A stretch of DNA of 64,000 nucleotides from Methylotenera sp. (GTDB taxonomy: Bacteria; Pseudomonadota; Gammaproteobacteria; Burkholderiales; Methylophilaceae), in the NCBI GenBank assembly GCA_020622105.1, contig JAHRYP010000002.1, forward strand, positions 14,176 to 78,175. Reading direction: 5' to 3'. The notes below the pieces were generated by a model. That model ran no database searches. It saw nothing but the letters and a program-made list of their open reading frames with translations, and had not been told where the DNA came from. Positions 1-64,000 of this stretch are shown piece after piece (position 1 is the stretch's first letter; each line of letters begins with the position of its first letter). The position numbers were made by a program, and so were the translations under genes.

Positions 1-284
1 ATCATACCAGCTGAAATTAGCAGACTTTTAATAGTCATAACTAAGCCAATTCCTGCTGAAAACAACCACACTCAAGCGCCGTGCCGAAAAATTAATCAGC
101 CATTGCAGTCAGGTGATAGCACATTGAAACAGCATGCATATTGATTCATTAGCAACCGGACTGATACCATAAATCGAAGTGATCGATGAGTCTATTGACG
201 CTTTCAGTTCAAATAAATTTTGAATGTTACAATAAACCTAATCAACAGAACCGTTACTAAAATACCAATTCATGAACACGAAAA

Positions 285-474
285 ATGCCACCGGAAGATG
301 ATGATGTGCGCGCAGTGGTACAGACGCAGCAATATTCAAAGCCTGTTTGAGCAAGGTATGGATATGGAGGCTATTTCCAGATGGACAGGTGCACTCTCAG
401 GTTGCGGTGGCTGCGAGTGGGATATTGCAGAGTTTCTAAAAAATCTAGAAGAACAAAAGAAAAGTAAGCTATAG
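285..474 (+). pseudogene. Small BFD-like (2Fe-2S)-binding protein, 5' part apparently damaged by indels
   Basis: The C-terminal half reads I-x-S-L-F-E-Q-G...I-S-R-W-T-G-A-L-S-G-C-G-G-C-E-W-D-I, the BFD-type 'TGA..GCGGC' pattern. The expected N-terminal C-x-C-S-G-T is split across frames (tgc 307-309; gc-agt-ggt-ac 312-321; ATG-PPEDD from 285). The ORF track's TTG start at 220 is unlikely. Confidence 0.55.
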
Positions 475-499
475 AACTCACTGGAGCTTTCATAGACCA

Positions 500-952
500 C
501 TACCGCTTTTGAGTGTCTTTAATGTCAATAACCTTGTCTGGCAAGGACTTATCCCTGTTGACAGCTAAAGGTTCAGTAAGGTGCTTTGAAAAACTCGTCA
601 TATCAGAAAATCTTGCACAGTTGATGCCTTTTTCTCTTAAGTTCGTCACAATCTTATCAAATCCCGGATCGTTACTCAAAATTGAAAACTGCTCGTCAGG
701 ATGCTGGATGGCTAACTCGCCCAGCTGAAAGGCAATATTGAAATCAATAGTATTACGCCGTCCATTATCAAACTGAATATATTCAGCATCTGTACCTAAA
801 GGCTGTAAAGCACAAGCCAAAGCAAGGGGGATTACGTTGTGATGCGCCCCCAAATAAATCTTGATAATTAACTTTTGTGAGCTTTTGCTAATGAGGATGG
901 AATTCCCCACGTGCGTGTTGTCATAATCGATAAAAACATAATGCGTTTGCAT
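500..952 (-). CDS. PIN/NYN-like domain protein
   Basis: Motifs FIDYDN, N..DFNIAFQLG and ILSNDPGFD match the acidic PIN/NYN nuclease-fold pattern. Start placed at the second Met (MQTHY, 952). Confidence 0.75.
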   Translation of the reverse strand: MQTHYVFIDYDNTHVGNSILISKSSQKLIIKIYLGAHHNVIPLALACALQPLGTDAEYIQFDNGRRNTIDFNIAFQLGELAIQHPDEQFSILSNDPGFDKIVTNLREKGINCARFSDMTSFSKHLTEPLAVNRDKSLPDKVIDIKDTQKR

Positions 953-1207
953 AATGTAGCCTCTGATAATGTCATGCATCTATTATATACATTCAGCCAC
1001 ACACAAAGTCTATATATTATTGAATCCACTGTTTTAACTTCTACATTATCATCTGTAAATCAATCACGATTCAATTGCCAAATGAATTTGTACATAAAAT
1101 TTAGCCAGGTCTGTATAGTGAAATAGCCATATATAGTTTAGAGTTTGTATTTAGGTGAATTGAGTATTTTTCGATTCATTAAAAGACTAAATATATAATG
1201 AGTTCAT

Positions 1208-2158
1208 ATGATTAAAAACGGCCAAAATATTCTTGTTTTAACCTCTAATAGCACTGGAAATAATGTCTTCATGACGCCAGCTATAAAACTTCTTAGAAAA
1301 AACCTGCCAGACAGCATGATCGAAGTAGTTGCATTAACAAAACTTAGCGCACAGGTTTACAACTCTAATCCTTATATTAATCGGCTTCATGTCATTAAAA
1401 ATGTATCAGACTTTGATAAGCTCGCCGTGAACTTCGATCATGTTATTCCGCTGCATCAGAATACGATTAAAAAATACAAATCCATTAAAACAAAAATTCA
1501 CACTTTACCAAAAATTACCAGCGAACATCATCATGCTGATCAACTGCTTGATCATGTTGCCAATCTTTTAAGCGTAAAAGTTGATAGCGCTGACAGGCAA
1601 TATTTCCTGGGTAACCCATCAAAACATTTTATTATCGAGAAATCGTTTTATGACAACGAACCGATAATTAACATTCATTTAGGTAGCGCAAGGGCTAATC
1701 TTCATGGATGGAAGTTCTGGCATTACAAGAGAGCGGAAGAAGATAAAGTCTGGAATATTGAAAACTATATTGCACTGGCTCAAAAGCTGCTTGAGCGCTA
1801 CCCAAACTTGAAAATTACGCTTACCGGCAGTAAAAATGAGTCATTTTTAGCTAAAAGATTTATTAAAAAAATACCAGATGCCATTAATCTCACCGGAGAA
1901 ACCACGGTACAGGATTTACTCCAACACATAAGCAATTGTGATTTGTTTATATCACATGATTGTGGAGTGCTTCATATTGCCTCGGCAACCAAAACGCCTA
2001 TCATCGCCCTATTTGGCCCAACCAGCTCAGTCAGAACCGGGCCATACCCTGATAGATCTGACAATATTGTAATCAAACGCGAGAAAATGTCAGACATTCA
2101 AGTCAATGATGTTGTTGAATCTGTTAATCAATTATTAATTCAGGCCAAACCAAAATAG
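1208..2158 (+). CDS. Glycosyltransferase family 9 (heptosyltransferase-like)
   Basis: 316-aa ORF with GT9 hallmarks: W..ENY..L, NLTGETT..L, FISHDCGVLHIASA..TP.IALFGPT. Confidence 0.88.
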   Translation: MIKNGQNILVLTSNSTGNNVFMTPAIKLLRKNLPDSMIEVVALTKLSAQVYNSNPYINRLHVIKNVSDFDKLAVNFDHVIPLHQNTIKKYKSIKTKIHTLPKITSEHHHADQLLDHVANLLSVKVDSADRQYFLGNPSKHFIIEKSFYDNEPIINIHLGSARANLHGWKFWHYKRAEEDKVWNIENYIALAQKLLERYPNLKITLTGSKNESFLAKRFIKKIPDAINLTGETTVQDLLQHISNCDLFISHDCGVLHIASATKTPIIALFGPTSSVRTGPYPDRSDNIVIKREKMSDIQVNDVVESVNQLLIQAKPK

Positions 2159-2320
2159 CTATATCCAATCTTGCTGAATTACTTGAATTCCATATGCTTT
2201 ACAGCAAAATTCAGATTCCGTGTATGAGGCATACACTTAACTGTGGTGTAACTAACATAGTGCTTGGCGCACTGTAATGTAATGATTTTGGACTAGCTTT
2301 AGATCATGTAAATTAACAAA

Positions 2321-2348
2321 AAAGGCTTATGCACACACATAAGCCTTT
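2321..2348 (-). terminator. Rho-independent terminator downstream of tRNA-Lys
   Basis: Perfect 11-bp inverted repeat aaaggcttatg/cataagccttt with a 6-nt loop, followed by a U-tract on the minus strand, 8 nt after the tRNA CCA. Confidence 0.8.
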
Positions 2349-2356
2349 GATTTACT

Positions 2357-2432
2357 TGGTAGGAGATGCGAGGCTCGAACTCGCGACAAACGGATTAAGA
2401 GTCCGCTGCTCTACCAACTGAGCTAATCTCCC
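2357..2432 (-). tRNA. tRNA-Lys (anticodon CTT)
   Basis: Reverse complement GGGAGATTAGCTCAGTTGGTAGAGCAGCGGACTCTTAATCCGTTTGTCGCGAGTTCGAGCCTCGCATCTCCTACCA: 76-nt cloverleaf with anticodon loop CT-CTT-AA, TTCG T-loop and encoded CCA. Confidence 0.97.
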
Positions 2433-3299
2433 AAGCCTTTTATTATAAGGCTTATAGAGCATTTTAAAAAATTAAAATTAATTGTGTGCTATATTTTTTC
2501 TGTTGATTAGAGCAATATTAGTTGCAACTAATTGATTTTATTGTCCATTTTTTAAAACTTTTTAACCCATAAAATCATGTGCTAAAAGAGTCCGTTGGTC
2601 TACTTACATCATAGCCCTCATAATTTGCATAAACAGCTTAGCTAATCCTAGTTTACTTATTATTAAACTGGACTTTATGACCAAGGTTAATTATGGCGAA
2701 ATTTTTGATAAATACCTGCTATAAATGCAAAAAATCATACACCGAATAAATTAAATAACAGCTGAATCGTCTTTACAGACGGTCAGTTTTAGCAGTCATT
2801 TGACTGCCATCGCCCTAATAAAAACGTTCGTACAAATTCACTTATTGAACACTCAATAGCTATTGAGGCCATCTCATTCAATACTGGTTAATCACGCATA
2901 AAAGCTACCTGATTTTATTTTGGCTATTAGACCAATTGGGATCGTAGTCAGAATCATTCACACCTACTTTTTTTAAGTTACCCCTTTCAGACATTAAGGT
3001 ATTAAGTTATTTGAATGAAAGTTACCCAACGCACATACGCGACCCAAGCTTAAATTTAATAATTACGTTTTTAAGAGTGCGCACTGCTAAGTGGGTAAGC
3101 AGAATTTATAAATCATCCTATGCTTATCCAACATCAATCAAAAATTATCACATGTTCAAAAAACCTGTTTGAGTCTATTTTTTTGAGTTGCGCTTACCCA
3201 AGTAATGTTTTGAGTGCACCTATTTTAAAAGTTAGAAAACAGAATCCAATATATTTAATTTGTTCGTAAGTCCAAATTTTCAGTGATAGGAATCATTAA

Positions 3300-4028
3300 A
3301 TGTCCATCATAAATAAACCAATACATGATCCTAGACAAAATAACATACTTGCAGCGCTGAAAAAGGAAGAATATGAGCGGATTCTTCCTGATCTAGAGTT
3401 AGTCGAGATGCCCTTAGGTTGGACGCTTTCTGAAGCGGGTGACCATGTAAAATTTATTCACTTTCCAATCAAAGGAATAGTCTCGCTAATTTATGTTTTA
3501 GAAGATGGTTCATCTAGTGAAACTGCGATTGTTGGAAATGAAGGGATGATCGGAATTTCAATCTATATGGGTGGTGAAAGTATGCCAAGCAGCACTGAAG
3601 TACAGTGCGCTGGTTTTGCTTACAGGCTCAGTAGGAAAATTCTGAAGCAAGAGTTTGCTTTAGGCGGACAATTACAAAAAATTGCCTTGCTTTACACGCA
3701 GGCATTAATTGCACAGACCTCACAAACTGCAGTGTGTAACCGACATCACGGAATTGAACAGCAACTTTGCCGCTGGCTATTGATGAGTGTGGACAGATTG
3801 CATGACAATGAAGTAAAAATCACACAAGAGTTAATTGCTAATTTACTGGGCGTACGCAGAGAAAGCGTAACCGACGTAGCCGGTAAATTGCAAAAATATG
3901 GCATGATTGCCCGTTCTCGGGGCCGAATTACGGTGCTGGATCGACCAAAACTAATGAAACACGTATGTGAGTGCTACGATACTGTAACCAGAGAGTATGA
4001 GCGTTTACTTCCATTAGTTAAAACATAA
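3300..4028 (+). CDS. Crp/Fnr family transcriptional regulator
   Basis: cNMP-binding beta-roll (ETAIVGNEGMIG) and C-terminal HTH (ITQELIANLLGVRRESVT). Confidence 0.93.
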   Translation: MSIINKPIHDPRQNNILAALKKEEYERILPDLELVEMPLGWTLSEAGDHVKFIHFPIKGIVSLIYVLEDGSSSETAIVGNEGMIGISIYMGGESMPSSTEVQCAGFAYRLSRKILKQEFALGGQLQKIALLYTQALIAQTSQTAVCNRHHGIEQQLCRWLLMSVDRLHDNEVKITQELIANLLGVRRESVTDVAGKLQKYGMIARSRGRITVLDRPKLMKHVCECYDTVTREYERLLPLVKT

Positions 4029-4135
4029 ATTGATTATTATTCAGCACATTTATTTGTGCTATGCAAGTTTGTAGTAATTTTAAAGTACGATCTTAATAAC
4101 AAGACTCAATTAATTCTAGTGTAACTAGCTTGCAA

Positions 4136-4413
4136 TTAAGATTTAAATATATTGCTTAATTGTTCTTTAGACGCAGCTTCTGCGGCTTCCTCTGCGGCTA
4201 AAATAATTGATTGAGATGCTGATTTGCTGCTTTATTCGCAGCATTAGCAGCGCGCTGGGTTGCCTCAGTTGAAAGCTCGGTCAATGATTTAAGTGATGTA
4301 AGGACGTCTGCGTATCTTTTATTTGTAATCGTATAACCGCGACGTAAATGGCCTATCTAATCTTCAAGCACCGCTAATTTTGCAAAGATGATTTTTTCTG
4401 ATTCTGTACTCAT
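4136..4413 (-). pseudogene. Disrupted Ala-rich coiled-coil hypothetical protein (about 92 aa if repaired)
   Basis: AAGGAG SD (4420-4425) and ATG at 4413. Reads MSTESEKIIFAKLAVLED-TAG(4357-4359)-IGHLRRGYTITNKRYADVLTSLKSLTELSTEATQRAANAANKAA, then a one-base shift near 4223 continues SASQSIILAAEEAAEAASKEQLSNIFKS-TAA. Not in the ORF track. Confidence 0.65.
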
Positions 4414-4664
4414 CACGTGCTCCTTTATTTATAGAACGATTGTGTACGAATCAATTGCCAGCGTCAATTATTTACATGTAAATACAGATTATAGTTATTG
4501 GATTGTCTAAGCATTAATATTCTTTGGTAGCATGGCAAAAAACCCTAGGTGTTTACCTAACTCTGGCTAGTCAAAAATTGCGTAAATGGCATCTCATTTT
4601 AATAAACGTTTACAATAAATCAATGAAATTAATTAGCCAAACGCTAACATTAGAGTAAGCAAAA

Positions 4665-5568
4665 ATGAGAACTATTCGAAAACCTCTTATCGGGCTTGCA
4701 TTAGGCGGTGGAGCTGCACGCGGCTGGTCGCATATAGGTGTAATTAGAGCTTTAGATCAGGCAGGAATTAAGCCTGACATTATTTGCGGCACCTCAATTG
4801 GTGCTTTAGTTGGCGCGGTGTATGCAGCCGGGGAGTTGGATCGCTTTGAACAGTGGGTACTTGAACTGAAAATCAGTGATGTCGTCTCCTATATAGACGT
4901 GAGTCTCAGCGGTGGTTTACTCAAAGGCGAGCGTCTCATGGAGTTCTTTCGTAGAGACTTTGTTGATCGTGCAATAGAAGACCTAGCTATTCCTTTTGCA
5001 GCGGTAGCGACATCACTGAAAACCGGTGCAGAAATCTGGCTGCGTGATGGTTCCACACTTGAAGCTGTACGCGCTTCCATTGCTCTGCCTGGGCTTTTTG
5101 AACCATCCCTGAAAGATGGCGAGAGAGTGGAGGGAGGATTGGATCAACCCGGTACCAGTATCACTCGCACGTGCAATGGGCGCAGATTTTGTGATCGCAG
5201 TTGATCTAACCGCTGGCGTATTGAGTCAAAAACTTGATTTTGATCAACAGAAAGATAAATCAGACGACCAAACTGTTAGCTGGATGACAAAACTTCAAGA
5301 GGGACTAGACTCCCTGGTTCCTGCATTTGTACAAAAAGAGACCGACTTACCTTCTATGCTAGATGTTATTACTTCCAGCATTAATATTATGCAGATCCGT
5401 ATTACGCGAAGCCGAATGGCTGGAGACCCGCCGGAAATTATCATAGCGCCACACCTCGCACACATCGATCTCCTTGATTTCCATCGAGCGAAAGAAGCGA
5501 TTCAAGAGGGAGAACAGGCTATGAATGCCATGCTACCCTTATTAATAGAGCGTTACGATTCCATTTAA
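4665..5568 (+). pseudogene. rssA: Patatin-like phospholipase (RssA-type), frameshifted near 5141-5144
   Basis: GGGAARG and GTSIG motifs lie in ORF 4665-5204; NPVPVSLARAMGA and MSRMAGDPP-like segments lie in ORF 5116-5568. Removing one base at ttg-g(a)tc-aac restores GGLVNPVPVS and gives a 300-aa protein. Confidence 0.85.
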
Positions 5569-8213
5569 ATGACTGAATATTCTAGAATTGAAGCAGTCTG
5601 GTGGCGTAATACTAGAACTAGAGGCGTAATTTTTATAATCTCAAACCAGAGTACGCTGATCCAAACCCCGGCTACACAATATAAAAACTGTAATGGTGAA
5701 ATCGGCGCGAAATGAAATATTTCGCGAAGTATCGGAAAACTTAGTATTAGCAAAAGAAACACAAATGCACCCAAGATCACCCACCATAAAGCAGGATTAT
5801 ATTGACTGGCGGTTTTAAGTACGCTGTGACGCCATGAACGATTAACCAGAATCAAGCCTAGATTACCAATGACCAAAGTTGAGAAGGTCAATGTCCGAGC
5901 CACTTCATCACTTGCGTCATGCAGCAGCGCATAACTTAATACCGATAATGAAGACAACAGCACAAATACGCCCTGCCATAGACTGATTAAGAAAATACGG
6001 CGACCAAACAAAGCTTCACTGGAGGGTCGCGGTGGACGCTGCATGATATTTGCTTCTGCTGGCTCAGCTTCAAAGGCAATTGAACACGCGGGATTAATGA
6101 TCATTTCCAGAAATACGATATGCACAGGCGCGAACACTGGCGACCAGCCGAACAATAAAGGTATCAGTGCCAAGCCAATAATAGGAAAATGCACCGCAAA
6201 AATGTAAGCCATGCCTTTGCGCAAATTGTCGAAAATAGAACGGCCCAAACGCACCGCATGCACAATCGATGCAAAATCGTCATCAAGCAGAACCAGACCA
6301 GCAGCCTCACGCGCCACGTCAGTACCGCGCCCGCCCATCGCAATTCCAATGTGTGCAGCTTTTAATGCAGGCGCATCATTCACACCATCGCCAGTCATTG
6401 CCACAATCTCGCCATTCGCTTTCAGTGCATTGACTAGACGCAGCTTTTGCTCAGGAACCATGCGCGCAAATATATTGCTGTGATGAATACGCTCGCGTAA
6501 GGTTACCTCATCCATCTGGGTTAACTCTGCACCGGTAATTATTCCGCCATCACCGGCAGGAAGCCCGATTTGAGATGCGATAGCGATAGCAGTTGTCGGA
6601 TAATCACCGGTAATCATCACCACGCGAATCCCGGCAGCATGACATTGTTTGATTGCCGGCAATACCGTTGGCCGTACCGGATCAGCCAAACCGATGAGCC
6701 CAAGAAACTCAAATTCAAAATCATGCTGAATGTCAGGCCAAGTGTTGCTGCTATGATTAGCTTTAGCCACCCCTAGTACGCGCATACCCTGTGCAGCTAT
6801 CTGATCTACCTGCTGAGCCAGTTGCGCCAGCTGTGTTGCATTGAAATGGCACAGATCAGCAATAGCCTCTGGCGCACCCTTTGCAGCGACCACATAGTCG
6901 TTACTATCCACCGCTTTCCACACCCGAGATAGTGCCAGCAACTCAGGTGATAACGCATACTCGTGAGCCATTTGCCAACTCCCATGCAAGTGCTCAGTAT
7001 CGGCTAAATAACGCTTACCTAAAGTATGAATGGCTTTTTCCATTGGGTCAGACGGTGCAATGTCACTGGCTAAAATAGAAAACTCTGCTAATTCATGAAA
7101 CATCTCCGGCATCAGCAGTTCTGATTGAGTGCAGTCAAAGACAGCATTATTGACTACTAGCTGTCGTACCTCCATACGATTAAAGGTCAGCGTGCCAGTT
7201 TTATCTACACACATGACAGTGGCCGAACCCAGCATCTCGACCATATTAACGCGCCTTGTCAGCACGCGGTGCTTGGAAATACGCCAGGCCCCCATCGCCA
7301 TAAAAACAGTCATCACAACCGGGTACTCTTCAGGTAATATCGACATCGCCAAAGTGATGCCAGATAACAATCCATGCAACCAATCGCCGCGTGTCAAACC
7401 ATATACAAGCAGTAGTAACAGGCTTAGAAAAGCTCCAAGAATAGCGAGATTGCGGACCAAGTGTTTAATTTCATTCTGCAAAGGGGTTGTTACACTGTCT
7501 AATTCCTGCAGGGATTTACCTATTTTGCCTATTTCACTGTTGAGGCCAGTTGCCAACACCAATGCTTGTCCTCGTCCCTGTACAACTAAAGTGCCGGCAT
7601 AGATAAACGGCAAACCATCACCGCCCGGTGGCGAAACTTCAGAAATGGGCTGCTCAATCCGGTTGGTCTGCGCAATTTTGGTAACAGACACCGACTCTCC
7701 GGTTAGTAATGATTCATCTACAGCAAGATTATGACTGGAAGTTAATACGGCATCCGCCGGCACGCGATCGCCTTCGGATAATATGAGCATGTCACCGCGT
7801 ACTACTTCACGTCCAGCAATACGTTGCTCAACGCCATCACGCACTACTAAAGCGCGCGGACTGGTTAAGTCGCGCAGAGCATCCAATACACGCTCGGTTT
7901 TGTTTTCCTGGTAAATAGTGATTGTCATCACCACACACACAAAACCTAGCAACATCAGCGCATCAGTGACATCTCCTAGCAGTAAATAAATACCCCCGGC
8001 TGCCACCAATAACAGAAACATAGGCTCTTGTACGACCTCCCATGAGATGTCCCGCAAATTTCTCTTGCCAGACACAGGTAGCTCGTTCGCACCATCTTGC
8101 TTCAACCTGACTTTTGCTACTGCACTTGATAAGCCAACATGCTGAAAAATACCAAGCCCTTGCTGCGGCTTACGCAAGTTTTTAACAAAACGCTGTGTGT
8201 TTTTAATCTGCAT
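5565..8213 (-). CDS. Cation-translocating P-type ATPase (type II-like)
   Basis: TGES, PEEYP, DKTGT, KGAPE, MITGD and TGDGVNDAPAL motifs; multiple TM segments. Overlaps the patatin 3' end by 4 bp (convergent). Confidence 0.95.
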   Translation of the reverse strand: MQIKNTQRFVKNLRKPQQGLGIFQHVGLSSAVAKVRLKQDGANELPVSGKRNLRDISWEVVQEPMFLLLVAAGGIYLLLGDVTDALMLLGFVCVVMTITIYQENKTERVLDALRDLTSPRALVVRDGVEQRIAGREVVRGDMLILSEGDRVPADAVLTSSHNLAVDESLLTGESVSVTKIAQTNRIEQPISEVSPPGGDGLPFIYAGTLVVQGRGQALVLATGLNSEIGKIGKSLQELDSVTTPLQNEIKHLVRNLAILGAFLSLLLLLVYGLTRGDWLHGLLSGITLAMSILPEEYPVVMTVFMAMGAWRISKHRVLTRRVNMVEMLGSATVMCVDKTGTLTFNRMEVRQLVVNNAVFDCTQSELLMPEMFHELAEFSILASDIAPSDPMEKAIHTLGKRYLADTEHLHGSWQMAHEYALSPELLALSRVWKAVDSNDYVVAAKGAPEAIADLCHFNATQLAQLAQQVDQIAAQGMRVLGVAKANHSSNTWPDIQHDFEFEFLGLIGLADPVRPTVLPAIKQCHAAGIRVVMITGDYPTTAIAIASQIGLPAGDGGIITGAELTQMDEVTLRERIHHSNIFARMVPEQKLRLVNALKANGEIVAMTGDGVNDAPALKAAHIGIAMGGRGTDVAREAAGLVLLDDDFASIVHAVRLGRSIFDNLRKGMAYIFAVHFPIIGLALIPLLFGWSPVFAPVHIVFLEMIINPACSIAFEAEPAEANIMQRPPRPSSEALFGRRIFLISLWQGVFVLLSSLSVLSYALLHDASDEVARTLTFSTLVIGNLGLILVNRSWRHSVLKTASQYNPALWWVILGAFVFLLLILSFPILREIFHFAPISPLQFLYCVAGVWISVLWFEIIKITPLVLVLRHQTASILEYSVI

Positions 8214-8573
8214 AATTTGCGCAGTTGCTAAGCTCGAATGTTCCTGTATTAAGAAGAAGTATCTTTAAATGATAATATCATCTGACCTAGCTGCTTCAAA
8301 ATTGACTGTCGTTTTGGGCGATTGCTGAAATCTGAACGGCAGATTTATGTCCGTAACTAAACTAGATCTATGTGAATTATGGCTGGCATCATTCGCATAG
8401 ATGACGCAAAAAATGATATGACAATATCGTGGACTGTATTTGTACTGTAAATTAGATGGGGATAGCTGCCAATGGCATTCAATAGAGTAATGTCATTGAC
8501 ATAAGATGCTATATGACTGCGGTTTAAACACTAACACCTTCCTGACTCCGATTTAATCGAGAAAACTCTAAAT

Positions 8574-11144
8574 TCACCCCTCTTTTACACGCTGTGCAAT
8601 ATGCGCCAAGGCTTCATCTACCTGATCAATCAAAATCAGACATAAATCACCTTCACCTAAACGTGACAGCCCAGTATCAATAGCCAAAAACTCGCCTCGA
8701 ATTTCATCAATTTTCTTGGATCGTTTAGCATTTAGCAGGCCCTGTTGCAAAAGCTGCAACACTTCACCATCTGCACGACCACGCTGACATTTATCCTGAT
8801 ACAGGATTACTTCATCAAACGCGTCACCAACAATCTCTGACTGGCGCATGATATCAACATCACGGCGATCTCCTGCGCCGCTGATCACGACTAAACGTCT
8901 TTTTGCAGGAATATTTTCGACCGCTGCTACAAGGGCAAGTATGGCATCCGGATTATGCCCATAATCCGCAATTACATTTGCACCGCGATATTCGAAAAAG
9001 TTAAATCTACCGGGTGCAGTCGCAGCATCATTTACAAAAGTGCTGACGCCTGCTTGTATCGTTTTCCAATCCACATTTAAAGCCCAGGCAGCGGCAATTG
9101 CCGCCATGGCATTCTCAACCTGAAAACCGATGATACCGTTTCTGGTAATTGGAATTGACGCCAGGTCAAAACGCTGTTCTTCCTGATTTTGTGCGGCCAC
9201 GATCTGGTTGTTTTCTACATAAACAATACGATGCCCCTGTGCGCGATGCGTTGCCATGACAGGATTTTCGCGATCATAAGCAAAGAATGTAACGCCTCCA
9301 GGACACGAAGCAGCCATCGCCACAGTCATAGGATCCGCCGCATTAAGAACAGCCATACCGTCCGGTGCAACATTCTGCACTACTACGCGTTTAACAACAG
9401 CCAGATCTTCAACCGTCGTAATAAAGCTCAAACCAAGGTGATCGCCAACGCCAATATTGGTAACGACTGCGACATTGCAGCGATCAAATGCCAAGCCCTC
9501 TCGCAGCACACCGCCGCGCGCGGTTTCAAAGACTGCTGCATCAACATCAGGGTGCATCAATACATTACGTGCACTTTTCGGCCCACTACAATCACCGGTA
9601 TCAATGCGTTTACCTTGAATATAAACACCGTCAGAATTGGTCATACCGACCCTTAAACCCTGACAACCAAGAATATGTGCAGTCAAACGCACAGTAGTCG
9701 TTTTACCATTGGTACCGGCAACAGTGACTAAAGGTATACGCCCGTTATCTCCTGGTGAAAATATGGAGGAAACAATCGCCTCTCCTACAGGCCGACCTTT
9801 ACCGAAAGAGGGCTGCAGATGCATGCGTAACCCTGGCGCTGCATTCGCTTCAACAATACCGCCACCTTGCACTTCGAGCGGCTGCAACACACTGTCGCAC
9901 ACCACATCAATACCGCAGATATCCAATCCTACCATCTGTGCCGCGGTGACTGCACTTGCTGCCAGATCTGGATGAACATCATCGGTTACATCCGTTGCCG
10001 TACCTCCGGTACTTAAATTGGCGTTATTGCGTAATATGACACGCGCACCTTTACCGGGAACAGAGTCCAATGCCAAATGCTGTTCAGCCAAACACGAAAC
10101 AGCAATATCATCGATACGAATTTTGGTCAGCGACGTTGCATGCCCCGAACCGCGACGTGGATCACTGTTAACCTGATTAACTAAAGTCTGAACTGTGCTG
10201 ATGCCATCACCGATCACCAGTGGTGGCTCACGTCTGGCTGCTGCAACCAGCTGATTACCGACTACCAGTAAGCGAAAATCACTGCCGGGAATGTATTTCT
10301 CAACCAGTACCTCTTCACTGATAGCGCTAGCAGCGGCGTAGGCAGCATTGAGTTGTTCGCGGGTGCTGATATTTACGGTAACGCCCTTACCCTGATTACC
10401 GTCTTTAGGTTTAACCACGACGGGTGAGGCTATTTCAGCCATGGCACGCCATGCGTCTTCAATGTCTGAGACTTCACGCCCGACAGGTACTGGCACACCG
10501 GCTGCATCCAGCAGTTTTTTGGTCAGCTCTTTATCCTGCGCAATTGCTTCTGCAATCGCACTGCTGCGATCCGTTTCTGCAGCCTGAATTCGACGCTGAC
10601 GACTACCCCAGCCAAACTGAACCAGGCTACCCTGTGTCAAGCGGCGGTATGGGATGCCTCTTGCCACAGCTGCATCTACAATTGCACCGGTACTCGGGCC
10701 AAGCCGCACGTCCTCATCTAAATCCTTAAGCTCCGTTATTGCTCCAGCAAGGTCAAAAGGCTTACTCTCCACAGCTGCCTGACATAGCTGCTCTGCCAGC
10801 TCAAGCGCACGGCGGCCTACAGCCTCTTCGCTATATTCAATCACTACCTGGAATACATTGGATTGTTGTGTAGTAGCGGTACGGCTGAATGTCACTGGGC
10901 AGCCAGACTTTGCCTGAAGAGCAAGCGAGGCAACTTCGAGTACATGTGCCATAGACACTGGCCCGCTATGACCCATCAGCTGCAGGCAACCTATTTCAGG
11001 AAAATGCTCTCGCAATCTCGCTTCAAAACCATCAATGCTGTCAATTTTGCACTCTTCATCGCTACAGGACACCACAGCTTCAATAGCAGTGTGACGACTC
11101 CATAAATTAGGACCACGTAGCGCACGTATGCGTGATACTTCCAT
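8574..11144 (-). CDS. cphA: Cyanophycin synthetase (full-length, ATP-grasp + Mur-ligase domains)
   Basis: RALRGPN N-terminus; ATP-grasp motifs KPKDGNQGKG, NANLSTGG, EANAAPGLRMH; Mur P-loop GTNGKTT; C-terminal DYGHNP. Confidence 0.95.
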   Translation of the reverse strand: MEVSRIRALRGPNLWSRHTAIEAVVSCSDEECKIDSIDGFEARLREHFPEIGCLQLMGHSGPVSMAHVLEVASLALQAKSGCPVTFSRTATTQQSNVFQVVIEYSEEAVGRRALELAEQLCQAAVESKPFDLAGAITELKDLDEDVRLGPSTGAIVDAAVARGIPYRRLTQGSLVQFGWGSRQRRIQAAETDRSSAIAEAIAQDKELTKKLLDAAGVPVPVGREVSDIEDAWRAMAEIASPVVVKPKDGNQGKGVTVNISTREQLNAAYAAASAISEEVLVEKYIPGSDFRLLVVGNQLVAAARREPPLVIGDGISTVQTLVNQVNSDPRRGSGHATSLTKIRIDDIAVSCLAEQHLALDSVPGKGARVILRNNANLSTGGTATDVTDDVHPDLAASAVTAAQMVGLDICGIDVVCDSVLQPLEVQGGGIVEANAAPGLRMHLQPSFGKGRPVGEAIVSSIFSPGDNGRIPLVTVAGTNGKTTTVRLTAHILGCQGLRVGMTNSDGVYIQGKRIDTGDCSGPKSARNVLMHPDVDAAVFETARGGVLREGLAFDRCNVAVVTNIGVGDHLGLSFITTVEDLAVVKRVVVQNVAPDGMAVLNAADPMTVAMAASCPGGVTFFAYDRENPVMATHRAQGHRIVYVENNQIVAAQNQEEQRFDLASIPITRNGIIGFQVENAMAAIAAAWALNVDWKTIQAGVSTFVNDAATAPGRFNFFEYRGANVIADYGHNPDAILALVAAVENIPAKRRLVVISGAGDRRDVDIMRQSEIVGDAFDEVILYQDKCQRGRADGEVLQLLQQGLLNAKRSKKIDEIRGEFLAIDTGLSRLGEGDLCLILIDQVDEALAHIAQRVKEG

Positions 11145-11215
11145 TAAACAGTTTTCCTTGTATTAATTTTTATCGAATATTTAAAATCGCTCACAATGCT
11201 TCCGACATCGGCATT

Positions 11216-13363
11216 TCAAACATCCGGCTGTTCCAAACTATAGGTTTTAACTCCGGCGCTTATTAAATCCGGAGAAATTCCAAGTGCCCATGCTGCAGCC
11301 ACTGCTGGCAGCAATGGCTGCATACTCTGTGCTGAAATGGGTTTTGCCGCTGGATTCGTTAACAGAATCTTGCACAGCGATGATGCCAGAATCAGACCGC
11401 CGCCTTTTTGCAGCACGGCCCGCCCACCTTGCTTCAGATGCTTGCGAATCACAGGTGATTCAGAATTTGTAGCGAAAAATATTACTTCTCCATCACATAG
11501 CTCCGCCATCTGTGCGACTAACGGATCTTCTGCATTCAGCACGGCAACGCCATCGCCAAGCACTACATCGACCTGAGTGCGCAGCACGTTATAAACCTGT
11601 TCTGGCGTTTCAGTATAAAAGGCACCAAAATGCTTTTCAGATTGAATATTAGTCACTACTCCCACCTGACAACGATCGTAACCGAGACCTTCTGCCAGTA
11701 TCGTAGAAACACTGTTCTCAATCACAGCAGCTTCTACTTTACGGTTCATTAATAGCTTCTGCGCAGCTGTCCAGGTAGCGCAATTACCCTTCTCAATCTG
11801 TCGCTCCCCAGAAAACAAGCCATCACTGCAAGCCAATCCAACGTGACTGCCACTTAAATGAATAAATCTGGCCAGAATCTTTGCAACTCTTGTTTTACCG
11901 CTACTGCCAGTAATGCCAACAACAGGAATACGGCCAGTCTCATCATCTGTAAACAGATGATCAACAATCGCTTTACCTACCGGACGCGGCTGGCCTTCTG
12001 CCGGTTTTAAGTGCATAAGAAGACCAGGTCCGGCATTTACTTCTACAATGGCACCACCTTGTTCACCCAGTGGCTTAGAAATATCCTCAGCCACCAGATC
12101 GATGCCCGCGATATCCAGACCAACAACACGTGCAGCCAGTGAAACGGCTGCAGCGACTTCAGGGTGAACAATATCGGTGACATCAAACGCTACGTTACCG
12201 TTACGCTGAACAATAATTGAAACATCTTTTGGCAAAACTGAATCGGCGGTATAACCCTGCCGTTCAATTTCAAATTTTACTGCCGGGTTTTTATCTACTA
12301 GCAGCACGTCCAGCGGGAACTCTTCCTCCTCACCGCGCCTTGGGTCTGAATTGACCTGCTGATCAATCAACTCACGCACAGTAGCAACGCCGTCACCAAG
12401 CACAGAAACCGTTTCTCCACGCGCAGCAGCTGCAAGCTTACCGCCAACCACCAGTAAACGATGTTCGTTACCACGCACAAAACGCTCAACCAGCACCTCG
12501 CTGCCTTCAGCATCTGCCAGATGATAAGCGGCTTCTACTTCTGCGCGCGTCATGAGTTCAGTAGAAACACCGCGTGCATGGTTAGCGTCCGTGGGCTTCA
12601 CAACAACAGGAACACCAATATCTTCAGCCGCATCCCAGGCATCCTCCGGGCTTTCTACAATACGGCCTTCTGGCACTGGAACACCGCAGCTGGTTAACAA
12701 TTGCTTGGTTAAGTCTTTATTGCGCGAGATACCTTCAGCAATCGCGCTGGTACGGTCAGTTTCCGCTGTCCATACCCGATGCTGGCGGGCGCCATAGCCA
12801 AGCTGTACCAGATTGCCATCAGTCAGGCGAATTGAGGGAATGTTTCGTGCAGTAGCGGCATCAACAATGCAAGCCGTGCTTGGCCCCAGACAATGTGAAT
12901 CTATCAATTCGCGCAAATGATGAATAGCGGCTTTCACATCAAAGGGTTTATCTTCAATTGCTGCCATTACCAGATCGCGGCCTGCGTGTAGCGCTGCAAT
13001 ACTTACTTTCTCATTTCTGGAACGCACTACAACCTTGTAAACACCGCGTACAGAGGTGCTGCGCGCCTTACCGAAACCGCCCTGCATACCTGCTAGCGTT
13101 TGCAACTCAAGGGTAACGTGCTCAAGAATGTGGCCCGGCCAAGTACCTTCACGCAGGCGCAGCAGAAATCCGCCAGGCTCACCGATGCCGCAGCGATGCT
13201 CTGCCAGTGAAGGCAGCCATGCTGTCAGTCGTTCATAGAATCCGGGAATAAGGTTTGAAGGTGAATCCTCCAAAGGGCCAATGTCGAGCCATACCTCTAG
13301 CACAGGGCGATATGTCCAGATATTCGGCCCGCGTAGCGCTAAAATCTTTAAGAACTTCATCAA
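11216..13363 (-). CDS. cphA': Cyanophycin synthetase-like paralogue (CphA'), C-terminally shortened
   Basis: LRGPNIW and GGF..RL.EGTW.GHILEH N-domain, ATP-grasp-like core, altered Mur P-loop GSSGKT, no DYGHN domain. The start may be the ATG at 13360. Confidence 0.9.
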   Translation of the reverse strand: MMKFLKILALRGPNIWTYRPVLEVWLDIGPLEDSPSNLIPGFYERLTAWLPSLAEHRCGIGEPGGFLLRLREGTWPGHILEHVTLELQTLAGMQGGFGKARSTSVRGVYKVVVRSRNEKVSIAALHAGRDLVMAAIEDKPFDVKAAIHHLRELIDSHCLGPSTACIVDAATARNIPSIRLTDGNLVQLGYGARQHRVWTAETDRTSAIAEGISRNKDLTKQLLTSCGVPVPEGRIVESPEDAWDAAEDIGVPVVVKPTDANHARGVSTELMTRAEVEAAYHLADAEGSEVLVERFVRGNEHRLLVVGGKLAAAARGETVSVLGDGVATVRELIDQQVNSDPRRGEEEEFPLDVLLVDKNPAVKFEIERQGYTADSVLPKDVSIIVQRNGNVAFDVTDIVHPEVAAAVSLAARVVGLDIAGIDLVAEDISKPLGEQGGAIVEVNAGPGLLMHLKPAEGQPRPVGKAIVDHLFTDDETGRIPVVGITGSSGKTRVAKILARFIHLSGSHVGLACSDGLFSGERQIEKGNCATWTAAQKLLMNRKVEAAVIENSVSTILAEGLGYDRCQVGVVTNIQSEKHFGAFYTETPEQVYNVLRTQVDVVLGDGVAVLNAEDPLVAQMAELCDGEVIFFATNSESPVIRKHLKQGGRAVLQKGGGLILASSLCKILLTNPAAKPISAQSMQPLLPAVAAAWALGISPDLISAGVKTYSLEQPDV

Positions 13364-13486
13364 TCTTTCCAGATGAAAAAAATCACAATAAAGTGTGCCG
13401 CCTTACTACAAGAAACTTGCATCTAACTTACAACTAGCTTTTTAACTATTTTGTAAGGCAATCTGAATGTAGTAAACTCGGTACCT

Positions 13487-15808
13487 GTGAACAGCAAAAT
13501 ATTACACCTAACTCCATCCAGTAGACTGCTACCGAACTTCTGGCAATCAATAGTTCAATCACATCTTGAAAATGCAGAAGAACTAAAGGCCTGGCTAGAG
13601 ATCAACCTTGATGAACAGCTACATTTTACAGAACATTTATTGCTTATTACCAACCGGCGATTAGTATATTTTTGTCCAGATAAAACGCATGCAGATATAC
13701 CGAATGTTTCGGTGTATGAATACGCTTATCAGCCAGATTTAAAGTTACTTCAGCATGATCATGCCGGGGTCTACAGGCTGGAGTTGTTTGAACATAATTT
13801 GCGCATAGCCAGCTGGTGCTACACGCTGACCAGCGACACTTCATCCGCAAGATTTATCAAGCAGTTCGAGCAACAGTGCACCAGTTTTATTACTGGCAAA
13901 CCTGTACCTGCCGAAGCAACCGAGCCTTGCCCAAAATGCAGATACCCGCTCACAGCAGAGCAGGATGAATGCCCGCAATGCAGTAGCGAAATTGATACGC
14001 CACCCTCTACATGGACACTGTTCAGACTGTGGCGATTTGCCAAACCCTATCAATGGCAACTGCTGGCGGGCTTTTTATTAATGCTGGCATCCACCGCCGC
14101 CACGCTGGTACCGCCCTATTTAACCATTCCGCTAATGGATAAAGTGCTAATCCCTTATCAAAATGGCGTACCTATAGATACCGACCTGGTTGCGCTTCTG
14201 CTAGGTGGGCTATTAGGTTCAGCACTTTTGGCATGGAGCCTTGGCTGGTCAAAAACCTACATACTGGCACTGGTCAGTGAGCGCATAGGGGCTGATTTGC
14301 GCACCATCACTTACGACCATTTGCTCAAACTTTCGCTTGAATATTTTGGCGGCAAACGTACCGGCGACCTCATGGCACGCATCGGTTCTGAATCCGACCG
14401 GATTTGTGTATTCCTGTCATTGCACCTTCTGGACTTTGCAACCGATGTACTGATGATCATTATGACGGCTGCAATCCTGGTCTCTATCAACCCGGAACTT
14501 GCCTTGGTCACTTTACTGCCGCTACCTTTTATTGCGTGGATGATCCATATCGTGCGCGACAAGCTGCGCACCGGCTTTGAAAAGATAGACCGCGTATGGT
14601 CAGAAGTCAGCAACGTATTGGCCGATACCATTCCGGGGATACGCGTAGTGAAGGCTTTTGCACAGGAAGCCCGAGAATCATCACGTTTTCGCGAGGCTAA
14701 CCAGCACAATCTGGCAGTGAATGACCGTATCAATAAAATATGGTCATTATTCTCTCCCAGCGTGACTTTACTCACAGAGATTGGCCTGCTGCTAGTGTGG
14801 GCGTTCGGTATCTGGCAGATATCTAAAGATGAAATCAGCGTCGGTATACTGACAGCGTTTCTGGCTTATATCAGCCGCTTCTACACACGGCTGGACTCCA
14901 TGAGTCGCATCGTTTCAGTCACGCAAAAAGCTGCATCCGGTGCAAAACGTATTTTTGATATTCTTGACCATGTATCCAGCGTGCCGGAACCAAGCAATCC
15001 GGTTCATCTGGATAAAGTTTCGGGAAAAATTGAAATTCGCTCGGCTGGTTTCCGTTACGGCAATCGTACCGTGATCAAGGATTTAAACCTGACTATTGAG
15101 CCGGGTGAAATGATTGGCCTGGTTGGTCACAGTGGTTCAGGCAAGAGTACTCTGGTTAACCTGATGTGTCGCTTTTATGATGTCAGTACAGGCTCTATCA
15201 GCCTCGATGGCGTCAATATCCGCTCTTTACCGATTTCCGAATATAGACGCAACATTGGTCTGGTATTACAGGAGCCGTTCCTGTTTTTTGGCAGTATTGC
15301 GGAAAACATCGCTTATGGCAAACCGGATGCCACTCGCGCTGAAATCATTGCCGCAGCGCGTGCTGCACATGCGCATGAGTTTATTCTGCGCCTGCCGCAC
15401 GGTTATGACTCGCTGGTAGGTGAACGCGGTCACGGCCTTTCCGGCGGTGAACGCCAGCGCATCTCAATTGCGCGCGCCTTGCTCATAGACCCACGCATTT
15501 TGATTTTAGATGAAGCGACAGCTTCAGTTGACACAGAAACTGAAAAGGAAATCCAGAAAGCCTTGGATAATCTGGTGCATGGGCGTACCACCATCGCTAT
15601 CGCGCACCGATTGTCTACACTGCACAAAGCCAACCGATTAGTCGTGATGGATCAAGGCCAGATTGTTGAAATTGGCAACCATGACGAACTGATGGCGAGC
15701 GAAGGCGCTTACTACCGACTGTATCAGGCACAGGCACGCAATGTAGATACTGATCTGGATGACGTGATCAGCAATGAAACAATCGCCAATAAAGAAGCGA
15801 GCGCATAA
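13487..15808 (+). CDS. ABC exporter (fused permease/ATPase) with about 175-aa N-terminal extension; cyanophycin-locus-associated type
   Basis: Six-TM exporter domain, Walker A GHSGSGKST, signature LSGGERQR, Walker B ILILDEAT, IAHRLST. The N-extension ends in CPKC-x10-CPQC. Confidence 0.92.
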   Translation: MNSKILHLTPSSRLLPNFWQSIVQSHLENAEELKAWLEINLDEQLHFTEHLLLITNRRLVYFCPDKTHADIPNVSVYEYAYQPDLKLLQHDHAGVYRLELFEHNLRIASWCYTLTSDTSSARFIKQFEQQCTSFITGKPVPAEATEPCPKCRYPLTAEQDECPQCSSEIDTPPSTWTLFRLWRFAKPYQWQLLAGFLLMLASTAATLVPPYLTIPLMDKVLIPYQNGVPIDTDLVALLLGGLLGSALLAWSLGWSKTYILALVSERIGADLRTITYDHLLKLSLEYFGGKRTGDLMARIGSESDRICVFLSLHLLDFATDVLMIIMTAAILVSINPELALVTLLPLPFIAWMIHIVRDKLRTGFEKIDRVWSEVSNVLADTIPGIRVVKAFAQEARESSRFREANQHNLAVNDRINKIWSLFSPSVTLLTEIGLLLVWAFGIWQISKDEISVGILTAFLAYISRFYTRLDSMSRIVSVTQKAASGAKRIFDILDHVSSVPEPSNPVHLDKVSGKIEIRSAGFRYGNRTVIKDLNLTIEPGEMIGLVGHSGSGKSTLVNLMCRFYDVSTGSISLDGVNIRSLPISEYRRNIGLVLQEPFLFFGSIAENIAYGKPDATRAEIIAAARAAHAHEFILRLPHGYDSLVGERGHGLSGGERQRISIARALLIDPRILILDEATASVDTETEKEIQKALDNLVHGRTTIAIAHRLSTLHKANRLVVMDQGQIVEIGNHDELMASEGAYYRLYQAQARNVDTDLDDVISNETIANKEASA

Positions 15809-15810
15809 CG

Positions 15811-16293
15811 ATGGCAACGATCAACCCCAATAAAGATTTCACGCTGGCACGTAACCCAACAGGCCAACTGCAATTTACTGATAGCGATGGCATTGTGTTT
15901 GATAATGTTTATCTCGTGCGCGCTTTTCCTATCTCAGCACCTGACGAAGGGCTTTCAATTATCAGCAAAGAAGGTCACGAGCTTGCATGGATTTCCAACT
16001 TAGTAGATATGCCGATTCAATTGAAAGAACTTATCGAAGCCGAACTTGCGCAGCGTGAGTTCATGCCGGAAATTCTGCGTATTAATCAGGTATCAAGCTT
16101 TGCTACACCTAGCATGTGGGATGTATGGACAAATAAAGGTAGCACACAACTGATCCTCAAAGCAGAAGACCAGATATGGCGGCTTAAAAACAACAGGATT
16201 CTCATCACAGACAAAAACGGCGTTAATTTCATGATCAATAACATAGAGCAGCTGGATAAGCACTCCAGAAAACTGCTGGATAGATTTTTATAA
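15811..16293 (+). CDS. DUF1854-type protein
   Basis: Starts 2 nt after the ABC gene. VRAFPISAP..GLS, E.ELA.REFMPEI, S.ATPS.W.V.T.KG and LD..SRKLLDRFL match my recollection of DUF1854 proteins found next to this ABC type. Confidence 0.8.
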   Translation: MATINPNKDFTLARNPTGQLQFTDSDGIVFDNVYLVRAFPISAPDEGLSIISKEGHELAWISNLVDMPIQLKELIEAELAQREFMPEILRINQVSSFATPSMWDVWTNKGSTQLILKAEDQIWRLKNNRILITDKNGVNFMINNIEQLDKHSRKLLDRFL

Positions 16294-16482
16294 CACTAGA
16301 ATTTTTGAGGTTGGACAGAATAATTAACCTTAAAATCTCTGTGTAACAGCCATTCTTTGCACTTCTTTTTCCTAGCTAAGTTACTGCTATCTATACGAAA
16401 AAATGATAGCAAGATTTCAAATATTGGCATATCGTTATAGTTATGAATATTGGGTTACTGTTTATACCTATAACTACTAAAA

Positions 16483-18534
16483 ATGGCCTCAAATTCTTTC
16501 AAGATCAGTTCGATTAAAAGCAGGGTAACAGCCCTGACGCTTGCCATTTTCATTATTGGCGTGTGGTTACTTTCGTATGATATCAGCCAAAAACTGCAAA
16601 AGGATATCGCTAAACAAATCAGTGAGCAGCAACTTTCCACTACCGCTTTATTAGCAAACCAGATCAACAACGACCTTGTGGACAGACAAACCACACTTGA
16701 AGATCTTGCTAAAAGAATAGGTCAGATTGGGCTAGACGATCAGGCACAATTACAATCATTTCTGGATGACCGCTTTGTTATTAAACGGGATTTCAATGTA
16801 GGTGCTTCTATTATCAACTTTGATGGCAACGTCATTGCCTCTGTTCCTAGTAAGTTTCAACGCATTGGCATTAATTATAGAGATAGAGCCTTTATCGCTA
16901 CTGCACTCGATAAAGGCAAACCGACCATCAGCGAAATTTTTATTGGAAAGGTACTGCAAAATTTTGTTTTCGGCCTAGCGGTGCCAATCCGTAACTCACA
17001 GGGTAAAGTCATTGGCGCTCTTGCTGGCGGAATCGACCTGACAAAGCCAAATTTTCTGGATAAAATTGCCGACAACCGTTTCGGAAAAACCGGTTATTTT
17101 CTGTTAGAAGATCAAAAAACCAGAATCATCATTACCAGTACTGACAAACGCCGTGTTTTGCAGCAACAGTTGCCACCTGGCACCAATCGGCTAGTTGACC
17201 GCCATTTGCAGGGTTATGAGGAAAGCGGAATCACAACCAATACTTTCGGGGTTGAAGTATTAGCTTCTGCCAAGCGTATTCCTATTGCAAACTGGGTAAT
17301 GGTCGTAGCTATCCCAACGGCAGAAGCTTTTGCACCTATCAAGGAAATGCAATCACGCATCATAGCAATTGCAAGTCTGTTGACATTAATATTAGGCGCT
17401 ATCATTTGGTGGCTGTTATGGCGTGAACTATCACCAATATTTTCCACCATCAAAAAACTGGGGATTCTAGCGAGGCTGGAAACCCATAATGTGCTATTAC
17501 CAGAAACCAAACATGGTGAAATAGGCGACCTTATCAAAGCTTTTAACCTTTTGCTGACAGCCTTGCAGCAACGTGAACAGGCTTTGGAGGAAAGCGAATT
17601 TCGCTGGAAATTTGCAATTGAAGGTACCGGAGATGGGCTCTGGGATTGGGATATTCCTAACAATACCGTCTATTTCTCAAAAACCTGGAAAACAATGCTG
17701 GGCTATTCTGAGGGAGACATCAGCAACAACCTGAGTGAGTGGGAAAGACTTGTGCATCCTGATGACCTGCATGACACCATGATTGCTGTACAAGAACATC
17801 TGGATGGAAAAACGCCAGCCTACATCAATGAGCACCGCTTACTCTGTAAAAATGGTAGCTACAAATGGATACTTGACCGAGGTCTGGTTGTAAGCCGAGA
17901 CGAACAAGGCAAACCACTACGTGCCATCGGCACACACACTGATATCACCGAACGCAAACAAATGGAAGAATTTATACGTCAGCAGGCACTGTATGACCCT
18001 CTGACCAAACTACCTAACCGGCGTCTGTTAGTTGATCGCCTCGGGCTGGCAATGTCGACAAGCAAACGTACCGGTAGTCACGGCGCACTGCTATTTCTCG
18101 ATCTGGACAACTTTAAACCGCTTAATGACACCCATGGCCATGAAGCTGGTGATTTGCTGCTGATCGAGGTTGCCAACCGAATAAGGCGTTGCTTGCGAGA
18201 AACAGACACCGTTGCCCGCTTGGGTGGTGATGAATTTGTGATTGTGCTTGCACAGCTAGATATAGATAAGAACATATCAAAACAACAGGCTGAAATGTTA
18301 GCCGAGAAAATTCGTACCGAATTGGCTAAAACCTATGCTCTTGAACTGAAAGGCGAAAATGGTAAAGTTTTTATAATTGAACATCACTGTACCGCAAGCA
18401 TAGGCGTCACACTGTTTATTGATGAAAGATCTTTTATTAACGATATTCTAAAAAACGCCGATGATGCCATGTACCAAGCTAAAAACGCTGGCCGAAATCG
18501 TGTCTGCTTTTATGACTCAAACAAGAAAACTTAA
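16483..18534 (+). CDS. Diguanylate cyclase (Cache-HAMP-PAS-GGDEF)
   Basis: Two TM helices flank a periplasmic Cache-like region; PAS (DGLWDW...HPDD); RETD I-site and LGGDEF. Confidence 0.92.
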   Translation: MASNSFKISSIKSRVTALTLAIFIIGVWLLSYDISQKLQKDIAKQISEQQLSTTALLANQINNDLVDRQTTLEDLAKRIGQIGLDDQAQLQSFLDDRFVIKRDFNVGASIINFDGNVIASVPSKFQRIGINYRDRAFIATALDKGKPTISEIFIGKVLQNFVFGLAVPIRNSQGKVIGALAGGIDLTKPNFLDKIADNRFGKTGYFLLEDQKTRIIITSTDKRRVLQQQLPPGTNRLVDRHLQGYEESGITTNTFGVEVLASAKRIPIANWVMVVAIPTAEAFAPIKEMQSRIIAIASLLTLILGAIIWWLLWRELSPIFSTIKKLGILARLETHNVLLPETKHGEIGDLIKAFNLLLTALQQREQALEESEFRWKFAIEGTGDGLWDWDIPNNTVYFSKTWKTMLGYSEGDISNNLSEWERLVHPDDLHDTMIAVQEHLDGKTPAYINEHRLLCKNGSYKWILDRGLVVSRDEQGKPLRAIGTHTDITERKQMEEFIRQQALYDPLTKLPNRRLLVDRLGLAMSTSKRTGSHGALLFLDLDNFKPLNDTHGHEAGDLLLIEVANRIRRCLRETDTVARLGGDEFVIVLAQLDIDKNISKQQAEMLAEKIRTELAKTYALELKGENGKVFIIEHHCTASIGVTLFIDERSFINDILKNADDAMYQAKNAGRNRVCFYDSNKKT

Positions 18535-18555
18535 CGCATTATTACTAGCTAAGAA

Positions 18556-19377
18556 TTAAACGGAAAAACGACGTTGCAATTCGTCCAAGTTCAGTTCATT
18601 CAAAATTGCATCTAATCTATCTTGCGCATTTTTACGCGGCTGCCCAGTATATTTAGCAATAATCAATTCGTTTTTCATGGAGTGCTCCCACCCTACCAGC
18701 TCGGTCACAGTAAGGCTGTAGCCAGCGCTTTCCAGCTGCAAGCAACGCAATACATTGGTGATCTGGCTGCCGAATTCACGCGTATGGATAGGATGACGCC
18801 AGATTTCACTCAGCGGTGTTTTAGCAAAACTTTCGTTTTTATGCTTTCTCAACACTTCGGCTACTTCAGCTTGGCAGCATGGCACCAGCACCATATATTT
18901 GGCATGTTTTTTCAATCCAAACTGAATGGCATCATCGGTTGCGGTATTGCATGCGTGAAGTGCTGTCACAATATCCACACGCTCTGGAATAGCTGGTGAG
19001 GAGATGGACTCCTCTACAGTCAGATGTTCAAAGTGCATACGCTCAAACCCAAGCTGGGCAGCCAGCGCCTTCGAACGCTCCACCAACTCTGCACGTGTTT
19101 CGATACCTATCACTAGACCTGCGTCTAATTGCTTTAACAGCAGGTCATACAGAATAAATCCGAGGTATGACTTCCCTGCCCCATGGTCAACCAATACCGG
19201 ATTAGTATTGCTAGCCAAAACATCATTAAACAAGGGCTCAATAAAATTAACCAGATGGTAGACCTGCTTCAGCTTACGGCGGCTATCCTGATTAAGCTTA
19301 CCGTCACGCGTTAAAATATGCAGCGCTTTGAGCAGTTCTATGGATTGATTAGGTTTTATTTCTGGGATAAGTGTCAT
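18556..19377 (-). CDS. Class I SAM-dependent methyltransferase
   Basis: VDHGAGKSYLG SAM motif; ALHACNTATD and VPCCQ motifs. Confidence 0.85.
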   Translation of the reverse strand: MTLIPEIKPNQSIELLKALHILTRDGKLNQDSRRKLKQVYHLVNFIEPLFNDVLASNTNPVLVDHGAGKSYLGFILYDLLLKQLDAGLVIGIETRAELVERSKALAAQLGFERMHFEHLTVEESISSPAIPERVDIVTALHACNTATDDAIQFGLKKHAKYMVLVPCCQAEVAEVLRKHKNESFAKTPLSEIWRHPIHTREFGSQITNVLRCLQLESAGYSLTVTELVGWEHSMKNELIIAKYTGQPRKNAQDRLDAILNELNLDELQRRFSV

Positions 19378-19440
19378 ATGCGCATTTTAAATCAAAAACA
19401 ATTTGGCCGCTGATTCTCACTGATTAACGCAGATAAAAAT

Positions 19441-19467
19441 TTGAATCGTTGCGCTAAATGCTAAAAT
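19441..19467 (+). promoter_or_regulatory. Candidate sigma70 promoter for ylqF
   Basis: TTGAAT (19441-46) and extended -10 TGcTAAAAT (19459-67). The spacer is a short 15 nt, so the call is tentative. Confidence 0.4.
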
Positions 19468-19488
19468 ACGCCTTTAGTAGCAACCTGA

Positions 19489-19592
19489 ATTTCGTTTCAT
19501 CATCAAGAGATGACGAGGCGACAAGCCGAAGGCAGTGCGTATAGCACGACTAGGCGCAGGCAACAAAGTCAGAATTGATGAGGAAATGAAAT
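19489..19592 (+). repeat. About 100-bp element bounded by 18-bp imperfect inverted repeats in the ylqF leader
   Basis: atttcgtttcatcatcaa (19489-19506) pairs with ttgatgaggaaatgaaat (19575-19592) at 16/18; internal hairpin gtgc-gtata-gcac. Confidence 0.6.
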
Positions 19593-19594
19593 AA

Positions 19595-20557
19595 ATGGCG
19601 ATTCAATGGTATCCGGGACATATGACCCAAGCACGCAAAAAAGCCGAAGAAACCATGGAGTTTACCGACATGGTGATTGAGGTGCTGGATGCGCGCGTAC
19701 CTGCTGCCAGCCACAATCCGATGATTGACGAGATGCGCCTGTTCCGTCAGCGCCCGCAGCTCAAAATTTTAAATAAAGCTGATCTTGCAGATCCAGACAT
19801 TACTCAAGCGTGGCTTAATTATTTTAATGCGCAGCCCAATACTAAAGCTGTGGCGCTTTCATGCAAGAAACCCGGTGATGTTAAGAAAATTCCTGCCATC
19901 TGCCGCAAAATTGCGCCGCACCGTGGAACACACTTAAAACCATTGCGTATGCTGATTATGGGCATTCCGAACGTTGGCAAATCTACACTCATGAACGCCC
20001 TGCTCAACCGTCGTGTAGCAAAAGTGGGCGATGAACCTGCCGTGACCAAAAGCCAACAGCGTTTTGATATTGACGACACCATGAGCATCACCGACACACC
20101 GGGCATGATGTGGCCTAGAATTGCTTACGAATCAGACGGTTACATGCTGGCTGCTAGCCATGCCATTGGTCGTAATGCGGTCATTGATGAAGACGTCGCA
20201 ACGTTTTTAGCCAACAATCTGCTCAAAACCTATCCGGCTCTGCTGAATGTACGCTATAAGCTGGATGCAATGAAGCTGGACGTGACCAAAATGGATGGCG
20301 TGGATTTGCTGGAAGCAATTGCAAAACGCCGCTCTTACAAACGCCATGATGGCCTATGGGACATGGAAAAAACGGCTGTTGCTTTCCTCACCGATTATCG
20401 CAGTGGCGCTATTGGCCGCGTGAGTCTGGAATCGCCAAGTTCCAGAGTTGAAATGATTGCACACACAAAACCAGAACAAGCTGAACAAGCAGATAAATCA
20501 GAAAGTAGCTCAGATAGCGCTTCAGATAACGACAGCACAGCTGACACAGCACTGTAA
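19595..20557 (+). CDS. ylqF: Ribosome biogenesis GTPase YlqF/RbgA
   Basis: MAIQWYPGHM start; circularly permuted GTPase order DAR / NKADL / GIPNVGKST / DTPG. Confidence 0.96.
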   Translation: MAIQWYPGHMTQARKKAEETMEFTDMVIEVLDARVPAASHNPMIDEMRLFRQRPQLKILNKADLADPDITQAWLNYFNAQPNTKAVALSCKKPGDVKKIPAICRKIAPHRGTHLKPLRMLIMGIPNVGKSTLMNALLNRRVAKVGDEPAVTKSQQRFDIDDTMSITDTPGMMWPRIAYESDGYMLAASHAIGRNAVIDEDVATFLANNLLKTYPALLNVRYKLDAMKLDVTKMDGVDLLEAIAKRRSYKRHDGLWDMEKTAVAFLTDYRSGAIGRVSLESPSSRVEMIAHTKPEQAEQADKSESSSDSASDNDSTADTAL

Positions 20558-20566
20558 GACCCCGTA

Positions 20567-22585
20567 ATGCTCAACTCAATGAATGCGCCTCAGCGCGAGG
20601 CAGTAAAATATCTTGATGGTCCGCTATTGGTACTCGCTGGTGCCGGTAGCGGCAAAACCCGCGTGATTACCCAGAAAATCAGTTACCTGATTAAGGAAGC
20701 GGATTATAGCCCGAAAGAAATTGCCGCAATTACCTTTACCAATAAAGCCGCACTGGAAATGCAAGAGCGTGTAAGCAAGTTGATGCAGGGTACAAACATC
20801 AAGGGCTTAACGATCGCAACATTCCACTCGCTAGGCCTGCAAATGCTGCGCGCCGAGGCGGCACTGCTTGGTTATAAGCCACAGTTCTCTATTCTTGATT
20901 CATCCGATAGCTTCAAGATACTGGCTGACGTACTGGCAACTACCGACAAACAACTGCTGCGCAAAACGCAGTGGCAGATCTCCAGCTGGAAGAATGCTTT
21001 CATTAATCCGGATCAGGCCAAAGCGCAGGCGGATGAAGACCTTACCGTAGCTGCAGCGAAGGTGTATCAGATCTACCAGCAAACACTCAAAGCGTACCAA
21101 GCAGTAGATTTTGATGATTTAATCAAACTGCCGGTTGAATTATTTGAGAAGCATGAAGAAGCGCTAAATAAATGGCAGCGCAAACTGCAATACCTGCTGA
21201 TTGATGAATACCAGGATACCAACGCCTGCCAGTACAAGCTGGTGAAGATGCTCACCGGTGTGCGCGGCCAATTTACCGCTGTGGGTGATGATGATCAGGC
21301 CATCTATGGCTGGCGCGGTGCTGATGTTGAAAACCTGCGCCAGCTCACTACCGACTTCAGCAAGCTTAAAGTGATTAAACTGGAACAGAATTACCGCTCT
21401 ACCGTGCGCATTCTGCGTGCCGCCAATCAGGTCATCAGCAATAACCCGAAACTGTTCGAGAAAAAACTGTGGAGTGAGCATGGCACCGGTGACATGATTC
21501 AGATTACTGCAGCCATGAGCGAAGAACACGAGGCAGAAAGCGTTGTGATGAAGTTACAGGCGCACAAGTTTGAAAACCGCACCTACTACAAAGATTATGC
21601 CATCCTTTACCGCGGCAACCATCAGGCGCGTATTCTCGAGCAGCATTTACGCAACCAGAAAATCCCCTACACAGTGTCGGGCGGACAATCGTTTTTTGAT
21701 AAAGCTGAAATCAAGGATTTGATCAGCTACCTGCGCTTAGTGGCAAACGAAGACGATGACCCTGCATTTATCCGCGCTGCGACCACGCCTAAAAAAGGCA
21801 TCGGCAATACCACGCTGGAACGCCTAGGCGAATATGCCAGTGCACATAAGATATCACTGTTTGCGGCCGCTTTTGAAGGCGGCTTTCAAAGTGAAATCGG
21901 CAACAAACAGCTGGAAGATTTACTTAATTTTTGCCAATATATCAATAAATTGCAGGATAGAGCCGTACGCGACCCGGCTGGCGATGTATTAAATGATTTG
22001 CTGGCAGCAATTCAATATGAAGCATTTCTATATGACAGTGAAGAACAGCGTGCAGCCGAAGTTAAATGGGCTAACGTATTGGACTTCATTGGCTGGCTGA
22101 CTAAAAAAGGTGAGCCAAGCACCGAATATGGCAATGAAACCGATGGTAAAAACCTGCTGGAACTGACACAGATGGTGTCACTGATGAGCATGCTTGAGGG
22201 TCGCGAAAATGGCGAGCCGGATGCGGTAAAACTATCTACGTTGCATGCCTCCAAAGGCCTCGAGTTTGGCCATGTGTTTCTGATCGGCTGTGAAGAAGGC
22301 ATATTGCCACACCGCGAGAGCGTAGATAATGGGAAAATTGAAGAGGAACGCCGCCTCATGTACGTTGGCATTACGCGTGCGCAAAAGTCACTGAATATTT
22401 CATGGTGCAAAAAGCGTAAACGTGCCGGTGAAATGGAAATGTGCGAACCTAGCCGCTTCATTGCAGAGATTCCCAAAGATGACGTGCGCCATTTTGGCAA
22501 CCCGTTCAATAAAGACCCGGAAGCCAGCAAAGATTTCGGAAAATCCAAAATGGCTAACATCAGAGCCATGCTGGGTAAGAATTAG
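20567..22585 (+). CDS. rep: ATP-dependent DNA helicase Rep (UvrD/Rep family)
   Basis: AGAGSGKT, TFTNKAA, LIDEYQDTN, VGDDDQAIY, LEQNYRS, TLHASKGLEF, EERRLMYVGITRA; lacks the UvrD C-terminal extension. Confidence 0.93.
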   Translation: MLNSMNAPQREAVKYLDGPLLVLAGAGSGKTRVITQKISYLIKEADYSPKEIAAITFTNKAALEMQERVSKLMQGTNIKGLTIATFHSLGLQMLRAEAALLGYKPQFSILDSSDSFKILADVLATTDKQLLRKTQWQISSWKNAFINPDQAKAQADEDLTVAAAKVYQIYQQTLKAYQAVDFDDLIKLPVELFEKHEEALNKWQRKLQYLLIDEYQDTNACQYKLVKMLTGVRGQFTAVGDDDQAIYGWRGADVENLRQLTTDFSKLKVIKLEQNYRSTVRILRAANQVISNNPKLFEKKLWSEHGTGDMIQITAAMSEEHEAESVVMKLQAHKFENRTYYKDYAILYRGNHQARILEQHLRNQKIPYTVSGGQSFFDKAEIKDLISYLRLVANEDDDPAFIRAATTPKKGIGNTTLERLGEYASAHKISLFAAAFEGGFQSEIGNKQLEDLLNFCQYINKLQDRAVRDPAGDVLNDLLAAIQYEAFLYDSEEQRAAEVKWANVLDFIGWLTKKGEPSTEYGNETDGKNLLELTQMVSLMSMLEGRENGEPDAVKLSTLHASKGLEFGHVFLIGCEEGILPHRESVDNGKIEEERRLMYVGITRAQKSLNISWCKKRKRAGEMEMCEPSRFIAEIPKDDVRHFGNPFNKDPEASKDFGKSKMANIRAMLGKN

Positions 22586-22649
22586 CAGTTTTTAAGATAC
22601 TTAAGCCGGCAATAGCCGCAACCATACAAAAAATATTTGAAAGTTACAC

Positions 22650-24572
22650 ATGCCGTACATCACCTTAGATAACGCCTCACTTGCCTACGGCCATCACGCC
22701 TTGCTCGACCATGCATCTTTTCAACTGGATGCCGGCGAACGCGTCGGCCTGATCGGCCGCAACGGTGCCGGTAAATCCAGCCTACTGAAAGTCATTGCAG
22801 GCACATCAAAACTGGATGATGGTACGGTATGGCGCGACCCCGGCGCACGTGTCGTTTATGTACCGCAAGAGCCGGAACTGGATGCCACACATACCGTATT
22901 TGAAGCGGTGTCTGAAGGGTTAGGCAACTTACAGCAAACCATTGTAGATTATCATCAGGTCACGCACGATATGGGCATGCCAGATGCAGACATCGATGCG
23001 CTTATGACACGCATGCAAGCCTTGCAGCATGACCTTGATGCACATAATGGCTGGGCTGCACAATCGCGTGTTGAGGCGGTTTTGAGCCGCTTAAATCTGG
23101 ATGCCGACGCACTGATCAGCACCCTGTCTGGCGGTTGGCGAAAGCGCGTAGCATTGGGTCGTGCATTGGTTGCCGAGCCTGAGGTATTGCTGCTGGATGA
23201 ACCGACCAACCATCTGGATCTGAGTGCAATCGAGTGGCTGGAAGATTTGCTGCTGGGTTTTAACGGCAGTGTGCTGTTTATTACCCATGACCGACGCTTT
23301 CTGGATAGGCTGGCAACACGTATCACCGAACTGGATCGCGGCAAACTGACAGACTTCACGGGTAACTTCACCCAGTACCAGGCTAAAAAAGAAGAATTAT
23401 TAGCAGTTGAAGAAACCCATGCTGCAAAATTTGATAAATTCCTGGCGCAGGAAGAAGTATGGATACGCCAAGGCATCAAAGCACGCCGCACACGTAATGA
23501 AGGCCGCGTACGCCGCCTGGAATCGCTGCGACTGGAACGTGCCGCACGCCGTGAACGCCAAGGCAATGTAAAACTCAATGTGGATGCTGGTGAACGCAGT
23601 GGCAAACTGATTGCCGAGTTAGAAAACGTCAGCAAAGGCTATGGCGACAAAGTGCTGATTAAAGATTTCAGTACGCGTATTTTACGCGGTGACAAAATCG
23701 GCTTACTGGGCCCGAACGGCATCGGTAAAACCACCCTGCTCAAACTGATTCTCGGTGAAATCGAGCCAGATAGCGGCCATATTGAACGCGGCAGCAAACA
23801 AAGCGTTGCTTATTTTGACCAGATGCGCGAACAATTGGATGAAGAAGCAACCTTAGCAGACACGATCAGTCCGGGTTCTGACTTTGTAGAAATCGGCAAC
23901 GAACGTAAACATGTCATCAGCTACCTGGAAGACTTTCTGTTCCCGCCACAGCGCTCACGCTCACCGGTAAAATCACTTTCCGGTGGCGAACGCAACCGCT
24001 TGCTGCTGGCGCGTCTGTTCGCACGCCCTGCTAACATTCTAGTGCTGGATGAACCCACCAACGACTTGGACATTGACACACTTGAACTGCTGGAAAACCT
24101 GCTGCAAGACTTTAATGGCACCTTATTCCTTGTCAGCCATGACCGTGCTTTCCTCGAAAACACTGTGACACAGGTCATTGCGTTTGAAGGCAACGGTAAG
24201 CTGACAGAATTTGGCGGTGGTTATGACGATTGGCAACGCTATACGCAAAAACGCATCGAGGATGAAAAAGCAATCAATAATGCTCAGCAGGCTAAAGCCA
24301 AACAATCTGCTGTATCTGCAAACGCAAACCAGTCTGTATCAAAACCGGCAGCATCGAAACTGAGCTTTAAAGAACAAAAAGAGCTGGAAGAGCTACCGCT
24401 TGCCATTGATAAACTTGAAAACGAACAAGCCAGTATCAATGCAGAGCTCATAAAACCGGAAAACTATTCAAATGCTGCGCTAATAAAAACATTGCAGACA
24501 CGTTTAGACGAAATTACTGCAGAAATAGAAAATAAAATAACCAGATGGGATGCGCTGGAAAAAAAACTATAA
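22650..24572 (+). CDS. uup: ABC-F family ATPase Uup
   Basis: Two ABC cassettes without TM segments, KARRTRNEGRVR linker and C-terminal KLSFKEQKEL coiled-coil. Confidence 0.94.
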   Translation: MPYITLDNASLAYGHHALLDHASFQLDAGERVGLIGRNGAGKSSLLKVIAGTSKLDDGTVWRDPGARVVYVPQEPELDATHTVFEAVSEGLGNLQQTIVDYHQVTHDMGMPDADIDALMTRMQALQHDLDAHNGWAAQSRVEAVLSRLNLDADALISTLSGGWRKRVALGRALVAEPEVLLLDEPTNHLDLSAIEWLEDLLLGFNGSVLFITHDRRFLDRLATRITELDRGKLTDFTGNFTQYQAKKEELLAVEETHAAKFDKFLAQEEVWIRQGIKARRTRNEGRVRRLESLRLERAARRERQGNVKLNVDAGERSGKLIAELENVSKGYGDKVLIKDFSTRILRGDKIGLLGPNGIGKTTLLKLILGEIEPDSGHIERGSKQSVAYFDQMREQLDEEATLADTISPGSDFVEIGNERKHVISYLEDFLFPPQRSRSPVKSLSGGERNRLLLARLFARPANILVLDEPTNDLDIDTLELLENLLQDFNGTLFLVSHDRAFLENTVTQVIAFEGNGKLTEFGGGYDDWQRYTQKRIEDEKAINNAQQAKAKQSAVSANANQSVSKPAASKLSFKEQKELEELPLAIDKLENEQASINAELIKPENYSNAALIKTLQTRLDEITAEIENKITRWDALEKKL

Positions 24573-24576
24573 CGGC

Positions 24577-24613
24577 ATAGGCTTGAATTAGCTTGAAGCT
24601 AATTCAAGCCTAT
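24577..24613. terminator. Long near-perfect palindrome between convergent genes
   Basis: ataggcttgaattagctt-g-aagctaattcaagcctat: 18-bp arms separated by one base. Confidence 0.6.
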
Positions 24614-24644
24614 TGGCTGCTAACATTTGCTACCAGTTATAGAA

Positions 24645-27600
24645 TTAAGACGACACAGCAAGCTGCTCCGCCTCATAACCCCGCATTTTCAGTAATTCTT
24701 CGAACTGCACAATTGGTAGAGGTCTGCTGAACAAATAGCCTTGGTAGGATGTGCACCCTTTATTGAGCAGGAATTGCAGCTGTTCCTCGGTTTCTACGCC
24801 TTCAGCAATAATATCCAGGCTTAAGCTTTTCGCCATTGCAATGATGGTATGCACAATCGCCTGATCACTGACATCCGTGATCAAGTCACGCACAAAAGAT
24901 TGATCGATTTTCAGTTGATTTAATGGCAGGCGTTTAAGATACATCAATGATGAATAGCCGGTACCAAAATCATCGAGGGAGAACTGAACGCCAATTTCTC
25001 TCAACGTAGTCATGGTCACAATAATTTCCTCTACATCATCCAGCAACAGGCTTTCGGTAAGTTCCAGCTTAAGTAATGATGGATTAATGCCATGACGATT
25101 CACAGCATCCTGCACTTGCTCAACAAAGTCAGCCTGACGGAACTGTTTTGCGCTGACATTAATTGATAATACGATATCTTTGGTGAACGCACTTTGCTGC
25201 CAGACTTTCAACTGAGCGCATGCAGTTTCGATCACCCATTTGCCGATTGGCAAAATCAAGCCGATTTCTTCAGCGAGCGAGATAAAATGGAAAGGCAACA
25301 CCATGCCGCGTTCGGGGTGCATCCAGCGGATCAAGGCTTCTGCACCTAATGCCTGACCTAAATTATTAACCTGAAGCTGGTAGTGCAACTGGAACTGGTC
25401 GTTATCGAAAGCCTTATGCAATTCTCTTTCAAGCACAGCTCGGTTATTGATAACCTCCTGCATGACAGGGTCGAAGAAACGTATTGCATTACGCCCGGCA
25501 GTTTTGGACTGATACATGGCAATATCAGCCTGTTTGAGAAGCTCATCCGAGCCTACTTCGTGGCCGCTGAATAATGTAGCGCCAATGCTGGTGGTACTAT
25601 GATACTCGTATGTATTCAGGTGATAGGCCTGGTTGAGAACGTTTAGAATCTTTTCACAAATAATTTCCGCTTGTCTGGCAGCCTCAAATATAGAGTCACT
25701 GAGACCTTCCAGCATGATGACAAATTCATCACCGCCAATACGGGCAACGGTATCACCTTCACGCACGCACGAAGTGAGTCTTTCCGAAACTTGCTTCAAT
25801 AACAAATCACCCACGTCATGACCGAGCGTATCATTCAGCGTCTTAAAATGGTCAAGATCAAGAAACAGAATAGCACCACCACCTTTACCTCTGGCGCTGG
25901 TGACAAGTGCCTGGCTTAAACGATCCATCAGCAGTCGACGGTTTGGTAAACCAGTCAATGAGTCATAATAGGCTAAATGCTGAATCTCTTCTTCAGCTGA
26001 CTTACGTGAAGTAATATCAACTAGTGTTGCAACGTAGTTTACTGTCGCGCCATCGCGTCCTTTTACTGCGGTAAAGGTGAGGTGTGCTGGGTATACCTCA
26101 CCATTTTTACGCCGGTTCCAAACTTCACCTTCCCATGAGCCGGTATTGACAATGCTTTCCCACATGCTAGCGTAAAAATCCATATCATGACGACCGGAAC
26201 TGAGCATACCTGGATGTTTTCCTATGATTTCATCTTCGGAGTACCCGGTGATTTGGGTACAGGCACTATTTACCCTGAGTATTACCCTGTTGGCATCGGT
26301 TACCAACATACCTTCTTGAGATTCAAAAGCGATGGCAGCAATCTGCAGATTCTGTTCAATCATCTTACGCTCGATCGCAATTCCAGCCAGCCTGGCAGAT
26401 TGCTCAAGAATGGAAAGGTCGAACTTGGAGTGCTCATGCGGCTCGTTGTGATATATGGCAAACGTACCCAGCAACTCTCCGGATGATGAACGGACTGGCT
26501 GTGAGCAGCAAGCGCCAAATCGAGCCTGCATCGCTAAATCTTTCAGCGAAATCCAATATGGATGCGTAGCAATATTTTCAACAACAACGCGCTCACCGGT
26601 AAATACAGCTGCAGAACATGAGCCGAACCCTACGCCGATTTCAACTCGGCTAATGGCTGTTCTAAAGAAAATTGGCAGGTTATTTGCAACGCATTTACTG
26701 AAAAATTTACTCTCAGGATCTAACAGCATGACGGTGCAGGTCATTTCTGGATTAAGTTTTTCGACCCCGCGTACGATCACTTTAAGGATATTAGGCAGTG
26801 GTTCATCGCTTGCAAGTTGTTCAAAAATAACATTGCGCAGATGTTCGTATTTTTCAGATCTTTTCTGTTCACGATTTTTCTCGATCAAGCTGGCCTGCAT
26901 TCTTGCTAAACATGCCAATGCACTATTGTCCATTTCATCTGTAACAGTATCTGCATGCAATAAATTTCCATTACTTATTCTAGTAACGTGCTTATGTACA
27001 TCATCTACAGAGCCGCCCAATTGCGCCCTCAAAGCCAAATAAGCCTTTCTACCCGTAAATACAAAGGCGAAAGTAAATAATATGGCCAAAATTTTCAGAA
27101 TTTCAGAAAACGTTTCCGCAGATTTTGCCGCATTCAAGCTACGCTCGGTGACCGTTGCACTGACATCGTTAATCGACTTCATAATGCTGGCAATTGCCTG
27201 CTGATAGCTTTCATCCTGTAGCATCTGAGTTGCTCTGGCGCGCCTGACATCAACATCTGCGCCTGTTGCTTCAATCAATCGCATCGCGTTAAGTTCGGTA
27301 GTGTTGATATCGGCAAATCTGGAGTCAGCAAGTTTAAGCTTTTGATACTCCTGCTTTGAAAAGCCTTCATAGCTAATTAAATCAAGTAATGCTATCGGCT
27401 GCTCAGCAGACATTCTATTTTTGATAACAAAACCCAAATAAGGTAGATTGTATTTTTCAGGCCTAACCTGATGACCTTCGCGTATATCCAGAATATTCTG
27501 ATATTGCTTTTTATAAACCGGATTAGCTGTTGCAACATAGGTTAACGCCATTCTTCTCTGATCATCCAAAGACTGACGATACTCACTCAACAACAACACG

Positions 27601-27746
27601 GATTGATATCGGATCCCTTTGGCATCATCGATCTTTTTTTCCAATATTACATGCGATACAAAATAAATTGCGATAGCTATGAGTAGCCAGATGGAAGTCC
27701 ATATATATCTGGCAAACGGACTCATTGACATGTATTTTATTGCCAT
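24645..27746 (-). CDS. Membrane-anchored GAF-PAS-GGDEF-EAL hybrid (c-di-GMP cyclase/phosphodiesterase)
   Basis: Two TMs, GAF (SCSAAVFTGERVVVENI), PAS, IGGDEF with REGD I-site, AEALIRW, LELTES, LDDFGTGYSSL, AEGVET. Confidence 0.93.
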   Translation of the reverse strand: MAIKYMSMSPFARYIWTSIWLLIAIAIYFVSHVILEKKIDDAKGIRYQSVLLLSEYRQSLDDQRRMALTYVATANPVYKKQYQNILDIREGHQVRPEKYNLPYLGFVIKNRMSAEQPIALLDLISYEGFSKQEYQKLKLADSRFADINTTELNAMRLIEATGADVDVRRARATQMLQDESYQQAIASIMKSINDVSATVTERSLNAAKSAETFSEILKILAILFTFAFVFTGRKAYLALRAQLGGSVDDVHKHVTRISNGNLLHADTVTDEMDNSALACLARMQASLIEKNREQKRSEKYEHLRNVIFEQLASDEPLPNILKVIVRGVEKLNPEMTCTVMLLDPESKFFSKCVANNLPIFFRTAISRVEIGVGFGSCSAAVFTGERVVVENIATHPYWISLKDLAMQARFGACCSQPVRSSSGELLGTFAIYHNEPHEHSKFDLSILEQSARLAGIAIERKMIEQNLQIAAIAFESQEGMLVTDANRVILRVNSACTQITGYSEDEIIGKHPGMLSSGRHDMDFYASMWESIVNTGSWEGEVWNRRKNGEVYPAHLTFTAVKGRDGATVNYVATLVDITSRKSAEEEIQHLAYYDSLTGLPNRRLLMDRLSQALVTSARGKGGGAILFLDLDHFKTLNDTLGHDVGDLLLKQVSERLTSCVREGDTVARIGGDEFVIMLEGLSDSIFEAARQAEIICEKILNVLNQAYHLNTYEYHSTTSIGATLFSGHEVGSDELLKQADIAMYQSKTAGRNAIRFFDPVMQEVINNRAVLERELHKAFDNDQFQLHYQLQVNNLGQALGAEALIRWMHPERGMVLPFHFISLAEEIGLILPIGKWVIETACAQLKVWQQSAFTKDIVLSINVSAKQFRQADFVEQVQDAVNRHGINPSLLKLELTESLLLDDVEEIIVTMTTLREIGVQFSLDDFGTGYSSLMYLKRLPLNQLKIDQSFVRDLITDVSDQAIVHTIIAMAKSLSLDIIAEGVETEEQLQFLLNKGCTSYQGYLFSRPLPIVQFEELLKMRGYEAEQLAVSS

Positions 27747-27840
27747 AACCTGCCCTGAAAAGATGTGGCTATGATGAACATCATTCTTATTAATGATTGC
27801 ACAAAGCCAAATGTTGTTTTATCTGATTCAGCAATCATAA

Positions 27841-29784
27841 TTAAATATCTTCCGGACGCCCTACTCCATAACCCAGCACCCCATCCACGTGTAATTCAAT
27901 GAGCAATTTCCATTGATCTGCATCTTCTACAGATACACCGTACACTTTAATATCAAGGCCATGCGCGACCTTGGCTACAGATTCAATCAGGAACTGGTTG
28001 TCTTTGTTATCGACAATGCCATGTACGTACCCACCATCAATCTTAATATAATCAAGTTTGAGCTTGCTAAGGTAACCAAATGAAGTGAACCCTCTACCAA
28101 AATGATCAAGGCCAACGCGCGTGCCATAAGCCGCAAGTTTTTTAATAAACTCTCGCAGTGCATCAATATTCTCGAGTACACCATATTCTGGCACTTCAAT
28201 CAGCAGCCTTGCAGCAGCCTCAGGATTTTTTGCCAGTTCAGCGCATAGCCAATCAACAAAAGCATTATTTTGAACACTGGATGGGAAAATGTTGACGGCT
28301 ATCGGGATATCCCCATAACGCTTGGCAACCAGTCTAGACAGTACCTCAGCAACCATCAGCTTATCGAAATCCATCGCAAGACCATGCCTGTTAGCCATTT
28401 GCGTATAAATCATGGCCGGGATCATTTCACCTTTAGCATCAGTCAGCCTCATGAGTGCTTCGTAATGCAATATAGAGGCCGCAGCATCCTTAACCGGTTG
28501 CATTAGCAAAGACAGCCGATTGTTCTGCAATGCGTCTCTGAGCACTTCACCCCAATGGGTTGATGTATTCACTACGCTTGCTACAGACTTGGATGGCACT
28601 ACTAAATACATTGCATTGGGGCCTGCCTGCTGCGCGGTACGCAGCGCCAGATCTGTTGCTGACATCACTTCACCATAAGTTTCATTACTAAATAGTGCGA
28701 TACCAACATGCCCAACCTCATCAGACTCAACCAGACCACGCTCTTTAAATCTAGGCAATGAGCGCGCAATTCTGTCTCCTAGATCTCTTGCTTCCTGTTC
28801 ATCCACATTACTGATCACAATGGCAAAACTTGCACCAGATAAATGCGCCACAAAATACTCTTGATTTGGCTGGGCTTTGCAGATTGCATTGATAAAACTT
28901 GCTGCATTGCGCAGCAGTTCATCACCAGCTTGAAAGCCGCGTTTCCTGTTGTATTCTTTAAAGTTTTTCAGCTCAAGAAGAATGACCGCACCATGCTCAC
29001 CAGCTTTAATGAGATGGCTAAGCTGCATATCGAAATAGCGTCTGTTAGCGAGGTTAGTCAGACTATCAAGATAGTTTTCTGAGCGCAGGCGTTCAATAGA
29101 TGCCGCTTGCTCCTCGAACATATGCCTGACCTTGTTTGTCATGCGGTTCATCGCTTCAACCACGCTGCGTAATTCAATGGTCCACGGCAGTTTGGTCTGA
29201 ATTGGATACTCTCGGTCGCAAATAGCACGCGCCTGTGCCTCAACCTTGCGTAAAGGATTGAGAATGTAATGTAAAGCAATGACTCCTAAAACAGACGCCA
29301 GCACCGACATACCGGCAAACCATAGAAAAGACTGTATGGCACTCGTCCACAGCGCCATATAGGCATAACCTGGATTCACCAGTACCTTAACCATGCCAGC
29401 CTGCTGCCAGCCCGCCATGATCAAAGCTTCACCTTGCGGCGTATCAAGTTTGAACATATTAATGAACCAGTCCGGCACATCATCCAGATTGACCTGCTGT
29501 GTTTTGTTGATGATAGTTTTACCTTCAACATCCGTAATAAGTACCTGACGATAGTAACCGCTGTCTGAAACAGCACTAACCATGCGCTCCACCATCACAT
29601 AATCATGTTCGCTAATATGCGGAGACAATGACATGCCTAATGATGTTGCAGTATCCTGAGAAATCGTACGCAATTGATTATTTAAATAACTGCGCGTATT
29701 TTCTATGCTTAGTGAAAATGATCCAATAAATAGCATAGTAAAAAGCAAGACTATCATCGCTAAAAGCTGCTTAAGTAACGTCAT
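27841..29784 (-). CDS. lapD: LapD-like c-di-GMP receptor
   Basis: MTLLKQL N-terminus, periplasmic output domain with GW (MAGWQQAG), HAMP, degenerate GGDEF (LSGASF) and degenerate EAL; adjacent to lapG. Confidence 0.92.
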   Translation of the reverse strand: MTLLKQLLAMIVLLFTMLFIGSFSLSIENTRSYLNNQLRTISQDTATSLGMSLSPHISEHDYVMVERMVSAVSDSGYYRQVLITDVEGKTIINKTQQVNLDDVPDWFINMFKLDTPQGEALIMAGWQQAGMVKVLVNPGYAYMALWTSAIQSFLWFAGMSVLASVLGVIALHYILNPLRKVEAQARAICDREYPIQTKLPWTIELRSVVEAMNRMTNKVRHMFEEQAASIERLRSENYLDSLTNLANRRYFDMQLSHLIKAGEHGAVILLELKNFKEYNRKRGFQAGDELLRNAASFINAICKAQPNQEYFVAHLSGASFAIVISNVDEQEARDLGDRIARSLPRFKERGLVESDEVGHVGIALFSNETYGEVMSATDLALRTAQQAGPNAMYLVVPSKSVASVVNTSTHWGEVLRDALQNNRLSLLMQPVKDAAASILHYEALMRLTDAKGEMIPAMIYTQMANRHGLAMDFDKLMVAEVLSRLVAKRYGDIPIAVNIFPSSVQNNAFVDWLCAELAKNPEAAARLLIEVPEYGVLENIDALREFIKKLAAYGTRVGLDHFGRGFTSFGYLSKLKLDYIKIDGGYVHGIVDNKDNQFLIESVAKVAHGLDIKVYGVSVEDADQWKLLIELHVDGVLGYGVGRPEDI

Positions 29785-29803
29785 CTTGATTCCTTTGCGT
29801 GTT

Positions 29804-30511
29804 TCACTCGAACTCCTTACCCATACGCGACGTCATTTGACGCCACAATGCGATATTACTTGCGCTGCTTGACCCACTTTTACCTGCAGCACGTTCTTTC
29901 GCCAGCCACAACCCCTGCCCGTTAAACGTATACACAGGAGCAAGGTCTTTTCTTTCTGTCGCCAATTTAATCTCAGGGTTAAGGTTATCTAAAACTAATG
30001 GTACTGCTGCGGGCTTCTCATAATAGGTCAGCACCATGTGCGAACGGTTTATGGGGTTAGGGGTGTCAGCCTTAACATAGGTAATTGTCAGCTTTTCCAT
30101 CGGCACATTTAACGCGATTAATGTGAAATATTTGGCAATTGAAAAATCCTCACAATCCCCGCCACCTGATGCAATCGTTTCCAGCGGGGTAGACCAGTAA
30201 TCCGCAACACCATAATGATCGTAGTCTGATACCCAAAGTACATTCTGGTTAAAAAAATCATTTACTAGCACTAGTTTATCTCTTGTAGATTTACCCTGGC
30301 TGGCATTCACCAATTGCACCCAATCAGCAACACGTTTACGCCCTAACTCCTTATACTTTGCTTCAATCGCTACAAACTGCTTATCCGAAATAGATATATT
30401 GAAACTATCGCCAACCACCGCTGGCAGCAATAGTGATACACCCAATAGACAAACTACGGCAGTTAGACGTAGATACGGTGCAATAAGTCTTAATGTGATG
30501 CGATGAGGCAT
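29804..30511 (-). CDS. lapG: LapG-like periplasmic transglutaminase-like cysteine protease
   Basis: DYWSTPLE, GGDCEDFSIAKYF, HMVLTYY and LVLDN triad motifs; N-terminal signal/TM segment. Confidence 0.94.
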   Translation of the reverse strand: MPHRITLRLIAPYLRLTAVVCLLGVSLLLPAVVGDSFNISISDKQFVAIEAKYKELGRKRVADWVQLVNASQGKSTRDKLVLVNDFFNQNVLWVSDYDHYGVADYWSTPLETIASGGGDCEDFSIAKYFTLIALNVPMEKLTITYVKADTPNPINRSHMVLTYYEKPAAVPLVLDNLNPEIKLATERKDLAPVYTFNGQGLWLAKERAAGKSGSSSASNIALWRQMTSRMGKEFE

Positions 30512-30558
30512 TATCTATTTGAGCATATTTTCAAAACTTAAGCGAATAACACACATAA

Positions 30559-30586
30559 AAAAACCGGACCATTAAATCCGGTTTTT
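30559..30586 (-). terminator. Terminator after the TolC gene
   Basis: aaaaaccgga/tccggttttt inverted repeat with a minus-strand U-tract. Confidence 0.7.
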
Positions 30587-30664
30587 AAAGAAATTACTCT
30601 CGCTGTACTATCGTCTCACTTACTAAAGTATTAGGCGTCATGCTTTACCATTACCTTATATAAA

Positions 30665-31987
30665 TTATTTTGCTGCAACTTCTTTAGATTCTTCTCTTGG
30701 GTCAACACCAAGTGTACCAAGAAGTTTACCCATGTCAGCCATTAAACGGTAACGAGAAAACAGATCAATATACTGTGCATCAAGATAGTTTGAACGTCCA
30801 ATATAAAGCTCATTTTCTGAATCTAGTAAGTCGAGCAATGTACGTTGACCTAAATTAAATTGTTGCGCATAACCATCACGTGTACGTGCAGCTGCTTCAG
30901 CTGTTGCCAGAAGTTTTGGCAAGCGATCCTGAGCTGTCACCATAGAGTTCCATGACAAGCGCAAGCTTTCTTCTACCTGACGCTGCGTGCGATGGAAAAC
31001 TTCGGTAGCCTCTTGAATCTGAATCGTAGTTTCTGCGATCTTGGCGACGTCTGATCCGCCATTAAACAGGTTATAACGCATGCGCAACATAGCATAGGCA
31101 TCGTTATTTTTATAATTAACACCGTCCAGATCATTGTTAAAACTAGTGCCAAGCTCTAAATGTAGACGTGGCTTTAACAAAGACTCAGCAGTTCTATTCT
31201 GTGCCTGTGCAGCCTCAATATCAGCCATTGCAGAGCGTAAGATCGGGTTGCTTTCCAGAGATACGTTTAATGCTTCATCAACACTTGCCGGAGCTTCAGT
31301 CACTTCTGGCTTAACTAGAGAATCAGGCATCACACCAACAACACGGTTATATGCAATGTTAGCTTCGCGTAAATTTGCTTCCGCAGAAGCTACGTTAGCT
31401 TGAGAAAGTGACAACCTGGCTTGTGCCTGATCCAAGTCAGCCTTACGTCCAATACCACCTTCACTACGAATTCTAATCTGGGTAAATGTTTTCTCATGCA
31501 CATCAAGATTAGCCTGCGCTAACTTAAGCAACTCAGTACGTCGCAGTACGTTTAAATAAGCCTCAATCGCCTTTAAACCTATTTGCTCAGAAGTACCCAT
31601 CACCTTGCGTGATGCAGAGCTTGATCGCGCTTGTTGACGATCAACTTCACTGCGGGTTGCAGAGCCATCATATATCAACTGTGAAAGACTCAGACCTGAC
31701 TCACGGCGAGTAAGCGTGTCGTCACCACCGCGTCTAGGTCGTGTTGTAATATTTTTACTCCACTCGTTACCATAACCTAAATTAAAATCAATTTTTGGAT
31801 AGTAACCACCTTCAGCCTGCTTGACTGCTTCATCAATAGAAAGTTTGCGATTAGCATCAATCAAAACATCTGGATTAGTCCTGATCGTCTGATTAACTGC
31901 CTCCGAAATTGTTGTACCATTTGCAGCGCCAAGTAAGCCCAATTGAGAAGCAGAAAGCACTGCTAACATAATCAGTTTTTTATTCAC
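30665..31987 (-). CDS. lapE: TolC-family T1SS outer-membrane protein (LapE/AggA-like)
   Basis: Signal peptide, YYPKIDF and QQFNLGQRTLLDLLDSENE motifs. Start placed at GTG 31987 behind AAGGGG. Confidence 0.92.
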   Translation of the reverse strand: MNKKLIMLAVLSASQLGLLGAANGTTISEAVNQTIRTNPDVLIDANRKLSIDEAVKQAEGGYYPKIDFNLGYGNEWSKNITTRPRRGGDDTLTRRESGLSLSQLIYDGSATRSEVDRQQARSSSASRKVMGTSEQIGLKAIEAYLNVLRRTELLKLAQANLDVHEKTFTQIRIRSEGGIGRKADLDQAQARLSLSQANVASAEANLREANIAYNRVVGVMPDSLVKPEVTEAPASVDEALNVSLESNPILRSAMADIEAAQAQNRTAESLLKPRLHLELGTSFNNDLDGVNYKNNDAYAMLRMRYNLFNGGSDVAKIAETTIQIQEATEVFHRTQRQVEESLRLSWNSMVTAQDRLPKLLATAEAAARTRDGYAQQFNLGQRTLLDLLDSENELYIGRSNYLDAQYIDLFSRYRLMADMGKLLGTLGVDPREESKEVAAK

Positions 31988-32202
31988 GTAATACCCCTTA
32001 TATTTCATTTTGTTTTTTTGTAGGCCACGTCTAATTTAAATCTTTATTAATGTATATGCAATTTACATAGGAGAAACTTTGTTAAATTATGTAAATTGTT
32101 GTAAAAATGAGACACACGCAAATAAGAAATTAAGTTTCTCAAAAATTACCACACTAAGCATGAGCAATTACAACAATATTTATTAATTAAGATATTAATA
32201 AG

Positions 32203-32229
32203 AAGACAGGCGCCTGAAGCGCCTGTCTT
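32203..32229 (-). terminator. Terminator after the adhesin gene
   Basis: aagacaggcgc/gcgcctgtctt 11-bp perfect stem with a 5-nt loop, just downstream of the lapA stop. Confidence 0.75.
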
Positions 32230-32254
32230 ATCAAATCAAACCAATCAAACTAAA

Positions 32255-35200
32255 TTAATCAATAATATCGTTATTAAGTAACAAAGAATTCATAACACTT
32301 GTTGCAGTTACATCAGTTGCTGCAACTGAATTCACATCAATAGTTTGAACAACTGTATTGGTATCGTTCGTGAACTGAAGTTGCAAATGACCATCTACTG
32401 CAACGGCAGTCATCACTAAGCCACCAGAGAGCAAATCAGCAACATTCAACACGTCATTGGCAATGTCAAAGTCTGTGACAACGTCATTGCCTGTATTGCC
32501 TGCATTCCAGATAAATGTGTCACTTCCTCCGTTACCGGTCAACGTGTCATTACCGCTACCACCGATCATGATGTCGTCACCGGATGTACCTACAAGAATA
32601 TCATTCAACGATGTTCCCGCAATTGCTTCAACTGTGAGCTGACTACCGGTATCACCATCAATGGAAACATTGAATGTTTGAGATGTAGTATCGCCATCAC
32701 CATCCGTCAGCGTCACTGTAATGTTCTGGAAAGACAGATCGGCAGGAGGCGTATCGGAACTGGAGCCAACCTCAACGCCATTCAGGCGGAATGACCCGTC
32801 AGGTTCGGCACTGATCACCTCGACACCATAGATCGAACTACCTGCAATATAATCACCTGTACCAGCATTAAGATCTGCTGACCAGTTCAGACTGCTGATC
32901 TGAACAACCTGACCTGATGTCACATCGAACGTCATCATATCGTAAACCGTCATCGCTGTGTCCAAATAGACCTTGACAGTGATCGTAGCCGACGTGATAC
33001 CACCTGTAAATCCTTCAGCCTTGAACTTGAAGTCACCGATACCAAAGCCTGTCAAATTGTTGCCATCGTCAACGAACTTAAACAGGATAGACTGGTTGAT
33101 CTCATTGGTCTGCCCTTGCAAGCCCTTGACTGCCCAACCATTATTGCTGGTATTCACCAAGTCAGCATCCTCTCCTGGAGTATTATCCCCATCGCTACCG
33201 ATAACCAAGATGTTGAAATCAGTGGCCGCTCCCAAATCTACCACCAGCGAACCGGTCGGGCCGCCTGCAACTGCAGAAGTTGCAGCGACCGGGGTGAATA
33301 CGACCTCCGAATCCCTGTGCATCACTTGCAGGGAGTCAGTGCCGTCGGCATTCAGCGTCAAAGTACCAACCTGCGTAGTCCCTTCGTAAAGCCCAAGCAC
33401 TATCTGGGTTGCACTTGTGGAAATTACGGTAACGTTGCTTGGCACCGTCACCGTAGCACTACTGAATCCATCGGCTCCAAACTCCCAGTCTGCAAACTGA
33501 GCGTTGTAGGTCGTGTTGGTAGCCGGATTAAGTGCCGACAAGGAGACTGCATCACCACCATCAGCACCATCATTCACGATAGTGAAGAGAACTACATCAT
33601 CAACGATATCAATATTCACCGTTGCTGTTGCCGCAGGAGCGGTACCATCTGATACGCTGACGACGAAGCTGTCAGCATCCGGTACCGTATTGTAGCCGGC
33701 ACCCAAGCCATTACCGTCGTAGGTATTGGTCAGCGTGTAGGTGTAACTGAACGTACCATTACTATAACCCGTAATATCTACTGTGCCGTAACCACCAGCA
33801 ATGGCAATCGGTGCCGCAGCAATTATTGCTGCGGTAAAAGCTGCGAAGTTAGCATAATCTGCAACCGTGAAGGTCTGTCCTGCGATCGTTACCGACTTGA
33901 TGTCATCCAGACCATCCGTATCTGCAATTGTAAACGAACCCGTCGCGCTGATGCTGGCACCAGGACCTGTACCAGATCCAGAGATTAAGCCGGCTTCATA
34001 GACGGTATCGCTGGTTGCATTAGCGATAATTGTAGGCGCATCATTCAGACCAGTGATCGAGATCGTCAGCGTCGCAGTATCGTTTGTCGTACCATCGCTC
34101 ATCGTGTAGTTAAACACGTCTGTCAGCGGGGTGTCGCCGTCATCCAGCGCTTGCACCGCTCCATATGCCGTCGGGTTCTGACCCACTGTGTACAACGTGT
34201 AGGTGTAGCTGCCGTTAGCGGCAATTACCAGTGTGCCGTATGCGCCATTCAGCGTCGTGACACCATCCACCGTGCCAGCTGTGCCAGCTCCTTCTGTGCC
34301 ACCTGTGCGGATTGATGTCACAGTCAGTGTGTCACCATCCACGTCGGTATCGTTCAGCAGTACGCCATTCAATACAGTCGTGGCAGATACAGAACCTGCA
34401 TCTTCAGTCAGACTGTTGGTGTCGTTCACCGCTACTGGCGCATCATTCAGACCAGTGATCGAGATCGTCAGCGTCGCAGTATCGTTTGTCGTACCATCGC
34501 TCATCGTGTAGTTAAACACGTCTGTCAGCGGGGTGTCGCCGTCATCCAGCGCTTGCACCGCTCCATATGCCGTCGGGTTCTGACCCACTGTGTACAACGT
34601 GTAGGTGTAGCTGCCGTTAGCGGCAATTACCAGTGTGCCGTATGCGCCATTCAGCGTCGTGACACCATCCACCGTGCCAGCTGTGCCAGCTCCTTCTGTG
34701 CCACCTGTGCGGATTGATGTCACAGTCAGTGTGTCACCATCCACGTCGGTATCGTTCAGCAGTACGCCATTCAATACAGTCGTGGCAGATACAGAACCTG
34801 CATCTTCAGTCAGACTGTTGGTGTCGTTCACCGCTACTGGCGCATCATTCAGACCAGTGATCGAGATCGTCAGCGTCGCAGTATCGTTTGTCGTACCATC
34901 GCTCATCGTGTAGTTAAACACGTCTGTCAGCGGGGTGTCGCCGTCATCCAGCGCTTGCACCGCTCCATATGCCGTCGGGTTCTGACCCACTGTGTACAAC
35001 GTGTAGGTGTAGCTGCCGTTAGCGGCAATTACCAGTGTGCCGTATGCGCCATTCAGCGTCGTGACACCATCCACCGTGCCAGCTGTGCCAGCTCCTTCTG
35101 TGCCACCTGTGCGGATTGATGTCACAGTCAGTGTGTCACCATCCACGTCGGTATCGTTCAGCAGTACGCCATTCAATACAGTCGTGGCAGATACAGAACC

Positions 35201-37000
35201 TGCATCTTCAGTCAGACTGTTGGTGTCGTTCACCGCTACTGGCGCATCATTCAGACCAGTGATCGAGATCGTCAGCGTCGCAGTATCGTTTGTCGTACCA
35301 TCGCTCATCGTGTAGTTAAACACGTCTGTCAGCGGGGTGTCGCCGTCATCCAGCGCTTGCACCGCTCCATATGCCGTCGGGTTCTGACCCACTGTGTACA
35401 ACGTGTAGGTGTAGCTGCCGTTAGCGGCAATTACCAGTGTGCCGTATGCGCCATTCAGCGTCGTGACACCATCCACCGTGCCAGCTGTGCCAGCTCCTTC
35501 TGTGCCACCTGTGCGGATTGATGTCACAGTCAGTGTGTCACCATCCACGTCGGTATCGTTCAGCAGTACGCCATTCAATACAGTCGTGGCAGATACAGAA
35601 CCTGCATCTTCAGTCAGACTGTTGGTGTCGTTCACCGCTACTGGTCCGTCATTGCTGCCAGTAATTGTAATAGTAAGTGAAGCGGAGTCTGTTGAACCTA
35701 CAGCATTAGTGATTGAATATGGAGCAGAGACAGAAATCTCAACGCCTGCAGGCAGAGCACTAATTAATGACTTACCATCATTATTCAATACCAAAGTATA
35801 CGTACCATCAGAAGCAAATGTAATTGTGCCAATCACTGTCCCTTCAACAGAAACATCCACAGGACCAGCTGTGGTAACAACTAGAGGACCAAATAAAGGC
35901 GTTGTACCATCTGCAGCAAATGCGTTAGTCAGATCATCATTAGTAAGCACATTTCCACTAGCAAAAACACCAACATTTGATTCAAGCTGACTTTCTGTTA
36001 CAGCATCGGTATCATTATCAGCATTAACATCATCATCAATGATGGTTACTAAAGCTGAATTATTAGCTGGGTTAATGGTGGCATTGGTTGCGCTAGTCAA
36101 TTGAATGGAGAAGTTTTCATTCTGCTCCAAGTTGCTATCCTGAACAATTTCTACCGGCACAATAAAGCTGGTCTGCCCAGCAGGTATTGTTACTATACCT
36201 GTCAGCACCCCTGTATAATCGGTACCAGATGTAGCAGAACCTGAATTAATAACATAAGTCACTGTAACATCTTGCGTATAAACCGCATTTAAAGATATGA
36301 CGAAATTTACAGTTCGAGTAACATCCTCAGTCCCCTCAACAACACTCACACCTTCAACTACCACACCAGGCGTGGTTGCAAAAACTTCATCAGGATCTGG
36401 CTCCTGTGTTTCCGTATCCACTTTAACTTCAACCTGAACTGAAACTGTAGGTAACACAGGTTCAACTGCCGCTAATTCCTGTACTGGGGGGAGCTCTTCT
36501 TGTGGCGGCGGAAATGATAGTGAAATCGGACCAGTAGCAAATCCACTCGTCACATTACCTTGAGTGTTATCAAAGTCAACAACAAGCGGTGTTGTTGTAC
36601 CTTCATCACCAGTCTCACCACCTGCGGCAGCTGGGTCAGCAATGGCATTAGGATCTCTGCCTTCGGCAATTGCTCTAGCAATACGTGCCGCTTCATCTGA
36701 AGCTTCTTGTTCAATTGATTTTGAAGCGTTTGCGCTGTATATTTCAGGGTCGAGCATGATATGTGCTGAGCGTGGTAGATCAAGGTGACTACCATTTGGG
36801 AATTCAATGATTACGCCGCCATCAGCAGAAGTAATAATGGTTTCATTGGCAAACACTTTGTCGCCAACTTGCAGAACTCGCTCTGCGCCATTGGCATCAA
36901 CTGCCTTGACCAAACCCACTACTGTTTTAACGGTACCTACAGAAGTTAATTGTGTACCTGAAGTAACAGCTTTTACTGTGGTTGTATTCTCAATTGCCAT
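32255..37000 (-). CDS. LapA-like retention-module RTX adhesin (T1SS substrate)
   Basis: N-terminal retention module (G..R.L.VGD.VF..E; IARAIAEGRDP...PAAAG), Calx-beta-like domain, four 134-aa Ig-like repeats, GGSGNDTL RTX nonapeptides and a T1SS-type C-terminus; AAGGAG SD. Confidence 0.93.
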   Translation of the reverse strand: MAIENTTTVKAVTSGTQLTSVGTVKTVVGLVKAVDANGAERVLQVGDKVFANETIITSADGGVIIEFPNGSHLDLPRSAHIMLDPEIYSANASKSIEQEASDEAARIARAIAEGRDPNAIADPAAAGGETGDEGTTTPLVVDFDNTQGNVTSGFATGPISLSFPPPQEELPPVQELAAVEPVLPTVSVQVEVKVDTETQEPDPDEVFATTPGVVVEGVSVVEGTEDVTRTVNFVISLNAVYTQDVTVTYVINSGSATSGTDYTGVLTGIVTIPAGQTSFIVPVEIVQDSNLEQNENFSIQLTSATNATINPANNSALVTIIDDDVNADNDTDAVTESQLESNVGVFASGNVLTNDDLTNAFAADGTTPLFGPLVVTTAGPVDVSVEGTVIGTITFASDGTYTLVLNNDGKSLISALPAGVEISVSAPYSITNAVGSTDSASLTITITGSNDGPVAVNDTNSLTEDAGSVSATTVLNGVLLNDTDVDGDTLTVTSIRTGGTEGAGTAGTVDGVTTLNGAYGTLVIAANGSYTYTLYTVGQNPTAYGAVQALDDGDTPLTDVFNYTMSDGTTNDTATLTISITGLNDAPVAVNDTNSLTEDAGSVSATTVLNGVLLNDTDVDGDTLTVTSIRTGGTEGAGTAGTVDGVTTLNGAYGTLVIAANGSYTYTLYTVGQNPTAYGAVQALDDGDTPLTDVFNYTMSDGTTNDTATLTISITGLNDAPVAVNDTNSLTEDAGSVSATTVLNGVLLNDTDVDGDTLTVTSIRTGGTEGAGTAGTVDGVTTLNGAYGTLVIAANGSYTYTLYTVGQNPTAYGAVQALDDGDTPLTDVFNYTMSDGTTNDTATLTISITGLNDAPVAVNDTNSLTEDAGSVSATTVLNGVLLNDTDVDGDTLTVTSIRTGGTEGAGTAGTVDGVTTLNGAYGTLVIAANGSYTYTLYTVGQNPTAYGAVQALDDGDTPLTDVFNYTMSDGTTNDTATLTISITGLNDAPTIIANATSDTVYEAGLISGSGTGPGASISATGSFTIADTDGLDDIKSVTIAGQTFTVADYANFAAFTAAIIAAAPIAIAGGYGTVDITGYSNGTFSYTYTLTNTYDGNGLGAGYNTVPDADSFVVSVSDGTAPAATATVNIDIVDDVVLFTIVNDGADGGDAVSLSALNPATNTTYNAQFADWEFGADGFSSATVTVPSNVTVISTSATQIVLGLYEGTTQVGTLTLNADGTDSLQVMHRDSEVVFTPVAATSAVAGGPTGSLVVDLGAATDFNILVIGSDGDNTPGEDADLVNTSNNGWAVKGLQGQTNEINQSILFKFVDDGNNLTGFGIGDFKFKAEGFTGGITSATITVKVYLDTAMTVYDMMTFDVTSGQVVQISSLNWSADLNAGTGDYIAGSSIYGVEVISAEPDGSFRLNGVEVGSSSDTPPADLSFQNITVTLTDGDGDTTSQTFNVSIDGDTGSQLTVEAIAGTSLNDILVGTSGDDIMIGGSGNDTLTGNGGSDTFIWNAGNTGNDVVTDFDIANDVLNVADLLSGGLVMTAVAVDGHLQLQFTNDTNTVVQTIDVNSVAATDVTATSVMNSLLLNNDIID
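34035..35644. repeat. Four tandem 402-bp repeats inside the adhesin gene
   Basis: Unit starts at 34035, 34437, 34839 and 35241. The copies look identical on reading, and the identical shadow ORFs at 34233/34635/35037/35439 confirm the period. Confidence 0.97.
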
Positions 37001-37027
37001 GATGAACTCCTTTTAACTGCACGATTA

Positions 37028-37106
37028 ATAATCAAAAATATATGTTTCACGATTTTTGATTATGTTAGAGCACAAGCTATAGGAGTTATATAGTACCTTG
37101 GTACTA
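37028..37106. promoter_or_regulatory. Two palindromes in the divergent lapA / transglycosylase promoter region
   Basis: ataatcaaaaat-N12-atttttgattat (37028-37063) and tagtacc-tt-ggtacta (37091-37106). Confidence 0.45.
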
Positions 37107-37358
37107 GGCTATGTCTGGATCAAACAGAGGTTTTCTGCCAATGTATACTAAACAATATAAGTTATAAAATCTTTTATAAACAATCACTTAAATAATATCA
37201 TTTTTCAGATAGTTTCAAACACTGAATCAATTCAAAGCGTACTTTTGTATATTAAAGAGAATACCAATAACATCAACATTTACTTCATCACTATTGTAAA
37301 AAGGTTTCTAAGGCGTAAGCTTCTATATCGTAAGCTTTTGTGTAAGGAGATGGAATCG

Positions 37359-38291
37359 ATGAGATGCCGTATCTTTTTTAGTTCTATTGGATGTGCCTAT
37401 ATTTTTGCATTAGAAGCAGGTATTGCTTTTGCAGATGCAACCTTCGACTCGCAAGAAAAGCTGGAGCCGCCCAAAATCCAAGCAATATTGATGGCTGCAA
37501 AAAACCATGAAAAAAACCTGAATAACCCTGATGCAGCTTGGCAGGTAGCAGTTAATTATTGTGAAGCATCAAGGCTAGGCAGTATAGAGGCGCAATATCG
37601 CCTGGGCATGCTTTACAGGTTTGGCAAAGGTGTGCCGATAAATCAGGCATTTTCTGGAGCACTTTTTTCACTGGCAAGTAGTCAAGGCCACAGTGATGCA
37701 ACAAAAATGCTGGATACCATTAATCTATCATCATCAGAGTTGCCGCCTTGTGTTATTAGCGAAACCTTTCCTGAACGTCCCGTTGCAATAGAAAATCCAA
37801 TAGCGAGCAATACCATTGATATCGAGCGCCGTATCGCTGCATTATCTAATGCTAAAAGATGGATTGTAGAACTGGTTGATACGATTGCGGAGCGTCATCA
37901 AATTGACCCGAAACTGGTATTGGCAATTATTGCGGTTGAATCCAACTTTAACGTCAGAGCGCAATCGCCTAAAGATGCGATGGGATTAATGCAGCTGATA
38001 CCAGATACTGCAGATCGATTTAATATCAAGAATGCTTTCGATGCCTCACAAAATATAAAGGGTGGCGTGAGATATTTACGCTGGTTATTGTCTTATTACC
38101 ATGGCGACATCAGATTAGTTGCCGCTGCCTATAATGCTGGAGAAAGGGCTGTAGACCGTTACAAAGGTATACCACCCTACCCTGAAACCAGAAACTATGT
38201 GAAGCGCGTATTAGAGCTATATCAGCATCAATCACACCCATATGATGAAAAAATCACAGCACCGTCGCCAATAATGGTGCGGCCTGGTTAG
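37359..38291 (+). CDS. Lytic transglycosylase (SLT domain) with Sel1-like repeats
   Basis: AQYRLGMLYRFGKGV Sel1 repeat; AVESNF, AMGLMQLIP, AAYNAGE and ETRNYV SLT motifs. Start placed 9 nt after AAGGAG (37344-49). Confidence 0.92.
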   Translation: MRCRIFFSSIGCAYIFALEAGIAFADATFDSQEKLEPPKIQAILMAAKNHEKNLNNPDAAWQVAVNYCEASRLGSIEAQYRLGMLYRFGKGVPINQAFSGALFSLASSQGHSDATKMLDTINLSSSELPPCVISETFPERPVAIENPIASNTIDIERRIAALSNAKRWIVELVDTIAERHQIDPKLVLAIIAVESNFNVRAQSPKDAMGLMQLIPDTADRFNIKNAFDASQNIKGGVRYLRWLLSYYHGDIRLVAAAYNAGERAVDRYKGIPPYPETRNYVKRVLELYQHQSHPYDEKITAPSPIMVRPG

Positions 38292-38327
38292 TTTACGTTT
38301 ATAAAACGATCGTTTTTTAGAATATAG

Positions 38328-38366
38328 CTGCCTTGCACATTTATTTAGGCCACATGTGCAAGGCAG
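38328..38366. terminator. Probable bidirectional terminator
   Basis: ctgccttgcacat/atgtgcaaggcag 13-bp perfect stem between convergent genes. Confidence 0.7.
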
Positions 38367-38394
38367 TATTTGTTTTTAACAACTTAACTTAAAT

Positions 38395-39832
38395 CTAGCG
38401 CTCCCGCATCGCATCATATCTAGCCTTAATAATAGGCTTGAGCAGGTAGTTCAAGATCGTTTTCTTCCCTGTCCGTATGTGCACAGTCGCCACCATACCC
38501 GGCATAATAGGTAATGCCTTTTTACTGGCGCTGAACGCAGTGGATTTTGTTCGAACACGGACGATGTAAAAACTCTCTGTCTTATCGCCCTTCTCGGTTG
38601 TAATGGTATCAGCGGTGATATTCTCTACAAGCGCATCAAGACCACCATAAATTGAGAAATCATAGGCAGTCACTTTAACTGTAGCTTCCTGTCCTGGTCT
38701 TAAAAAACCTACATCTGACGGACGAATCTTGGTCTCTACCAGCAAATTATCCTCCAAAGGCACAATTTCCATAACTTCCATGCCCGGCTGAATCACGCCA
38801 CCAACTGTTGTGACTTTGAGCTGCTTGATAATTCCGGAGACAGGAGACCTTACCGCAGTTCGAGCAAGACGGTCTTCTGCAGCTAAACTGACAGCACTGG
38901 TGCCTGCCAGCTCAGCTCTTGCCAAATTAAGATCAGCAGCAGCATCAGAACGAAACTTTGCCATAGAAGCCGTTATTTTAGAGCGCGCTTCAGCAGCAGC
39001 CTGCTCCAGACGCGGTATTGCCAAACGCGCTGCATCCATCTGCCCTTTTACATCGCTTAATTGGCGTTCCAGGCGTAAAATTTCTACCGCTGACATAACC
39101 CCTTGAGCGGCCATAGGCTTGCTGATTTTAAGTTCCTGGCTAACCAAATCCTGGCTTTCCTGCAGTTGCTGGTAATTTGCTTTCTTTTCACTCAATTCTT
39201 GAGCGCGCTGTTCAGCCTGCTGGCGAAGCACCATCATTGCAGTGCTCAGCTCCTGCTGACGCGTTTCCATGAGAGTACGTTCTTCGTTGACCAGTTGTGG
39301 ATTGGTTTTCATAAGCTCATCCGGAGCCTTAAACGGCATGCCGGTTGCTTCTGCCTCCAGTCGTGCCACCTTAGCCAGCAAGGAATCCCGCTTAGCCTGC
39401 GTCTCACTCATGGATGAAGAAAATCGCGTAGGGTCAAGCTTCATAATGATCTGCCCTTTGCTGACAAGATCACCCACTTTGACTGGAATATCAGCAACAA
39501 TACCACCTTCAAGGTTCTGAATAATCTGCACCTGACTGGAAGGAATGACCTTGCCTTCACCTACTGTAATTTCATCGATCTCGGCAAAATAAGCCCAGAT
39601 AAAGAAAATAATAATGAAAGCAAAAACACCGCGAATAATCATTGAGCCAAAACGCGGTGCAGACTCAAACAGTGCCGCATTGCTATCCGATAGCAATTCA
39701 ATGTCACTACTGCTTACTTCTTGTGGCTGGATTGAAAACAGACGAAAAATTCTGGAAATAAGCGATGTAGCGCCTTGCTTACCAGCACTTTTTTATTAGT
39801 AAATTGCTGCTTGGATCAGTTTTTTGCGACAT
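38395..39832 (-). CDS. lapC: HlyD-family T1SS membrane-fusion protein (LapC-like); 5' end out of frame at an A6 tract
   Basis: GEGKVIPSSQVQIIQNLEGG, RSPVSG, TVGGVIQPG and PGM.ATV.I.TG motifs. The ATG at 39832 overlaps the lapB end but joins the main frame only if one A of the run at 39789-39794 is removed. The longest intact ORF starts at TTG 39696. Confidence 0.88.
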
Positions 39833-42005
39833 TTAAACCTCCACCTGCTAATGCTTTTAAAATCTGATCTTTCGGCCCATCTGCAACAATACGTCCGTTA
39901 TCAATCACAATCAGTCTATTCACCAGAGAAAGCATCGAAGAACGATGCGTGATAAGGATCAGTGTTTTGCCCTGTGTATGCTGATCCAGCTTACCTTTCA
40001 GGTTATCCTCGCTGCGGTTATCAAGTGAGTTACTTGGATCATCCAGCATTAAAATCGGCGGATCTAGGAGCAAGCCACGCGCAATGGCGACAGACTGTTT
40101 TTGTCCGCTGGACAAGCCAACGCCACGCTCGCCAATTGGCATATCAAAGCCTTGCGGATGACGGTTGATAAACTCAGAAGCACATGAAATATTTGCAGCA
40201 CGTATCACCGCCAGATCATCAACATAAGGCGCACCTAGCACGATATTGTCGCGCACGGTTCCAAAAAAAAGCAAGGGCTCATCCGGTACGTATCCAATAT
40301 TTTTGCGTAATTCAGCTGGATCAATTTGCCGGATATCCACACCATCAACCCATATAGAGCCTTCTGTCGGCTGATATAACCCTAAGATGAGCTTTTCAAT
40401 CGTAGTTTTGCCTGATCCTATACGACCAATGACCCCAAGACGGTCACCAGGTTTAATATGAAAAGAAACATTCTGCAACGCTGCAACCTGTTGCCCAGGA
40501 TAGTTGAAACTGACATTTTTAAATTCAATTTCACCCTTCAGATTCTGGCGATTTACAAAACTTTTTCCTGGTTCACGTTCTACAGGGAGCGCCATCATGC
40601 GATTAATGCCATCGAGTGCAGCGCGTGCATGGTGAAAGCGAGTTAACAGCGAGGCAATTTGTGATAGCGGTGCCAGCGCACGACCGGATAGCAGTGTGCA
40701 GGCTACCAATGCACCCATCGTCATTTCTTTTTCTGCGATCAGATATACCCCTACAACAATTACACCAACCGTAGCCATTGCCTGAAAAAAGGTAGCGGAA
40801 TTGATCGCTAATAATGAAAGTACTCTCGCTTTCAAACTCAGCTTGCCAAGGTGACCGATCTGCTGTTCCCAACGACGCTGCATTGGCCCTTCAGCACCAA
40901 TTGCCTTGATGGTTTCCAGCCCGGTAAGTGTTTCAATCAATGTGGCCTGACGCTGTGAAGATGTGCGGAATGTCTCGCCTATCACTGCTGCGAGAGATTT
41001 TTGCACCATAAAAGACATCATCAGAATTAATGGCGCTGCCACTAATACCGGAATAACAGCCACACCACCAAGCCACCAGATAATGAACAAAAATATCACC
41101 AGAAATGGTAAATCAACAAGGGTGGTAATGGTTGCAGAGGTGATGAACTCTCGAAAAGACTCAAACTCCTGAACGCTGCTGGCAATCGCACCAACAGACT
41201 GTGGACGTGCCTCCATTCGGATAGCTTGAATTCTCTCAAAAATATTTGCGGATAAAATAATGTCTATTTTTTTTCCCGCAACATCAATGAAATAGCCTCT
41301 TAATGTACGCATGATAAAGTCAAATATATAAATGACAGCGACACCAATCACCAGAACCCACAAAGTTTCAAACGTATTATTAGGAACAACACGATCGTAA
41401 ACATTCATCGTGAACAGGGGGATAGCCAATGCAAAAAGATTGACTAGAAATGATGCTGCAAGTACTTCGCCATAAATCGGCCACGCAAGTTTAACGGTAT
41501 CCCAGAACCAATTCGTGGGGCGCGGAATAAAACTGATATCAGAACGGCTATCAAACTGAAAAGCTGGTTTCACATAGATCGCAAAGCCGGTATAGAGTGC
41601 ATCAATCTCGTCAAGTGACACCTCTGTGTCCGCAGCTCCAGCTTCTGGACTTAACAGGCGAACTTTACCATTCTGAGCGTTACGCAGCAGAATGGTTGCG
41701 CCACCATCTTTTAAAAGCAATACAACAGGTAAAGTAATATCGGCGATTTTCTCTAGCGGACGTTTAACAACACGTGCACTCAAACCAGCACGCGCTGCTG
41801 CCCGCGGGAAAAGCTCGGGGGTAAGCCTAGATGATTCAAGCGGCAGCCCTGCGATTAAAGTTTGTGCCGAAAATGGGCGATGCTGAATTCTCGTCAGCAA
41901 TACTAAACAATTAGTCAGTGGGTCATCAGGAAGCAATGCATCTTTTGGTATATTCCAAACATCTTTTTTTATTGCACTGTCTTTTATTGGACTATCGGCC
42001 ATCAT
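39816..42005 (-). CDS. lapB: T1SS permease/ATPase (LapB-like)
   Basis: C39-like N-domain, MNVYDRVVPN, GRIGSGKTT, LSSGQKQ. Start placed at ATG 42005 behind AAGGA. Confidence 0.93.
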   Translation of the reverse strand: MMADSPIKDSAIKKDVWNIPKDALLPDDPLTNCLVLLTRIQHRPFSAQTLIAGLPLESSRLTPELFPRAAARAGLSARVVKRPLEKIADITLPVVLLLKDGGATILLRNAQNGKVRLLSPEAGAADTEVSLDEIDALYTGFAIYVKPAFQFDSRSDISFIPRPTNWFWDTVKLAWPIYGEVLAASFLVNLFALAIPLFTMNVYDRVVPNNTFETLWVLVIGVAVIYIFDFIMRTLRGYFIDVAGKKIDIILSANIFERIQAIRMEARPQSVGAIASSVQEFESFREFITSATITTLVDLPFLVIFLFIIWWLGGVAVIPVLVAAPLILMMSFMVQKSLAAVIGETFRTSSQRQATLIETLTGLETIKAIGAEGPMQRRWEQQIGHLGKLSLKARVLSLLAINSATFFQAMATVGVIVVGVYLIAEKEMTMGALVACTLLSGRALAPLSQIASLLTRFHHARAALDGINRMMALPVEREPGKSFVNRQNLKGEIEFKNVSFNYPGQQVAALQNVSFHIKPGDRLGVIGRIGSGKTTIEKLILGLYQPTEGSIWVDGVDIRQIDPAELRKNIGYVPDEPLLFFGTVRDNIVLGAPYVDDLAVIRAANISCASEFINRHPQGFDMPIGERGVGLSSGQKQSVAIARGLLLDPPILMLDDPSNSLDNRSEDNLKGKLDQHTQGKTLILITHRSSMLSLVNRLIVIDNGRIVADGPKDQILKALAGGGLNVAKN

Positions 42006-42065
42006 GTTCCTTAGCAAAGTCAATTATTGAGCAAATTATTGTTTTAAATTACATACGGAAAAATC

Positions 42066-42413
42066 TTATAGAATCCCGTTATCTGACACGACAATGTCAT
42101 TAGTGCCGGCTAATCGGCCTCGTGCATCAAGGCGATTGACAATTTTTTCACGCACTTTTGATGGGAGATCAGTAAAAGTGATCACATTTTTATTGATCAA
42201 AATATCAACCAGATCTTCAATAACACGGATAAAATCAATATCGGACTGCGTTAAATCCATCAACGCATTATTTGTAAGATTTTGAGGAAGTGCACCGCCG
42301 AAAAAACGAAGAATATCAGGATGGTCGTTAGGCAAAAACTCTGTTACGTTTGATTGCGATTTTAAAAAAATCCCCGTGATCAAACCTGATGCATCCCTGC
42401 TTACATAAGGCAT
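42066..42413 (-). CDS. Conserved small hypothetical protein of lap/T1SS loci
   Basis: MPYVSRD...EFL...HP and SD.DFIRVIEDLVDILI.KNVI.FTDLP pattern, which I recognise from lap neighbourhoods; directly upstream of lapB. Confidence 0.75.
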   Translation of the reverse strand: MPYVSRDASGLITGIFLKSQSNVTEFLPNDHPDILRFFGGALPQNLTNNALMDLTQSDIDFIRVIEDLVDILINKNVITFTDLPSKVREKIVNRLDARGRLAGTNDIVVSDNGIL

Positions 42414-42570
42414 AACAATACCTTTCTATTAATTATTGCATTTGATAATAACATGGAAAATAATGCGCTCATGTACCACCTGATTGGCGGTTAGCCATAT
42501 TAACAATTATTTACAATCATCCGCTGTTAGCATAGCTATTATTGGACAAAGTTTAAATAAAGGCGTAGTA

Positions 42571-43245
42571 ATGAATTTTCTAGTGAGCAAAAATCCAGTT
42601 TTGATCAACTTATATTGGAATATATTGCTAGAAAACGGTGAATCATTATTGCTATCTGATTTATCAGACCTGTTATGGAGAGCAAAAACTTCTGATAAAG
42701 GATTAGTACTCATAGACACAGAGGCTGATGGCTTTGCAGGCATGCAGAACATTAGCGATTTAAAACGTATCAATCAAAATCTGAAAGTCCTGGTGATGGC
42801 AGCTGACCTCACCACCGAGGATGAACTGTCAGCACTTGCTGCTGGTGCTTCCGGTAGCTGTAAATCAAGTTTATTACCCGACAAGATCCGCCAGATTTTT
42901 ACTACTGTACAAGATGGCGGCGTTTGGATTTCAAGTGCTGGGCTACCGCATTTATTGCAACGTTTAAAACGCTTGGAAGAACTGACTAAAAAGAACTCTC
43001 AAAAAAATGAAACTGGCCAGCAACAAGAAAAAATATCATGCTTAACCCCGCGTGAACGCGAAATCGTAGAATTGGTCGCGAATGGCGATTGTAATAAAAT
43101 TATTGCGAGCAAACTCAATATTGCGGACCGTACTGTAAAAGCACATCTGTCGGTGATTTTCCAAAAATTAAAGGTGAATGACCGCTTGCAACTAGCATTG
43201 CTGGCAAACAAAACTTTCAACAGAGAAAAACACCTGAGCTTATAA
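42571..43245 (+). CDS. LuxR/NarL-family response regulator with atypical receiver domain
   Basis: LTPREREIVELVANG..NK.IA..LNI..RTVKAHLS.IFQKL HTH. Start placed at ATG 42571. Confidence 0.9.
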   Translation: MNFLVSKNPVLINLYWNILLENGESLLLSDLSDLLWRAKTSDKGLVLIDTEADGFAGMQNISDLKRINQNLKVLVMAADLTTEDELSALAAGASGSCKSSLLPDKIRQIFTTVQDGGVWISSAGLPHLLQRLKRLEELTKKNSQKNETGQQQEKISCLTPREREIVELVANGDCNKIIASKLNIADRTVKAHLSVIFQKLKVNDRLQLALLANKTFNREKHLSL

Positions 43246-43316
43246 TAATTTGCCAAGGTAATTAGCATGCCATTTCCAGCGGTTCCAGCCTGGATATGAT
43301 TCCATACTTATTACAA

Positions 43317-43892
43317 TTATGCTGCGCTATGACTATTGATGGCGCAAATACGTTGTGTAACCGCAGGAACAGGATCATCAACCTTACCCTGCTCGAATGC
43401 GTATATTTTCAACAAAGGTGTATAAACCAATTTCAGCTCATCAGGCTGCAATAAATAATCCGGATTACTCGGCCTGCCATAATCTTCATTCCCCAACATA
43501 AATGTTTCATAAATCAACACGCCGTCAGGTTTCAGCATTGCGGCAAGCGTGCTTAATAGCGGTCTGAATAAATACCGGCTAACGACAATACCATCGTAAA
43601 TGCCGTTATAAACTCCACCGTATCGCGGATCTGCTGCAGGCCAATTTCCCGTCTCAATATCCGAGATGCTGACGTCAACATTTTGTATGCCTTGCATACC
43701 AGCCAAAGCTTCTGCATCACGATCAACCGCATCAACCCGATAGCCTTGCCCGGCAAGCCAGACGGCATGACGGCCACTGCCGCAAGCAAGGTCAAGTATC
43801 CTGCCCCCTCTACGGATTAGTGTTGCATGCTCAACTACCCATTTAGATGGGGCTCCAATCAAATCAAATACTCCAAATATAAAGCACCTCAC
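43317..43892 (-). CDS. Class I SAM-dependent methyltransferase (TehB-like)
   Basis: ILDLACGSGRHA, YDGIVVSRYL and GVLIYETF motifs. Confidence 0.85.
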   Translation of the reverse strand: MRCFIFGVFDLIGAPSKWVVEHATLIRRGGRILDLACGSGRHAVWLAGQGYRVDAVDRDAEALAGMQGIQNVDVSISDIETGNWPAADPRYGGVYNGIYDGIVVSRYLFRPLLSTLAAMLKPDGVLIYETFMLGNEDYGRPSNPDYLLQPDELKLVYTPLLKIYAFEQGKVDDPVPAVTQRICAINSHSAA

Positions 43893-43980
43893 CTAAAGCA
43901 GCGAGGTACTAACTACGCTCCCCGATTCACTACTTTTTAATCAGTTTCGCCTTAGTCGGCGGGAATGGAATCCGCAGAGA

Positions 43981-46266
43981 TTAAAATAGGCTAGGCTGTT
44001 TTTTGACTATGGGTTTGCTATCCTGCACCGAATGGCCTTTTCTGGCGCGTTTCTGCAAATATTTAGTTAAAGCTTCACCTTCAATCACTTTGGGTTTTCC
44101 TTTTACCCAGATATTAGCTGCGACGCCATCACTCAGTTCAACACGAGATAATGACGCTTTATCCGGAATATCCATCATTCGCACACCTTTACCGCCATTC
44201 GGATATTCATTCACTTCACTGATTGGGAATACCAAGAGCTTATTCTCGGACGAAGTAACCGCAACATGCGTCCTTGCATCCAGCTTAATTGGCGGCAGGA
44301 TAGTCGCGTTATCTTCCGGCTTCATGAAAGCTTTGCCTGCTTTGGGTCTCGCCACAAGGCCTTTCAACGGTGCAACGAAGCCATAGCTGTTTGATGTGGT
44401 GAACAAATATCTGTCATCGTCCTTACCGGAAAGCGCATGGGCTAATTTAGCGCCGTTCTGCACCTCAATAATCGAGCTGACAGGGATACCGTCGCCTTTG
44501 CCGCCGGGTACTGTAGATGCATCAAATGCGTAGCAGCGGCCATTTGTATCCAGTAATACAATCGGCAGCACCGTGCGCGTTTCAATGACTGCAAATTCAC
44601 TGTCACCCGCTTTCCAGGTAATGGCGTCACGCTCAATACCATGGCCTTGTCTGGCCCTTACCCAGCCATTTTTTGATAGCAGAATGGTCACCGGCTCATC
44701 TACCACAAAGGCTTTCTGGCCGCCCTGTGCACGCTCAACTGGCTCAATTAAAGTACGACGATCATCGCCATATTTTTCTGAATCCTGCTTGATTTCTTTT
44801 GCGGTCAGCCTGCGTAATTTCGTATCGCTGCCCAAAATAGTTTGTAAGCCATCCGCCTCTTCGCGCAGGTCTTTGAGTTCTTTTTCAATCTTAAAGCCTT
44901 CAAGGCGCGCCAGCTGACGCAAGCGGATTTCCAGAATATCTTCCGCCTGTATTTCAGTCAGCTGAAAAGCGGCAATCAAATCAGTTTTCGGTTCATCTGA
45001 ATTACGGATGACCTTAATCACCTCATCAATATGCAGAAAGGCAATCATGCGCCCTTCCAGAATATGGATACGTTTATTAATCTTGTCTAGATCAAACTGG
45101 CAGCGTCTGCGCACAACATTGAGTCGGAATGCTATCCACTCTTTAAGAATCGTTACCATGCCTTTTTGTGCGGGCAGACCATCGGTACCGATCATCACCA
45201 TATTCACTGGGCACGACACTTCCAGACTGGTATGCAACAGCAGGAATGCCATCAGCTCATCGCTGGAAACCTTGCTGGTCTTAGGTTCGATGATCAGGCG
45301 CACATCTTTTTTGCCTTCACTTTTGACTGTATCAATCATGCTCAGCGCAGATTGTTTGATCAGCAACTGATCCTGATCGATAGTCTTTTTATCTTTTTTC
45401 GGTTTGGGGTTGGAGATGGCGAGGATTTCATCCTGTATCGTTTCTACAGAAACCCCATGCGGCAATTCATTGATGATGATGCGCCACTGACCGCGCGCCA
45501 TCGGCTCAACTATCCATCGCGCGCGCAGCCTTAATGAACCGCGACCGGTTTCATAAGTAGAAAGAATATCCGCAGTTTGAGTAATCAGTTGGCCGCCTCC
45601 AGGGAAATCCGGCCCCGGCACATGCTGCATAAACTCAGCCGTGGTGCAATGTGGGTTATCCATGATGTGCAGCACTGCATTTGCGATTTCACGCATATTA
45701 TGCGGCACCATTTCCGTCGCCATACCGACGGCAATACCGGAAGCGCCGTTCAATAGCATCATCGGCAGACGTGCCGGTAACAGCACTGGTTCTTGGAATG
45801 CGCCATCGTAGTTACTCTGAAAATCGACAGTGCCACGATCAATTTCAGACAGCAGCAAATCTGCAATCGGAGATAAACGCATCTCGGTATAGCGCATGGC
45901 AGCAGCGCCGTCACCGTCACGCGAGCCGAAGTTGCCCTGGCCATCAATCAGAGGATAGCGCAAGGTAAAGTCCTGTGCCAAACGCACGGCAGCTTCATAA
46001 GCAGAACTGTCGCCATGCGGATGATACATACCCAATACGTTACCGACCACACGCGCTGATTTCACCGGTTTGACGCCTGATACCAGCCCCATTTCTTTCA
46101 TTGCGTACAAAATACGGCGCTGTACCGGCTTCTGACCGTCTTCTACTGAGGGAAGCGCACGTCCTTTTACTACAGATACGGCATAGGCCAAGTAGGCTTC
46201 TTCCGCATATTCCCCAATCGGCACTGCATTTTCTTCGTTATTATTATCTTGCATACTGATATCCAT
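43981..46266 (-). CDS. parC: DNA topoisomerase IV subunit A
   Basis: [41 protein letters not shown]; no GyrA-box seen; ATG overlaps the parE stop (TAATG). Confidence 0.92.
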
Positions 46267-48251
46267 TAAACATCTGCCTCCACATCATTACCGCGACGCT
46301 CCATCCATTCTTTTCTGGCCGCTGACTCATTCTTTGCCATGAGCATATCAAACATTTTAAGCGCACCTTCTACTTCACCTTCGGGCAGACGGACCTGCAC
46401 CAAGCGGCGCGTATCCGGGCATAACGTGGTTTCCCATAGCTGCTCCGGGTTCATTTCACCAAGACCTTTAAAACGCTGGATGCCCAAGCGCTCTTCTGCA
46501 ATGCCTTCGCGTTTAAGCTTTTCTATCGTGGATATTTTCTCGGCGTCATCTGACACATAGATTTTACGCAAAGGCTTGTTCTTGCCATGTGCAGGCACAT
46601 CAATGCGGTACAGCGGCGGCTGCGAGATATACACATGGCCACGCTCGATGAGTTTAGGCGCGTGCCTTAACAGCATGGTCAGCAGCAACACCTGAATGTG
46701 CGAACCATCGACGTCAGCATCCGACAATATGCATAGCTTGCCGTAGCGCAGGCCTGAAAAATCAGGGTTGTCTTTGAGCGTATGCGGCTCAATACCGAGC
46801 GCTACGAAAATATCATGCACTTCAGAATTGGCAAATATGCGCCCTGCATCAACCTCCCAGGTATTTAACACCTTACCGCGCAGCGGCAATAAAGACTGGA
46901 ATTCATTATTACGCCCCATCTTTGCGCTGCCACCAGCAGAGTCACCTTCTACCAGAAACAGTTCTGCCTCCATCGTGCCAGCCGCTTCACAGTCAGTGAG
47001 TTTGGCCGGCATGAGATTAATACCGCTGGACTTACGCTTTTCAATTTTCTGCGTGGATTTATTACGGGCAGCTGCAGAACGATTCACGAGGTCAGAAATA
47101 CGCTTTGCATGCTCCACATTCTGCGTCAGCCAGTTTTCCATGAGCGGCTTCACTGCGGTAGCTACCATCTTCATCGCATCACGGTTGGTGAGCTTCTCTT
47201 TGGTTTGTCCCTGAAATTGCGGATCCAATACTTTTGCTGCCAACACATAGTAGACGTTATTCCAGACATCCTCAGATGAGACTTTAATGCCGCGCTGCAT
47301 CATGCTGTGATGCTCCATGAACGACTTCACCGCCTCGAATACGCCATTACGCATACCAGCTTCATGTGTGCCGCCAGAGAGCGTAGGAATCAGGTTCACA
47401 TAGGATTCACCGCGACCGCCACCCGCACCAAACGACAATGCCCATATCGCGCCCTCGCCTTTAGAGATGCCATCGGTGTTTTCCTGATGATAAAACTCAT
47501 CCGAGATAATCGGGATGGGGACTTCATCATCAGCAATTTCACGTTCGCCGATCAGTTCATCCAGATATTGCGGCAGACCATTTTCATAGGTCCAGGTACG
47601 CTCTTCAAAACCTTCTGCACCTTCGATAGAAAGCGTGACACTGACACCGCGCAGCAACACGGCTTTGGATTTAATCAGATGTTCCAGCTGTTGAATTGAA
47701 ACCCTGGGTGAATCAAAGTATTTAGGATCAGGCCAGCATTTCACTGTGGTGCCGGTATCTTTCTTAAGACACTTTCCGGTTTCTGTTAATGGTTCAACAC
47801 AGTCGCCATTCTCAAAAGACAGGCTATAAATCTTACCGCTTCGCTTCACTTGCACATCAAGCCGCGTAGATAATGCATTGGTCACAGAAACGCCTACGCC
47901 ATGTAAACCGCCGGAGAAACGATAAGAACTGTTTTCGTCCTCTTTATCGAATTTACCGCCGGCATGGAGCTGCACGAATACGAGTTCTACCGCTGGCTGC
48001 GTTTCACCTTTAGGCACCTCTACCGGAATACCGCGACCATTATCTGAAACTTCAACCGCGCCATCTTTAAAAATGGTGACTTGAATATTGCTAGCGTGGC
48101 CGCCGAGTGCCTCGTCAGCTGCGTTATCAATGACCTCCTGCACAATATGCGTAGGTGAATCAGTACGTGTATACATCCCTGGTCTTGCACGTACAGGCTC
48201 CAAGCCTCTTAGTACTTTTACCGAGTCTGCGTCGTATTCTTTTTCTGCCAT
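46266..48251 (-). CDS. parE: DNA topoisomerase IV subunit B
   Basis: GHKL motifs [54 protein letters not shown]; lacks the GyrB insert. Confidence 0.93.
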
Positions 48252-48455
48252 TACTCTAACCTTTAAGATTTATAGCTCAAGTTTAATTTACCTGCGCTTA
48301 TTTTTAAAAATTAATTAACTGTTTTGGACAATATTTTATTAAAAAATCGCTATACCCGGGATAACTGCATAGTCCTATCAACTTTATATAATCGATATAT
48401 TATTAAAAGTGAACGCTTAAGCTTATTTTTGCTGATTTCTTCAGCAGTAACTTAT

Positions 48456-48487
48456 TCCACAGTTTTTGTGGATAAAATTGTGGGGTG
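48456..48487. promoter_or_regulatory. Triple DnaA-box module 1
   Basis: Perfect TGTGGATAA at 48467-75, flanked by an opposite-facing 8/9 box (tattccaca, 48453-61) and a weak same-facing box (tgtggggtg, 48479-87). Confidence 0.75.
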
Positions 48488-48504
48488 AGTGCTGATATAG
48501 ATGC

Positions 48505-48517
48505 TAAATAGTTGATA
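48505..48517 (-). promoter_or_regulatory. IHF binding site
   Basis: Minus strand reads TATCAACTATTTA, an exact match to WATCAAN4TTR. Confidence 0.6.
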
Positions 48518-48629
48518 TATTTATGAATCTAACGATAGAAACAATTTTAGGCAGCCAAAAATATGCTTAAAATTTCTCAAATTTAGACTTTCCTAAACAC
48601 TCCAGTAGCTTAGCGCCCATATCCCCATG

Positions 48630-48661
48630 CACCCCACAGCGTTATCCACAGAAATTGTGGA
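48630..48661. promoter_or_regulatory. Triple DnaA-box module 2 (inverted copy of module 1)
   Basis: Perfect TTATCCACA at 48642-50. The 32-bp module is 27/32 identical to the reverse complement of module 1. Confidence 0.75.
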
Positions 48662-58608: not shown

Positions 58609-61038
58609 TCAAACTGAAATCGTCTCAAACTCTTTGTATTGATCGCGTTTTTCAACACGCTCAGCCCATGGGTTTACTGCGCCTTGCAGTGCATACAGTA
58701 AGCGCTCGTAGGCCGCTTTTCTGCCTTCAGCATCTTCCACTACGCGCTGTTTCACATAGTCCAACCCTACCCGCTCCAGCCAGTGCACGGTACGATCAAG
58801 ATACCTGGCTTCTTCACGGTAGATCTGAATAAAGGCACCTGAATATTCCAGCACTTCGTCATGGGTTTTAACTTTGCACAGGAATTGTGCAACTTCAGTT
58901 TTAATGCCACCGTTGCCACCTACATAAATTTCCCAGCCGGAATCAACACCGATAATGCCAACGTCCTTGATGCCTGATTCAGCGCAGTTACGCGGACAGC
59001 CGGAAACCGCGAACTTCACCTTGTGCGGCGCCCACATGTGGTCAAACGCTTTTTCGATATCAATACCCATCTGTGTGGAGTTTTGTGTGCCAAAACGGCA
59101 GAACTCAGAACCTACACAGGTCTTCACGGTACGGATGCCTTTGGAATAAGCGTAACCGGATGGCATGTCGAGGTCTTTCCACATGTCGACGAGGTCTTCT
59201 TTTTTCACGCCCAGCAAGTCGATACGCTGGCCGCCAGTCACTTTTACCATCGGCACCGCATACTTATCTGCCACATCGGCAATTTTGCGCAGCTGGTCAG
59301 GCGTTGTTACACCACCATACATACGCGGCACCACAGAGTAAGTACCATCTTTCTGGATATTGGCGTGCACACGTTCATTGATAAAGCGTGACTGCGGATC
59401 ATCCACCGCCTCATGTGGCCAGGTAGATAGCAAGTAGTAGTTCAATGCCGGACGGCAGGTTGCACAACCATTCGGGGTGTGCCACTGCATGCCTTTGATT
59501 GCGTCCGGAATATTGAGATACTTATGGGTACGGATTTCTGCGCGAACTTCTTCATGGTTCTTATCACTGCAGCCGCAAATCGCTTTGCTGGTAGATGGCG
59601 GCGCATAACCGCCACCCAAAGTGCTAGCCAGAATCTGCTCAACTAAACCCACGCATGACCCACAGCTTGAACCAGCTTTGGTCTGTTTTTTCACATCATC
59701 AATCGTAAACAGGCCTTGATCCTGAATCGCCTTGACAATTGTGCCCTTGCACACGCCGTTGCAGCCGCACACTTCCATTTCATTGGTCATGGCTGCTGCT
59801 TTGTTCTGGCCCTGATGGCCAGTATTACCTAATGAATCTTGTCCAAACATCAGGTAATCACGAATCTCGTGGATAGGTTTGCTATCCCTGAGCATTTGAA
59901 AATACCACGAACCATCCGTGGTATCCCCATAAAGCACGCTGCCAATGATTTTGTCATTTTTGATGACGAGCTTTTTGTAAACCCCGCCAACAGCATCGTG
60001 TAAAACTATTTCTTCAGTATCTGCACCGCCTTCAAAATCCCCTGCGCTGAACAGATCAATACCGGTTACTTTCAATTTGGTAGAAGTTACTGAACCTTTA
60101 TATAGACCAATACCAAAGTTAGCCAAGTGTGTTGCACATACTTTTGCCATTTCAAATAATGGCGCTACCAGACCGTAAGATATGCCGCGATGGCTTACAC
60201 ATTCACCCACTGAATAGACGCGCGGGTCAAATGTCTGCATCGTGTCATTCACCACAATACCGCGATCACAATGTATGCCTGCCGATTGTGCCAGTTCAAA
60301 ATTAGGGCGTATGCCTACAGCCATTACCACTAAATCAGCAGCGATTTCTGATCCATCACTAAACTTTACTGCCTTGACACGGCCATCTTCAGTGCCGATC
60401 AACTTCTCGGTATTGGTTTGCAGCAAAAATTTCAAGCCTTTAGCCTCAAGGCTTTTTTGCAGCATGAGGCCAGAGGTTTTATCAAGCTGGCGATCCAGCA
60501 ACCATTCATTTCTGTGCACAACCGTCACATCCATGCCCTGAATTTTTAACCCGTTTGCAGCTTCAAGCCCTAGCAAGCCGCCGCCGATCACAACTGCATG
60601 CTTATAATTTTTAGCAGTTTCAATCATATCGTTAGTGTCTTTGATATCGCGATAACCCAGCACACCAGTCAGCTCTTTACCGGGTACCGGCAACATGAAT
60701 GGCTTGGAACCTGTTGCAATCAGCAGACGGTCGTATTCGGCACTTGTGCCATCAGCGGTATACACTACACGGTTTTTACGGTCTATTTTATTGACACGCG
60801 CACTGGTATATAAAGTGATATTGTTTTCTGCATACCACTCACGGCTATTCAAAATAATATCGTCTATGGTCTGCTCGTTTGCCAAAACCGGTGACAGCAT
60901 AATGCGGTTGTAATTGGGGTATGGCTCATCACCAAACACGGTGATGTCGTAAATATCAGGCGCTATCTTTAACAGCTCCTCGACAGTACGCATACCTGCC
61001 ATCCCGTTGCCAACCACTACTAATTTCATTTTTTTCAT
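58609..61038 (-). CDS. nirB: NAD(P)H-dependent nitrite reductase large subunit
   Basis: GNGMAG, GGGLLGLEAA, two BFD-like Cys clusters, CVGSEFC and SGCPRNCAE siroheme/4Fe-4S motifs. Confidence 0.97.
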   Translation of the reverse strand: MKKMKLVVVGNGMAGMRTVEELLKIAPDIYDITVFGDEPYPNYNRIMLSPVLANEQTIDDIILNSREWYAENNITLYTSARVNKIDRKNRVVYTADGTSAEYDRLLIATGSKPFMLPVPGKELTGVLGYRDIKDTNDMIETAKNYKHAVVIGGGLLGLEAANGLKIQGMDVTVVHRNEWLLDRQLDKTSGLMLQKSLEAKGLKFLLQTNTEKLIGTEDGRVKAVKFSDGSEIAADLVVMAVGIRPNFELAQSAGIHCDRGIVVNDTMQTFDPRVYSVGECVSHRGISYGLVAPLFEMAKVCATHLANFGIGLYKGSVTSTKLKVTGIDLFSAGDFEGGADTEEIVLHDAVGGVYKKLVIKNDKIIGSVLYGDTTDGSWYFQMLRDSKPIHEIRDYLMFGQDSLGNTGHQGQNKAAAMTNEMEVCGCNGVCKGTIVKAIQDQGLFTIDDVKKQTKAGSSCGSCVGLVEQILASTLGGGYAPPSTSKAICGCSDKNHEEVRAEIRTHKYLNIPDAIKGMQWHTPNGCATCRPALNYYLLSTWPHEAVDDPQSRFINERVHANIQKDGTYSVVPRMYGGVTTPDQLRKIADVADKYAVPMVKVTGGQRIDLLGVKKEDLVDMWKDLDMPSGYAYSKGIRTVKTCVGSEFCRFGTQNSTQMGIDIEKAFDHMWAPHKVKFAVSGCPRNCAESGIKDVGIIGVDSGWEIYVGGNGGIKTEVAQFLCKVKTHDEVLEYSGAFIQIYREEARYLDRTVHWLERVGLDYVKQRVVEDAEGRKAAYERLLYALQGAVNPWAERVEKRDQYKEFETISV

Positions 61039-61052
61039 ACCATTCTCTCCTT

Positions 61053-61802
61053 CTATGCTGCCACTTCTAAAGTAGCTAATAATTTATTATTGCTTGCCAA
61101 GCGCACTACATTGCCGATGACAATAATCGCAGGGCTTTGCAGCTTTTCCTGATGTACAGCCAGCGGCAGCATGGCCAGAGGCGCACTAACATGACGCTCT
61201 GTATCCAAAGTGCCATGCTGGATGGCAATGGTCGGCATATCGTGTTCCATACCGGCTGCCAGCAAATTTCTGACAATTTCCGAGACTTTTTTAATACCCA
61301 TATAAATGACCAGCGTGGTTTTACTTGCCACCAACGAATTCCAATCCAGCTGATCGCCATCCTGCGTGTGGCCGGTGAGCATGGTGACGCCATGCGTATA
61401 GGCTCTGTGCGTCAGCGGAATGCCCATACTGGCCGGTACCGCAATACCGCTGGTGACACCTGAAATCACCTCACAATCAATACCGGCATTACGTAAAGCC
61501 AGCATTTCTTCTCCACCGCGACCAAACAGAAATGGATCACCGCCTTTTAAACGGACCACTTTCTGCCCCTGCTCGGCTAGCGCGATTAACATGCGATTGA
61601 TGAAATTCTGCGGTGTTGACTGGCAACCGCCACGTTTGCCGACATTCACCACACGCGCCTGCTGGCAATGCTCCAAAATGGCATCATTTACAAGATCATC
61701 CACCAGCACCACATCAGCGACCTGCAAAGCCTTTACAGCTTTTAACGTCAGCAACTCCGGATCACCTGGGCCAGCGCCTACTAAAAAAACTTTACCTGTC
61801 AT
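61053..61802 (-). CDS. cobA: Uroporphyrinogen-III C-methyltransferase (siroheme synthesis)
   Basis: [28 protein letters not shown] and GVTSG motifs. Confidence 0.95.
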
Positions 61803-61888
61803 GTTCGATTCAGCCTTTTTGCTACCTGATAATTTGTGTTAATTTCTAAACCTGATTTAAAACTTGCGCTTTTAAAATGCAATGCTGG

Positions 61889-63055
61889 CTAGTACCTGAT
61901 GCCGAATTGATCTACATAAGCATCCGGGTTATGTCCATCCCAAACCACACCATCCATCAAGCGGCTAGTTCTCATAACATCTTCAGGAACTGTAATTTCC
62001 AGCGCTTGCGCAGCCTGCTGATAAATATCTATCCGGTTCACCCTGCTTGCTACTGCCATATAATCTGGTGATGATTTCAATAAGCCCCAGCGCTTGAACT
62101 GAGTCATGAACCACATGCCATCAGATAGGTATGGAAAATTCACTTTGCCTTGATTAAAGAATTTCACGGCGTTAGCGTCATGCCATTTTCTGCCGTTGCC
62201 ATTGTCATAATTACCAACAAAACGATCGTGTATTACCTGATTAGGTGCATCTATATATTCTGGTCCTGCAATCAAATCTGCAACCTGAGGCCGATTTTCC
62301 ATCACATCCAGATAACGGCAGGCTTCAAGCACTGCCATCACCATGGCACGGCAAGTTTGTGGATATAAATCAGCAAAATCAGCAGTAACGCCTAACACCT
62401 TCTCCGGATGATCTACCCAGATATCCTGGCTGGTTGCAACCGTAAACCCGACGCTGTCATATACAGCACGTGCATTCCATGGCTCCCCTGCACAATAGCC
62501 GGCAACATTGCTGGTCGTGATATTGGCTACCATTTGCGGCGGCGGCACAACGATGGTTTTTACATCACGCAGCGGGTCAATACCGTGGCTGGCTAACCAG
62601 TAATACAGCCACATGGCATGCGTACCAGTAGGAAAAGTCTGCGCAAATGTGAGTTTGGTAGCTTGTTGTTTTAAGAAGCTGCTTAAATCGTTGCCATTAT
62701 TAACACCTTGGTTTTTTAACTGGTTCGATAAGGTAATCCCTTGGCCATTATGGTTAAGCGTCATCAGCACCGACATGTCTTTTTGCTGGCCGCCGATACC
62801 AAGCTCAACCCCATACACCATGCCGTAAAGTGCATGGGCGGCATGCAGATCGCCACTGATCAGCTTGTCACGTATAGCTGCCCAGGATGCCTCTTTGTGC
62901 AGTTTGATCTTGATGCCATATTTTTTATCGAAACCCATCTTTGAGGCGACAACAAGAGGAGCGCAATCAGTCAGGGGAATAAACCCAACCTGTACTTCTG
63001 AAAGCTCTGGCGTAAATTCTGGCTTTACTGCATTTTTTAAAACCATATCGCTCAC
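61889..63055 (-). CDS. nasS: NrtA/CmpA-fold nitrate sensor, probably NasS
   Basis: GFIPLTDCAP, FPTGTH, PPPQMV, GEPW and HPEK motifs. No signal peptide, and no ABC permease genes adjacent. Confidence 0.8.
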   Translation of the reverse strand: MSDMVLKNAVKPEFTPELSEVQVGFIPLTDCAPLVVASKMGFDKKYGIKIKLHKEASWAAIRDKLISGDLHAAHALYGMVYGVELGIGGQQKDMSVLMTLNHNGQGITLSNQLKNQGVNNGNDLSSFLKQQATKLTFAQTFPTGTHAMWLYYWLASHGIDPLRDVKTIVVPPPQMVANITTSNVAGYCAGEPWNARAVYDSVGFTVATSQDIWVDHPEKVLGVTADFADLYPQTCRAMVMAVLEACRYLDVMENRPQVADLIAGPEYIDAPNQVIHDRFVGNYDNGNGRKWHDANAVKFFNQGKVNFPYLSDGMWFMTQFKRWGLLKSSPDYMAVASRVNRIDIYQQAAQALEITVPEDVMRTSRLMDGVVWDGHNPDAYVDQFGIRY

Positions 63056-63091
63056 CTAAAATTAAAAAACAAACTATAAAAATCAAGCCCT

Positions 63092-63172
63092 AAAAAACAA
63101 AAAGGCGTCCTGCAGCTGATTAAAAAAATAACCATTGCAAGGACGCCTTTGTCCGCGGCAGCTTTATCTGCC
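63092..63172 (-). promoter_or_regulatory. ANTAR-type attenuator (two small hairpins overlapping an intrinsic terminator)
   Basis: Minus strand: ggcag-ataaag-ctgcc, then ggac-aaaggc-gtcc. The second hairpin overlaps the 5' arm of terminator aaaggcgtcc...ggacgccttt followed by tttgtttttt. Confidence 0.85.
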
Positions 63173-63239
63173 AAATTCCGTTTACTACTTGATACTGAAT
63201 TTTTTATTGAATCCAGCATAAAAAATCTTTCATCAGTCA

Positions 63240-63815
63240 CTAAAGCAGCTTCGTTGCGGCTTCAATCACTTCTTTTGCTAAAACTACTATCCGTTTGTTC
63301 TGACGCATCGCCATACTTCGCAACATTGCATAAGCATGATCCTCATCAAAACCGTGTTCTTTCATCAAGAGACCTTTAGCTTTCTCAAGTACCTTGCGCT
63401 CAGCTAACTTCAGCTTTGCTTCGCCCAGCTCTTCTCTTAAAGACTTTACCTCTTCAAACCTGACTACTGCTGCGTTAATCACAGGGGTCAGGCTTTCACT
63501 TGTCAAGCTGCCAACCACATAAGCAGACACACCTGCTTTTGTTGCTGCCCGCATTTTTTCAATGTCGCCATCATGTGTAAACATGACAATCGGCTTAGGC
63601 ACGGTTTCATTCATGACGCAAAGATTTTCCAAAGTATCGCGACTTGGTGAATCTGTATCTATAATGACAATATCCGGTTTTAATTCACGCACTGCATCAT
63701 CTAAATTGGCAGTGCTGGATAAATGTGCAATGACCTCATATCCTGCATCGGTTAACGACTGCTTTAGCGGCGCAGTTCTCAAAAAATCATCATCAACCAA
63801 CATTACAGAAAGCAT
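63240..63815 (-). CDS. nasT: ANTAR-domain response regulator NasT
   Basis: Receiver-like N-domain (PDIVIIDTDSPSRDTLE; AGVSAYVV) and ANTAR domain (ERK..EKAKG.LM...E..AY..LR..AM). True start placed at 63815, downstream of the sigma54 promoter. Confidence 0.93.
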   Translation of the reverse strand: MLSVMLVDDDFLRTAPLKQSLTDAGYEVIAHLSSTANLDDAVRELKPDIVIIDTDSPSRDTLENLCVMNETVPKPIVMFTHDGDIEKMRAATKAGVSAYVVGSLTSESLTPVINAAVVRFEEVKSLREELGEAKLKLAERKVLEKAKGLLMKEHGFDEDHAYAMLRSMAMRQNKRIVVLAKEVIEAATKLL

Positions 63816-63850
63816 GCATAACCCAGATAAAGCATTTACATGTTTATATA

Positions 63851-63866
63851 AGCAATATGTATGCCT
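63851..63866 (-). promoter_or_regulatory. Sigma54 (-24/-12) promoter
   Basis: Minus strand AGGCATACATATTGCT gives GG-N10-GC with TTGCT at -12. Confidence 0.75.
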
Positions 63867-63954
63867 GAATTTAATACATAGATTAAGCACATGAAATATA
63901 AATAGAAATTAGATATTCGGCATCACTTAACCAACAATTGACATACTTTGCGCA

Positions 63955-63971
63955 TGCACCATTAATGTGCA
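63955..63971. promoter_or_regulatory. NtrC binding site
   Basis: TGCACCattaaTGTGCA, one mismatch to TGCACC-N5-GGTGCA, about 90 bp upstream of the sigma54 site. Confidence 0.75.
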
Positions 63972-64000
63972 TTGGCACGCTAACATGCCTACTAATATTG

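What the first reader, a model, noticed from the sequence alone, without database searches (positions are those of the whole stretch)
8574..13363. Split-function cyanophycin synthetase: hydrolytic/priming site in CphA', polymerising sites in CphA
Seen: the 715-aa CphA' has an exact C-x19-H-x-x-E-H motif (C58, H78, E81, H82; nt 13118-13192). Its synthetic motifs are eroded: KPTDANHARG versus KPKDGNQGKG, no LSTGG loop, GSSGKT versus GTNGKTT, and no C-terminal DYGHN domain. The 856-aa CphA shows the reverse: intact ATP-grasp and Mur motifs but a broken N-domain motif (C-x13-H-V-L-E-V). Established: in cyanobacterial CphA1 the Cx19HxxEH Zn site is a cryptic endo-hydrolase that makes primers, and tandem cphA'/cphA pairs occur in betaproteobacteria. 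Inference: the three active sites of CphA1 have been divided between two co-transcribed paralogues, so CphA' may be a dedicated primer-generating or polymer-cleaving subunit, possibly in a hetero-oligomer. No cyanophycinase gene is in the window, so CphA' could also start polymer turnover.
Basis: partly seen in the sequence, partly recalled or inferred. Interest (0 to 1): 0.82.

Follow-up and report, generated by a model that had tools for sequence, protein, structure and literature searches.

The report
Cyanophycin synthetase split between two paralogues
Two neighbouring copies of the enzyme that builds the nitrogen-rich polymer cyanophycin have each lost a different active site, so one looks able only to build the polymer and the other only to cut it; this pattern holds in over 200 bacterial genomes, sits next to an exporter, and has not been tested in the laboratory.

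Summary
The sequence facts are real. In this Methylotenera window, cphA' (11216-13363, -) is followed 71 nt later by cphA (8574-11144, -). Both lie divergent to a 'cyanophycin metabolism-associated' ABC exporter and a DUF1854 gene.

I mapped both proteins onto residues tested by mutation in the solved CphA1 structures, across about 210 loci.
- Every CphA' but three keeps the whole N-domain Zn-peptidase site (H57, C59, F67, R70, H79, E82, H83, E87).
- Every partner CphA has deleted the Cys loop and replaced H83, but keeps all G- and M-domain catalytic residues.

The reciprocal split is therefore genuine and general, and I found no paper describing it.

'Eroded synthetic motifs' is only partly right.
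- The G domain of CphA' keeps every ATP/Mg/acyl-phosphate residue and is under strong purifying selection.
- It has lost only the aspartate pocket (R323G, H353E, 5-residue loop deletion, R458L).
- Its M domain is intact in a third of lineages, and truncated here.
- Three lineages keep CphA' after it has also lost the N site.

The best reading is that CphA is a primer-dependent polymerase and CphA' is a non-polymerising chain-cutter acting in trans or in a mixed oligomer. CphA' also has a second, ATP-linked role, probably tied to export. Function is untested.

The parts
11216..13363 (-). cphA' ORF: 715 aa from the TTG, more likely 714 aa from the ATG at 13360. Architecture is N domain + modified G domain + truncated M core.
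   Evidence: NF010623 scores 1043 bits. The TIGR02068 equivalog scores 738.7, below its 850 cut-off. E=1.8e-154 to 7LG5 over residues 2-710.
13106..13198 (-). Complete N-domain Zn-endopeptidase site of CphA': H56, C58, F66, R69, H78, E81, H82, E86 (= Su H57, C59, F67, R70, H79, E82, H83, E87). The Cx19HxxEH core lies at 13118-13192.
   Evidence: These residues are invariant in 81/81 orthologues. Their roles were defined by mutagenesis and cryo-EM in PMC9262961.
11930..12895 (-). G (ATP-grasp) domain of CphA'. ATP/Mg/acyl-phosphate residues are kept: K216, K256, H262, R302, D422, E441, N443. The aspartate pocket is removed: G316 (R323G, 12416-12418), E347 (H353E, 12323-12325), a 5-residue large-loop deletion at the 12190/12191 junction, and L449 (R458L, 12017-12019).
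   Evidence: Residue roles come from PMC9427784. dN/dS is 0.036 against L001.
11219..11929 (-). Truncated M core of CphA'. The Walker K490/T491 and E549 are kept, Su D585 is K, F692 is Q, and there is no M lid. R and D at Su S603/E607, which line the N-site cleft, are invariant.
   Evidence: Mean pairwise identity is 0.55, against 0.755 in CphA. The domain is still under purifying selection (omega 0.045).
11145..11215 (-). 71-nt cphA'-cphA spacer with the RBS AAGGAAA at 11153-11159. No terminator-like site is predicted in it.
   Evidence: The spacer has a median of 53 nt in 73 loci, always on the same strand. Metatranscriptome contigs span it.
8574..11144 (-). cphA ORF, 856 aa: a full-length CphA1-type synthetase with a dead N site.
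   Evidence: TIGR02068 scores 982 bits, above its 850 cut-off. E=7.9e-190 to 7WAC.
10920..11006 (-). Degenerate N-site region of CphA. An 11-residue deletion between I51 and G52 removes the H57-C59 loop. H67-V-L-E70-V71 replaces HxxEH, and A75 replaces E87.
   Evidence: H83 is never His in 73/73 CphA, and in 80/80 of the CphA-seeded set.
9738..10709 (-). G domain of CphA with every tested catalytic and Asp-binding residue: K205, K245, R291, R305, N376, S378, D413, E432, N434, R440. Q251 sits at the H267 position.
   Evidence: H and Q are about equally common at 267 in canonical CphA1.
8577..9737 (-). M domain of CphA (core + lid). It carries K481, T482 and E540, and matches the reference residues Su D585/H586 and Te F692/R731/H748.
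   Evidence: Invariant in 71-73 of 73 orthologues.
13364..13486 (.). 123-nt divergent intergenic region between cphA' and the ABC gene. It presumably holds both promoters.
   Evidence: No consensus sigma-70 match was found in it.
13487..15808 (+). ABC exporter (half-transporter, TMD + NBD). It has a ~170-aa N-terminal domain that contains a CxxC...CxxC ribbon.
   Evidence: NF052233 'cyanophycin metabolism-associated ABC transporter', 1406.8 bits against a cut-off of 880. Pfam domains. Found next to cphA' in nearly all loci with enough flank.
15811..16293 (+). DUF1854 protein, starting 2 nt after the ABC stop codon.
   Evidence: NF052234, 208.5 bits against a cut-off of 150. PF08909. No PDB relative. 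Cofit with cphA, cphA' and the ABC gene in two Betaproteobacteria.

Best explanation
The locus is one copy of a conserved four-gene module: DUF1854 <- ABC exporter | cphA' -> cphA.

Shown:
- CphA is a complete G+M cyanophycin-type polymerase whose N-domain metal site has been deleted.
- CphA' is an old paralogue that keeps the complete N-domain Cys-His-His/Glu endopeptidase site.
- CphA' keeps an ATP-binding G domain from which only the aspartate pocket has been removed.
- In this lineage CphA' has a truncated M domain with no lid.

Inferred:
- CphA' cannot polymerise.
- It cuts (beta-Asp-Arg)n-type chains made by CphA, either in trans or inside a mixed oligomer. This is the natural counterpart of the engineered N-G+M+/N+G-M- SuCphA1 heterodimer.
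- The short chains re-prime CphA, which by analogy with motif-less TmCphA1 should be primer-dependent on its own.
- The short chains may also be the soluble cargo of the adjacent exporter.
- The pair arose by subfunctionalisation of a three-site CphA1 that was already linked to the exporter.

The invariant ATP site of the CphA' G domain points to a second role that priming does not explain, such as nucleotide sensing, holding the chain's C-terminus, or a non-Asp ligation.
For: - N site: all 8 catalytic and second-shell residues are invariant in 81/81 CphA', including the general base E82 and the substrate-binding R70. A purely structural Zn site would not need these.
- Partner: CphA lacks H57/C59 and never has H83 (73/73), while all G and M residues are invariant.
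- Generality: the same pattern holds in 133 two-gene loci and in 80 loci seeded with CphA. A CphA' gene lay upstream wherever the contig reached far enough. Three loci are exceptions.
- Site-specific divergence: a scan finds only R323G, H353E, loss of the S396/G398/G399 loop and R458L in CphA', and only loss of the H57/C59/G65 loop in CphA. These are two clean reciprocal lesions.
- Selection: dN/dS is 0.02-0.14 in every domain of both genes, and the N domain is more constrained in CphA' than in CphA.
- Cleft: the M-core residues that line the N-site cleft (Su S603/E607) are fixed as R/D in 81/81 CphA', although its M catalytic residues drift.
- Ancestral state: Pirellula has a single three-site CphA1 next to ABC+DUF1854. 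Planctomycete and deltaproteobacterial pairs show the same split with less decay.
- Literature: an N domain in trans, and the engineered heterodimer, give primer independence; cleavage yields mainly (beta-Asp-Arg)4. All four genes are cofit.
- Expression: the genes are adjacent with an RBS and no predicted terminator, and RNA-library contigs span the junction.
Against: - There is no biochemical evidence for this pair. Both C. necator homologues, overexpressed together in the host or in E. coli, gave no detectable cyanophycin (Adames 2013, as reported in PMC8560796 and PMC11362209). The product may therefore not be classical insoluble cyanophycin.
- A priming-only role does not explain the strongly conserved ATP site of the CphA' G domain, nor the intact M domain in 44/133 CphA'.
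- In Zwartia vadi (L213), L237 and Sheuella (L238) CphA' has lost the N site, yet keeps its G-domain signature. In L128 a lone CphA'-like gene without the N site sits beside ABC+DUF1854.
- Peripheral polymer-contacting residues differ from SuCphA1 (E90N/T, R100K, T101A).
- Hetero-oligomerisation could not be tested. Su W672, the one interface residue known to me from the papers, is not conserved even among canonical CphA1.
- The RNA evidence comes from assembled contigs. One contig crosses the divergent promoter region, so DNA carry-over cannot be excluded.
Confidence: 0.55

Rival explanations
1. Export-processing system. The module does not build a storage granule. CphA makes chains, the main task of the CphA' peptidase is to cut them to a length the ABC/DUF1854 exporter can handle, and the product works outside the cytoplasm. 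Priming is a by-product.
For: - ABC+DUF1854 accompany cphA'-cphA in essentially all loci, and also accompany the single three-site CphA1 of Pirellula.
- All four genes are cofit, with motility and stress phenotypes. Price et al. proposed export of an amino-acid polymer.
- No cyanophycin accumulated when both C. necator genes were overexpressed.
- Only 2.8% of 903 cphA1-bearing betaproteobacterial genomes have a cyanophycinase, which is odd for a storage polymer.
Against: - No exported product has been detected.
- ABC exporters of this MsbA/HlyB-like type are not known to carry branched polyamides.
- Cyanophycin-like material is reported for activated-sludge taxa that carry this cluster type, but it was not tied to these genes.
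- This reading does not explain the ATP site of the CphA' G domain either.
Confidence: 0.2
2. CphA' is a non-catalytic (pseudoenzyme) partner. It is a scaffold or ATP-sensing regulator that forms mixed oligomers with CphA, and its N-site metal is structural.
For: - It lacks the Asp pocket, and here it lacks M catalysis.
- The nucleotide-binding residues are invariant, as in many pseudoenzymes.
- It survives loss of the N site in three lineages.
Against: - The general base E82, the substrate-binding R70, and H57/E87, which tune H83, are all invariant in 81/81.
- The partner's N site is lost only where CphA' supplies one, which is what functional complementation predicts.
- H267 and R309, which stabilise the acyl-phosphate rather than bind nucleotide, are also invariant.
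Confidence: 0.1
3. CphA' is a ligase with a new specificity. Its G domain still activates the chain's C-terminal carboxylate with ATP, but passes it to a nucleophile other than Asp. This caps, terminates or anchors the chain before export.
For: - Every residue for ATP, Mg and acyl-phosphate chemistry is invariant. The two Arg and the loop that hold the carboxylates of Asp are replaced by Gly, Leu and a deletion, giving a larger uncharged pocket.
- The G domain is retained when the N site is lost and in the lone L128 gene.
Against: - There is no candidate nucleophile and no precedent in the family.
- In CphA2, mutating loop residues N393 or S395 abolishes activity, so a loop deletion may simply kill catalysis.
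Confidence: 0.08
4. CphA' replaces the missing cyanophycinase. It starts mobilisation of stored polymer.
For: - Cyanophycinase is absent from the window and from about 97% of such betaproteobacterial genomes.
- The N site is an endo-cyanophycinase in SuCphA1.
Against: - In SuCphA1 the activity is slow and yields tetramers, not dipeptides.
- cphA' lies directly upstream of the synthetase gene, apparently in one operon, and is cofit with it. A catabolic enzyme would not be expected to phenocopy the synthase.
- No exopeptidase partner has been identified.
Confidence: 0.05
5. CphA' is a decaying duplicate with no function.
For: The M domain is truncated and its M catalytic residues drift.
Against: - dN/dS is 0.02-0.05 against the nearest relative, and 0.05-0.14 across 25 pairs, in every domain.
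- The ORF is intact in about 210 loci.
- Transposon mutants have fitness phenotypes.
Confidence: 0.01

Closest known systems
SuCphA1 / TeCphA1: cyanobacterial three-site cyanophycin synthetase 1 (PDB 7LG5, 7TXU, 7WAC)
   Same: Both window proteins share the N-G-M architecture and align end to end (E 1e-154 to 1e-190). CphA' has the same Cx19HxxEH site and second shell. CphA has the same G and M catalytic residues.
   Different: In the cyanobacterial enzymes one polypeptide carries all three sites. Here no single polypeptide does. CphA' lacks the Asp pocket and the M lid, and CphA lacks the N site.
Engineered SuCphA1 heterodimer N-G+M+/N+G-M-, and isolated N domain added in trans to TmCphA1 (Sharon et al. 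2022, PMC9262961)
   Same: The distribution of live and dead sites between two chains is the same as in CphA/CphA'. The constructs were shown to give primer-independent synthesis.
   Different: These are laboratory constructs made by point mutation. In the natural CphA' the G site is not simply killed: its ATP and acyl-phosphate residues are preserved.
TmCphA1 / AbCphA1: primer-dependent CphA1 without the N-site motif (PDB 7LGN, 7LGM)
   Same: Like CphA, they have a full G+M synthetase and no Cx19HxxEH. The G domain of CphA is closest to 7LGM.
   Different: They are stand-alone enzymes, with no CphA' partner mentioned in the papers read. They carry H at position 267, where CphA has Q.
C. necator H16 CphA / CphA', and the betaproteobacterial tandem pairs noted since Krehenbrink 2002 and Fuser & Steinbuchel 2007 (these two papers are cited from my own knowledge; only Krehenbrink 2002 appeared, as a citation, in the papers I read)
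   Same: They are orthologous pairs with the same gene order and the same exporter/DUF1854 neighbours (Cupriavidus loci L017-L025).
   Different: Cupriavidus, Ralstonia and Achromobacter CphA' are about 870-890 aa with an intact M domain (KTEDH plus lid R/H). The window's is truncated. The published work reported no cyanophycin and predates discovery of the N site.
CphA2 (cyanobacterial beta-Asp-Arg polymerase; PDB 7TA5, 8FXH)
   Same: It also has a truncated, inactive M domain in an N-G-M protein.
   Different: CphA2 keeps the large loop (N393 and S395 are essential) and has no N-site motif. CphA' is the reverse of this. It is also far closer in sequence to CphA1 (1e-154 against 1e-56).

Membership tests
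Cyanophycin synthetase 1 (CphA1) - tested on CphA, 8574-11144 | N-G-M architecture and family-model score | tested here: met
   The TIGR02068 equivalog scores 982.3, above its 850 cut-off. NF010623 scores 1245.8. Pfam finds Cyanophycin_syn, ATP-grasp, Mur_ligase_M and Mur_ligase_C. The protein aligns to 7WAC over residues 1-850.
Cyanophycin synthetase 1 (CphA1) - tested on CphA | G-domain residues shown by mutation or structure to be needed: K220, K261, H/Q267, R309, R323, N394, S396, D431, E450, R458 | tested here: met
   All are present here and invariant in 73/73 orthologues. Position 267 is Q, as in 21 of 46 canonical representatives.
Cyanophycin synthetase 1 (CphA1) - tested on CphA | M-domain residues K499, T500, E558, D585, H586, F692, and lid residues R731 and H748 | tested here: met
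   invariant in 71-73 of 73 orthologues.
Cyanophycin synthetase 1 (CphA1) - tested on CphA | [quoted passage not shown] | not testable with these tools
   The orthologous C. necator genes gave no detectable cyanophycin.
Cyanophycin synthetase 1 (CphA1) - tested on CphA', 11216-13363 | Family-model score at equivalog level | tested here: not met
   TIGR02068 scores 738.7, below its 850 cut-off. Only the subfamily model NF010623 passes (1043, above 877).
Cyanophycin synthetase 1 (CphA1) - tested on CphA' | Aspartate-binding pocket of the G domain (R323, large loop 389-399 with N394/S396, R458) | tested here: not met
   R323G, deletion of residues 396-400, R458L and also H353E, in 81/81. R323A, N394A and R458A each impair TeCphA1.
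Cyanophycin synthetase 1 (CphA1) - tested on CphA' | Competent M domain (D585/H586 and the M lid) | tested here: not met
   Su D585 is K, F692 is Q, and there is no Mur_ligase_C or lid. Deleting the M lid strongly reduces TeCphA1 activity. The feature is met in 44 of 133 orthologues from other lineages.
CphA1 N-domain inverzincin-like endo-cyanophycinase - tested on CphA' | Cx19HxxEH, plus H57, F67, R70 and E87 | tested here: met
   The motif is exact and aligns with 7LG5. All 8 residues are invariant in 81/81.
CphA1 N-domain inverzincin-like endo-cyanophycinase - tested on CphA' | Binds Zn and cleaves (beta-Asp-Arg)n | not testable with these tools
   This needs metal analysis and an MS cleavage assay. 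Some peripheral contacts differ (E90N/T, R100K, T101A, S603R, E607D).
CphA1 N-domain inverzincin-like endo-cyanophycinase - tested on CphA | Cx19HxxEH | tested here: not met
   The H57-C59 loop is deleted and H83 is V. H83 is never His in 73/73, or in 80/80 of the CphA-seeded set.
CphA2 - tested on CphA' | Large loop retained (N393/S395 essential), and N domain without a peptidase motif | tested here: not met
   In CphA' the loop is deleted and the peptidase motif is present.
'Cyanophycin metabolism-associated' ABC transporter + DUF1854 module (NF052233 / NF052234) | Both genes are present, adjacent to cphA genes, and score above the curated cut-offs | tested here: met
   Scores are 1406.8 (cut-off 880) and 208.5 (cut-off 150). 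The arrangement is conserved across the loci.

The most novel reading that the evidence does not exclude
CphA' is not just a primer-maker. It is an ATP-dependent finishing enzyme for an exported polymer. Its remodelled G domain, with the Asp pocket replaced by a larger uncharged one, activates the C-terminus of a cyanophycin-like chain and joins it to a non-aspartate acceptor, or hands it to the ABC/DUF1854 exporter. Its N site meanwhile sets chain length. On this reading, betaproteobacterial 'cyanophycin synthetase' operons make a secreted or envelope-bound Asp/Arg oligomer rather than a nitrogen store. That would explain both the missing cyanophycinase and the negative C. necator experiments.
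Probability: 0.15. Interest if true: 0.85.

Novelty: new variant of a known kind. Interest (0 to 1): 0.66.

Why it matters
The role of CphA' has been open since tandem cphA/cphA' genes were noticed in Betaproteobacteria about twenty years ago. Two further puzzles are still unexplained: about 97% of cphA1-bearing betaproteobacterial genomes lack a cyanophycinase (PMC10206079), and the C. necator genes make no cyanophycin.

The reciprocal-loss map gives a concrete, cheap set of experiments. These are CphA with and without CphA', E81Q and C58A mutants, ATP-site mutants, and a search for exported oligomers.

If confirmed, this would be a natural case of a three-site polymerase split into a polymerase subunit and a primer-making or chain-cutting subunit. 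It would be a clean example of subfunctionalisation at the level of individual active sites.

It also matters for annotation and for nitrogen-recovery biotechnology.
- PGAP-style pipelines call both genes 'cyanophycin synthetase', yet CphA' almost certainly cannot polymerise.
- Surveys that count cphA copies in wastewater microbiomes therefore overcount synthases.
- Heterologous use of betaproteobacterial CphA may need CphA' or added primer.

Tried and rejected
- Q267 in CphA as a complementary defect to H267 in CphA'. Rejected: Q is as common as H in canonical three-site CphA1.
- E215, the trans-protomer Arg contact, as a hint of a composite active site. Both paralogues have the Glu shifted by one position, while AbCphA1 and TmCphA1 have it in register. 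Inconclusive, and dropped.
- Su W672 (tetramer interface) as a proxy for oligomerisation. It is not conserved even in canonical CphA1. Uninformative.
- CphA' as a CphA2-like dipeptide polymerase. Rejected on the loop deletion and on sequence distance.
- A search for N-site-less CphA'-like proteins seen among representatives (P0145 etc.), using alignment A1. It mostly returned ordinary pairs plus Planctomycete loci. Only L128 was of that type.
- '--' at H57/C59 for Planctomycete proteins in the --keeplength alignment. This was an alignment artefact, and the raw sequences carry the motif.
- Five 'no CphA' upstream' calls in the CphA-seeded set. These were artefacts of stop-to-stop ORF bounds. 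An 'HDQEH' in the L197 CphA is a chance match outside the active-site helix.
- PDB sequence searches for DUF1854 and for the ABC N-terminal domain found nothing useful.
- The promoter and terminator scans found no more sites than shuffled sequence does.
- Complex modelling was not attempted. The structure tool takes single chains of at most 1200 aa and only unmodified sequences.
- The NJ tree is crude: BLOSUM distances, midpoint root, no support values. I use it only as a hint that CphA'-like proteins form an old clade.


Full report
WHAT IS THERE. The interval holds two same-strand ORFs: cphA' at 11216-13363 (715 aa from a TTG) and cphA at 8574-11144 (856 aa). An ATG one codon into cphA', preceded by GGAAAG, is the likelier start, and database homologues are 714 aa. 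The two genes are separated by 71 nt that carry an AAGGAAA ribosome-binding site and no terminator-like hairpin. Both proteins match cyanophycin synthetase models. CphA passes the TIGR02068 equivalog cut-off (982 against 850). CphA' fails it (739) and passes only the subfamily model. Pfam finds the N-terminal Cyanophycin_syn domain, an ATP-grasp and Mur_ligase_M in both, but Mur_ligase_C only in CphA. The closest named relative of CphA' is from Methylotenera sp. G11 (90% identity), so the window is a Methylotenera genome (Methylophilaceae).

NEIGHBOURS. Across a 123-nt divergent spacer lie a 773-aa ABC exporter and, 2 nt after its stop codon, a 160-aa DUF1854 protein. Both hit NCBIfam equivalogs named 'cyanophycin metabolism-associated' far above cut-off. 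I scanned every other sizeable ORF of the 64 kb against Pfam or NCBIfam. None is a peptidase S51 cyanophycinase, an IadA, an IaaA or an M14/AstE-type dipeptidase.

CHECK OF THE OBSERVATION. C58-x19-H78-x-x-E81-H82 occupies nt 13118-13192. In CphA the corresponding stretch is C53-x13-H67-V-L-E-V71.

MAPPING ONTO TESTED RESIDUES. I rebuilt the SuCphA1 (7LG5) and TeCphA1 (7WAC) sequences from the HMMER alignments. I then used the residues whose roles were established by mutagenesis and cryo-EM.
- N site: H57, C59, F67, R70, H79, E82, H83 and E87, with M-core S603 and E607 lining the cleft (PMC9262961).
- G domain: K220 and K261 (ATP), D431 and E450 (Mg), H267 and R309 (acyl-phosphate), and R323, N394, S396 and R458 (incoming Asp) (PMC9427784).
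- M domain: K499, T500, T522, E558, F692, and lid R731 and H748, plus D585 and H586.

In the window, CphA' has all eight N-site residues and all seven ATP/Mg/acyl-phosphate residues of the G domain. It also has R323G, H353E, a five-residue deletion of the large loop, and R458L. In the M domain the Walker K/T and E558 remain, but D585 is K, F692 is Q and the lid is absent.

CphA is the reverse. An 11-residue deletion removes the H57-C59 loop, H83 is V and E87 is A, while every G and M residue is intact. C53 of CphA is not homologous to C59.

IS THE PATTERN GENERAL? I ran three scans of one-genome-per-species contigs.
- A CphA' query gave 80 loci (Methylophilaceae, Gallionellaceae, Sulfuricellaceae, Cupriavidus, Ralstonia, Achromobacter, Herbaspirillum, Thiobacillus, Accumulibacter and others). 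All have cphA'->cphA, and wherever the contig allows, ABC and DUF1854 alongside.
- In these loci, 81/81 CphA' keep all eight N-site residues and all seven G-domain ATP/acyl-phosphate residues. 81/81 carry R323G, the loop deletion and R458L. 73/73 CphA lack H57/C59, never have His at 83, and keep every G and M residue, with Q at 267.
- A profile query added 79 loci, including Comamonadaceae, Oxalobacteraceae, a Lysobacteraceae MAG, Planctomycetes, a deltaproteobacterium and a Myxococcota MAG. Across 133 loci with two long genes the picture is the same. Apparent misses were alignment artefacts, and the raw sequences carry the motif.
- Seeding with CphA instead gave 80 more loci. Every one with enough upstream sequence has a CphA' gene in front, and none of the 80 CphA has the site.

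A column-by-column scan for fixed differences returns only R323G, H353E, loss of S396/G398/G399 and R458L for CphA'. For CphA it returns only loss of H57/C59/G65. These are two clean, reciprocal, site-specific lesions.

- The window's DANHARG keeps K261 and H267. Most CphA' have the canonical DGNHGRG.
- GSSGKT is a valid Walker A.
- Q267 in CphA is a normal variant: 21 of 46 canonical three-site representatives have Q.
- The CphA' G domain is as constrained as that of CphA. Over 32 non-redundant pairs, mean pairwise identity for CphA' is 0.74 (N), 0.73 (G) and 0.55 (M core). For CphA it is 0.67, 0.755 and 0.755.
- dN/dS over 25 close pairs is 0.05 (N), 0.07 (G) and 0.08 (M core) for CphA', and 0.08, 0.04 and 0.05 for CphA. 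Against the nearest relative (L001) the CphA' values are 0.020, 0.036 and 0.045.
- So nothing is decaying neutrally. Only the M domain of CphA' is relaxed, and that is lineage-specific. Cupriavidus, Ralstonia, Achromobacter, Planctomycete and deltaproteobacterial CphA' are about 855-890 aa with KTEDH and a lid. In all, 44 of 133 are of this kind and 89 are truncated like the window's.
- The two M-core residues that line the N-site cleft in SuCphA1 are fixed as R and D in all 81 CphA'. This gives a reason for keeping a catalytically dead M core.

EXCEPTIONS AND RELATIVES.
- In Zwartia vadi (L213), a near-identical MAG (L237) and Sheuella (L238), CphA' has also lost the N site. Its N-domain identity to the window falls to 0.41-0.42. 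Its G domain still keeps the ATP residues and the G323/E353/loop-deletion/L458 signature at 0.64-0.65 identity, and the partner CphA has no N site either.
- A Planctomycetaceae MAG (L128) has a lone CphA'-like gene with neither N site nor Asp pocket next to DUF1854+ABC.
- Pirellula genomes have a single three-site CphA1 next to ABC+DUF1854 (L082, L157).
- Planctomycete (L088, L089, L095) and deltaproteobacterial (L102) pairs show the same split, with the large loop and the M domain still present in the first gene.
- A rough NJ tree places CphA'-like proteins in one old clade. It puts the betaproteobacterial and the Planctomycete second genes in different parts of the canonical clade. If that is right, the partner's N site was lost more than once. 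The tree has no support values.

EXPRESSION. Four metatranscriptome runs hold near-identical sequence. Assembled contigs cover all four genes and cross the cphA'-cphA junction. One contig also crosses the divergent spacer, so DNA carry-over cannot be excluded. The evidence is only suggestive. Adjacency on one strand, with a median gap of 53 nt, is conserved in 73 loci.

LITERATURE.
- Sharon et al. 2022 discovered the N-domain endo-cyanophycinase and found the motif in 83% of CphA1 at 70% non-redundancy. They showed that an isolated N domain added in trans makes primer-dependent TmCphA1 primer-independent. They also built an N-G+M+/N+G-M- heterodimer that works without primer, somewhat less well than the cis arrangement. 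Cleavage is slow and yields mainly (beta-Asp-Arg)4. That paper does not mention paralogue pairs, and no other paper in the library contains the motif name.
- Tandem 'two cyanophycin synthetase' genes, and the absence of cyanophycinase in Betaproteobacteria, are known. Only 2.8% of 903 cphA1-bearing betaproteobacterial genomes have a cyanophycinase, which the authors called unanticipated.
- Price et al. found cphA, cphA', the ABC gene and DUF1854 cofit in Acidovorax 3H11 and C. basilensis 4G11. They proposed export of an amino-acid polymer.
- Both C. necator genes, overexpressed in the native host or in E. coli, gave no cyanophycin.
- CphA2 has a dead, truncated M domain but needs its large loop.
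- Searches for newer work on this pair found nothing. The library lacks most subscription-journal papers.

HOW IT MOST LIKELY WORKS. The site maps, their conservation, the selection data and the gene neighbourhood are shown. The following is inferred.
- CphA is a self-contained G+M polymerase of the primer-dependent kind.
- CphA' cannot add Asp. In Methylotenera it cannot add Arg either.
- Its N site is a working Zn endopeptidase that cuts nascent chains, which supplies primers to CphA in trans or within a mixed oligomer.
- The short soluble chains are plausible cargo for the exporter.
- The pair looks like subfunctionalisation of a three-site enzyme that was already coupled to ABC/DUF1854.

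Priming does not explain the invariant ATP and acyl-phosphate machinery of the CphA' G domain, nor its survival after loss of the N site. I therefore attach a second, ATP-linked role of unknown nature. The options are sensing, holding the chain's C-terminus, or ligation to a non-Asp acceptor. I put 0.55 on the cutter/primer core of this account. The rivals are an export-processing emphasis (0.2), a non-catalytic partner (0.1), a new-specificity ligase (0.08), a cyanophycinase substitute (0.05) and a pseudogene (0.01, already refuted by dN/dS).

COMPARISON AND MEMBERSHIP. CphA meets every sequence-level criterion of CphA1 except the N site, which about 17% of CphA1 also lack. CphA' belongs to the CphA1 superfamily by descent but fails the equivalog score, the Asp pocket and, here, the M-domain criteria. 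It should not be called a cyanophycin synthetase in the functional sense. It meets the sequence definition of the N-domain peptidase. It is not a CphA2.

VERDICT. CphA' is a remodelled protein under strong selection, with an ATP-binding G domain and an exporter context, rather than a stripped-down peptidase. I class it as a new variant of a known kind, with interest 0.66.

Noticed in passing
L213 (Zwartia vadi) 3740-5953, L237 66-2273, L238 (Sheuella) 3709-5904: In these Alcaligenaceae loci CphA' has lost the N-site residues, as its partner CphA also has. It keeps an intact ORF with the conserved ATP site and the G323/E353/L458 signature. These are natural 'N-site-null' systems that could separate the two roles of CphA'.
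   Followed up: partly
L128 6573-8693 (Planctomycetaceae MAG): A lone CphA'-like gene with no N site, no Asp pocket and a degenerate M domain sits beside DUF1854 and the ABC exporter. No full CphA lies within 16.6 kb. Its neighbours are a sigma-54 activator, a TPR protein and a sulfatase.
   Followed up: partly
L082, L157 (Pirellulales); L088, L089, L095 (Planctomycetes); L102 (deltaproteobacterium): A single three-site CphA1 lies next to ABC+DUF1854 in L082 and L157. In the other four loci, pairs have a first gene that already carries R323G/R458L but still has the large loop and an intact M domain. These look like earlier stages of the same split.
   Followed up: partly
window 13487-14000 and 15811-16293: The ABC exporter has a ~170-aa cytoplasmic N-terminal extension with a CxxC...CxxC ribbon. 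Neither this extension nor DUF1854 has a sequence relative in the PDB. What they recognise is unknown.
   Followed up: partly
window 27841-42023: A Lap-type adhesin system: a LapD-like GGDEF-EAL receptor, a LapG-like BTLCP protease, TolC, a 1581-aa cadherin/Calx-beta/RTX adhesin, HlyD and an ABC exporter. Several further GGDEF/EAL proteins flank it (16483-18534, 24645-27746, 50758-52497).
   Followed up: no
window 52581-63890: An assimilatory nitrate/nitrite cluster about 40 kb from the cph genes: a molybdopterin nitrate reductase, a PP2C-kinase fusion, an MFS transporter, a NirB-type nitrite reductase, a tetrapyrrole methylase, an NMT1-type binding protein and an ANTAR response regulator.
   Followed up: no
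window 4665-5568: A patatin-like ORF (4665-5204) is followed by an overlapping 150-aa ORF (5116-5568). This may be a frameshifted or split gene.
   Followed up: no
window 5565-8213: A Ca2+-type P-type ATPase lies immediately downstream of cphA on the same strand, 360 nt away. I did not check whether this adjacency is conserved in other loci.
   Followed up: no

Follow-up and report, generated by a model that had tools for sequence, protein, structure and literature searches.

The closest described counterpart of the locus studied here is the four-gene module of Price et al., which comprises cphA, its paralogue cphA′, an ABC transporter gene and a gene for a DUF1854 protein. In that report, all four genes are cofit, motility and stress phenotypes are described, and efflux of a polymer is proposed. 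The synthetase and transporter mutants behave alike there, which suggests that a single end product depends on both functions. The same report records that the CphA/CphA′ pair of Cupriavidus necator made no cyanophycin, which counts against the explanation that we favour below. According to Sharon et al., no cyanophycin export process is known. Cyanophycinase is present in only 2.8% of 903 cphA1-positive betaproteobacterial genomes, and the fact that about 97% of cphA-bearing betaproteobacteria do without this enzyme has puzzled specialists.

Three further groups of systems share features with the module. NdvA/ChvA (cyclic β-glucan) and HepA are homodimeric ABCB-type transporters dedicated to an oligomer or polymer that is made in the cytoplasm and bound for the periplasm or envelope. 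Their profiles gave strong matches to the ABC protein described here, at 389 and 384 bits, which lie below the family cutoffs; their cargo chemistry is different, and both lack the N-terminal domain and the DUF1854 partner discussed below. Exporters of the PCAT1 and HlyB type are likewise ABCB-like half-transporters with an extra cytoplasmic N-domain, which in their case is C39 or C39-like and recognises a polyamide cargo. In our protein, by contrast, the N-domain is predicted to be PH-like with a Zn-ribbon, there is no conserved MFP/TolC-like partner nearby, and the cargo would be non-ribosomal. Finally, in PgsBCA/CapBCA a Mur-ligase-type amide ligase makes a non-ribosomal polymer, poly-γ-glutamate, that is delivered outside the cell, which provides a precedent for an exported polyamide. 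There, synthesis and export are combined in one membrane complex without an ABC protein, whereas the module described here has soluble synthetases and a separate exporter.

The window, by which we mean the whole stretch of 64,000 nucleotides of Methylotenera sp. DNA that was analysed, carries the same four gene families as the module of Price et al., with equivalog-level scores for the ABC and DUF1854 proteins and the same arrangement in related genomes. It differs in its host, a member of the Methylophilaceae (Methylotenera-like) known from sequence alone. The features of the locus are collected in Table 1.

Table 1 Features of the cphA–cphA′/ABC–DUF1854 locus, in window coordinates.
Feature	Position	Strand	Length or residues	Basis
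Full-length cphA	8574..11144	-	856 aa	NF010623, TIGR02068, Pfam
cphA′, cyanophycin synthetase paralogue without C-terminal Mur-ligase lobe	11216..13360 (13363 with TTG start)	-		NF010623, Pfam
Divergent intergenic region, cphA′/ABC gene	13361..13486	.		
Cyanophycin metabolism-associated ABC half-transporter (NF052233.1)	13487..15808	+	773 aa	NCBIfam, Pfam
Predicted cytoplasmic PH-like domain	13535..13894	+	aa 17-136	AF2 model, Foldseek
C4 zinc-ribbon-like knuckle pair	13895..13996	+	aa 137-170	Conserved Cys, sub-threshold Pfam
Amphipathic elbow helix TPPSTWTLFRLWRF	13997..14044	+	aa 171-186	Nearly invariant
Transmembrane domain	14045..14986	+	aa 187-500	Pfam ABC_membrane aa 193-465
Nucleotide-binding domain	14987..15736	+	aa 501-750	Pfam ABC_tran aa 531-679
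DUF1854 accessory protein (NF052234.1)	15811..16293	+	160 aa	NCBIfam, Pfam PF08909

The ABC protein belongs to a named transporter family

The ABC gene is an ordinary member of a named betaproteobacterial family of ABC exporters, and it lies beside two cyanophycin synthetase genes. Its product scored 1406.8 bits against the equivalog-level NCBIfam model NF052233.1, “cyanophycin metabolism-associated ABC transporter” (cutoff 880), with residues 5-765 aligned to profile positions 5-759 of 766. A preliminary description of this DNA had called the architecture exporter-type, with fused TMD and NBD, and this is borne out by NCBIfam, by Pfam and by the solved relatives. The protein has the features of the type IV (ABCB-like) class, namely an ABC_membrane domain of six TM segments fused to ABC_tran, and the translation shows all NBD motifs intact: Walker A GHSGSGKST, signature LSGGERQR, Walker B with the catalytic Glu ILILDEATAS, and H-loop AHRLST. 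Among solved structures, its nearest relatives are the type IV ABCB-like exporters TM287/288, MsbA and Sav1866 (E 1e-90 to 1e-110), from a group that transports multiple drugs, lipids and peptides; none of them covers aa 1-170. The protein is a catalytically intact half-transporter that presumably works as a homodimer.

More specific identities were considered and set aside. As an MsbA lipid A flippase the protein falls below both cutoffs (TIGR02203, 460 bits against 602; NF008381, 370 bits against 867). The same holds for HlyB/bacteriocin exporters of the type I secretion and PCAT kind (TIGR01846, 413 bits against 725; TIGR01193, 290 against 524), from which the protein also differs in an N-domain predicted to be PH-like rather than C39 and in the absence of a conserved MFP/OMP neighbour.

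The GTG at 13487 is the earliest candidate start after an in-frame TAA at 13454, and this start codon is invariant in eight relatives. A cytoplasmic stretch of about 170 residues lies ahead of the elbow helix and TM1. Hydropathy places TM1 at about aa 192-210, so that roughly 175-190 residues precede it; translation and hydropathy thus agree with the earlier reading of some 175 aa before the first TM, ending in CPKC-x10-CPQC. The elbow helix is at least 90% conserved in alignment A1 and has a majority identity of 0.94 in 65 orthologues, and the AF2 model predicts helix at aa 175-182. Across the same 65 orthologues the majority identity of the TMD is 0.86, as high as that of the NBD, and such conservation of a membrane domain suggests that one specific cargo is carried.

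A predicted PH-like domain and a four-cysteine ribbon

Residues 17-136 are predicted to fold into a bacterial PH-like domain, and a conserved C4 ribbon separates this domain from the elbow helix. The AF2 model (mean pLDDT 86, pTM 0.75) has one helix, seven strands (within aa 33-113) and a long C-terminal helix (aa 114-136). When this model was compared with the PDB using Foldseek, nearly all matches listed were PH or PH-like domains, including the bacterial structures 3hsa and 3dcx, with TMt about 0.6, probability 1.0 and E about 2e-3. At the level of sequence profiles the resemblance is faint: no Pfam bPH family exceeded its threshold, and bPH_3 gave sub-threshold matches in three of 37 homologues (best E-value 0.0015), with none for the window protein. 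Sequence searches of the PDB with the N-domain and with DUF1854 returned nothing useful. The predicted domain resembles bacterial PH domains (bPH; 3hsa, 3dcx/DUF1696) in fold topology and size, but differs from them in being fused to an ABC exporter with a Zn ribbon and in having a motif of its own, the invariant HHDHAGVG, which sits in the hairpin between the predicted strands 85-92 and 95-102. The invariant residues of the domain are D91, H92, G94, V95, W110 and T113.

The segment at aa 137-170 is zinc-ribbon-like in sequence, with two conserved CxxC knuckles and putative Zn binding. CPKC (aa 148-151) and CPQC (aa 162-165) are separated by 10 residues (nt 13928-13981). At least 97% of 65 full-length orthologues retain C148, C151, C162 and C165, so the presence of these cysteines is not due to chance, and sub-threshold matches to DZR or Zn_ribbon were found in 34 of the 37 homologues.

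Among 307 representative matches, the PH-like/ribbon module is essentially confined to the N-termini of this ABC family. Two apparent departures were discarded. A fusion of AAA_16 to the N-domain (P0234) comes from a frameshift-ridden contig, where it lies directly ahead of an ABC gene, and is taken to be an artefact of assembly or gene calling; a fusion to PMT_2 (P0293) is an unconfirmed architecture from a single 2.5-kb contig at 2.6x coverage. We also considered whether the N-domain and DUF1854 could be paralogous modules, and profile-profile comparison shows no relation (probability 0.4%). No earlier description of the N-terminal PH-like and Zn-ribbon module was found in the literature searched, and this predicted structure at the cytoplasmic N-terminus, a PH-like domain with a four-cysteine ribbon, is the only new detail of the protein.

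DUF1854 is the constant partner

The DUF1854 gene begins 3 bp past the ABC stop codon and is translationally coupled to it. Its product scored 208.5 bits against NF052234.1 (cutoff 150) and is a cytoplasmic protein without signal peptide or TM segment. In the AF2 model it consists of two beta-rich halves with a helix at the end of each, and the C-terminal helix, ...KLLDRFL, is invariant. Compared with the PDB, the model matched nothing better than tandem small-barrel proteins at a TM of 0.26 or less, so no fold is assigned. In all 68 assessable loci, drawn from the best 80 of at least 554, DUF1854 lies directly downstream of the ABC gene. It is the most constant partner of the ABC gene, and was overlooked in the preliminary description.

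Synthetase genes and gene neighbourhood

The full-length cphA product matches NF010623 at 1245.8 bits and TIGR02068 at 982 bits (cutoff 850), and both Mur_ligase_M and Mur_ligase_C were found. The cphA′ product covers positions 1-718 of the 871 in NF010623 and aligns to residues 1-723 of the 879-aa 7lg5 chain; Mur_ligase_C was not found, and the M-domain motifs are altered. About 50 loci share this truncation. CphA′ is nearer to CphA1 (E 1e-154) than to structures of CphA2 (E 1e-56), the cyanobacterial form of which polymerises dipeptides.

The divergent spacer between cphA′ and the ABC gene, previously given as 123 bp, has that length if cphA′ starts at its TTG, and 126 bp if the ATG at 13360 chosen by the gene caller is used. 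Neither a sigma-70 consensus match nor a terminator was found in the spacer, and a scan of spacer and operon gave no Rfam match. Methylophilaceae relatives share a conserved element, TTTGTAAG...TGATTGTAGTACACTCAG, a short way upstream of the invariant GTG. Two sequencing runs labelled as metatranscriptomes (X25 and X26) were considered as a source of evidence for co-transcription, and were rejected as expression evidence because the data resemble DNA: they give contigs of 28-45 kb, the depth differs no more than about threefold between genes, whichever strand these lie on, and the divergent spacer is contained in one of the contigs.

Gene neighbourhoods were surveyed in the 80 best-matching loci, of at least 554. 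Within this best-scoring set, cphA′ and cphA adjoin the ABC gene in 51 of the 54 fully assessable loci, divergently in 43 and co-directionally in eight (ABC-DUF1854-cphA′-cphA). The linkage to cphA and cphA′ that had been remarked on in this DNA is therefore strong among these relatives, and orthologues are not mostly found without cph genes. In the other three loci, the ABC-DUF1854 pair lies away from cph genes, among unrelated housekeeping genes. The four-gene module is also annotated in a Ralstonia chromid. No MFP, OMP, peptidase or regulator is a further conserved neighbour in the surveyed loci; clusters of antisense ORFs in high-GC loci were a product of naive ORF clustering and were discarded. 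In the window, the ABC gene has as neighbours the genes for a P-type ATPase, CphA, CphA′, DUF1854 and a dCache-PAS-GGDEF protein, and there is no solute-binding protein nearby, as had been observed previously.

What the module may transport

We consider the ABC gene to encode the membrane ATPase-permease of a betaproteobacterial cphA-cphA′-ABC-DUF1854 module that moves the synthetase product across the inner membrane, a reading to which we give a probability of roughly 0.5. CphA and the M-domain-truncated CphA′ would make a cyanophycin-type polyamide or oligomer with an Asp backbone in the cytoplasm. The ABC dimer would then carry this product over the inner membrane, where it would serve in the envelope or periplasm rather than in storage. 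Such an extracytoplasmic role would explain the absence of cyanophycinase from about 97% of the betaproteobacteria that have cphA. The PH-like/Zn-ribbon module and DUF1854 may act as a cytoplasmic device for docking cargo or synthetase, or for gating; by analogy, this role would be akin to that of the C39/CLD domains at the N-terminus of PCAT and HlyB exporters, in function and not in ancestry.

The named ABC family probably exports the product of the adjacent cyanophycin synthetases. Export of a CphA/CphA′ product is a plausible hypothesis and not an original one, having been published earlier from mutant-fitness data. The statement in the preliminary description that the gene has no established function is fair biochemically, given Sharon et al.; NCBIfam names both families. 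Several points count against export. Large and insoluble at neutral pH, canonical cyanophycin would be a difficult cargo for an ABCB-type protein. In three of the 54 loci the ABC-DUF1854 pair stands apart from cph genes. As a conserved MFP/OMP partner is absent nearby, the product would reach the periplasm at best. The type IV fold also includes the importers IrtAB and YbtPQ, and sequence does not tell the direction of transport.

The strongest of the alternatives, which we nonetheless judge unlikely, is a relief valve that exports low-molecular-weight side products or precursors (β-Asp-Arg dipeptides, short primers, Arg, Lys) and not a functional polymer, so keeping the pathway balanced. Export of β-Asp-Arg had also been put forward in the preliminary description, as an alternative suggestion. 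Small amphipathic molecules and short peptides are the typical cargo of ABCB-type exporters, as the multidrug, lipid and peptide exporters among the closest solved relatives illustrate, and the lack of conserved outer-membrane components nearby would fit. With a detoxification valve, though, synthetase mutants would be neutral, and the transporter-synthetase cofitness of Price et al. disfavours this and is better explained by a linear route to a product that the cell needs. So conserved a TMD, together with a dedicated PH-like module and an obligatory partner in DUF1854, would also be elaborate for a simple valve.

It is improbable that the ABC protein and DUF1854 serve mainly to hold CphA/CphA′ at the membrane, or to control them there, by way of the PH-like/Zn-ribbon module, with ATP hydrolysis as a switch and not as the drive for transport of the product. 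Anchoring of the synthetase by the N-domain had been raised as an alternative in the preliminary description. PH-like folds are often protein- or peptide-binding adaptors, the N-domain and DUF1854 are both cytoplasmic, and the invariant C-terminal helix of DUF1854 resembles a docking motif; but a TMD that is conserved like the NBD and has many polar residues is hard to explain without translocation, and every catalytic NBD motif is intact. An importer of cyanophycin fragments or β-Asp-Arg, re-polymerised by a CphA2-like truncated CphA′, with an N-domain handling cargo like the cytosolic domain of IrtA, is very improbable: CphA′ is superficially CphA2-like in its missing C-terminal lobe and altered motifs, and type IV importers with N-terminal cytosolic domains do exist (IrtAB), but CphA′ is much nearer CphA1, the neighbourhoods show no conserved binding protein or outer-membrane receptor, and the phenotypes of Price et al. 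come from single-species mutant-library fitness assays that do not suggest a supply of external cyanophycin.

Returning to export of the synthetase product, we suggest more tentatively, at somewhat short of an even chance, that cphA-cphA′/ABC-DUF1854 may supply the dedicated route, missing so far, by which a cyanophycin-type non-ribosomal polyamide is exported, in which the N-domain and DUF1854 would hand over the nascent chain or the synthetase to the transporter, and that the betaproteobacterial polymer would belong to the envelope or periplasm and not be a nitrogen store. Such a location would account for the near-universal absence of cyanophycinase in these bacteria.

Implications

Since the link to cphA and the export hypothesis are published and the family is named in NCBI, the window adds only the structural detail of the N-terminal module and a quantified neighbourhood survey. 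If export is confirmed, a secreted product would be valuable for nitrogen recovery from wastewater and for biopolymer production. Cyanophycin is generally viewed as a purely intracellular nitrogen store, and a dedicated exporter tied to cphA/cphA′ would, if the reading is correct, change the view of what this polymer is for in betaproteobacteria.

Architecture of the ABC protein

The ABC protein is typical of a family that has already been curated and named: it hits the equivalog-level NCBIfam entry NF052233.1 "cyanophycin metabolism-associated ABC transporter" with 1406.8 bits (cutoff 880) and falls under the cutoffs of the MsbA, HlyB, TAP, NdvA, HepA and bacteriocin exporter families in NCBIfam scoring. 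Full-length orthologues share 70-83% identity with it, and the exact sequence was found in groundwater, freshwater and sediment metagenomes. The alignment to NF052233.1 covers profile positions 5-759 of 766, so the N-terminal extension belongs to the family definition. The position of the Pfam ABC_membrane domain and that of the first transmembrane helix (TM1) by hydropathy establish that the cytoplasmic extension of about 175 residues, reported in the preliminary description, is real, and translation puts its paired Cys motifs exactly where they had been placed. The exporter-type reading also holds, as transmembrane domain (TMD) and nucleotide-binding domain (NBD) are fused in one 773-residue protein whose Walker A, signature motif, Walker B with catalytic Glu and H-loop are intact, as read from the translation. 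The solved structures nearest to it belong to generic type IV exporters (ABCB proteins of plants and animals, TM287/288, MsbA and Sav1866), none of which covers residues 1-170.

The GTG start is the first start codon past an in-frame TAA, and eight loci from Methylophilaceae and relatives keep it without exception. Directly upstream of it, Methylophilaceae relatives conserve the element TTTGTAAG...TGATTGTAGTA(C/A)ACTC, within which we see no Shine-Dalgarno sequence, sigma-70 consensus match or Rfam match. A regulator site is one possible reading of this element, an unusual promoter or initiation region another.

Coordinates of features at the cph-ABC locus (window positions; residues of the ABC protein)
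Feature	Nucleotides	Strand	Residues	Remark
cphA	8574-11144	-		full-length; next after cphA'
cphA', ATG start	11216-13360	-		gene caller's pick; spacer to ABC gene 126 bp
cphA', TTG start	11216-13363	-		one codon earlier; spacer to ABC gene 123 bp
Conserved upstream element	13450-13486			Methylophilaceae relatives
In-frame TAA	13454
ABC gene	13487-15808	+	1-773	GTG start
PH-like domain			17-136	predicted
C4 ribbon			137-170	predicted
CPKC-x10-CPQC	13928-13981		148-151, 162-165	translation
TM1			~192-210	hydropathy
ABC_membrane			193-465	Pfam
ABC_tran			531-679	Pfam
DUF1854 gene	15811-16293			160 aa
Diguanylate cyclase gene	16483-18534	+		dCache-PAS-GGDEF; after DUF1854
Deletion in public contigs	16897-16998			102 bp, in frame

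The N-terminal module

Every homologue of residues 1-184 is an N-terminus from this one ABC family, for the most part as a fragment. In their alignment D91, H92, G94, V95, W110, T113, G137, C148, P149 and C151 are invariant, with conservation of 90% or more for C162, C165 and the stretch TPPSTWTLFRLWRF; all four ribbon Cys are at least 97% conserved in 65 full-length ABC orthologues. AlphaFold2 run on the homologue alignment gave a confident model (mean pLDDT 86, pTM 0.75), in which a short helix leads into seven strands (aa 33-113); a long helix (aa 114-136) follows, then a pair of short knuckle hairpins and finally an elbow helix. Among the matches listed by Foldseek against the PDB, almost all are PH or PH-like domains (hSac2, the BRAG2 PH domain, bacterial PH 3hsa, 3dcx), with probability ~1.0, target-normalised TM ~0.6 and E ~2e-3. 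Sub-threshold Pfam matches among 37 homologues (zinc ribbon in 34, bPH_3 in 3) lend weak independent support to the PH-like/zinc-ribbon reading.

When 1.84 billion representative proteins were scanned exhaustively with the module by HMMER, only 307 matched, nearly all of them N-terminally in ABC fragments. Two apparent exceptions were followed up. P0234, a protein on a related locus (L084, 8001-9761) with the module after an AAA_16 domain, adjoins an ABC gene and owes its architecture to frameshifts in the contig, an artefact, and P0293 (L083, 814-2499), a fusion to a PMT_2 membrane glycosyltransferase, has one 2.5-kb low-coverage contig as its sole source. The module is therefore all but exclusive to this transporter family.

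Within the family, the PH-like domain is far more variable than the TMD or NBD: majority identity across the 65 orthologues is 0.63 for the PH-like domain and 0.60 for the Zn-ribbon region, against 0.86 for the TMD, where many polar and charged residues are invariant, and 0.87 for the NBD. In ABCB exporters, TMD constraint equal to that of the NBD is unusual, and this pattern suggests one defined cargo or partner.

The DUF1854 partner and gene neighbourhood

The preliminary description was accurate as to the transporter but overlooked the DUF1854 gene, which begins 3 bp past the ABC stop codon. Its product matches NCBIfam NF052234.1 "cyanophycin metabolism-associated DUF1854 family protein", and Methylotenera sp. 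G11 supplies its nearest named relative (73% identity). Taken with the Methylophilaceae among the best related loci and the metagenomes that contain the exact sequence, this makes a Methylotenera-like betaproteobacterium the most likely source of the window. The AlphaFold2 model (pLDDT 81, pTM 0.52) has two beta-rich halves with a helix closing each; a PDB fold search with it gave no credible match, and profile comparison with the N-domain gave no similarity. The last twelve residues, ending KLLDRFL, are almost invariant (D149, S152 and K154-L160 fully so in 39 homologues), and this end may form a docking helix.

A pattern scan for the N-domain, using one genome per GTDB species, yielded at least 554 loci, and neighbourhoods were counted by tblastn with four window proteins on the best 80 of these, those most similar to the query. 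The top-ranked loci are Methylophilaceae; Gallionellaceae, Sulfuricellaceae, Oxalobacteraceae, Comamonadaceae, Rhodocyclaceae and Nitrosomonadaceae are also present. Loci with a class label are Betaproteobacteria, save one labelled Gammaproteobacteria, and the others are labelled only Pseudomonadota or Proteobacteria. DUF1854 lies directly 3' of the ABC gene in 68 of the 68 loci that offer 600 bp or more of sequence there. Where flanks suffice on both sides, cphA'-cphA is divergent and upstream in 43 of 54 loci, as in the window, where the 123-bp spacer first described corresponds to the TTG start; eight loci have a co-directional ABC-DUF1854-cphA'-cphA order. It had been asked whether orthologues occur mostly without cph genes; they do not, as a cph gene is absent within 8-10 kb in only three of the 54, all Rhodocyclaceae with unrelated neighbours. 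In these best 80 loci, DUF1854 pairing is obligatory and linkage to cphA and cphA' near-obligatory, and no further conserved gene surrounds the module, be it a membrane-fusion protein, outer-membrane factor or peptidase.

The deletion in contigs of two public runs lies inside the Pfam dCache_1 match of the diguanylate cyclase gene. Other loci do not conserve this GGDEF neighbour, although one related locus (L019) has a PAS-GGDEF gene near its ABC-DUF1854 pair. Two runs labelled metatranscriptomes (X25, X26) were rejected as expression evidence over 8000-19500: their contigs are 28-45 kb long, read depth over genes of either strand stays within a range of about threefold, and the divergent spacer is bridged by one contig, so they probably contain DNA.

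CphA' is a paralogue of the synthetase that lacks the C-terminal lobe of the Mur ligase; against the 879-residue Synechocystis CphA1 structure 7lg5 it aligns with residues 1-723, where it ends. Altered motifs in its Mur-ligase-type (M) domain (TGTNGKTT to TGSSGKTR, ETARGG to ENSVST, NVAADHLG to NIQSEKHFG), together with a short length (~715-745 aa, vs ~856 aa for CphA) kept in about 50 related loci, indicate that this domain is probably inactive, a hint that product or assembly differs from the cyanobacterial paradigm. Ralstonia wenshanensis p56D2 carries an annotated four-gene cphA-cphA-ABC-DUF1854 module on a 1.8-Mb chromid (768736-777106); the cphA copy closer to its ABC gene has an annotated length of 886 aa, so in Burkholderiaceae this copy may not be truncated.

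Discussion

We give a probability of about 0.5 to an export pathway in which the soluble synthetases CphA and CphA' would assemble a polyamide or oligomer of the cyanophycin type, the ABC dimer would carry it across the inner membrane, and the cytoplasmic N-module and DUF1854 would recognise cargo or dock a synthetase. Canonical cyanophycin is large and insoluble, which counts against this, as does the lack of conserved outer-membrane partners near the module in the best 80 of at least 554 loci. The transporter could instead export small side products, which we consider unlikely; the cofitness already published fits a linear pathway towards one needed product better than such a detoxification valve. 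Less probable again is a scaffold or regulator, formed by the ABC protein and its partner without translocation. An importer is very improbable; as first described, no solute-binding protein stands beside the gene.

The cph-ABC association and the export hypothesis are already published, the latter proposed since 2016, and a full-text literature search found no biochemical follow-up. Price et al. report module mutants with motility and pleiotropic stress phenotypes, Cupriavidus necator enzymes that made no cyanophycin, and occasional fusion of DUF1854 with the ABC protein. An activated-sludge study describes a cluster of two cphA copies and an ABC transporter without cphB. What we add is the predicted N-module fold, its family specificity and a quantified neighbourhood survey. 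In the survey by Sharon et al., just 2.8% of 903 cphA1-positive betaproteobacterial genomes had a recognisable cyanophycinase, a result they described as unanticipated; the underlying export question is testable, and bears on this puzzle of the missing cyanophycinase.
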